A DNA stretch of 37,638 nt, taken from the sequence record DRR723986_21240. One strand, given 5' to 3'. Position 1 is the first letter of the stretch, and each line of letters opens with the position of its first letter. The notes beneath the pieces were generated by a model. The model had not been told where the DNA came from. It saw nothing but the letters and a program-made list of their open reading frames with translations, and searched no databases. Of this stretch, positions 1-37,638 are shown piece after piece. The position numbers were made by a program, and so were the translations under genes.

Positions 1-1
1 T

Positions 2-481
2 TCTGGACCTTATGGTGAATTCTTCATTAACGAATCAGATTCAGAAATGCTTTACGTTGGTGGTGGTGCAGGAATGGCTCCAATGAGATCACATCTTTAT
101 GAGTTGTTTAAGACTATGAAAACTGGTCGTAAAGTAACTTATTGGTATGGTGGACGATCTAGAGCTGAATTGTTCTACATCCACTATTTCAGAGAGCTAG
201 AAGATAAGTTCCCGAACTTTAAATTCTACATGGTGTTGTCTGATGCTTTACCTGAAGATAATTGGGTGGAGAAAAAAGACATCCATGATGAAGCAGGTGA
301 TGGTTTCGTAGGATTTGTACACCAAGCAGTGATTGACCAATATTTGGTGCATCACGAAGCACCTGAAGATATTGAATTTTACTTCTGTGGTCCACCAATG
401 ATGAACGTTGCCGTTCAAAACATGTGTGACGATTGGGGCGTACCACCAGAAAATGTTCGATTTGATGACTTCGGTGGATAA
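2..481 (+). CDS. nqrF: Na+-translocating NADH:quinone reductase subunit F, C-terminal part (5' truncated by window edge)
   Basis: The frame is open from base 2 (SGPYGEFFI...). NqrF/FNR motifs [19 protein letters not shown] and YFCGPPMM are present, with the characteristic C-terminus DDFGG. Confidence 0.96.
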
Positions 482-501
482 TCAATCAATAAATAAAACT
501 C

Positions 502-534
502 AAAAGCCTTCTAGAAAACTAGAGGGCTTTTTTT
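502..534 (+). terminator. Intrinsic terminator after nqrF
   Basis: AAAAGCCTTCTAG-AAAA-CTAGAGGGCTTTTTTT hairpin followed by a T-run, 20 nt after the stop. Confidence 0.85.
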
Positions 535-588
535 ATGATTGGGCGTAGCGGATAAAAATTCCCAACTAATTTTAATCTACTACGTATA

Positions 589-596
589 TAGATTTG
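589..596 (+). promoter_or_regulatory. Candidate Bacteroidota -7 promoter element (TAGATTTG)
   Basis: Exact TAnnTTTG match 15 nt upstream of ATG 612. No clear -33 TTTG at canonical spacing. Confidence 0.45.
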
Positions 597-611
597 AACA
601 AACTTTATAAA

Positions 612-1625
612 ATGAAAAAAGTATTATTCTTTTTGAGTCTAATTGGTTCTACTGCTTTTGCTCAAACAACAATAACTTCGGTGGCAAATGGTGATTTTTA
701 TGCATTGGCCACTTGGGATTGTTTTTGCCTTCCCGCAAACGGAGATTCAGTGATTGTCAATCATAACGTAACGCTCAATTTTGGTTTAACTTATGATGAT
801 GGATCAATTACTGTAAACAGCAGTGGTGCTTTAAGTGATGGCGGAGTTGATCAAGATTTCTATCTAAATGGAGGATCTTTTATCAACCATGGTTATGTTG
901 AATTAGATGGGTTTTGGATTGATTCAGGTGCTGTTACCAATTCAGGCACCATGGTTCTTGATAGCCTATGGACACAAGACGACATGGATAACACAGGAAT
1001 GATTACTGTATTTGATTTCTTGCATGATGAATACGCTACGTTCGAAAATACAGGCACTATTACTATTACCAACAACTTCAATAATGAAGGAGATTTTTAT
1101 AATGCAATAAGTGGTATAATAACAGTTGCCAATGACGCGTCAAACTGCAACATTCAAAATGATGATGCCTATTTTGTAAATGATGGGATTTGGTGTGTAG
1201 GAAATGATTTCACGAACTGCGGTGGTACAGACACCTTGGTGGGAAACGGAACTTTGTATATAACTGGCCAAAGCTCTAATTTCGGTCATGTTGATGGCAA
1301 CTTAACGATTAACACACCAACATCTGGTTTTACTTTGAATACAGGGACTATTGGTGGTTCTGTCATTTTTGGAAATGCAAGTTGCGGTTTAGGTGCAACA
1401 GAAGCAGCACTAAATTTCAATATTTACCCTAATCCGGTAAATGTGTTAATTCAAGTATCACATTATAATGTAAATTATTCTATCGTTGATATCTCGGGTA
1501 AAATAGTACTAGACGGTTTAACTTTAGACGGCCAAATTGATGTTAGCTCGTTAAGCAGTGGGACATATTTTATTAGATTAAAACATGATCAGCAAAGTTT
1601 AATAAAACAATTCATTAAGAATTAA
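612..1625 (+). CDS. T9SS type A sorting domain protein with G8/beta-helix-like passenger
   Basis: Signal peptide MKKVLFFLSLIGSTAFA|Q (ATG 612 preferred over TTG 594). Repetitive N-x-G-x-hydrophobic strands follow. C-terminal IYPNP...DISGKIV...SGTYFIRL...FIKN is a type A CTD. Confidence 0.85.
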   Translation: MKKVLFFLSLIGSTAFAQTTITSVANGDFYALATWDCFCLPANGDSVIVNHNVTLNFGLTYDDGSITVNSSGALSDGGVDQDFYLNGGSFINHGYVELDGFWIDSGAVTNSGTMVLDSLWTQDDMDNTGMITVFDFLHDEYATFENTGTITITNNFNNEGDFYNAISGIITVANDASNCNIQNDDAYFVNDGIWCVGNDFTNCGGTDTLVGNGTLYITGQSSNFGHVDGNLTINTPTSGFTLNTGTIGGSVIFGNASCGLGATEAALNFNIYPNPVNVLIQVSHYNVNYSIVDISGKIVLDGLTLDGQIDVSSLSSGTYFIRLKHDQQSLIKQFIKN

Positions 1626-1661
1626 AAAAAAGGCCTTCAAAATTGAAGGCCTTTTTTTTTT
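1624..1661. terminator. Bidirectional intrinsic terminator between convergent T9SS cargo genes
   Basis: Perfect inverted repeat AAAAAAAAGGCCTTCAA-AA-TTGAAGGCCTTTTTTTT with an A-run on one side and a T-run on the other. Confidence 0.92.
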
Positions 1662-1675
1662 AATTGTCTTTTGCT

Positions 1676-4600
1676 TTAATGCAACACTATTTTTCTTTTA
1701 CCAATTATTACTCCATCAGATTTTATATATAACATATAAGATCCGCGAGCATAATCTTCTAAATCAACGAATATGTTTTGATTAAGATTATCTAGTTGCT
1801 GTAGGCTTAATCGTTGACCCAACATACTATACACTTCTATTTCAACCTGATCGAATCTTGAAAAATCTCCCTTAATATTCACTAAGCCATTTGACGGGTT
1901 CGGATAAACAGTAAAAGCGAATACATCTTCTTCTAATCCAACAACTCCCCAGGGATAAGGGTCAGATAAACTCGTACATCCACCTGGATAAGTAACTTCA
2001 CAGGTATACCATCCAAAAGTTGTTGGAGCAATACTTTGACTTGTTCCGCCAGGTATAATTATACCATCAATATACCATTGATATGAATCACCAGGAGGTG
2101 TGGCAGTAAACAATCCTCCAAAAGACGTAATGGTCACATCAGGAGCTGGATTAACTATTACATCAATTGTATTAGAACTGCATGAATTTTCTTGTGTTAC
2201 GATATAAGAAGTGTGGTTCTCTCCTAATCCGAAATCTGCGGCTCCGGTTAAATTTGCAATATAAACTGGAGCATTTTGTTGGATGATACTATTCGTACCC
2301 AATTGACCATCATCATTTCTACCCCAGGTCCAGGTTGAATTATCCCCTTTAATAATTGCCGTTTGATAAAAGGCAGCTTCAATATGAACAACCGCATCCA
2401 AAGTGTCCATTTTTTGAGGATTATACTCAGAAATTACGGTTCCATTACCCAACTGTCCGAAATCATTATTCCCGAATGTATAGACCTTTTGGGAAGTGGT
2501 CAGCACAATTGAGTGATCAGTTCCACCGTCCGCAGCTTTCACATTTGGAATTGTATTTAAAATTGGAGTTTGGCTAAACAAGATTCCATTAACTCCCAAT
2601 TGCCCGTGAGCATTAGAACCCCAAACTAACAATTGACCCGAACTATCTACGGCAAAAGAATGATTGTCTCCGGTATGAACTGAAGCAATTCCTGATAATC
2701 CCGGAACTTGAATTGGAACATTTGAGGTCGTTAGCGTGCCATCACCTAACTGCCCAAATGAATTATCACCCCAGCTAAACACTGTGCCATCATCTCTTAG
2801 AGCCAACATGTGATTTTCCCCTGTAGATACCATGACCATATTACTTAATCCTGCCACGGCAAACGGAAAGTTAGTCGTAGAAAAGTTGCCTTGTCCCAAT
2901 TGTCCAAAATCATTATTCCCCCATGTCATAACTGCTCCTGTACTGAGAACTGCTGCAGAAAACTCATGACCAGCAGCTACATCTATAGCGTTCGTAATAC
3001 TCGTGTTGATAGCAGTTAAAGTGGATGTAAAAGATCCGTCACCTAACTGACCTTCTGAATTTTCACCCCAAGCATATAAAGCTCCAGAATTATCTCGAGC
3101 CAGCACAAATTCTTTACCTGCTTCCAATTCAACAATGTTTAAAAGGCCTACTGCCTCAATCGCAGTCAATGAATTAATAGTTGTATTATCTCCCAATTGA
3201 CCTTCTGCATTACTTCCAAGTCCCCAAACTTCATCAACCCCACCTAAAGTTACCTCAACATGGTAGGTTCCGGCGTCATAAGCTTGGTAATAAATATCAT
3301 TTTCTCCAGCTAACGCAGATCCATCCCAATACCATTGATTCCATGTCTGATAAGAACTTTCAAGAACTACAGAGTCACCTTCACAAATAGTTGTTGAGGA
3401 CAAAGCACTTATCACTGGGTTATCCATGACAACAAAAAGTTGAGATGTTGGCGCATACTGCAGACAACCTGTTGAGGCCAAGAAACCTTGTAAACTTACC
3501 ACTTGCCCATTCGTTAATGTTGTCGTTGAATAGGTATTTGTTGCTGAAGGACCTTGCACTGAATTACCATCAACAAAGAACTCGTATGTATCTGCACCTA
3601 CTCCCGTAAAATCAACTTGATCACCAACACATATAATATTTCCAGGCAAGGCTGTCAATTCTATTGGCATAACATCAACACCCATAGTAATAACTGTAGC
3701 AGACAATGCCGCACAATCCCCATCATATCCTAAAACGGTAATAACATCTCCATTATTCAATTCATCCGAACTGAATAAATTTTGTGTACTTGCAGGATCC
3801 TGAGAGATTCCGTTAATGAAAAACTCATATTGGATTGCTGAACCGGCTGTGAAATCCACCTGATCTCCAAAACAAATTTGATTTGAGGGAACAGATGAAG
3901 TTAAGGTTGTATTCGGATATTGATTCACGGTAAAGGTTAACGCGTTTGAATTAGATATACAACCTTGATTACCGCCTTCTACAGTAATCACATCTCCGTT
4001 ATTAATGGTTGTGGTAATCAAAGAATCTTGGGTGGTAGGACCTTGAACTGAAGTTCCGTTTACAAAAAATTCAAAATCAAAAGCGCCCAAACCAGTGAAA
4101 ACGACTTGATCTCCTTGACAAATCGTTTGATCTATATCATCAGAAATAATTGAAGTTACCGGATAACTATACACTGAATAAGGTATAGAGTTACCATAGG
4201 CTGCACAGATATTATCTGATCCATAAACCTGAACAATTTGGCCATTTGTCAAGGAGTCAGTCACATAAGTAGGTCCTGTGCTCGCTAAATTCCCGTTAAC
4301 ATAATACTGATAAACAGATGCACCAGAAGCGTTAAAAGTCACCGTATCTCCGATACAAATACTACTATCCGGCTCACTAGATATCATAGAAACTACGGGG
4401 TTTGGAATTACGGTAAATGTGTAAAGATCTGAAGATGTGTTAAAACACCCATTCACTCCAACCCCTTGAATGGTAATTTGATCGCCATCAACAAGCGAAT
4501 TTGTATTAAATGTTGAGTTTGAAGTTGGAGGACCTTGAGATACTCCATTAATCATAAACTCATAAGTACCAGAACCAGTACCCGTGATGGTAATACTTTC

Positions 4601-7600
4601 ACCATCACAAATAGTTGTATCAGGATCTGATATGGCGACATCAATAATTGGCAACGGATTCACTACTAATGTAAATGCGTTTGAAGGTGCCGAGCATCCA
4701 GTGTTATAGCCTTCAACATATATATTCAGAGTCCCAACAAAAGAATTAGAAGTTAATATATTGGTTGGAGAAGGTGGCCCTTGAGAAACGCCATCAATGA
4801 AAAACTCATAATTATTTGCTCCAGAAGCCGTATAAGTTATTGTCTCACCCTCACAAATAATGTTATTGACATCAGAGCTTGACAAGGCAGTTGGTGGAAT
4901 TGGATCTACAGTAATTGTAAATGAACTGATACTTGTATTAGAACAACCACCTGAATAGCCAATTAAATCTATAACATCTCCTGAGTTTAACCCATCACTA
5001 AATAAAGTGTCCACAGCCGTAACTCCTTGAGAGATTGAATTAATTAGAAACTCATAAGTCGTACCACCAGTTGCCGTAAAAGTAATTGAGTCTCCATCAC
5101 AAATAATGTTATTCGCATCTGAACTCGTCATGTCAATTGTCGGAACAACATTCACATTAATTGTAATCGTGTCATTGGCGAAATAGGTACATCCATTTTT
5201 AGTTCCACTTAAAGAAACTTGAGGAGAACCAACTGGTAAATTTGAAACCGGAAAAGTTCCAGTTCCGTTAATTGTATGTGAAGCTCCATCAACAAAAAGT
5301 TCATAGCTTGTAATACCAGTACCTGTCCCAGTAAAGTTAATGGTTTCTCCAAAACAAATAGCGTTATCAGGATCAGAATCAAATAAATTCACATTGAATT
5401 GAGGGATGACTGTCATTGGATATTCTGTTGCACTGAAATCGTTACATCCACCTGCAATAAAACCTCTCACTTTTACTACATCCCCATTCGCAAGATTAGG
5501 GAAAACATGAACTGGATTAGTTGTTGCACCTGCTACCGGAACACCGTTTAAATAATATTGATACTGGATTGCTCCTCCGGCTGTAAATGTCACCGTATCT
5601 CCTTGACAAATAGTACTATCCGGATCATCTGCGGTTAAAGTTACTACCGGTAGAGGATTCACTGTAAACGTCTGAACTATTGAAGTCTGCGAACAGTTAT
5701 TTGAGGTTCCAACCACCGAAACTTGATCTCCTGAAACCAAAGCCCCATTCGAATAATTAGGGTTTCCAGAAGGACCTTGAACGTTGGTTCCATTCAGTAA
5801 AAACTCATACGTTGTTGCATTATAACCAGTAAATGAAACTGTGGTTCCCTCGCAAATTGAGGTACCTGTATTATTCAGTAATATCGTATTTGGAATTGCA
5901 TTCACAAAATAGGTAAAACTCTGAGGGGCTGTATTTGGACAAGCAAGTGTATATCCAACGACAGTCACATTATCCAAGTTATTCAAGGTAGTAGTATTAT
6001 AAACATTTGCTCCTCCTGGTCCTTGAACCGAGACACCGTTAACAAAAAACTCGTAGTTAGTGGCATTTGAAGCTGTGAATGAAACCGCATCTCCAGCACA
6101 TATTACTTGATCTGCATCCGAAGTTACCATTGTAGGATTAGGAAGCGGATTCACCGTCATGGTGTAGGTTTCTGGTGCTTGATATGAGCAAGTCGTACTT
6201 GTATCTACTCCCATTGCAGTAACTGTTTGACCATTTACCAACGTAGATGTCGTATAAACATTAGTTGTAGTTAATTGAGAAACCGGGGTTCCGTCAATAA
6301 AAAACTGATACTTTTCTGCCCCTGTGGCAGTAAAGGTCACTGCATCCCCATCACATATAATGTCATCTGCATCAGATGAAGAGAGACTCGTGCCCGGTAA
6401 GTTATCTACTGTAAATGTATAGACGTTAGCTGAAGTATCTGGGCAACCATTGGCATTAATAATACAGGTAACGATATCTCCATTGTTTAGTCCGGTAGTA
6501 GCATAAATTGGAGATGGTGAATTTTGGACAGACCCATTATTCACTTGAAAATCATAAGTTACCGTTCCTCCTCCCGCATAGGTTGAACCATTGAAACTAA
6601 CTAAATCACCATCACAAATTGTAGTATCACTAGCACTCGTTATAACAATTAAATTAGGATCGTTAATTCTGACAGAATCAAGTAAAGTATCTGAACAAAA
6701 GTTGGTGTAAGTTGAAGTCAAGTAAACATAATGCACACCATCATTGACATACGTATATGTTGGATGAACCATTGATGATGTGTCACCACTTAACGTATCA
6801 TCTCCAAAATCCCATTCAAAGGTTAGAGCGCCTATTCCACCAGCATAGGCCGTTGATGTATTGGTAAAAGTAACAGGGTCTCCAAAACAATAATCATACG
6901 GAACAGTAAAATTGGCCGTAGTGGGCAAAGTCGGATCAAATGTCCAACCACCATTATTTCCATAATCACTACTAAAATAAGCAGTTAGAGGTGTAGTATT
7001 CGTAATATTGATTCCTGTTGGATTTGTACATTCTGCCTGTCCAGGGTTTGCCAAATTAAAAGTCGTTGCATTGATGAGTGACGAAGATTCAATAAAAATA
7101 CTATCTAAACAGGTCCCAATTGCCGTAAAATTCCCTGTAATTGTTTGAGTTTCATTAGAGTCAACTAATACTCCAAGGCCGGCATTAAAAACTAAATCGT
7201 TAAAAGTATTGCTACCACTGAACAAAGTATACGGTTGAGTAGACCCGGAGTAAATAATTAAATCGTTAAAAGTTTGATCATCTCCAAAAAAGTAGTCGAT
7301 TCCAGTACTCCCTAGAACGGTGATTTCTGAATTGCCAGGTACAACATTAAGCATATTCGATAACAACGAATAATCATTAAAAATAGCTCCGTACCTCAAT
7401 TGAAGCACACTATTATTCAACAGGACTGTTTTGGATTGATCTCCTGTAGTGATAAATTCACCAGCAAAAATGGTGTCTGAGTTCGTATCAAATGTTCCCG
7501 CACCAAAATTCAACGTAGATGGATCGTCCATTCTTAAATTCCCGTTCAGGTTAATCGTATCCGTTGCCAAAAACCCTGTAGCGAAAACATTCGCATGAAC

Positions 7601-9880
7601 AGGTCTATCAAAAGTTACAAACTCAGAATTATTAATGTGAGGGATAAAACGAATTTGAGCAATCGAATCGGTATTGGAGATGCTCATTGTATTATTTAAT
7701 ATCAGATCCTCTCTTATATTGACACTGCTTTCCAGGTTAAATATTGGAGAGTTTATTTCCGAACCGGTCCAGTCCATCCTGTAACAGTAACCCATTAAAT
7801 CAACGTTGACTGTTTGACCAGCTGCTGAAAACGATCCTCCATTAAATCGAACTGTATCTCTAATTGTCGGAAGACATGTCGCGGGCACAGTTAAAGGAGA
7901 TTCCCAATGAGATAAATCAGACCAGTCTCCAGAACCACCAACCCAGTAAAAATCTGCGCCACCGGGAGCTGTTGTTGTATCCCAACCTGTTGTCACAAAA
8001 CCTAGTATGGAGTTTTGAGCCAGGTTATAATGTAAAAGTGAATTGTCTGCCGTTACATTGAAAATATTACAGTAATCTACAATCAATGTATCGAATAAAC
8101 CAGTTTTGGTAATATTTGCTGGTGGGCTAGTGTTATTCGAGGACTGAAAAGTAATAGGTAATGCACAATTTCCAATTGCAATTAAAGAGTCTATTTGCTG
8201 ATCTGTGTCATTTTCTAAGGTTAATGTAATCCCTGGTTGCAGTTCTACTAGGTTAAAAAAGTTATCGTTTAATATTTCACTATGCGGATTATAAAATCTT
8301 ACGGCATTATATTGTTGACCTCCACATTGCAAACTCGATAAAGCAGAATTTGTGTGATTGACGTGGACTTCTGAATTTAAAGAAGTAAAGGTCAAGCTAG
8401 TTGGTTCCAAACTCCAAACCATACCTGTTTCAGTCAACGTAATTTGAGATGATGATATATCCAAATTTCTGACAGAAACTTCATCTGATAAAAGACCACC
8501 TATTGTCATATCATTCAGATTTGAAGTAAAGGATCCCGAGTCCAAATGAACGAATGCAGTAGATAGCAAATCATCCGTTAATGACCATGAACCGGTATTC
8601 CTGTTAAATCGGATATCCCCGTTTAAGGTTACTCCATTTGTTGTGATTGTTTCTGCGCCTACAGAGGCGAACTCTATCTCACCTGTATAGCTAGAGGTCA
8701 TCCCAGCGTCAAGAACCATAGAGCCCCTTAAAGTTAGTGGCACAGACCCTGCTAGATCTGGCGTGCCTAAAACCCCAGTCCAGGTCATGTTATTACAATA
8801 AGCATGTAAATCAACTGTTGTAATGAATCCAGAACCCGAAGCGTTGTCGAAAAACACATTATCATTCGGTCCTGGGATACATAAATCTGGAGCAGCCCCA
8901 GAAGCCGTTGCCCAATGATTCGGATCGTTCCAATTTCCTGTCCCTCCTACCCAGTAATAATCAATATTTGAGGGGTTTTCATTTACGGTCCAGCCCGAAT
9001 TATTACCTTGATCAATAGAATTTGTTGCCGAATATGTCCCGTTGGTTCCATTTATTGAAGAGAGTACAAGACCCGTTGCATTAACGACTTGCCCTTGCAA
9101 ATCAATGTATGCCTGATTACCAGTTGAAGAACTCAGGTATATTTTATTCCCACAATCTCCAGGTAACGTCAGTTTATAACAGTCTAGATTCGAACCTGGA
9201 CCATCTGCCAATAAAATGTTTGAGCCTGCGACAAAGTTAATTGTGTCAACCTTGGTTTGTCCAATCGTTTGAAAATTAGCCGTATTAACATTAATTTCAG
9301 CGTATTGAACGTTGGCTCCTCCTGCTGTAAAGTTCACGAAATTAGCCCCTGGATAGTTGAAATTAAAAACAGCATTCGTAAAATCCTCAATAAGATTGAA
9401 AGAATTCACAGCCATTGCCGTTCCATCACCTGTTATATTAATAGTACTATTCGCAAAGTTCATGGTACGATTACCAAAAAAGCTCGCAAATGCCAAATCA
9501 ATATTGTAGGCTGTCAGGGTATTTCCATTCAAATGAACTTGTCCGTATGTTACATCAAACAAACCTGAGCAAGTCCAATTATTATTTGCATATATAACAC
9601 CTGCAGCGTTCAATAAATTCGCGTTATTACATAAAGCAGCTATATCAAGAAATACGGTGTCTCCAACATTAAATGAAAAACCATCAAAATAAACATCATC
9701 AGCTAAACTCGGAATAGATGTATGAAATGTTCCACCGTTTGAAGTCGTGGCCCAGTGATTCGAAAAATCTGACCAATTACCTGTTCCTCCTACCCAGTAA
9801 TAATCCGCCGCATAACTTTTCCCTCCTTGAAAAAAGAGCAATAATAAGATTAATTTCAACGTAGTGTAAGTCAGTTTCAT
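1676..9880 (-). CDS. Giant T9SS type A cargo (2734 aa): 3 YWVGG repeats, PKD domain, 14 Ig-like repeats, RCC1 propeller, CTD; putative adhesin
   Basis: Signal peptide MKLTYTTLKLILLLLFFQGGKSYA. Start 9880 is preferred because a consensus promoter lies at 9930-9960. PKD motif FEWDFGD; RCC1 motif WGxNxxGQLG x7; CTD VYPNPSNG...YSMLGQ...RGSYMLYI...KIVLH. Confidence 0.9.
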   Translation of the reverse strand: MKLTYTTLKLILLLLFFQGGKSYAADYYWVGGTGNWSDFSNHWATTSNGGTFHTSIPSLADDVYFDGFSFNVGDTVFLDIAALCNNANLLNAAGVIYANNNWTCSGLFDVTYGQVHLNGNTLTAYNIDLAFASFFGNRTMNFANSTINITGDGTAMAVNSFNLIEDFTNAVFNFNYPGANFVNFTAGGANVQYAEINVNTANFQTIGQTKVDTINFVAGSNILLADGPGSNLDCYKLTLPGDCGNKIYLSSSTGNQAYIDLQGQVVNATGLVLSSINGTNGTYSATNSIDQGNNSGWTVNENPSNIDYYWVGGTGNWNDPNHWATASGAAPDLCIPGPNDNVFFDNASGSGFITTVDLHAYCNNMTWTGVLGTPDLAGSVPLTLRGSMVLDAGMTSSYTGEIEFASVGAETITTNGVTLNGDIRFNRNTGSWSLTDDLLSTAFVHLDSGSFTSNLNDMTIGGLLSDEVSVRNLDISSSQITLTETGMVWSLEPTSLTFTSLNSEVHVNHTNSALSSLQCGGQQYNAVRFYNPHSEILNDNFFNLVELQPGITLTLENDTDQQIDSLIAIGNCALPITFQSSNNTSPPANITKTGLFDTLIVDYCNIFNVTADNSLLHYNLAQNSILGFVTTGWDTTTAPGGADFYWVGGSGDWSDLSHWESPLTVPATCLPTIRDTVRFNGGSFSAAGQTVNVDLMGYCYRMDWTGSEINSPIFNLESSVNIREDLILNNTMSISNTDSIAQIRFIPHINNSEFVTFDRPVHANVFATGFLATDTINLNGNLRMDDPSTLNFGAGTFDTNSDTIFAGEFITTGDQSKTVLLNNSVLQLRYGAIFNDYSLLSNMLNVVPGNSEITVLGSTGIDYFFGDDQTFNDLIIYSGSTQPYTLFSGSNTFNDLVFNAGLGVLVDSNETQTITGNFTAIGTCLDSIFIESSSLINATTFNLANPGQAECTNPTGINITNTTPLTAYFSSDYGNNGGWTFDPTLPTTANFTVPYDYCFGDPVTFTNTSTAYAGGIGALTFEWDFGDDTLSGDTSSMVHPTYTYVNDGVHYVYLTSTYTNFCSDTLLDSVRINDPNLIVITSASDTTICDGDLVSFNGSTYAGGGTVTYDFQVNNGSVQNSPSPIYATTGLNNGDIVTCIINANGCPDTSANVYTFTVDNLPGTSLSSSDADDIICDGDAVTFTATGAEKYQFFIDGTPVSQLTTTNVYTTSTLVNGQTVTAMGVDTSTTCSYQAPETYTMTVNPLPNPTMVTSDADQVICAGDAVSFTASNATNYEFFVNGVSVQGPGGANVYNTTTLNNLDNVTVVGYTLACPNTAPQSFTYFVNAIPNTILLNNTGTSICEGTTVSFTGYNATTYEFLLNGTNVQGPSGNPNYSNGALVSGDQVSVVGTSNNCSQTSIVQTFTVNPLPVVTLTADDPDSTICQGDTVTFTAGGAIQYQYYLNGVPVAGATTNPVHVFPNLANGDVVKVRGFIAGGCNDFSATEYPMTVIPQFNVNLFDSDPDNAICFGETINFTGTGTGITSYELFVDGASHTINGTGTFPVSNLPVGSPQVSLSGTKNGCTYFANDTITINVNVVPTIDMTSSDANNIICDGDSITFTATGGTTYEFLINSISQGVTAVDTLFSDGLNSGDVIDLIGYSGGCSNTSISSFTITVDPIPPTALSSSDVNNIICEGETITYTASGANNYEFFIDGVSQGPPSPTNILTSNSFVGTLNIYVEGYNTGCSAPSNAFTLVVNPLPIIDVAISDPDTTICDGESITITGTGSGTYEFMINGVSQGPPTSNSTFNTNSLVDGDQITIQGVGVNGCFNTSSDLYTFTVIPNPVVSMISSEPDSSICIGDTVTFNASGASVYQYYVNGNLASTGPTYVTDSLTNGQIVQVYGSDNICAAYGNSIPYSVYSYPVTSIISDDIDQTICQGDQVVFTGLGAFDFEFFVNGTSVQGPTTQDSLITTTINNGDVITVEGGNQGCISNSNALTFTVNQYPNTTLTSSVPSNQICFGDQVDFTAGSAIQYEFFINGISQDPASTQNLFSSDELNNGDVITVLGYDGDCAALSATVITMGVDVMPIELTALPGNIICVGDQVDFTGVGADTYEFFVDGNSVQGPSATNTYSTTTLTNGQVVSLQGFLASTGCLQYAPTSQLFVVMDNPVISALSSTTICEGDSVVLESSYQTWNQWYWDGSALAGENDIYYQAYDAGTYHVEVTLGGVDEVWGLGSNAEGQLGDNTTINSLTAIEAVGLLNIVELEAGKEFVLARDNSGALYAWGENSEGQLGDGSFTSTLTAINTSITNAIDVAAGHEFSAAVLSTGAVMTWGNNDFGQLGQGNFSTTNFPFAVAGLSNMVMVSTGENHMLALRDDGTVFSWGDNSFGQLGDGTLTTSNVPIQVPGLSGIASVHTGDNHSFAVDSSGQLLVWGSNAHGQLGVNGILFSQTPILNTIPNVKAADGGTDHSIVLTTSQKVYTFGNNDFGQLGNGTVISEYNPQKMDTLDAVVHIEAAFYQTAIIKGDNSTWTWGRNDDGQLGTNSIIQQNAPVYIANLTGAADFGLGENHTSYIVTQENSCSSNTIDVIVNPAPDVTITSFGGLFTATPPGDSYQWYIDGIIIPGGTSQSIAPTTFGWYTCEVTYPGGCTSLSDPYPWGVVGLEEDVFAFTVYPNPSNGLVNIKGDFSRFDQVEIEVYSMLGQRLSLQQLDNLNQNIFVDLEDYARGSYMLYIKSDGVIIGKRKIVLH
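2150..6661 (-). repeat. Array of 14 Ig-like ~80-85 aa repeats (14th interrupted by RCC1 propeller)
   Basis: Consensus P...SSD...ICxG(D/E)xVxFTA...YEFFxNGxSxQGP...L.NGD.(V/I)...GC...TVN, counted 14 times. Confidence 0.85.
2192..3238 (-). repeat. Seven RCC1-like repeats (~50 aa each; predicted 7-blade beta-propeller)
   Basis: Seven units matching (W/F/L)GxNxxGQLG...G(xx)H, counted in the translation. Confidence 0.9.
6935..9808 (-). repeat. Three long (~280-340 aa) N-terminal repeats starting D(Y/F)YWVGG(T/S)G(N/D)W(S/N)D..HW
   Basis: The motif recurs at ~9805, ~8962 and ~7954. Each unit has P...DxVxF, a central Cys and ends near GW. Confidence 0.8.
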
Positions 9881-9929
9881 TCTAACAAATTGAGAATAGA
9901 AAATATCCCGTAGGATTCTCAAATTCAAA

Positions 9930-9960
9930 CAAATATAAGACACTCAATATTGCTTTCAAA
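9930..9960 (-). promoter_or_regulatory. Bacteroidota primary-sigma promoter for the giant T9SS gene
   Basis: The minus strand reads TTTG (9960-9957), 19 nt, TATATTTG (9937-9930): an exact -33/-7 consensus at canonical spacing. Confidence 0.8.
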
Positions 9961-10140
9961 ACAAATTAACTCTTTGATGGATTAAGGGAATTAAACTCTA
10001 ACTACTCTCGGTCCGTCTTAAACGTTTAGATTGGAAAGCAATAGGACGACATTGTTCTAAAACGATTTAAGGAATCTGATTTTTCAAAAATAATCTGAAC
10101 GAAATAGAAATAAAAAGTGTGGAAATTCACAACTAAAAAG

Positions 10141-10171
10141 TTGACTGTTAAAGCGAAACGAATTATCTTGC
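10141..10171 (+). promoter_or_regulatory. Candidate promoter for the SprB-like operon
   Basis: TTG (10141-10143), 20 nt, TATCTTGC (10164-10171). This is a variant -7 element 15 nt upstream of ATG 10187. Confidence 0.5.
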
Positions 10172-10186
10172 GAGATTATTGATGAA

Positions 10187-10708
10187 ATGAAAAACTTACT
10201 ACTTCTTCTTTTTTTATCATTTTTTGCCAACTTGGGTTCGGCTCAAGTTACGGTTGAAAATGATCCAAGTCTTGATTTTCAGAAGGATTTGGCTGAGAGA
10301 ACTCATTTTGAAAAAATTAATTTTTCTTTACAGAGCCCTCTACATTTTATTGTTCCTGACACTGGTTTTATTGGATTTATTCATTCAGGGGCAGGTGGTT
10401 CTATCGCTATAGTTGAAGTACCTTATCGTTCAGCATCTAATGTCGCGGACGAATTCGCAAATAAAGATTTTACGGCGTCAAATTCAAAACTAATATCGAA
10501 CGAAAAAATAGTACTGAATTCGGGAGTTGAAGGCACTTTGTATAAAGTTCACTTTGCAATACAAGATCAACTTGTCGAACGATTGGTTATGATAATAGGA
10601 ACGGATAAAAAAACATACATGGTTTTTGCTAATTATCCTGCAATGATATCACCAGTTCTAAACCCTGTCATAATTGCTTCTTTTAAAACTGCTTTGTTTG
10701 AAGAGTAA
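10187..10708 (+). CDS. Exported hypothetical protein (possible PsbP/DcrB-like alpha/beta fold)
   Basis: Signal peptide MKNLLLLLFLSFFANLGSA|Q, no CTD. The fold guess comes only from the strand/helix pattern. Confidence 0.75.
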   Translation: MKNLLLLLFLSFFANLGSAQVTVENDPSLDFQKDLAERTHFEKINFSLQSPLHFIVPDTGFIGFIHSGAGGSIAIVEVPYRSASNVADEFANKDFTASNSKLISNEKIVLNSGVEGTLYKVHFAIQDQLVERLVMIIGTDKKTYMVFANYPAMISPVLNPVIIASFKTALFEE

Positions 10709-13700
10709 AATCATCATATCGCTATTATTGGTTTTAAGTCAAGGTATTTCGCATGCCCAAACTACAACCATGAGTGACAACGTGATGTTCTCTACTTCAC
10801 AACAGAGCATTTGGGGACCCGGCAATGCCTATGTTTCAGATATTGATGTGCCATTGTTCAACGTGCCTTGGAATACCAGTTTCGGGCCAGTTGGTGGAAT
10901 CACCAATGTTGGCTATGGTTTTGGAAGCTGGGGTGGACAAATTTCAGCAGGCACCTGGGGTAATATTGGCGCGAGATTCTATATGAAGGGGATTACAGCA
11001 GGATATGTAGATGTGGATTACCCCATTCAAGCTGACATTACGTACCCAAGTGCAAACACGATTGACAGAGGAACCTGGGTCACCGTCAATACGGATTACA
11101 ATGTCACAAATGGCTGGGCTTTAAACTCTTCACCGCCATCAATGGGTGAGACAGCTCTGGAAATGACCACTAATTTGAACGCTTATATTCATCCGACTGT
11201 TTGTATTGGATACTGTACTTCGCCTAATGTTGATGTAAATGTCAATGAGACATTCCCTATTTTTAAAATAAATCAATATGAGGCTATATACCCTGGGGTA
11301 ACGGGCTCTTATACAGGCTCCTGTCCACCTCCTGGCTTTGGGTATTGTACTAGTCCTACCCCTACTGGTGCATACACTCTTCCTGCTTGGATAAAACAAT
11401 CTGGCTTCCCGGTAATGATGCCAAATAATGGTTTAGGGATTTCAGGTTTTCTTGATTTACCTACGACTCAAACAAATGATTATATATACGGAAACTGCCT
11501 AGGAGCCTTCGGAAGTAAACATTATGTGCAAGTAGGCGTTGATTTGATTAAATTCATGGGGAATTTTATTCCAGGCCCGGTCGGTGTTGTAATGAAAAAC
11601 TTATCGAATTCATATAATATCGGACCAGTGAATTTCACCTATAATCTCTTTTCTTCGACACTGCAATTGAATTTGCATAACCAGCATCAATTTAATTTCT
11701 GCCCTAATGTTGAGGGCACTTTCAACTTTCCGGTTCCTATGAATTTTGAAGAAGTTGATCCAATTTCCGGGGCTATTCTTGAAACCGGTTTCTCTCAATC
11801 TGCTACGGTTGATTTAGGAAACGATTTACGCGTAGAATACCCTTGTAATTATGAATTTGCGGATGTAGATATGAATTATAATATTAAAAATGAGGACAAT
11901 TTTACGAGTCATATCTATGATTCCTTGGCCCTCGATTTTATTATCGAAGCACTTCAATTCGATCTTTCATTAAACAGTTTTCAATTGTTCCCTGGGATAT
12001 GGATATCTCCTGTTTGCGCATCCGTTCCTTACCCTTGCGGAACCTGGAGTAAACCATGGAAAATTTGCTGGAAAACAGTTTGCGTGCCACCTGTTGGCTT
12101 TTGGCTAATTCCACCAATTAATATTCCAGGATTCTCGATTGGAACAGGTGGACCGTTAATTAGTATCCCGTTCTCTCTGGCTAATTTTAAGTATGATTGG
12201 TATCAAGGAACTTATCCGCTAGGTGGATTTACTGCTCAAAATGGCGGCACGTTCACTTTGGATGCCATGGAATACTCTGCGAGTGCAACCGGATTGGATG
12301 TAGATTGTAAAGGTGATGCGACTGGCGAAATGACGGCAACTGTCGTCAACGGCGTTGCCCCATTCACTTTTACATGGCCTGATGGAACGATTACGAATTC
12401 TGCCACTCAGTCATCTACCAATTCAAATTTGTTGGCAGGTTATAATTATGTCACAATAGAAGATGCTAATAATTGTCAAGTTGTTACGGACATCTTCTTA
12501 AACGAACCTTCTCAAAACCTTGAGATATATAACTCCACTTCAACGGATGTTGATTGTTTCGGAAATTCAAATGGGCAAATCACAATTAGTGTAACTGGAG
12601 GAACTCCTCCTTATAGCTATGTTTGGACAGGAAGCGGAAGTACAACCAACTCAGCCACAAACCTAGGCCCTGGAACATATAATGTTACCGTTACTGACGC
12701 TAAAAACTGTACAACAACTGGTTCTTATACAATTACCGAACCTACCGCAGTAGCAGCGGTAGTTCAAGTTAACAATGATGTTTCGTGTTTTGGAGGAAAT
12801 GATGGCTCAGCCACGGTGACAGGCTCAGGAGGAACTTATCCATATACTTATTTATGGTCAACTGGTGGCCTAAGTTCTACTGAAAATGGACTTGCTGCTG
12901 GACCTCATTCGATAGATCTAACTGATGCTAAAGGATGTCAAACTACAGTCAACTACAGCATTACTGAACCTGCAGCACCTTTAGCATTAAGCATTACTTC
13001 ACAGCCTGTGCTCTGTAAAAACGGCTCAGACGGTTCTATTGATTTAACAGTTGCAGGCGGAACAGCACCATATACGTTCAAATGGTTTAATCAAAATTAT
13101 GTCCAGCTGAGTGCCACCACTGAAGATTTAAATGGCTTGAGTTCTCAAACTTATATTGCCGAAGTAACTGATAGTAAAGGTTGTTTGGATACGATTTCTG
13201 TTCTTGTTGGAGAACCGGTTGCCGAATTAACGTCATCTTTAGTTTCTCAAATCAATGTTTCTTGTTTCGCAGGCTCTGACGGGGCCATTGATGCTCAGGT
13301 TACAGGAGGAACACTGCCTTATGCATACAACTGGTCCAACGGTGGGGTAACAGAAGATATCACTGGAATTCCGGCGGGCAACTATATTTTAGATATTTTA
13401 GATGCAAATAATTGTACTAGTCAACTAATTATTGATATCACGGAGCCAAATGCTCCACTTGCTTCTTCTTTGACATTTGAAGATGTGTTATGTAATGGTG
13501 ATGCTTCTGGTTCTATTGACCTCACTGTATCTGGCGGAACAGCACCATATACTTATGCTTGGAACAACAGTGCAACCACAGAAGATATCAGTGGGCTAAT
13601 TGCTGGACCATACAACGTTGTAATTACGGATGCCAAAGGTTGCAACACAAATAATAATGCCACCATTAGTGAACCTACCGCACTTACTATAAACCAATCT

Positions 13701-15356
13701 TCAGTGGACGTGCTCTGTTTTGGTGGAAATGATGGAAGTTTAGCCGTTACAGTTAATGGTGGGGTTACTCCTTATGATTATTCATGGTCTGATGGAGCAA
13801 ACAATCAATTGAGCAACAGCACTAACGCCATGTCAAACTTGTATGCAGATACTTACAGTGTAATTGTCACGGATTCGAATGCATGTACAATATCAACTTC
13901 AATAACTATTGATGAACCTACTGCTCCAATTAGTTTAACTGAAGTAACTACGAATGTGCTATGTAGAGGTGACAACACTGGTGAAATTGATGTCACAATT
14001 ACGGGGGGTACAAGCCCTTACACTTATGTTTGGTCAAATGGTGCGACAACTGAAGATATTTCAAATTTATTTGCCGGAGACTATACATTAACTGTTACAG
14101 ATGCAAACGGCTGCATAGATAGCATTTCAGCAACAGTAACCCAACCCGCCTCAATAGTACAAATTGTTGTGGATAAAAAAGATGTACTCTGTAAGGGAGA
14201 CAATACCGGATGGGCATATGCAACAGTTTCTGGAGGAATTGGTCCTTATTTAATTAACTGGAGCAATGGAGACATTACAAACTTAACTGATACATTGATG
14301 GCTGGTACATATACCGTACAAGCAATTGATGCAAATGGATGCGTTGCTAATTCAGGAACCGTTATTAACGAACCGTTAACTCATGTAACCTTCTCTGCAA
14401 CATCAATTGACGCAAGTTGTTACGGCAGTAATGATGGATCAATTACTGTCACTCCTATGGATGGGGTTATGCCATACACCGTAATATTTGGAGACACATC
14501 CATCAACTTATTCAATAATAACTTAAACAGTTATACTATTGAGAATCTACATAAGGGAACTTATCCTGTTCAGGTCGAAGATGGCAACGGCTGTAGATAT
14601 TTAGACAGCATATTTGTAGATCAACCAGATTCGTTGACGGTTATTGGAACACCTATTGACGCGTTGTGTTTTGGATCGAGTGATGGTGCTATTTCTACAA
14701 TAATACAAGGAGGAACCACTCCGTACACAACAATTTGGTCGAACGCAACTGTTAATCAACAATTAGTTGGAGTGCCAGCAGGCTGGTACACTGTTAATAT
14801 TATAGACTTCCATGGTTGCACAATTCAAGGAACTTGGAGAGTTGAACAACCAGACGAAATATTAATTTCACCTTCTGTCACTGATCCAACATGTAGAGAT
14901 AACGAAGACGGTTCTATTACTATATTTACAGAAGGAGGAATTCCTGGTTATGATTATCTATGGTCAAACTCGGAAATTACGAGTGACATTTTCAACTTAG
15001 CACCGGGACAATATGTTTTGATTGTCACTGACCAAAATGGCTGTGAAAAATACGATACCTTGAACATCAATTTAACCGACATTGATTGTATAGCTCCACC
15101 TAACGCTTTTACTCCAGATGGAGATGGTTATAATGACACATGGATACTTGACAATCTTGATAATTATCCTGAAGCAGAAGTAACGATTTTCAATAAATGG
15201 GGGAACATAGTCTATCAAACAAACGGTACTTATACTCCTTGGGATGGAAGCTTCGAGGGTAAAATATTACCAGCTGCAACTTATTATTACGTGATTAAAT
15301 TAAACAATGGTACCGCACCTTATTCGGGAGCAGTTACCCTGGTTATTCATAAATGA
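10698..15356 (+). CDS. SprB-repeat protein with ~500-aa uncharacterised N-terminal head and gliding-motility-associated (type B) CTD
   Basis: TTG 10698 gives signal peptide MKSKIIISLLLVLSQGISHA|Q and overlaps the upstream stop. 12 SprB repeats (VxC.G...GGTxPYxYxW...DANGC). CTD PNAFTPDGDGYNDTW...IFNKWGNIV...WDG...TYYYVI...GAVTL. Confidence 0.9.
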   Translation: MKSKIIISLLLVLSQGISHAQTTTMSDNVMFSTSQQSIWGPGNAYVSDIDVPLFNVPWNTSFGPVGGITNVGYGFGSWGGQISAGTWGNIGARFYMKGITAGYVDVDYPIQADITYPSANTIDRGTWVTVNTDYNVTNGWALNSSPPSMGETALEMTTNLNAYIHPTVCIGYCTSPNVDVNVNETFPIFKINQYEAIYPGVTGSYTGSCPPPGFGYCTSPTPTGAYTLPAWIKQSGFPVMMPNNGLGISGFLDLPTTQTNDYIYGNCLGAFGSKHYVQVGVDLIKFMGNFIPGPVGVVMKNLSNSYNIGPVNFTYNLFSSTLQLNLHNQHQFNFCPNVEGTFNFPVPMNFEEVDPISGAILETGFSQSATVDLGNDLRVEYPCNYEFADVDMNYNIKNEDNFTSHIYDSLALDFIIEALQFDLSLNSFQLFPGIWISPVCASVPYPCGTWSKPWKICWKTVCVPPVGFWLIPPINIPGFSIGTGGPLISIPFSLANFKYDWYQGTYPLGGFTAQNGGTFTLDAMEYSASATGLDVDCKGDATGEMTATVVNGVAPFTFTWPDGTITNSATQSSTNSNLLAGYNYVTIEDANNCQVVTDIFLNEPSQNLEIYNSTSTDVDCFGNSNGQITISVTGGTPPYSYVWTGSGSTTNSATNLGPGTYNVTVTDAKNCTTTGSYTITEPTAVAAVVQVNNDVSCFGGNDGSATVTGSGGTYPYTYLWSTGGLSSTENGLAAGPHSIDLTDAKGCQTTVNYSITEPAAPLALSITSQPVLCKNGSDGSIDLTVAGGTAPYTFKWFNQNYVQLSATTEDLNGLSSQTYIAEVTDSKGCLDTISVLVGEPVAELTSSLVSQINVSCFAGSDGAIDAQVTGGTLPYAYNWSNGGVTEDITGIPAGNYILDILDANNCTSQLIIDITEPNAPLASSLTFEDVLCNGDASGSIDLTVSGGTAPYTYAWNNSATTEDISGLIAGPYNVVITDAKGCNTNNNATISEPTALTINQSSVDVLCFGGNDGSLAVTVNGGVTPYDYSWSDGANNQLSNSTNAMSNLYADTYSVIVTDSNACTISTSITIDEPTAPISLTEVTTNVLCRGDNTGEIDVTITGGTSPYTYVWSNGATTEDISNLFAGDYTLTVTDANGCIDSISATVTQPASIVQIVVDKKDVLCKGDNTGWAYATVSGGIGPYLINWSNGDITNLTDTLMAGTYTVQAIDANGCVANSGTVINEPLTHVTFSATSIDASCYGSNDGSITVTPMDGVMPYTVIFGDTSINLFNNNLNSYTIENLHKGTYPVQVEDGNGCRYLDSIFVDQPDSLTVIGTPIDALCFGSSDGAISTIIQGGTTPYTTIWSNATVNQQLVGVPAGWYTVNIIDFHGCTIQGTWRVEQPDEILISPSVTDPTCRDNEDGSITIFTEGGIPGYDYLWSNSEITSDIFNLAPGQYVLIVTDQNGCEKYDTLNINLTDIDCIAPPNAFTPDGDGYNDTWILDNLDNYPEAEVTIFNKWGNIVYQTNGTYTPWDGSFEGKILPAATYYYVIKLNNGTAPYSGAVTLVIHK
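12267..15089 (+). repeat. 12 SprB-type repeats (75-83 aa)
   Basis: First Cys codons at 12306, 12555, 12786, 13014, 13263, 13491, 13716, 13962, 14190, 14418, 14667 and 14892. Confidence 0.9.
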
Positions 15357-18300
15357 GATTGAAAATCAAACATACCCTACTCCTATTCTTATTTTTTGCC
15401 TTTGTGTCGATAGGGAAAGCTTGTCCTAATGTGACCTTATCTGCAACTAACGTTACTTGTTTCGGAGGCTTTGATGGTACAGTTGATATTCAGGTTACAG
15501 GACCCAACGGTCCGTTTAACATTTCATGGAGTCAAGGATCATCAAGCGGAACATTTAATAATGTCCCATCAGGAACGGTCTCTCAACAAGGCGGACTCCC
15601 GGCTGGAGTATTTTCGGTTTATGTTGTAGATCAATTAGGGTGTACTTCCACTAAAACCATCACTGTTTATCAAGCATCAGAATTAACAGGGAACATCACA
15701 GCTATAGATGTTGACTGTAAAGGTGATGCCTCTGGAATTGCAGACTTGACACCGTCTGGAGGAACACCTCCTTACTTTTTCAATTGGTCAAACGGTGCAA
15801 CAAGTGAAGATTTAATTAATGTAATAGCAGGGAATTATTCAGTTATAATTTCAGATATCAATGGATGCAGCATGACTACAGCTTTGCCTACCACAATTAA
15901 TGAACCAGCTCAGGCCGTTCAATCATCAATTGTGGTGAGCAATGTAAGTTGTGAATTCGGGACAGATGGTAACGTTGATTTATCAGTTTTTGGTGGAACA
16001 CCACCTTATACTTTTGACTGGAATGGTGGCACCTACTTAACAGAAGATTTAACCAATATACCGGCCAACACTTACACCGTGCTTGTACAAGATTCAAAAG
16101 GTTGTGTTGAGACAAATTCTGCTGTAGTAACAGAACCCTTAATGTTGAATGCCTCAATGGTTGGATTTAATGTCCTTTGTAATGGAGATGCCACAGGATC
16201 TATTAATTTGACGCCTCAAGATGGTACACCGCCCTATTCATTTACTTGGACAAATAGCTCATTTACTTTAGGAAATACGGAAGATCTATCTGGACTGGTA
16301 GCCGATACTTATACTGTGACCATTACAGATGCTAACGGCTGCACAGCAAACGGATCCTACACGGTTACTGAACCGTCACAAATAACTGCGACCTTTGCTT
16401 CGGTTGATGTGAGTTGCTTTGGTTTTTCGGACGGTTCAATAAATATGACCACAACTGGTGGCTCTGGGGCAAATGTTTATACATGGAAAAACTCTGGAGG
16501 TTCTATTGTTGGTACAACTGAGGACCTAAATAATATTCCGGCAGAGACCTATACAATAACAATTGAAGACGCTAACAACTGTATCCACACTGATGATGTT
16601 GTGATTAGCCAACCGTTAACTCCTGTTACAGTGAGTTACACCAAAGTTGATGTGTTATGTAACGGTGACAATACCGGAGCAATCGACCTAACTGTGACAG
16701 GAGGAAGTCCAGGTTATGTATATTCCTGGTCAAACACGGCTATTAGTCAAGATTTAACAAATTTATTTGCAACCACCTATTCTGTTGTAGTTACAGATGT
16801 GCAGGGCTGCACAGAAACCGTTGTAATCCCAATTATTGAGCCATTGCAGCCTTTAAATGCAACTTATTTAGTTCAAGATGTTCAATGTTTTGGAGACAGC
16901 ACCGGGGTAATCGATATGACAACAACAGGTGGAACAACACCGTATGATTTTTCATGGGAAAACTCAGTTTTCGCCTTAAGTGTTTCATCTGAAGATATTA
17001 TTAATTATGGTGCTGACACATATTACGTAACAGTTACGGATAACCACAACTGCGTTTTTGAGGACACCATTATTATCAATCAACCTCCAGAAATGATTTC
17101 CTCAATAGTGAAAACAGATGTACTTTGTTATGGAGAAGCTACAGGTATTGCAGATTTAACTGTTACCGGTGGTGTGCAGCCTTATGCTTATAATTGGTCG
17201 AATTTATCCATCCTTCAAGATCAAAACAATGTTGTTGCGGGACAATATAACGTAACTATTAATGATGCAAATAATTGTATTTTATTGGATAGTGTAGAAA
17301 TTGATCAACCTTTAGATACTTTAAATAGTACCCACAACATTGTTGAACCTACTTGTCCTGGCTATACGGATGGTCAGATTTTTTACGTAGCTGATGGAGG
17401 CACTCCGCCATATTCTTATTTCTGGTCTAATGGCCAATTTAACCCCAATGCCTTCAACTTAAGTTCCGGTGCCTATTTTATGACATTAACTGATGCTAAT
17501 GGATGCGTTCGAGTTGATTCTATTTTCCTAACTCAACCAGATTTCGTAACGATTAATTCGGTAATTGAAGATGTTAAGTGTTTTGGAGGAAATGACGGAA
17601 GCATTGACATCACGCCAATAGGAGGAAGCCCTCCATTTACATATGATTGGACTAATTCAACTTACGAATTAAGCACCGCAGATGAAGATTTATTCGGATA
17701 CACAACAGACATTTATACGGTTACTGTGACTGACGTAAACAACTGTGATTTTACGCAATCTTTTATTATTAATGAGCCACCTTTATTAGAGGTGAGTTAC
17801 GTTACTCAAAATATTTCATGTGCGGGTGCTTCTGACGGCGGAATTGACCTAACCATTACAGGAGGTACTCCAACTTACAGTGTACTCTGGGACAACGGGG
17901 CGACCACAGAAGATTTAATTGATCTCGGCTCAGGAACTTACGTCTATTCTATAAAAGACTTCAACGCTTGCAATGTAACAGATACCATTGATTTATTTGA
18001 ACCTACACCTATAACTTTTAACGCTGTTGTCACTGCTGTAACCTGTAGAGATCAAACAGATGGGACCATTGAAATATTTGCTGAAGGCGGATATGGAGAT
18101 TTCACTTACAGCTGGTCTCACGGTACCACTGCAAATCCCGTAACGAATTTACCTGGAACCGATTACACTGTGACCATTACTGATTTGGTTGGTTGTAGCG
18201 CTGACACTACGATTACCGTTCCGGTTACTGACATTCAATGTTTAGAAGTTCCCACCGCCTTTACCCCTAATTTTGATGGATATAATGACGACTGGCAAAT

Positions 18301-18505
18301 CACGAACATTTACTTATACCCTGAATGTTCTGTAGTAGTGATGAATGAGTGGGGAAAAATTGTATATCAAATTGATGGTGGGTATAACGAACCTTTTGAT
18401 GGTACATTCAGAGACAGAGATCTTCCTGCCTCAACCTACTATTATATTATTGATTTGAAAAATGACATTAAGCCCTATACTGGTGCTGTAACAATTGTGA
18501 GATGA
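15353..18505 (+). CDS. Headless SprB-repeat protein with type B CTD
   Basis: ATGA overlap with the upstream stop. The signal peptide leads directly into 12 SprB repeats. CTD VPTAFTPNFDGYNDDW...NEWGKIV...STYYYII...GAVTIVR. Confidence 0.92.
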   Translation: MRLKIKHTLLLFLFFAFVSIGKACPNVTLSATNVTCFGGFDGTVDIQVTGPNGPFNISWSQGSSSGTFNNVPSGTVSQQGGLPAGVFSVYVVDQLGCTSTKTITVYQASELTGNITAIDVDCKGDASGIADLTPSGGTPPYFFNWSNGATSEDLINVIAGNYSVIISDINGCSMTTALPTTINEPAQAVQSSIVVSNVSCEFGTDGNVDLSVFGGTPPYTFDWNGGTYLTEDLTNIPANTYTVLVQDSKGCVETNSAVVTEPLMLNASMVGFNVLCNGDATGSINLTPQDGTPPYSFTWTNSSFTLGNTEDLSGLVADTYTVTITDANGCTANGSYTVTEPSQITATFASVDVSCFGFSDGSINMTTTGGSGANVYTWKNSGGSIVGTTEDLNNIPAETYTITIEDANNCIHTDDVVISQPLTPVTVSYTKVDVLCNGDNTGAIDLTVTGGSPGYVYSWSNTAISQDLTNLFATTYSVVVTDVQGCTETVVIPIIEPLQPLNATYLVQDVQCFGDSTGVIDMTTTGGTTPYDFSWENSVFALSVSSEDIINYGADTYYVTVTDNHNCVFEDTIIINQPPEMISSIVKTDVLCYGEATGIADLTVTGGVQPYAYNWSNLSILQDQNNVVAGQYNVTINDANNCILLDSVEIDQPLDTLNSTHNIVEPTCPGYTDGQIFYVADGGTPPYSYFWSNGQFNPNAFNLSSGAYFMTLTDANGCVRVDSIFLTQPDFVTINSVIEDVKCFGGNDGSIDITPIGGSPPFTYDWTNSTYELSTADEDLFGYTTDIYTVTVTDVNNCDFTQSFIINEPPLLEVSYVTQNISCAGASDGGIDLTITGGTPTYSVLWDNGATTEDLIDLGSGTYVYSIKDFNACNVTDTIDLFEPTPITFNAVVTAVTCRDQTDGTIEIFAEGGYGDFTYSWSHGTTANPVTNLPGTDYTVTITDLVGCSADTTITVPVTDIQCLEVPTAFTPNFDGYNDDWQITNIYLYPECSVVVMNEWGKIVYQIDGGYNEPFDGTFRDRDLPASTYYYIIDLKNDIKPYTGAVTIVR
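15422..18241 (+). repeat. 12 SprB-type repeats (75-86 aa)
   Basis: First Cys codons at 15458, 15716, 15950, 16178, 16415, 16658, 16886, 17126, 17354, 17579, 17819 and 18044. Confidence 0.9.
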
Positions 18506-19476
18506 TGATTTTGAAGAGAATATTATTAGTACTTTTAATTAGTTTGGCATTTGGAGCAAAGTCACAACAAGTGGGACTTAACTCTCAATATATGTTCAAT
18601 ACGTTCTTGCTAAATCCAGCTGTGGCTGGGAGTAAGGAATATATACCAATTCACGCAAGTGTTAGAAAACAATGGGTTGGCATTGCTGAAGGCCCTGTAT
18701 CCCAATCAGTAACGGCTCATGGTTATAATGGATTCAATTTTGGAATTGGTGGAGGTATTTTTAATGAAACTACCGGACCAACTAGAAGAACTGGATTAAA
18801 TTTCAGTACAGCCTATCATTTAGTGCTTAAAGGAAGCAGCAGTAGAACTCAACAAATGACCATGTCATTCGGATTAGGAGGAACCATTACGCAGCATGTT
18901 TTAGATAAAAACGCATTAACTACCTATTTACCTGATGATCCAACAATCATTTCTGCCTATAACTCAACCTTAATTCCAGATTTAAACTTTGGGTTTTTAT
19001 TGCATAAAGGAAATAAATGGGAAGTAGGTATGTCAGCTATGAGTTTGGTTCAAACCAATGTAGATATATATAATTTGGGGAATGAAGTGAGAAACCGATT
19101 GGTGAGAAATTATTTTGTCCATGGGTCATATACTATTGATGCTGGATCTGATTTCAAAATTCAACCTTCTCTCGTCTTTAGAATGATTGAAGCCCTACCA
19201 ATGCAATTTGATATCAATAGTAGATTTATTTATCAAGAAAAATATTGGGCAGGAATCAGCTATCGTCATAATGATGCAATTTCTGCAATGATTGGTCTAA
19301 ATATTTACAGACTTCGATTTGGCTATTCATATGATTTCACATTATCAGATATGAGAAATTATAGCGCTGGATCACATGAAATTGCATTTACCTATTTCAT
19401 ACATGGTGAAGGAAAAGGATTTCAATCTAATAAGAGCCAATCTCGAACTAGATACAGACCTACCCCATCATTTTAA
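18502..19476 (+). CDS. PorP/SprF family T9SS outer-membrane protein
   Basis: Motifs SQYMFN..LLNPAVAG, RKQWVGI..GP, WAGISYR and GYSYD...AGSHEI. Lies directly after the type B cargo genes with an ATGA overlap. Confidence 0.93.
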   Translation: MMILKRILLVLLISLAFGAKSQQVGLNSQYMFNTFLLNPAVAGSKEYIPIHASVRKQWVGIAEGPVSQSVTAHGYNGFNFGIGGGIFNETTGPTRRTGLNFSTAYHLVLKGSSSRTQQMTMSFGLGGTITQHVLDKNALTTYLPDDPTIISAYNSTLIPDLNFGFLLHKGNKWEVGMSAMSLVQTNVDIYNLGNEVRNRLVRNYFVHGSYTIDAGSDFKIQPSLVFRMIEALPMQFDINSRFIYQEKYWAGISYRHNDAISAMIGLNIYRLRFGYSYDFTLSDMRNYSAGSHEIAFTYFIHGEGKGFQSNKSQSRTRYRPTPSF

Positions 19477-19479
19477 ATT

Positions 19480-19917
19480 ATGAAATATTCAAGCGAAATA
19501 CTGATTGATTTGCCTGTTGAAAGAGTCATTGAACTCTTTGACAATGCAGACAATTTGTTTAAATGGCAAGAAAGTTTAGTTAGTTTTGATCATGTTTCAG
19601 GCACACCTGGAGAAGAAGGTGCCATTTCTAAAATGAAATTCAAAACCAAAAAACGTGAAATGGAGATGCAGGAAACAATCATGAAGAAAAACCTTCCACA
19701 TAATTTCAACTTTCTGTACGAAGCAAAAGGAGTACAAAACTGGAATGACAATCGGTTTGAATCGGTTTCAGCATCTCAAACTAAATGGACACAATCAAAT
19801 GTTTTCAAAGGTAAAGGAATGATTAAAGTGTTTATGGCAATTATGCCAGGTATGTTTAGAAAGCAGACCATGAAATATATGCAAGACTTCAAAAAATTTG
19901 CAGAGTCTGAAAAATAA
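19480..19917 (+). CDS. SRPBCC (START/Bet v1-like) family protein
   Basis: IDLPVERVIELFDNADNLFKWQ...G.PG..GA pattern, terminal helix MQDFKKFAE, 145 aa. Confidence 0.82.
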   Translation: MKYSSEILIDLPVERVIELFDNADNLFKWQESLVSFDHVSGTPGEEGAISKMKFKTKKREMEMQETIMKKNLPHNFNFLYEAKGVQNWNDNRFESVSASQTKWTQSNVFKGKGMIKVFMAIMPGMFRKQTMKYMQDFKKFAESEK

Positions 19918-19960
19918 TCATTCAATTTTCTTGAAGGATTTTCGTTATCTCAGAAACCAC

Positions 19961-19968
19961 TACATTTG
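19961..19968 (+). promoter_or_regulatory. Candidate -7 element (TACATTTG) immediately upstream of PAP2 gene
   Basis: Exact TAnnTTTG match, 4 nt before GTG 19973. Confidence 0.45.
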
Positions 19969-19972
19969 ATCG

Positions 19973-20569
19973 GTGCTTGAATCATTAAAACAAATAGATA
20001 CCGAACTTTTCATCATTTTAAACAGTCCTCATACTGATTTGTTGGACAGTATTATGTGGTACGCCAGCACGACCTGGCTTTGGATTCCCTTGTATTTATT
20101 CTTTTTGTATTATGCTTTTCAAAAAGGCGGAATCAAATATCTTGTAATTGTTTTATTGGCGGTTATTTGCTGTGTGGCCATAGCCGATTTAATTTCTGTA
20201 CATGGTTTTAAAAACAACTTTCAAAGATATCGACCTTCTCATAATCTAGATTTAAAGGGGATTGTGCAAACCATTAACAAACCTAATGGAACTGAGTACT
20301 TGGGAGGAAAATATGGTTTTGTAAGTTCACATGCCGCCAATATAACGGCGATTAGCACCTTTATTATCGCCTCATTCAAATCCTTCACTAAAAAGTGGTG
20401 GTTCTTAATTTTATGGGCATGTATTATCATGTATAGCCGAATTTATATGGGCGTTCATTATCCATCAGATATTTTAGGAGGTGCTATATTGGGATTCCTG
20501 ATAGCCATGTTGTTCTATCAACTTTCTAAAAAACTTAAAGCGAAATTTAACGTATCCCTTAATCAATGA
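19973..20569 (+). CDS. PAP2 family membrane phosphatase
   Basis: C1 KNNFQRYRP, C2 FVSSH and C3 SRIYMGVHYPSD motifs, plus hydrophobic helices. Confidence 0.93.
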   Translation: MLESLKQIDTELFIILNSPHTDLLDSIMWYASTTWLWIPLYLFFLYYAFQKGGIKYLVIVLLAVICCVAIADLISVHGFKNNFQRYRPSHNLDLKGIVQTINKPNGTEYLGGKYGFVSSHAANITAISTFIIASFKSFTKKWWFLILWACIIMYSRIYMGVHYPSDILGGAILGFLIAMLFYQLSKKLKAKFNVSLNQ

Positions 20570-20937
20570 GTACAGCAGTGATTGGAACAATGGTATTTTT
20601 AGGAGGTGGCTTAGGCAGTCTTGCACGCTATGGAACGAGCTTGATTTCTTTAAAATTTTACAAAGGTGAATTTCCCTTAGGGACATTACTTGCCAACTTG
20701 ATGGCCTGTCTGATCCTGGGTATAACAGTTTATATCTTCAAAGAAAAACTCATTCAAAATGAATGGATGAAATACTTGATATTAATCGGGTTTTGCGGAG
20801 GTTTTTCAACCTTCTCTACCTTCAGTTTAGATACTTTGAAATTGATGCAAGATCAGTTATATACTTATGCCATCCTGAATATCGGCATCAGTTTAATACT
20901 TGGAATTGGAATTATTTATATCCTCTCAAAAGTTTAA
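20566..20937 (+). CDS. crcB: Fluoride efflux channel CrcB/FluC
   Basis: [19 protein letters not shown] and [12 protein letters not shown] signatures; 123 aa with 4 TM segments. Confidence 0.95.
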
Positions 20938-22544
20938 CCGTTCATAGAAATCAAGAACTCTTCATTTGAAATTGTTCCTTCCATTCTTTCTTTGATGAAC
21001 TCCATTGCTTCAACTGGATTCATATCTGCAAGATATTTTCTTAAAACCCAAATTCGTTGTAAATGCTCTTTTTGCATCAACAAGTCTTCACGTCTTGTAC
21101 CTGAAGCAAGAATGTCAATTGCAGGATAAATTCTTCTGTTCGCAATTTTTCTATCTAACTGCAACTCCATGTTACCTGTTCCTTTGAATTCTTCAAAGAT
21201 TACTTCGTCCATTTTAGAACCAGTTTCTGTAAGTGCTGTTGCCAAAATGGTTAATGATCCACCGTTCTCAATTTTTCTTGCCGCACCAAAGAATCTTTTT
21301 GGCTTGTGCAATGCATTCGCATCAACACCACCAGATAGTACTTTACCTGAAGCCGGTTGAACAGTATTATAGGCTCTTGCCAATCTTGTAATTGAATCTA
21401 ATAGGATAACAACATCATGTCCACATTCTACCATTCGCTTCGATTTCTCTAAAACGATATTGGCTAATTTCACGTGTTTATCTGCTGGCTCATCAAAAGT
21501 TGATGCAACTACCTCAGCATTTACTGATCTCGCCATATCTGTAACCTCCTCAGGACGCTCATCAATTAGCAATACAATCAAATAAACTTCTGGGTGATTT
21601 GCAGCAATGGCATTTGCAACATCCTTTAACAAAACAGTTTTACCCGTTTTAGGTTGAGCGACAATCATCCCTCTTTGTCCTTTTCCAATCGGTGCGAACA
21701 AGTCCATCACTCTTGTTGACATGGTTTCTTTCTTATGACCAGTCAAATTGAATTTTTCTTGCGCGAATAAAGGCGTCAAATATTCGAAAGGAACTCTATC
21801 TCTTACATAAGAAGGCTCTCTTCCGTTTACAGATTCAACAGTAATTAATGGGAAATACTTCTCTCCTTCTTTTGGAGGTCGAATAGCACCTTTCACGGTA
21901 TCACCTCTTTTTAATCCGTATAATTTAATTTGAGATTGAGATACGTAAATATCATCAGGTGAAGGCAAATAGTTATAGTCAGACGATCTCAAGAATCCGT
22001 ATCCATCTTGCATCATATCTAAACAACCTTCAGAAATAACCAATCCATCAAAATTGTATCCGTAAAAATCTTCTTGCGGATTTCTTTTATTCTGATTGTG
22101 ATTCCCTTTCTGGTTTTTGTTTCGGTTATTATCTCTCTTATCGTTACGTTCTTTTCTTTCAGGACGATCTTGATTCTTATTTCTCGGCTCTTTATTTTGA
22201 CCCTTTTGATCTGCTGGTTTATCCGAATCTTGATTCTTATCAGATTTTTCTTCGGTTTTCTTTTCTTCCTTTGCTTCAACCTCAGGTTTCTTAACCTCTT
22301 TCTTTTCAGCTTCAGGCTTCTTCTCTTCTGTTTTAGAAAACAAATCCTCTTCAGGATTACTTTTCATTCTTCTTCTTTTTGGCTTATCAGCTGATGCTTC
22401 TGCTTTCGCATCACCATTTCCATTCCCAGATATGGCATTAATAATTTCTTCTTTCTTCATTCCTTCTGCGCCTGAAATGCCTAATTGCTTTGCAATTTCT
22501 CTTAATTCAGCAACCTTTTTAGTGCTTAATTCTGGATTACTCAT
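20934..22544 (-). CDS. rho: Transcription termination factor Rho with N-terminal low-complexity insertion
   Basis: N-terminal helical domain ([11 protein letters not shown]), RNA-binding GYGFLR...DIYVSQSQ, Walker [30 protein letters not shown] and [10 protein letters not shown]. Confidence 0.98.
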
Positions 22545-22763
22545 AAATAGTTTTGATAGTCAATAATTGTTCTGGAAAAATCTGATAAAATGTAGCTACA
22601 TGAATATTGCTACAAGAACTTGTGTGCAATAATACAAATTATATTCTTTCTTACCAGTTCAGTTCAACTTTTTTTCGAACTTTTTAATTTTCCTTGCCAA
22701 CTTCATTGAATGTTCGGATTATGAACGCTATTTTTAGACTTCAATTATATTAAAACTAAACGA

Positions 22764-24152
22764 GTGACTTTAATAAAATCTATTTCTGGAATAAGAGGAA
22801 CAATAGGAGGAAAACCTGGACAAGGATTGACTCCATTAGACGCAGTAAAATTCTCATCAGCATACGGTACCTGGATTAAAAACCGAAATTCGAATGCTCA
22901 ATGTAAGATAGTAATCGGCAGAGATGCGCGTCTTTCTGGAAAAATGATTAGCAATTTAGTTGCCTCTACCTTACAAGGTTTGGGAATAGATGTTATTGAT
23001 CTTGACTTATCCACTACTCCAACAGTTGAAATTGCTGTTCCAATGGAAAAAGCTCAAGGCGGTATCATTATTACCGCAAGTCACAATCCCAAGCAATGGA
23101 ATGCACTAAAGTTATTGAATGAAAGAGGGGAATTCATTTCAGATTTAGACGGAAAAGAGATTTTGAACTTAGCTGAGCAAGATGCATTTGAGTATGCAGA
23201 GGTAGATGATTTAGGCACACTTACAGAAGACAATAGTTATCTGCAAAAACACATACAATCAGTTTTAGATTTAGAATTGGTGGATGCAGATTTAATAAGA
23301 AAATCAAATTTCAATGTTGTTGTAGATGGGGTGAATTCAACTGGAGGGATTTTTATGCCTGCATTATTAAAGGCTTTAGGGGTGATGCAAGTAACCGAAT
23401 TGTATTGTGACCCTACAGGACATTTCCCACACAACCCTGAACCTTTGCCAGAGAACCTAACAGCCATTTCAGACAAGATTAAAGAAACTGGCGCAGATTT
23501 GGGTATTGTTGTAGATCCAGATGTTGACCGACTGGCTTTCGTTTGTGAAGACGGCTCTATGTTTGGAGAAGAATATACATTAGTTGCCATTGCCGATTAC
23601 GTGCTTCAAAACACTCCTGGAAATACGGTTTCAAATTTATCATCCACCATTTCATTAAGAGAAGTAACCAATAAATATGAAGGGTGCAATTATGAGGCAG
23701 CAGCAGTAGGAGAAGTTAATGTGGTCAACAAAATGAAATCAACTGATGCAGTGATTGGTGGCGAAGGAAACGGAGGGGTAATATATCCTGCCTCACATTA
23801 TGGCAGAGATGCTTTGGTTGGAACAGCTCTGTTTTTGACTCATTTAGCCAAAACTCAATTATCAGTTAAACAGTTAAGGAATACTTATCCTAACTATTTT
23901 ATCTCAAAGAATAAAATTCAATTAGAAGCAGGAATGGATGTGGATGGCATTTTAGCAAATGTCGCTCAAGAATTTTCTGATAAAGAGGTTGATACCACAG
24001 ATGGTGTTAAAATTTACTTTGGATCAGAATGGGTGCATTTAAGAAAGAGTAACACCGAGCCAATTATCAGAATTTACTCTGAAAGTGCGTCTGAAGATAA
24101 AGCAAATCAATTGGCTGAAAACATCATGGATCGGATACGAGCACACGCCTAA
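22764..24152 (+). CDS. glmM: Phosphoglucosamine mutase / alpha-D-phosphohexomutase
   Basis: SGIRG, GRDAR, catalytic TASHNP, metal loop DPDVDR, GGEGNGG and RKSNTEPIIRIY. Exact sugar specificity (GlmM vs PMM) cannot be proven from sequence. Confidence 0.85.
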   Translation: MTLIKSISGIRGTIGGKPGQGLTPLDAVKFSSAYGTWIKNRNSNAQCKIVIGRDARLSGKMISNLVASTLQGLGIDVIDLDLSTTPTVEIAVPMEKAQGGIIITASHNPKQWNALKLLNERGEFISDLDGKEILNLAEQDAFEYAEVDDLGTLTEDNSYLQKHIQSVLDLELVDADLIRKSNFNVVVDGVNSTGGIFMPALLKALGVMQVTELYCDPTGHFPHNPEPLPENLTAISDKIKETGADLGIVVDPDVDRLAFVCEDGSMFGEEYTLVAIADYVLQNTPGNTVSNLSSTISLREVTNKYEGCNYEAAAVGEVNVVNKMKSTDAVIGGEGNGGVIYPASHYGRDALVGTALFLTHLAKTQLSVKQLRNTYPNYFISKNKIQLEAGMDVDGILANVAQEFSDKEVDTTDGVKIYFGSEWVHLRKSNTEPIIRIYSESASEDKANQLAENIMDRIRAHA

Positions 24153-24237
24153 GATAGGCTGGCACGATTTTCTCATTAGGAGTCCATATTAACCGATTTA
24201 GAGCCAAGGTTATTAACAATTGTTGATAAACTAATTG

Positions 24238-24275
24238 CTGAAATCCCACGTTTTTCGGGATTTTCAGTTATTTTC
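24238..24275 (+). terminator. Possible hairpin/terminator between glmM and TPR gene
   Basis: CTGAAATCCC...GGGATTTTCAG imperfect stem followed by TTATTTTC. Confidence 0.35.
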
Positions 24276-24300
24276 ATGCTCCATTTAAAAAATTATAATT

Positions 24301-25398
24301 GTGAAGAAATTATTACTAACCCTTGCTATTTCTTTAACAGGGATCATGTCGTTTGCACAGCCAGATGACGAATTAACTCCTGAAGAAAAAGCTTATCGCG
24401 ATTCAATCGCAAATCTAAATGAAACCAACGCGGCAATTGAGAAATCACAAAACGCCTATAATGCCGGTATCGAACTTTTCAAACAAGAAAAATACGAAGG
24501 TGCCATCAACAAATTTTCAGAATCAATAGCAGCTGACCCGAATTTTACACCTGCTTATTACAACAAGGCAATTGCCGAAAATAAGTCAGAGAAATATGGA
24601 CAAGCCATCAAAACATTGGATGCTTTGATTGCGAAAAAGCCAGATTACTCGAAGGCATATTTTCAAAGAGGTAGAGCCTATCAAGGTAAGAAGGACTTCT
24701 TGAGCGCTGAAAAAGATTATGAAAAGTCTGTTGCTCTGGACCCTAAAAACCCTAAAGCCTATTATAATTTTGGTACGCTTCAATTCTTACAAAAAGATTA
24801 CGAGAGCGCGATTATACAGTTCAGTAAAGTAATTGAATTGGACCCGAATAATGCCTATGCATATAACGATAGGGGCTCTTGCTATCGGATGTTAGAAAAA
24901 TATCCTCAAGCAGTTAAGGATTATGAAGAAGCGGCTAGAAAAAATGCGAATTTGGCCTTTGTTTTAAATAATATTGGAACGACTAAAACAAAAATGAAAT
25001 CTTATGAAGATGCATTGAAAGACTTTAACAGAGCGCTATCTATAGATGCTAAATTCTATTTAGCCTATAACAATAGAGGCGTTACCGAAATGAAAATGGA
25101 CAGATATACGGATGCCATTAAAGATTTCACTAAGTGTATAGAAATCAACGCAAATTACGCACCAGCCTATAGTAACCGAGCAGGAGCATATTTTAAAAAT
25201 GGAGAATATGCTAAAGCGAAAGCAGATGCTGACAAAGCGATTTCTCTTGACAAAAATTTTGCTGATGCCTATGTAAATAGAGGAATGGCGAAAGAAATGC
25301 TAAGAGACTTAGAAGGTGCTTGCGAGGACTGGCACAAGGCCAAAGAACTTGGTTCAGAATTAGGAAAAAGCTACAAGGCTTCAAATTGTTCAAATTAA
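24301..25398 (+). CDS. Exported tetratricopeptide repeat protein
   Basis: Signal peptide; about 8-9 34-aa repeats AYxNRG...Y..A..D...AI.LDP; C-terminal ACEDWHKAKELG. Confidence 0.93.
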   Translation: MKKLLLTLAISLTGIMSFAQPDDELTPEEKAYRDSIANLNETNAAIEKSQNAYNAGIELFKQEKYEGAINKFSESIAADPNFTPAYYNKAIAENKSEKYGQAIKTLDALIAKKPDYSKAYFQRGRAYQGKKDFLSAEKDYEKSVALDPKNPKAYYNFGTLQFLQKDYESAIIQFSKVIELDPNNAYAYNDRGSCYRMLEKYPQAVKDYEEAARKNANLAFVLNNIGTTKTKMKSYEDALKDFNRALSIDAKFYLAYNNRGVTEMKMDRYTDAIKDFTKCIEINANYAPAYSNRAGAYFKNGEYAKAKADADKAISLDKNFADAYVNRGMAKEMLRDLEGACEDWHKAKELGSELGKSYKASNCSN

Positions 25399-25423
25399 TA
25401 ACGGTAAATCAAAATAAAACAAG

Positions 25424-27496
25424 ATGAAAAATTTATTATCAATCATTCTATTAGGTTTTGGTTTTACTGTTTTCGGACAAGATGTAGAATTCAAAGCAGC
25501 AAATTTTAAAGACGACAAAGACGGTTTCAAAACGGCAAAAGATGCCTTTGATGCTGGAAGTGAAGACTGGGAACTCGGAAATGAAGCCGTGTTTCAGGTT
25601 CAAGATCCAGAGCTATATTATTGGAAAGCGCTTAAAAATTTCGAGATAGCCTATAAATTCAACCCAAATAGTGCAGAACTAAATTTTAAAATGGGAGTTT
25701 GTTATGCGCACTCTAGCTACAAACAAAAGTCAATTGCATTTTTCGAAAAAGCTCATGAATTAAACCATGACATCCATCCGTTTATGGATTATTACATGGG
25801 ATTAGCCATGCAGTTAAGCTATAAGTTTGATGAAGCTTTAAGATACTATCAAACATTCGAAGCAGAGTATAAAAAAGCAGATCGTTTCGGTAAATTCGTG
25901 AAGCAAAGAAAACTAGAATGTACTTCTGGAAAAAAACTCCATGCTGATCCAATAAGAGCTTGGGTGGATCACGTTCCTGAACTGAGCACTGAATATAACG
26001 ATTATGCTCCAACAGTAACTATGGACGGTGAAGAGATGATTTTAACTTCAGATAGACCAAATGAACACACTCCAGATGAAGTTGGACGTTATGATGACGA
26101 CATTTATACATCCACTATGGTTGATGGGAAATGGCAAAAAGCTCAGCCTATCAAAGGAAGAGTTAATACTGAAAAGGATGACATTTCAAATAACTACTCA
26201 TATAACGGAACCAAGATGTTGATGTGCAAGGTCAACTCTGCAGGAAATTTTGACATTTATGAAACTTTCTTAAAAGGTGATACATGGTCTGAGCCAATTG
26301 GTTTTTCAAGAAATATTAACCTGAAATCAAATGACATTTACGCTTCATACAATTTCAACGATAAACTGATCTATTATTCTAAGGATAAAGATGGTGGACA
26401 AAATGGATTTGACATTATGGTGTCTGGTGTGATGAATCGTAAAAACCGTGAATACGGATTACCAAACAGAGAAATGTCGGTTTCATCAAACTTTAATGAT
26501 GGACCTGTTTACCTTCACCCTGATGGTAAAACCATGTATTTTGCTTCTGAAGGATTTAATTCAATGGGTGGATATGATATTTACTATGCTAAGAAAGAAA
26601 AAAGTGGATACTGGGGTAAACCTGTGAATATGGGATACCCGATCAACACACCTTATGATGATTTCTTTTTTGCAGCCACTGCAAATGGTAAATACGCTTA
26701 TATTGCTTCAAATAGAGAAGGTGGTAAAGGTGGATACGATATCTACAAAGCTATTTTCTGGGGACCAGAAAAAGATCCTGCTTTAGCGACACAAGATTAC
26801 CTCTTGGCCTCAATTGCTAAGCCTATTCAAGATCCTGAATTAGCTGCCGAAGTTAAGGTAACTACCTCTGCAAATTTGACAGTGTTTAAGGGTAAAACTT
26901 TAGATGCCTTAACAAAGAAAGCTGTTGAAGCGGTAATTGAAATTACAGATAACAAAACCGGTAAAGTAACCGAGAAATTCACAACTAACTCGGCGACAGG
27001 TAAATTCTTAATTTCATTGCCTTCTGGAGGAAATTATGGAATTGCTGTAAAAGCAGATGGCTACCTTTTCCATTCTGAAAATTTTGACATCCCTTCTGGT
27101 TCAGCATACAACATGGTGAATAAAGTAATTGAATTAAAGAACATTAAGATTGGAAGTAAAATTGCTTTAAGAAACATCTTCTTTGATACTGGAAAGTCGG
27201 CATTACGTCCTGAATCAAATGCAGAGTTAGATCGATTAGTGAAACTGATGAAAGATGTTCCAAGTTTAAAAATTGAACTTTCAGGGCATACAGATAATAC
27301 TGGTTCAGCTCAAGGAAACGTTAAACTTTCACAAGAAAGAGCTGAGGCTGTTGTAAACTATTTAGTCTCTAAAGGGATTAATAAGTCAAGAATGACTGCA
27401 AAAGGTTATGGTTCTGACAGACCAATTGCATCTAACGATACTTCTGACGGAAGACAAGAAAATAGAAGAACTGAATTCGAAATTACAGGAAACTAA
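25424..27496 (+). CDS. OmpA-family protein with TPR, PD40 beta-propeller and carboxypeptidase-regulatory-like domains (PorE-like architecture)
   Basis: TPR helices, PD40 motifs (HPDGKTMYFAS..GGYDIY, NMGYPINTPYDD) and OmpA_C (IELSGHTD...LSQERA...NRRTEF). Confidence 0.9.
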   Translation: MKNLLSIILLGFGFTVFGQDVEFKAANFKDDKDGFKTAKDAFDAGSEDWELGNEAVFQVQDPELYYWKALKNFEIAYKFNPNSAELNFKMGVCYAHSSYKQKSIAFFEKAHELNHDIHPFMDYYMGLAMQLSYKFDEALRYYQTFEAEYKKADRFGKFVKQRKLECTSGKKLHADPIRAWVDHVPELSTEYNDYAPTVTMDGEEMILTSDRPNEHTPDEVGRYDDDIYTSTMVDGKWQKAQPIKGRVNTEKDDISNNYSYNGTKMLMCKVNSAGNFDIYETFLKGDTWSEPIGFSRNINLKSNDIYASYNFNDKLIYYSKDKDGGQNGFDIMVSGVMNRKNREYGLPNREMSVSSNFNDGPVYLHPDGKTMYFASEGFNSMGGYDIYYAKKEKSGYWGKPVNMGYPINTPYDDFFFAATANGKYAYIASNREGGKGGYDIYKAIFWGPEKDPALATQDYLLASIAKPIQDPELAAEVKVTTSANLTVFKGKTLDALTKKAVEAVIEITDNKTGKVTEKFTTNSATGKFLISLPSGGNYGIAVKADGYLFHSENFDIPSGSAYNMVNKVIELKNIKIGSKIALRNIFFDTGKSALRPESNAELDRLVKLMKDVPSLKIELSGHTDNTGSAQGNVKLSQERAEAVVNYLVSKGINKSRMTAKGYGSDRPIASNDTSDGRQENRRTEFEITGN

Positions 27497-27514
27497 TACT
27501 TTCGAACTAAATTT

Positions 27515-27550
27515 AAAGCCCGATTCTGATTCAGTTTCGGGCTTTTTTTT
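27515..27550 (+). terminator. Intrinsic terminator after OmpA/PD40 gene
   Basis: AAAGCCCGA...TCGGGCTTT stem followed by a T-run. Confidence 0.85.
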
Positions 27551-27554
27551 GATT

Positions 27555-27562
27555 TAATTTTG
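27555..27562 (+). promoter_or_regulatory. Candidate -7 element (TAATTTTG) for second OmpA gene
   Basis: TAnnTTTG match just after the terminator, 14 nt before ATG 27577. Confidence 0.4.
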
Positions 27563-27576
27563 TACTTTCAAAGCGC

Positions 27577-28770
27577 ATGAAATGGATAAGTATCTTGGTT
27601 TTTCTGTTGAGTTTTGCCTCTTCTGCTCAGGACTTGGTTGGCAAATGGATTGGCGTCACCACTCAAGAACCTAACCGCGAATTCTATTTTGAAATCAACG
27701 TTTTACATGATGGTGGAAATCAATATCATGGAACAACAGTTATCAAAGAAGAACAATCGGGAAATTACGGTGTTATCAAATACACTGCTACTTTTGAAAA
27801 CAATCTTTTCACTTTTAAAGAGTCAGCCATTACTCATGAGGATAAATCTAAAGAAGATGGTTACTGGAAATCAAACAATTTTAACTGGTGCATTAAAGAA
27901 GGTCAGCTTAAACTAACAGAAACTAAAAATGAACTAGTTCTAAACGGCCCTTGGACTTCTTCTACAGGAACTTGCAAGCCCGGTGGAATAAAAGTCAGCA
28001 AGAACATTGAATCGCATGAATCGAACAATGAATTAGATGATTGTCTCGGTTCACCCAATTCAGCCGATTTTCTTTACGGAATGTGGAGCGGTGTTTTTAA
28101 TCAATACTCATGTAATATCGACAACTCGTATAAAATGTTTTTGTTGATTGATGAAATTGACGGATTAAAATTCAGTGGAGCATTTATTTGGCCTTCAAAT
28201 GGCTATCATACCGACAGCAGATCAACACTTGAAGGAGAAATAAAAAATGGAAAAATCTATCTCTACGAAGACAATATTATTTCTGGCAGTGGATTGGTAC
28301 TTAACGGAATTTATGAGGCTAAGATCATTAGTTGTGATGAAATAGCAGGAATTTGGTATCTGAGAAAGTATCAATCTGGAGGATGCAACCAACCTCATGT
28401 CTTAAAGGATGGCGGTAATTTTAATTTGGATCATTATAAGATTCCTACGGTATATTTTGATCATGAATCAAAAGAATTGAGTAAAAAGTCGGTTCAAGAC
28501 CTAACTGACTTTGCAGATTTTATGAAAAAGTTCAACAACCTCAAAATTGAATTAGACGGTCATACAGACAATACTGGAAGCAATGCATTTAACCTAATTT
28601 TATCTAATGAACGATCTATAGTTGTGAGAGATTTTCTGATTTCTAAAGGAATTTCAAGTTCAAGAATTAGCATCAAACACTTTGCTCAAACCAAACCAGC
28701 TGAATCAAACGATACGGATAAAGGGAGAGCTTTGAATAGGCGAACTGAAATTGTTGTGATTAAGAAGTAA
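27577..28770 (+). CDS. OmpA-family protein with two N-terminal beta-rich domains
   Basis: Signal peptide; C-terminal VYFD...IELDGHTD...LSNERS...NRRTEI. Confidence 0.88.
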   Translation: MKWISILVFLLSFASSAQDLVGKWIGVTTQEPNREFYFEINVLHDGGNQYHGTTVIKEEQSGNYGVIKYTATFENNLFTFKESAITHEDKSKEDGYWKSNNFNWCIKEGQLKLTETKNELVLNGPWTSSTGTCKPGGIKVSKNIESHESNNELDDCLGSPNSADFLYGMWSGVFNQYSCNIDNSYKMFLLIDEIDGLKFSGAFIWPSNGYHTDSRSTLEGEIKNGKIYLYEDNIISGSGLVLNGIYEAKIISCDEIAGIWYLRKYQSGGCNQPHVLKDGGNFNLDHYKIPTVYFDHESKELSKKSVQDLTDFADFMKKFNNLKIELDGHTDNTGSNAFNLILSNERSIVVRDFLISKGISSSRISIKHFAQTKPAESNDTDKGRALNRRTEIVVIKK

Positions 28771-29427
28771 CTAAAACTTCCCTGCTACCCCAAACTCTAA
28801 AAAGGCACCACCACCAACTCCTATTTCAACCATTGCTCCTAGGTTTTCTGAAAGAAAAAACTTACTGCCCAGCCGCACTCTTCCGGCCATAGGAATTTGA
28901 AATGGCACCAGCACATTTTGATCCAAGTCCAACAAAAATAAATCTCCAAATTTACTGGATGTCTCTCCGTTTACGGTGTATTCTTCTGATCTACTATAAT
29001 AACCAAGTGCAATTCCTGTGTACATAGTGAAAATCTCTCTACTCACGAAGTAAAAATTTGAACAAACCATCCCCCTAAATTTGTTGTATTTAGCTTTATA
29101 TGTTGCGTCATTGAATGTCATATTGGTCTGTTGATTATAATAATCATCCCTATATTGATACCCACCGAATGCATAGTTAGCTTCTAGACCTATGCTTAAT
29201 TTATCAATTAGCATATACTCCGCTTTACCTCCTACACCTATTGATGCTCCAATTTTTCGATAACCATCATTATTGAATGCATTGGGCCAAATCATTTGAG
29301 CAAAGGTATTTTGAGTGGGACCCATACCGTAAACATCTACTAAAAAATTACCTTGTTCAATTTGTGAATGAGCCATGTTCGATAAGAAAAGTAGGCAAAA
29401 AAGTATGGTTTTCCTCATTTTGATCAT
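28771..29427 (-). CDS. Small outer-membrane beta-barrel protein
   Basis: Signal peptide, alternating beta-strands and C-terminal FGVAGKF. The start may instead be ATG 29418. Confidence 0.78.
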   Translation of the reverse strand: MIKMRKTILFCLLFLSNMAHSQIEQGNFLVDVYGMGPTQNTFAQMIWPNAFNNDGYRKIGASIGVGGKAEYMLIDKLSIGLEANYAFGGYQYRDDYYNQQTNMTFNDATYKAKYNKFRGMVCSNFYFVSREIFTMYTGIALGYYSRSEEYTVNGETSSKFGDLFLLDLDQNVLVPFQIPMAGRVRLGSKFFLSENLGAMVEIGVGGGAFLEFGVAGKF

Positions 29428-29479
29428 ATTTCTAAATCACAAGATTTTATCAAATTCCTGTTTACAAATTGATTTCGTT

Positions 29480-31663
29480 CTATACTACACGCATTCCCAT
29501 CACTAGAACATCATCAATTTGCTCATATCCGCCTTTCCAAGAATCGTATTCAGCAATTAGTTTGGATTTTTGTTCTTCCGCAGGCAGATGTGAAATGGCT
29601 AATAAAAATTTCTTAAATGTCTTGTACTTGTATTTCTTGCCGTCTGGTCCTCCAAACTGATCAGCATACCCATCAGAAAAAACGTAAACCATATCCCCTT
29701 TTCTCAATTTAATCTCGTGAGTTTTAAATGGTTTTAATTCATCTCCAATATACGCACCAATTGGATGAGCATCCCCTTTGATTTCTTTTAAATAAAAATT
29801 AGAATTTTCGGCCTTTAATGTGGTTCTTGACTCTTCATCATAATCAAAACCTAAATCTTCAACTTTATCAGACTTCCTAATGATATACACAGGGTTTTTA
29901 GCCCCTGAAAAATAGAGTTCTAAGTTAACAGGATCATACCCACATAAAGATATATCCATTCCGTCACGCACGGTTTCAGTATTCGTTGCCCTGTCTTGTC
30001 GTAAGGCAGAGCTGACACCTTTATTTAAAAACTCTAAAGCTTCACCAGGAGAATTCACTGTAGCTTCTGTAATTGCCTGAGTTAAAAAGTTATTCCCTAC
30101 AATACTCATAAACGCCCCAGGAACTCCGTGTCCTGTGCAATCAACAGCAGCAAACAACACCAATTTAGATTTTGCATTAGGGGTTGTTTCTTCTACAAAA
30201 TAAAAATCTCCTGATACCACATCTTTTGGACGATAAAACACGAAAGACTCGGGCATTAAAGTCTTCACATGGATATCTGAAGGTAAAATTGCCTCTTGAA
30301 TACGCTTGGCGTATTGAATTGAACTTAATATTTCAGTATTGATTTCTGCTAATTCTTCTTTTTGTTGCTCAATTTCCGCGGTTCTTTCCTTCACTTGAGC
30401 CTCTAGCTTGACATTCATGCCTTCAACCAATGCGTTTTGCTCCTCTAAGCTCTTCATTGCAATAGCTTGTGCCTCTTGCTTCTCTCGTTGTAATCTTCTG
30501 TATTTATTTGACATGGATATGCTCAAAATGGCTACCTCCAAGGCTGAACTTATTTTAAGTGCATTTTGGGCGATTCCCGCATTACCAACTATATTGAAAT
30601 TCCCCAATATGAAAACGATAGCTCCAGCTATTAATATTGTAAAAGCAACAGCAAAGAAAATATCGACATCCACCTTTTTATAGCGCAAACGATATATTGC
30701 TACTACACTTAAAATAATGCTTAACAAGGATACACCATTGATAACGGGGTACGAAATTTCATATAGCGCCCCAGGAACCAGAGAAAGTCCGATTGTAACT
30801 ACAACAAGAACTTGACAAAACCTGAAGATCTTTAGCATTAATTTATTATGCTCTTTTAGATTCAGGAAATTATTCACATAGGCCAATAATATGATAATGG
30901 TTATCCCTGCGATAATTACCACGAAGTGCGAGGCCATATAGCCACCGGCCGGAAAAAGTCTATGAAAAGAATAGCCGTCTAAGGTAAACTGCAATAATGC
31001 TTGGGCAGCCACATACAAAATGTAAAATAAAAAGGCCTTATCTTTTAATAGAATGAAAAAGAAAAAGTAAATAATTACAACGAGACACATCAAGCCATAA
31101 TAGAATCCAAACCCGAATTGAAAGGCTGCATCATTCTCAAAAAAGCTTAATCTATCCGATATTTTCACTGGCAATGTAATGACCTCCCCATCACTCACCA
31201 ATCTAATGCAGTAATCTTTCTTTTGCCCTGGATACATGACTATTGGAAAGATGTTTTTATTGTGAGGAATTACTTTTTCGTCATATGAATAATCATCTCC
31301 GCTGATAAACTCGTTCTCGACTTGAGAACCTCTCATTTGATAAAAATCAACTTTATTGGTAATTGGCCTGGCCGTTTCAAGAATAAAATGAGAGAAACTA
31401 CTTTTGTTTTTTATGGAAAAGCGCATCCACCAAGTTGATGTGGAAAAATCTAAATTTGGAACTGCTTGGTCTGGTTTGCTAAATTCAGATTCGGGTAAGG
31501 CTAAAACCTGCTCAAGCGTATACTCATGATTTTTATCCTCAATGAGTAAGATGTCTTTTGCAAAGGAACTTCCCAAATTTTCGTCAGTAAGCACAATAGT
31601 ACCATCTTGTCCAAAAGAGTGGATGGTCATTAGAATTGTGAAGACTAACAAAAGCTTTTTCAT
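29480..31663 (-). CDS. 7TM-DISM sensor fused to SpoIIE/PP2C phosphatase
   Basis: Periplasmic DISMED2-like region (STWWMRF), seven TM helices, coiled coil (VKERTAEI), then PKDVVSGDFY, DCTGHGVPGA, DGMD, SDGYADQFGG and QIDD. Start ATG 31663 gives signal MKKLLLVF. Confidence 0.92.
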   Translation of the reverse strand: MKKLLLVFTILMTIHSFGQDGTIVLTDENLGSSFAKDILLIEDKNHEYTLEQVLALPESEFSKPDQAVPNLDFSTSTWWMRFSIKNKSSFSHFILETARPITNKVDFYQMRGSQVENEFISGDDYSYDEKVIPHNKNIFPIVMYPGQKKDYCIRLVSDGEVITLPVKISDRLSFFENDAAFQFGFGFYYGLMCLVVIIYFFFFILLKDKAFLFYILYVAAQALLQFTLDGYSFHRLFPAGGYMASHFVVIIAGITIIILLAYVNNFLNLKEHNKLMLKIFRFCQVLVVVTIGLSLVPGALYEISYPVINGVSLLSIILSVVAIYRLRYKKVDVDIFFAVAFTILIAGAIVFILGNFNIVGNAGIAQNALKISSALEVAILSISMSNKYRRLQREKQEAQAIAMKSLEEQNALVEGMNVKLEAQVKERTAEIEQQKEELAEINTEILSSIQYAKRIQEAILPSDIHVKTLMPESFVFYRPKDVVSGDFYFVEETTPNAKSKLVLFAAVDCTGHGVPGAFMSIVGNNFLTQAITEATVNSPGEALEFLNKGVSSALRQDRATNTETVRDGMDISLCGYDPVNLELYFSGAKNPVYIIRKSDKVEDLGFDYDEESRTTLKAENSNFYLKEIKGDAHPIGAYIGDELKPFKTHEIKLRKGDMVYVFSDGYADQFGGPDGKKYKYKTFKKFLLAISHLPAEEQKSKLIAEYDSWKGGYEQIDDVLVMGMRVV

Positions 31664-31696
31664 TCCTCTAAAGATAGACAATATGTTTAATTTGTA

Positions 31697-33838
31697 CTAT
31701 TTATTATTGTCGATCACATAGGTCAAAACCTTACGCATTAAATGCACTCGATCTTTTCCTCTCACGTTATGCTTGTGCATGGGATATGGAAAGAAATCCA
31801 TTTGAATACCTTCTTCAACAAAAGCCTTTACAAGAGCGAGATTGTGTTGCATTACAACAACATCATCTGAAGTTCCGTGGATAAGCAAGAGTTTACCTTC
31901 CAGATTTTGAACATAATTCATAAGTCTATTCTTCTCATACCCCTCCTTATTTTCTGATGGTCTATCCATATATCTTTCCCCGTACATCACCTCATAATAA
32001 GACCAATCTGTAACTGGCCCACCAGCAACACCTACATTAAATGTTCCAGCATATTCTCTTAACATCAATGATGTTGTCATAAACCCTCCGAAACTCCATC
32101 CATGCACAGCCAAACGACTAACATCAACATAAGATAGTGATTGCAGATACTCTACACCTGTCATTTGATCTTGCATTTCAACTGTACCTAATTGACGGTG
32201 GATTACACTTTCAAATTCAAATCCTCTATTTGCGGATCCTCTTCCATCTAAAGTGTACACTAAATAGCCTTGTTCAGCCATCCAATACATCCACAGACTT
32301 GCTCCTCCGCCCCATGAATTAGTTACTAACTGAGCATGAGGACCTCCATAAACATAAACTAACACTGGATACTTTTTACTTGCATCAAAATTTGAAGGTT
32401 TAATTAGGCGGTAATGTAAATCTGTCGTTCCGTCAGAAGCTTTTAACGTACCATATTCGGCCGTCCCTATAGTTAATTCTGTGTAAGGATTATCAGCCTC
32501 TAATACTGTTCTAACAACCTTTCCTCTATTATCTAATATTCGTTCAACGTTCGGCGTCTCTAAATTACTCATTTCATCAAACATGTATGTGAAATCTGAG
32601 TTGTAAGAAACTGAATGAGTACCTCCAGAAGTCAATTGGGTTTGTTTTCCAGAACTTAGTTCTACTTTAAAATAATTAGTTTCCAACGGAGAATCTCCAG
32701 TTCCATGAAAGTATACCTCGGTTGATGTATGCCCATCTATACCTTGAGTTACCCATTTATTTTTGGTAAGTTGTTTTACCAATTTTCCATCATCTGAATA
32801 CAAGTATAAATTCATATAACCATCTTTTTCGGACATCCAAATAAATTGGTTGTCGTTAACGAAATAAACTGGGTTTTCTGGCTCGGTCCATTTATCATTA
32901 TGCTCTTCAAACAGGGTTTTAACAAAAGCACCCGTTTCAGCGTTGTATTTTTGAAGCTTCGTGTGATTCTGGTCTCTATTGACTTCTGCGATATAAACAT
33001 ACTTATCCTTAGGCCCCCATGCGAAATTCGTTAAATAGTCATCCGGATTTCCTCTTGGTTTGATATAAACTGTTTTGCCAGCTTTAACATTGTAAATGCC
33101 AACGGCAGATTTCTCAGAAGTTTGACCGGCCATAGGATACTTAATAGAATTCAAGCTACCCGTTGGTGTAGTAATATCTAGTAAGGGATAATCAGCAACT
33201 TTGGATTCATCTTTTTGATAAAACCCCAGATAATCACCTGAATTTGACCAGAAAATTCCACCAGTGATTCCGAACTCGCTTCTTGCAATCGCTTGACCCG
33301 AAACTATTTCGGGACCGAATTCTGTTATTTGGGCTTTACTGTTTTTGTCTTTGGTTACAAACAAATTGTTTTCGATTGTATAGGCCACATTATTTGTTCC
33401 AAGGTGAAAATTAACGTTTTCCGCTTCAGGATCATACTTACCTGCAACATTCGCAGTTTTCAATGCAACATTAACCACATAGTACTTGCCTTCTACTTCA
33501 GTGTAAAAATTATTCTTATCAATCCATCCGTCCAGTTTAAAATAGGCAAAACTTTCTCCTGTTGCTTTTGCTAACTCGACAGTATTCATTAAATCGGCTG
33601 ATTTTCCTTTTTTAGCATCCGCCATTTTCAAGGTTTGATAATCGCTTGATAGATAAGAATATGAATTTGTTCCTGGTATCCATTCTACCATAGTAGTGTG
33701 TTTCGGATAAAACTGACGGTACTGACCCATTACCGCATCTTCAAGCGTTAATTCTTTACCTGTCTTTAATTCACCTTGTGCGCTAACCGTTAATCCGATA
33801 AACCCAACTATACCTAAAACTAATATTCTCAATTTCAT
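31697..33838 (-). CDS. S9B peptidase (DPP-IV family; most like prolyl tripeptidyl peptidase)
   Basis: DPPIV_N propeller, YGGP, catalytic HGWSFGG, HGTSDD and YPMHKHNV..KDRVHL. Start ATG 33838 gives a signal peptide. Confidence 0.92.
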   Translation of the reverse strand: MKLRILVLGIVGFIGLTVSAQGELKTGKELTLEDAVMGQYRQFYPKHTTMVEWIPGTNSYSYLSSDYQTLKMADAKKGKSADLMNTVELAKATGESFAYFKLDGWIDKNNFYTEVEGKYYVVNVALKTANVAGKYDPEAENVNFHLGTNNVAYTIENNLFVTKDKNSKAQITEFGPEIVSGQAIARSEFGITGGIFWSNSGDYLGFYQKDESKVADYPLLDITTPTGSLNSIKYPMAGQTSEKSAVGIYNVKAGKTVYIKPRGNPDDYLTNFAWGPKDKYVYIAEVNRDQNHTKLQKYNAETGAFVKTLFEEHNDKWTEPENPVYFVNDNQFIWMSEKDGYMNLYLYSDDGKLVKQLTKNKWVTQGIDGHTSTEVYFHGTGDSPLETNYFKVELSSGKQTQLTSGGTHSVSYNSDFTYMFDEMSNLETPNVERILDNRGKVVRTVLEADNPYTELTIGTAEYGTLKASDGTTDLHYRLIKPSNFDASKKYPVLVYVYGGPHAQLVTNSWGGGASLWMYWMAEQGYLVYTLDGRGSANRGFEFESVIHRQLGTVEMQDQMTGVEYLQSLSYVDVSRLAVHGWSFGGFMTTSLMLREYAGTFNVGVAGGPVTDWSYYEVMYGERYMDRPSENKEGYEKNRLMNYVQNLEGKLLLIHGTSDDVVVMQHNLALVKAFVEEGIQMDFFPYPMHKHNVRGKDRVHLMRKVLTYVIDNNK

Positions 33839-33979
33839 TAAACTGTATTTACGTTTCGGGAGACTCTCCCCATTGATAATTCGAAGATAAAAGTACAAAT
33901 TCCCTACCATTCTTGGTTTTTTACTTTACAAAAGGTCATTTCACCTTACAAAGGGAGGGGAAATGTCCTTCAAAAAACT

Positions 33980-33987
33980 TATATTTG
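33980..33987 (+). promoter_or_regulatory. Candidate -7 element (TATATTTG) for E1 gene
   Basis: Exact TAnnTTTG 23 nt upstream of ATG 34011, which argues against the 33963 start. Confidence 0.55.
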
Positions 33988-34010
33988 CTAGCCTAGCTAA
34001 GATTCAAATT

Positions 34011-36119
34011 ATGCCAGAAACTGCGACAAAAAACAAGAAAGTGTCTTCAAAAAAATCTCAAATAAAAACGGATAAAAAAGTCATTAAGAAGGGCTTAGAA
34101 TTAATGTGCACGGCTAAAACCATGGCTGAAAAATATGAGGCTAACGCAAAAGTTACCTCAAAATATGTACATGCCACTTCTAGAGGACACGAAGCAATTC
34201 AATTGGCTTTAGGAATGCAACTAAAACCTCAGGACTGGGTTGCTCCTTACTACCGTGATGACAGTATTTTGTTAGGTATAGGTATGGATCCATATGAAAT
34301 CATGTTGCAAGTTTTTGCTAAAAAAGATGACCCTTTTTCTGGTGGTAGAACCTATTACAGCCATCCATCTTTAAAAAGAGATGACTTGCCAAAAATACCG
34401 CATCAATCATCTGCCACTGGTATGCAAGCTATACCAACAACAGGTGTTGCTATGGGAATTCAGTACAAAGAAATCACTGGATTGGCAGAAGATTTTGGAA
34501 AAGATAAACCCGTTGTAGTTTGCTCATTGGGGGATGCCTCTTGCACAGAAGGAGAGGTTTCTGAAGCTTTTCAGATGGCTGCATTAAAACAGTTTCCGAT
34601 ACTTTATTTAGTACAAGATAACGAATGGGACATTTCTGCCAATGCAGAAGAGACAAGAGCTCAGGACATCACTCATTACATGAAGGGCTTCAAAGGTATT
34701 GAAGTTAGAACGATTGATGGAAGCGATTTTGACGCTTCTTATCAAACTGTAAAAGAAGTTTTAGGATTAATCAGAAAAGAAAGACGTCCGTTTTTAATAC
34801 ATGCGAAAGTGCCATTATTGGGTCACCATACTTCTGGTGTGCGAAAAGAGTGGTACCGTGATGATTTGGAAGAAGCTGCTACTAGAGATCCTTATCCAAA
34901 AATTATTCAACTTGCTTTAGATGCCGGGTTGAGTAAAAAAGACATTCAAGAAATTGAGGAAGAGATTAACGATTATGTTAACGAAGAATTTGACAAAGCA
35001 TTAAATGCTGAAGAACCAGATCCTTCATCTATACAAGATTTTTATTTCGCCCCCACTCCAATTACAGAAGAAAAAGGAGAGCGTGAGCCTGCAGGTAAAA
35101 AAGCCACTGTTATGGTTGACTCTGCTTTGTTTGGAATCAGAGAAATCATGGAAAAGCATCCTGAGGCATTATTATATGGTCAAGATGTTGGCGGCCGATT
35201 AGGAGGTGTTTTTAGAGAAGCAGCTACATTGGCTCAACAATTTGGTGATGATCGCGTATTCAACACTCCGATTCAAGAAGCGTTCATTATTGGTTCAACT
35301 GTAGGTATGTCAGCTGTTGGATTGAAACCCATTGTAGAGGTTCAATTTGCAGATTATATTTGGCCAGGATTGAATCAGTTGTTTACTGAAGTGAGTCGAT
35401 CTTACTATTTATCAAACGGCAAATGGCCAGTTAGTTCAATATTAAGAGTGCCAATTGGGGCATATGGTTCTGGAGGACCATACCACTCTTCTTCTGTTGA
35501 ATCTGTTGTGACAAATATTAGAGGAATCAAGGTAGCTTATCCATCTACCGGAGCAGATTTAAAAGGATTAATGAAGGCCGCGTTCTACGATCCAAATCCA
35601 GTTGTGATGTTAGAACATAAAGGATTGTACTGGTCAAAAATTAAAGGAACTGAAGGCGCAATGACGATTGAGCCAGATGAAGACTATGTCATTCCGTTTG
35701 GTAAAGCACGAGTGGTGATTGAAGCTGAGAGTGAAAAAGTTGAAAAAGGCGAATCTTTAGTGGTTGTAACATATGGTAGAGGGGTTTATTGGACATTGGA
35801 GGCTGCAGAGCAATTCCCAGGACAAATAGAAGTTATAGATTTAAGAACCTTATCTCCTTGGGATGAAGAGACGGTTTACTCAGCAGTAAGAAAACATAAC
35901 AAAGTAGTTTTAGTAACAGAAGAATCAAGAGAAGCTAGCTTTACTTTAGGTGTTGCCGGTAAAATTCAAAAGAATTGTTTCACTTCTTTGGACGCACCAA
36001 TTGAGATTGTTGGATCTGTGGATACACCAGCTATTCCTTTGAATTCAATTTTAGAGGCTGAGTTGCTCACGAATGGTCCTAAAGTAGCTGAAGGAATTGC
36101 AACTACATTGAATTTTTAA
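34011..36119 (+). CDS. Fused alpha/beta E1 component of a 2-oxoacid dehydrogenase (probably branched-chain)
   Basis: GHEAIQ, PYYRD, ThDP motif GDAS...DNEW, TPIQE, EVQFADY, GGPYHS and IDLRTL.P in one ORF. Confidence 0.92.
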   Translation: MPETATKNKKVSSKKSQIKTDKKVIKKGLELMCTAKTMAEKYEANAKVTSKYVHATSRGHEAIQLALGMQLKPQDWVAPYYRDDSILLGIGMDPYEIMLQVFAKKDDPFSGGRTYYSHPSLKRDDLPKIPHQSSATGMQAIPTTGVAMGIQYKEITGLAEDFGKDKPVVVCSLGDASCTEGEVSEAFQMAALKQFPILYLVQDNEWDISANAEETRAQDITHYMKGFKGIEVRTIDGSDFDASYQTVKEVLGLIRKERRPFLIHAKVPLLGHHTSGVRKEWYRDDLEEAATRDPYPKIIQLALDAGLSKKDIQEIEEEINDYVNEEFDKALNAEEPDPSSIQDFYFAPTPITEEKGEREPAGKKATVMVDSALFGIREIMEKHPEALLYGQDVGGRLGGVFREAATLAQQFGDDRVFNTPIQEAFIIGSTVGMSAVGLKPIVEVQFADYIWPGLNQLFTEVSRSYYLSNGKWPVSSILRVPIGAYGSGGPYHSSSVESVVTNIRGIKVAYPSTGADLKGLMKAAFYDPNPVVMLEHKGLYWSKIKGTEGAMTIEPDEDYVIPFGKARVVIEAESEKVEKGESLVVVTYGRGVYWTLEAAEQFPGQIEVIDLRTLSPWDEETVYSAVRKHNKVVLVTEESREASFTLGVAGKIQKNCFTSLDAPIEIVGSVDTPAIPLNSILEAELLTNGPKVAEGIATTLNF

Positions 36120-36121
36120 AT

Positions 36122-36367
36122 ATGATGAAATCTAAATTCTTAGCTGGAACCATTGCAACATTAGTTGCTTTAATAGTAGTAGTTGGAATAGCCATTTTTT
36201 TAGCATTAGTATTGGAAGTTGATGCGAGTAAAAACTGGTTTACCTATACAGCTGCTTTCATTACCATTGCCACCTGGATGGGTGTTTATAGTAAACTAAA
36301 ACCTAAAGAGGAAGAGTCAAATAATTCTGACGAAGATGTTCCGCCAGCTCGAAAAATGGAGATGTAA
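36122..36367 (+). CDS. Small two-TM hypothetical membrane protein
   Basis: Two hydrophobic helices and a charged tail; starts 2 nt after the E1 stop. Confidence 0.7.
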   Translation: MMKSKFLAGTIATLVALIVVVGIAIFLALVLEVDASKNWFTYTAAFITIATWMGVYSKLKPKEEESNNSDEDVPPARKMEM

Positions 36368-36399
36368 AAAAAATCTATCACATGTAACTTTTAGTAGTA

Positions 36400-36407
36400 T
36401 AAGTTTG
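36400..36407 (+). promoter_or_regulatory. Candidate -7 element (TAAGTTTG)
   Basis: TAnnTTTG match 28 nt before ATG 36436. Confidence 0.4.
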
Positions 36408-36435
36408 TTTCATTAACAACCAAAAACATATACGA

Positions 36436-37629
36436 ATGAAAAAGTTAATTATTATTTGCTGTTTTTTTATTGTCAGCTTATCCTCGAATCTTTTAAATGC
36501 CCAGTGCGGATTTCCAACTATGCCATGTACAATTACTCAAACTGGTAATCCAGGGGAAGTTCAAATTCAATATGACTTATCGAGTATGACATACCCTTCA
36601 GGTTTTATTGGTCAGGTAAATTTCCATAACACGACAACCGGAAGCTCAATAGTTTGGACACCGGAAATTTATAACTTCTCAAATCCGACATTCAAAACAT
36701 TAACAGAAAATGGAGACTACTATGCTGTTGCTTACACAATTGGCTATAGTCAATTCTGCTGGGACTCAATAGTATTACCAAATTTTAATGTAAGCTCTGT
36801 TTTACCAATTTGTGGAATTGCAGCTGGTGTCAATGTGTCAATGTCTGCTAACCAAGCCACATTTAATGTTGTTGGTAGCAACTTAACTGGTGCAACTTAC
36901 AACTGGAATTTCGGAGATGGAACAAATGGAACGGGCGGTCCAAGTACAACTCATACATACCCAGCCCTAGGCACAGCTCCAGCAAATTATGAAATAAGCG
37001 TATCAGTGTCAAACGGAGCTTGTGCGGATGTATTAACAAACGGAATTTACTTAAGTAATTCCAGCGGCGGTTGTCATGCAAATTTTTTAATAGAACCTCA
37101 TCCAACTAATGCCGGTGTTTATTACGGTTTCAATTTTTCTAACATGTATGACACGACAAATTATAGCTACTTATGGGATTTCGGTGATGGTACTACCAGT
37201 ACTCTTCCCTACCCTTCGCATACCTACTCAAGTGTAGGAACATATAATGTATGCATGACAGTTTCCAATAGCTCTGGACCTGGTTGCTCTATGACTACCT
37301 GCGATTCATTAAATGTTATTGTTAAATCAGGAACAACTCTAACTTTTATTAATCCATACGCAACCAATTCTATTTTCGAAAAAGAAGTTAAAAAGTTAGC
37401 TATTTTTCCAAATCCAAATCAAGGAGAATTTACCATTGAATTGAGTTCTCATCAGGACAAAAATTCTACCCTTTCAATTATTGACCTTCAAGGTAGATCC
37501 ATTTACTCTGAGACACATCAGATTAATAAGGGAGAAAATCAAATTTCTATCCACCTGAATAACAAACAAGCTGGCATCTATTTCATCAAATTAGATGAAC
37601 AAATAGTCGAAAAAATAATTATTGAGTAG
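36436..37629 (+). CDS. T9SS type A cargo with two PKD domains
   Basis: Signal peptide; YNWNFGDG...THTY and YLWDFGDG...PSHTY PKD motifs; CTD IFPNPNQG...DLQGR...GIYFIKL...KIIIE. Confidence 0.92.
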   Translation: MKKLIIICCFFIVSLSSNLLNAQCGFPTMPCTITQTGNPGEVQIQYDLSSMTYPSGFIGQVNFHNTTTGSSIVWTPEIYNFSNPTFKTLTENGDYYAVAYTIGYSQFCWDSIVLPNFNVSSVLPICGIAAGVNVSMSANQATFNVVGSNLTGATYNWNFGDGTNGTGGPSTTHTYPALGTAPANYEISVSVSNGACADVLTNGIYLSNSSGGCHANFLIEPHPTNAGVYYGFNFSNMYDTTNYSYLWDFGDGTTSTLPYPSHTYSSVGTYNVCMTVSNSSGPGCSMTTCDSLNVIVKSGTTLTFINPYATNSIFEKEVKKLAIFPNPNQGEFTIELSSHQDKNSTLSIIDLQGRSIYSETHQINKGENQISIHLNNKQAGIYFIKLDEQIVEKIIIE

Positions 37630-37638
37630 ATCTCAATG

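Follow-up and report, generated by a model that had tools for sequence, protein, structure and literature searches.

Why would two neighbouring genes for long, repeat-built surface proteins, well diverged in sequence, encode stalks of the same number of repeats and the same length? The question is raised by a locus of a marine Bacteroidota bacterium, contained in a window of 37,638 nucleotides (the whole stretch of DNA that was analysed, record DRR723986_21240), in which two stalk genes, A and B, adjoin and are followed by a PorP/SprF-like gene. The features of the locus are:

10674..15356, + strand: gene A, 1560 aa, with signal peptide, head, 12 SprB repeats and type B T9SS sorting domain (ORF, translation, PF13573 x12, PF13585, TIGR04131)
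10764..12290, + strand: head of A, residues ~31-539, all-beta with long hairpins according to the structural model
12306..15086, + strand: stalk of A, 12 units (Cys positions, own repeat HMM, triad unit lengths)
12306, 12555, 12786, 13014, 13263, 13491, 13716, 13962, 14190, 14418, 14667, 14892, + strand: first nucleotides of the A units
15087..15353, + strand: linker Cys and type B sorting domain of A (Pfam, NCBIfam, Cys positions)
15353..18505, + strand: gene B, 1050 aa, headless, with signal peptide, 12 SprB repeats and type B sorting domain (ORF, translation, Pfam, NCBIfam)
15458..18238, + strand: stalk of B, 12 units (Cys positions, own repeat HMM)
15458, 15716, 15950, 16178, 16415, 16658, 16886, 17126, 17354, 17579, 17819, 18044, + strand: first nucleotides of the B units
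18239..18502, + strand: linker Cys and type B sorting domain of B (Pfam, NCBIfam, Cys positions)
18502..19476, + strand: PorP/SprF-family outer-membrane protein (PF11751, E 2e-69; TIGR03519, E 2e-73)

Both junctions of the three genes overlap as ATGA: the ATG of B overlaps the TGA of A, and that of the PorP-like gene overlaps the TGA of B. Pfam recognized 12 SprB-repeat stretches (PF13573) in A (E 7e-121) and 12 in B (E 2e-114), the count given by the initial annotation for each protein, together with a single CHU_C domain per protein. Scores for the C-terminal regions were 79.5 bits (A) and 65.6 bits (B) for PF13585, and 74 and 60.9 bits for the type B sorting domain TIGR04131 (cut-off 35), while the PorP/SprF-like protein reached 247 bits against TIGR03519 (cut-off 90.55). 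Both stalk proteins start with hydrophobic leaders which, judged by eye from the translations, correspond to Sec-type N-terminal signal peptides. The upstream ORF (10187-10708) matched no Pfam family.

Measured from the first-repeat cysteine to the cysteine preceding the C-terminal domain, the stalks span 927 residues in both A (residue 545, nt 12306, to residue 1472, nt 15087) and B (residue 36, nt 15458, to residue 963, nt 18239), so that the equal span of 927 codons, or 2781 nt, first noticed by the initial annotation is borne out. The unit lengths were recomputed with identical values, i.e., 83,77,76,83,76,75,82,76,76,83,75,65 in A and 86,78,76,79,81,76,80,76,75,80,75,65 in B, and the coincidence of cumulative offsets at repeats 5, 11, and 12 is present in the sequence. 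The description of the two sequences as well diverged also holds, with the A and B units of the window being 38.2% identical in register and 36.3% out of register, as does that of the last repeats (TCRD..DG.I.IF.EGG) as the most alike, unit 12 of A being best matched to unit 12 of B. Finally, one chain is indeed headed and the other headless: A carries a head of ~510 residues ahead of its stalk, and the first repeat of B begins 12 residues past a conserved N-terminal Cys. A structural model of B units 7-12 with the C-terminal domain (pLDDT 90.7) consists of Ig-like beta domains.

Among relatives of the pair, the exact residue equality is not conserved. In a comparison set of 49 complete A-B pairs from the window's family, the window included, the two spans were equal in four, three of which belong to the window's genus. 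They differed by at most one residue in 8 of the 49 and by at most three in 27, with differences ranging from -9 to +26 (the largest excess of A over B being 26 residues; SD 7.8). The equality to the residue is thus not more than chance, and the caution of the initial annotation that it might be partly so was right. After allowing for relatedness, the co-variation of the A and B spans was moderate (independent-contrast r 0.51, signs agreeing in 19 of 32 contrasts), and the conservation of A and B, compared unit by unit, was not significantly correlated (r 0.36, p 0.25). The unit-length patterns also differ at some positions: in most of the family, B has a long unit 5 and A a short one.

The number of repeats behaves differently. 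Both stalk genes and a PorP/SprF-family gene were found in every complete orthologous locus, and 65 of these loci have 12 repeats in each chain: all 49 family pairs, each with the PorP gene downstream, six further genome loci, 8 of 22 metagenome loci (from a scan with a five-row alignment of the head as query), and two loci of another order. One locus (L107) encodes nine units in A and nine in B, followed by PorP, and one (L135) encodes six and six, each spanning 449 residues. A repeat number of 15 in both chains is indicated indirectly, by matching contigs and not by locus DNA, for five further pairs: five headed and five headless 15-unit proteins derive from contigs of identical size (15533, 89004, 51690, 49096, and 266785). 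At the DNA level, no 15-unit locus was found in the order of genome G930 (5 of 78 genomes, all with proteins of ~1550 aa) or in that of G784 (1 of 8). The single exception (L078), where A has 11 units and B has 12, is caused by an in-frame deletion of 141 aa in A that takes the end of the head with it. The number of triads is equal in A and B in all loci seen in which both genes and the head are intact, and this equality spans at least six families and two orders. We conclude that the equal repeat number of A and B is more than chance, being both conserved and co-varying. The suggestion of the initial annotation that the pair is held at equal repeat number came with a proposed check for co-variation among orthologues, and this check is positive (12/12, 9/9, 6/6, and, indirectly, 15/15). 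Headless SprB proteins of 14, 16, 17, and 19 units also exist in the database. A headed protein (P0210) and several headless ones, P0010 among them, have 21 units; their contigs differ in size, and we do not claim them as a 21/21 pair.

The changes in repeat number follow a period of three. Stalk A in the window consists of four triads, in each of which a long unit is combined with two short ones, and the unit lengths of A run as (82,76,76) xN, ending in (80,75,65), for N = 3, 4, 5, and 7. The similarity between unit profiles peaks at an offset of three. In both stalks, the building block is a triad of Ig-like SprB repeats, one of them long and two short.

Comparison of the two chains with each other points to an old relationship. 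In the single-sequence repeat matrix the in-register signal between A and B is almost nil, and profiles from the 49 orthologues were required for its detection: when these were compared by hhalign, with row and column effects removed, unit i of A matched unit i of B in register, with 11 of the 12 diagonal values positive (permutation p 2e-5; 1e-4 without unit 12). In the tree, the B chains of 9, 12, 15, and 21 repeats cluster to the exclusion of every A chain (SH-aLRT 90). The in-register match supports the initial reading of A and B as old paralogs, and the tree supports a split between A and B that preceded the diversification of repeat numbers. The nine-unit A is sister to a 12-unit A (97-99) and the nine-unit B to a 12-unit B (99-100), and a tree uniting the nine-unit A with the nine-unit B was rejected (AU test p 2e-6). 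The sequence missing from the two nine-unit chains is the same, running from where unit 4 ends to where unit 7 ends (235 aa in A, 231 aa in B). Because the nine-unit chains pair with their respective 12-unit relatives and lack the same three-repeat stretch, the repeat numbers of A and B changed separately, and by threes. For the 6/6 locus, the tree is compatible with either parallel change or independent duplication (AU p 0.32 for one, 0.76 for the other).

For the head of A, no known family or clear fold match was found. It had no family in Pfam or NCBIfam, its model (pLDDT 78.4) gave no Foldseek match at E<=0.001, the Atlas search yielded no usable match, and the best structural comparison by VIA (Z 7.9, rmsd 11.9) was at background level. 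Pore-forming proteins top the VIA list for this head only through long hairpins. Within the window's family, the head profile was detected in 59 of 401 genomes; it was also present in eight genomes from four other families of the same order, and in a second order.

Since relatives keep both repeat numbers equal even when these numbers change, we suggest that A and B build one appendage jointly. As the most likely reading, we somewhat favor the view that A, B, and the PorP/SprF-like protein constitute one conserved T9SS surface module, whose chains would co-assemble in register on a PorP-like anchor. Both chains would be exported through the T9SS, with the PorP/SprF-like protein presumably serving as shuttle and anchor for both sorting domains and holding the two chains at the cell surface. 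By analogy with the chains of GhpA, the grappling-hook protein of Aureispira, selection may match the triad number because A and B would run parallel, side by side and in register, in one rigid appendage, which at the ~4 nm per domain taken from GhpA would have a 12-unit stem of ~50 nm. Homology to GhpA lends indirect support to the side-by-side course proposed by the initial annotation. A would provide the head at the tip, and headless B protomers may stiffen the stem and set the number of heads; the role of the headless chain as strut or ruler, proposed by the initial annotation, is a guess. Weighing against joint assembly are the unequal residue spans of most pairs, the moderate co-variation of these spans, the differing unit-length patterns, the 11/12 locus, the ambiguous tree of the 6/6 locus, the indirect nature of the 15/15 pairs, the single gene behind GhpA, and the headless proteins of 14, 16, 17, and 19 units. 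A more specific version of this model, which we put forward tentatively, is a two-component grappling-hook stem, in which headed and headless chains on PorP-like anchors would form a parallel, in-register hetero-oligomer, with the triad as the period of the bundle and the headless chain setting the head count. Its length would evolve by quanta of one triad (6, 9, 12, 15, and perhaps 21 domains), each time by a matching change in both genes.

Matched counts suit any model in which both lengths matter, and the main competitor to joint assembly is one of equal reach without contact, in which separate stalks on their own PorP-like anchors are held at the same height to clear a surface layer or to meet a target plane. 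Such independence has parallels, as a single shuttle may be shared by several type B cargoes for which no mutual binding is known (PMC12618676), and SprB itself is thought not to multimerise (10.1101/2024.01.29.577165). However, the head raises A alone, so that equal stalk counts would give unequal reach. Furthermore, both nine-unit chains are missing the same triad at the same register, which should be irrelevant for free stalks, and units 7-12 have nearly the same length pattern in A and B across the family. We therefore regard equal reach without contact as rather unlikely.

Two further explanations were considered. If B arose from a duplicated 12-unit stalk and repeat number seldom changes, equality could be inherited and functionless, as would fit the in-register paralogy signal, a sample dominated by 12/12 loci, and repeats that, at ~38% identity, should rarely undergo unequal crossing-over. 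Yet both genes have changed their number, in the 9/9 locus (separate sisters, AU rejection), the five contig-matched 15/15 pairs, and the 6/6 locus; one deletion cannot internally shorten two separate genes, and unequal triad numbers occur in no intact locus. Already disfavored by these observations, inheritance alone is in our judgment highly improbable. Scarcely better placed is a length-independent role of B as helper or decoy, priming the shuttle or translocon for A or soaking up stalk-binding phages or predators. B is headless and translationally coupled to A and PorP, and the distal units show the largest variation in length in both chains, as this explanation would have it, but it leaves the matched triad numbers and the matched deletion register unexplained, and B is conserved at least as well as the A stalk (60% vs 56% mean column identity).

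Long repeat-built surface proteins of Bacteroidota, of which SprB and GhpA are two and hundreds more are unnamed, are usually taken as single-chain filaments whose repeat number is free to drift. The joint change of triad number in neighbouring genes amounts to a natural experiment, and points towards a length-matched, probably two-chain appendage with a three-domain period. With 12 domains, compared to 52 or more, the A/B module offers a small and tractable T9SS model for the assembly of type B cargo on PorP-like anchors, and co-variation of repeat number between neighbouring genes could be used to find partners in other multi-chain surface structures.

A literature search on type B CTDs, PorP/SprF, and the SprB repeat, which covered few subscription journals, found no description of a matched pair of headed and headless chains. 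Among characterized systems, static modules such as Fjoh_3952-3951-3950 resemble A/B in combining a type B cargo with an adjoining cognate PorP/SprF-like shuttle required in stoichiometric amounts, and operons of this type include a PorE-like OmpA protein (PMC12618676). They differ in that each shuttle gene has a single cargo or orphan cargoes use a common shuttle, and the sections of PMC12618676 on such modules hold no description of paired adjacent cargoes of matched repeat number. A PorE-like gene likewise accompanies the A/B module in some lineages: directly downstream of the PorP-like gene in one orthologous locus (L010) lies a gene with TPR, PD40, and OmpA domains. In another (L009), no family was found for the ORF downstream of the module, and in the window itself a PorE-like gene is located at 25424-27496, 6 kb from the module.

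Like the module, the SprB-SprF pair of Flavobacterium johnsoniae combines SprB repeats (PF13573) and a type B sorting domain with a PorP/SprF-family gene that follows directly. The SprB operon is not known to include a second, headless chain. SprB, at 6497 aa, is described as being propelled on the gliding track via a Cys-X-Cys in the C-tail of SprF, which bonds to GldK (PMC12635249). The PorP-like proteins of the module differ in this respect: in all 51, the window's included, the last 30 residues are free of Cys.

The closest solved relative is GhpA, which forms the grappling hook of Aureispira sp. CCB-QB1 (PDB 9flp, 9fls, 9flu, 9flv, 9flw, 9flx, 9fly, and 9g8b; bioRxiv 10.1101/2024.01.29.577165). 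A phmmer search of the solved chains with the single B sequence found nothing, but the B profile matched GhpA (E 2.7e-33) over seven stretches including the sorting domain, the best of which aligned the B sorting domain with GhpA residues 5801-5896. Structure searches agreed: the top Foldseek matches were GhpA fragments (E 5e-16), and the top seven VIA rows were all GhpA (Z 9.1-10.0, 287-492 aligned residues, rmsd 7.3-14.1). GhpA is the product of a single gene (5898 aa, 52 repeats) and assembles into a homo-heptamer, whereas here there are two 12-repeat genes, one of them headless; a two-gene stem has no solved precedent. Nor did the A head show detectable likeness to the GhpA hook in the Foldseek and VIA comparisons given above. 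The common ground lies in the stem and its export: GhpA is a T9SS substrate, as A and B presumably are, its stem consists of Ig-like repeats with disulfides, its C-terminal sorting domain is homologous, and a PorP homologue is encoded downstream. Its heptamer is described as one of parallel, in-register chains, with ghpB (PorP-like) and ghpC (PorE-like) downstream (10.1101/2024.01.29.577165); a PorE homologue is also encoded downstream in some orthologues of the module (L010).

Three co-directional genes, whose two junctions both overlap as ATGA, make up the module in the window:

10674-15356, + strand: gene A, the headed stalk (1560 aa), with hydrophobic leader, head, 12 SprB repeats and type B T9SS sorting domain
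15353-18505, + strand: gene B, the headless stalk (1050 aa), with leader, 12 SprB repeats and type B sorting domain
18502-19476, + strand: PorP, a PorP/SprF-family outer-membrane protein gene (TIGR03519, 247 bits)

This arrangement is a translationally coupled operon encoding two type B cargoes and a single shuttle. SprB repeats (PF13573) were detected with E-values of 7e-121 for the 12 in A and 2e-114 for the 12 in B. The sorting domain of A matched PF13585 and TIGR04131 (74 bits, cut-off 35), and that of B is of the same kind (60.9 bits). A conserved Cys follows the leader of B, and the first SprB repeat starts 12 residues later. The head of A (~510 residues) is predicted to be all-beta with long hairpins; it matched no family in Pfam or NCBIfam, and fold comparison yielded no convincing match. 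A 173-aa ORF at 10187-10708, which overlaps the start of gene A and matched no Pfam family, may not be a true gene. T9SS cargo is abundant in the window: a 2755-aa protein (1676-9943, - strand) that combines an RCC1-like propeller and a PKD domain with a type A T9SS sorting domain is divergently oriented upstream of gene A, and two more proteins with type A sorting domains lie at 594-1625 and 36436-37629, the latter also carrying two PKD domains.

The Cys positions, both series of unit (single-repeat) lengths and the 927-residue stalk span that the initial annotation reported for A and B were all reproduced, as was the strong divergence of units (A-B identity of 38.2% in register vs. 36.3% out of register); in single-sequence comparisons of A and B units, only the last unit stands out. 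We annotated 51 stretches using HMMs derived from the repeats, sorting domains, head and PorP of the window itself. After leaving out L015 (same contig as L079), L078 (11/12; unit numbers are given as A/B), L089 (B cut by the contig end) and L005 (cut by the contig end), the pair set comprised 49 complete pairs, window included. All 49 pairs, from the family Crocinitomicaceae, have 12 units in A and 12 in B, followed by PorP. Residue spans are equal in 4/49 pairs, three of them from the window's genus, and differ by ≤1 in 8/49 and ≤3 in 27/49 (range -9 to +26, SD 7.8). Unit lengths vary in the distal units 1-3 and, in one clade, also in units 4-6 and 8-9; units 10-12 are almost invariant, and units 7-9 are invariant except in that clade (units 7-12: 82,76,76,81,75,65 in A; 80,76,75,80,75,65 in B). 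The spans of A and B are correlated (Pearson 0.76; 0.51 for independent contrasts on the PorP tree), with contrast signs agreeing in only 19/32. Since only 4/49 pairs are equal in span, the match of 927 to 927 is a chance one within a narrow band: the exact equality emphasized initially is put down to chance, while the narrow length band and fixed unit count are a real signal.

Deeper comparison used unit-position profiles from 49 orthologues, aligned all-vs-all with hhalign after removal of row and column effects. The A-vs-B diagonal was positive at 11/12 unit positions, with a mean residual of 15.0 compared to ≤5.4 at every other offset. This in-register match (permutation p 2e-5; 1e-4 without unit 12) shows the two stalks, at the level of sequence profiles, to be in-register paralogues, in agreement with the paralogy first proposed. 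Within each chain, profile similarity was highest at offset 3 (permutation p 0.065 for A, 0.03 for B) and unit lengths follow a long-short-short pattern, which together identify the stalk as a string of three-domain triads. In P0010, a headless 1750-aa protein of 21 units, four successive triads of 79,81,76 look like recent tandem amplification of one triad.

The head profile detected the headed protein in 59/401 family genomes (13/29 genera). Applied to 401 genomes of the order, it recovered the module in four further families, including six 12/12 loci with PorP, and among 401 genomes of the class, the module was detected in another order, also as 12/12, where 5/5 matching frames measured 1545-1560 aa. 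Twelve is not a standard SprB-repeat number: scored SprB-repeat matches number 100-150 or more in each of three related genomes, in open frames of 243 to 4354 aa, and unit numbers among the headless SprB proteins of the protein collection range from 9 to 21 and more.

Loci found in the metagenome scan (22 loci)
Complete 12/12: 8 loci
Stop codon dividing A into 7+5 units, B intact with 12: 1 locus
Locus cut by contig ends: 8 loci
Short head proteins with 2 SprB repeats and PKD domains, no B: 4 loci
6/6: 1 locus (L135)

Unit numbers in the protein collection (head-bearing; headless with sorting domain)
9 units: 6; 4
12 units: 76; 48
15 units: 6; 16
21 units: 1; 5
14, 16, 17, 18 and 19 units: –; 10 headless in all

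A PKD-containing head-bearing group in the same collection has 7 or 10 units.

The co-variation of repeat counts that the initial annotation proposed as a check was borne out, with counts remaining equal as they change: 12/12, 9/9, 6/6 and, by inference, 15/15. Loci seen as DNA include 65 of 12/12, one 9/9, one 6/6 and one 11/12, a tally that holds several near-duplicates between collections and relatives that are not independent. At L107, an A of 9 units (1269 aa) and a B of 9 units (807 aa) are accompanied by PorP, in a genome that also encodes a 12/12 module; at L135, 6-unit A and B genes, each with a span of 449 residues, precede PorP. Five 15-unit headed and five 15-unit headless proteins were found on equal-sized contigs (15533, 89004, 51690, 49096, 266785), as were the partners of five 12/12 pairs and of another 9/9 pair, from which we infer that the partners are adjacent; the same comparison of contig sizes for 21-unit headed and headless proteins gave no match, and hence no 21/21 pair. 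The 11/12 locus, L078, is one observation that speaks against the equal-number rule. Relative to a 92.6%-identical protein, its A carries one in-frame 141-residue deletion that takes away unit 1 together with the end of the head; gene damage or faulty assembly may lie behind it.

The head family also occurs on other stalks. Directly after the 9/9 PorP, L107:8258-10684 encodes a third head protein, whose 3 SprB repeats form one triad and which has a type B sorting domain; no headless partner was detected in the following 9 kb. In five loci (L127, L128, L132, L134, L138), the stalk consists of PKD domains combined either with 2 SprB repeats or with a different kind of repeat, 81 aa long and near-identical, and no headless partner was found downstream on the same strand (both strands scanned for L138). 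Elsewhere, two adjacent same-strand frames full of SprB repeats (867 and 1593 aa; G381:C1:1389251-1393013) may represent another pair or one broken gene.

Trees of the last triad and sorting domain (37, then 58 rows) placed B chains with 9, 12, 15 and 21 units in one group (SH-aLRT 96 and 90), with all A chains outside. The 9-unit A is sister to a 12-unit A of another family (97-99), and the 9-unit B to that family's 12-unit B (99-100). A tree joining the 9-unit A and B was rejected (cost of 128 log-likelihood units, AU p 2e-6). Compared to their 12-unit relatives, 9-unit chains lack 235 residues in A and 231 in B, in both cases the stretch between the ends of units 4 and 7. Since a single internal deletion cannot have shortened both of two separate genes, two events of equal size and register must have been fixed. 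For the 6/6 locus, which has long branches, the two tree readings gave AU p 0.32 vs. 0.76, neither being rejected. Overall, triad number is equal in A and B and has changed in both together.

We propose that A and B would be exported by the T9SS, remain attached to the PorP-like anchor, and run alongside each other, in register, within a single ~50-nm stem, to which A would contribute the head and B headless protomers. The main rival holds that the two stalks are selected for equal reach without A-B contact. Equal reach explains the matched counts less well than a side-by-side stem, since A, with its head, is taller than B, and a shared register should be of no consequence to stalks that stand free. 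The parts of such a side-by-side stem are of already known kinds (SprB repeats, type B sorting, PorP-like shuttle and GhpA-like stem), and the literature searched held no headed/headless gene pair with matched repeat numbers co-varying in steps of three.

The closest structural likeness is to GhpA, the Aureispira grappling hook. A model of B units 7-12 plus sorting domain (pLDDT 90.7) is a string of beta domains whose best solved matches are GhpA fragments (Foldseek E 5e-16 to 4e-15; top 7 VIA rows, Z 9.1-10.0), and the B sequence profile matches GhpA at E 2.7e-33 over 7 stretches, including the sorting domain. GhpA is described as a T9SS substrate with 52 Ig-like repeats; seven chains in parallel build its stem, which is straight, hollow and 240 nm long, with disulfides between nearby domains, and PorP-like and PorE-like genes come after the GhpA gene (bioRxiv 10.1101/2024.01.29.577165). 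As far as sequence can tell, the A/B stalks are shown to be homologous to this parallel-multimer stem. Similarly, the orthologous locus L010 has a TPR+PD40+OmpA gene after PorP. A PorE-like gene lies 6 kb from the module in the window, where 24301-28770 encodes a TPR protein, the PorE-like protein (TPR+PD40+CarboxypepD_reg+OmpA, 690 aa) and a second OmpA-family protein; this PorE-like protein may be the general T9SS PorE and not module-specific.

In gliding, SprF is reported to link SprB to the track via a Cys-X-Cys motif in its C-tail (PMC12635249). In contrast, the module's PorP-like proteins share a basic tail, with a Cys within the last 30 residues in 0/51; the tail carries a conserved basic motif close to TPWLKRNRIYSP outside the window's genus, and reads SQSRTRYRPTPSF within it (e.g., window 19387-19476). 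The missing C-tail Cys makes static anchoring more likely than gliding. Such anchoring would fit the static type B cargo class of F. johnsoniae, for which cargo and shuttle are reported to be needed in stoichiometric amounts and one shuttle to be able to serve more than one cargo (PMC12618676).
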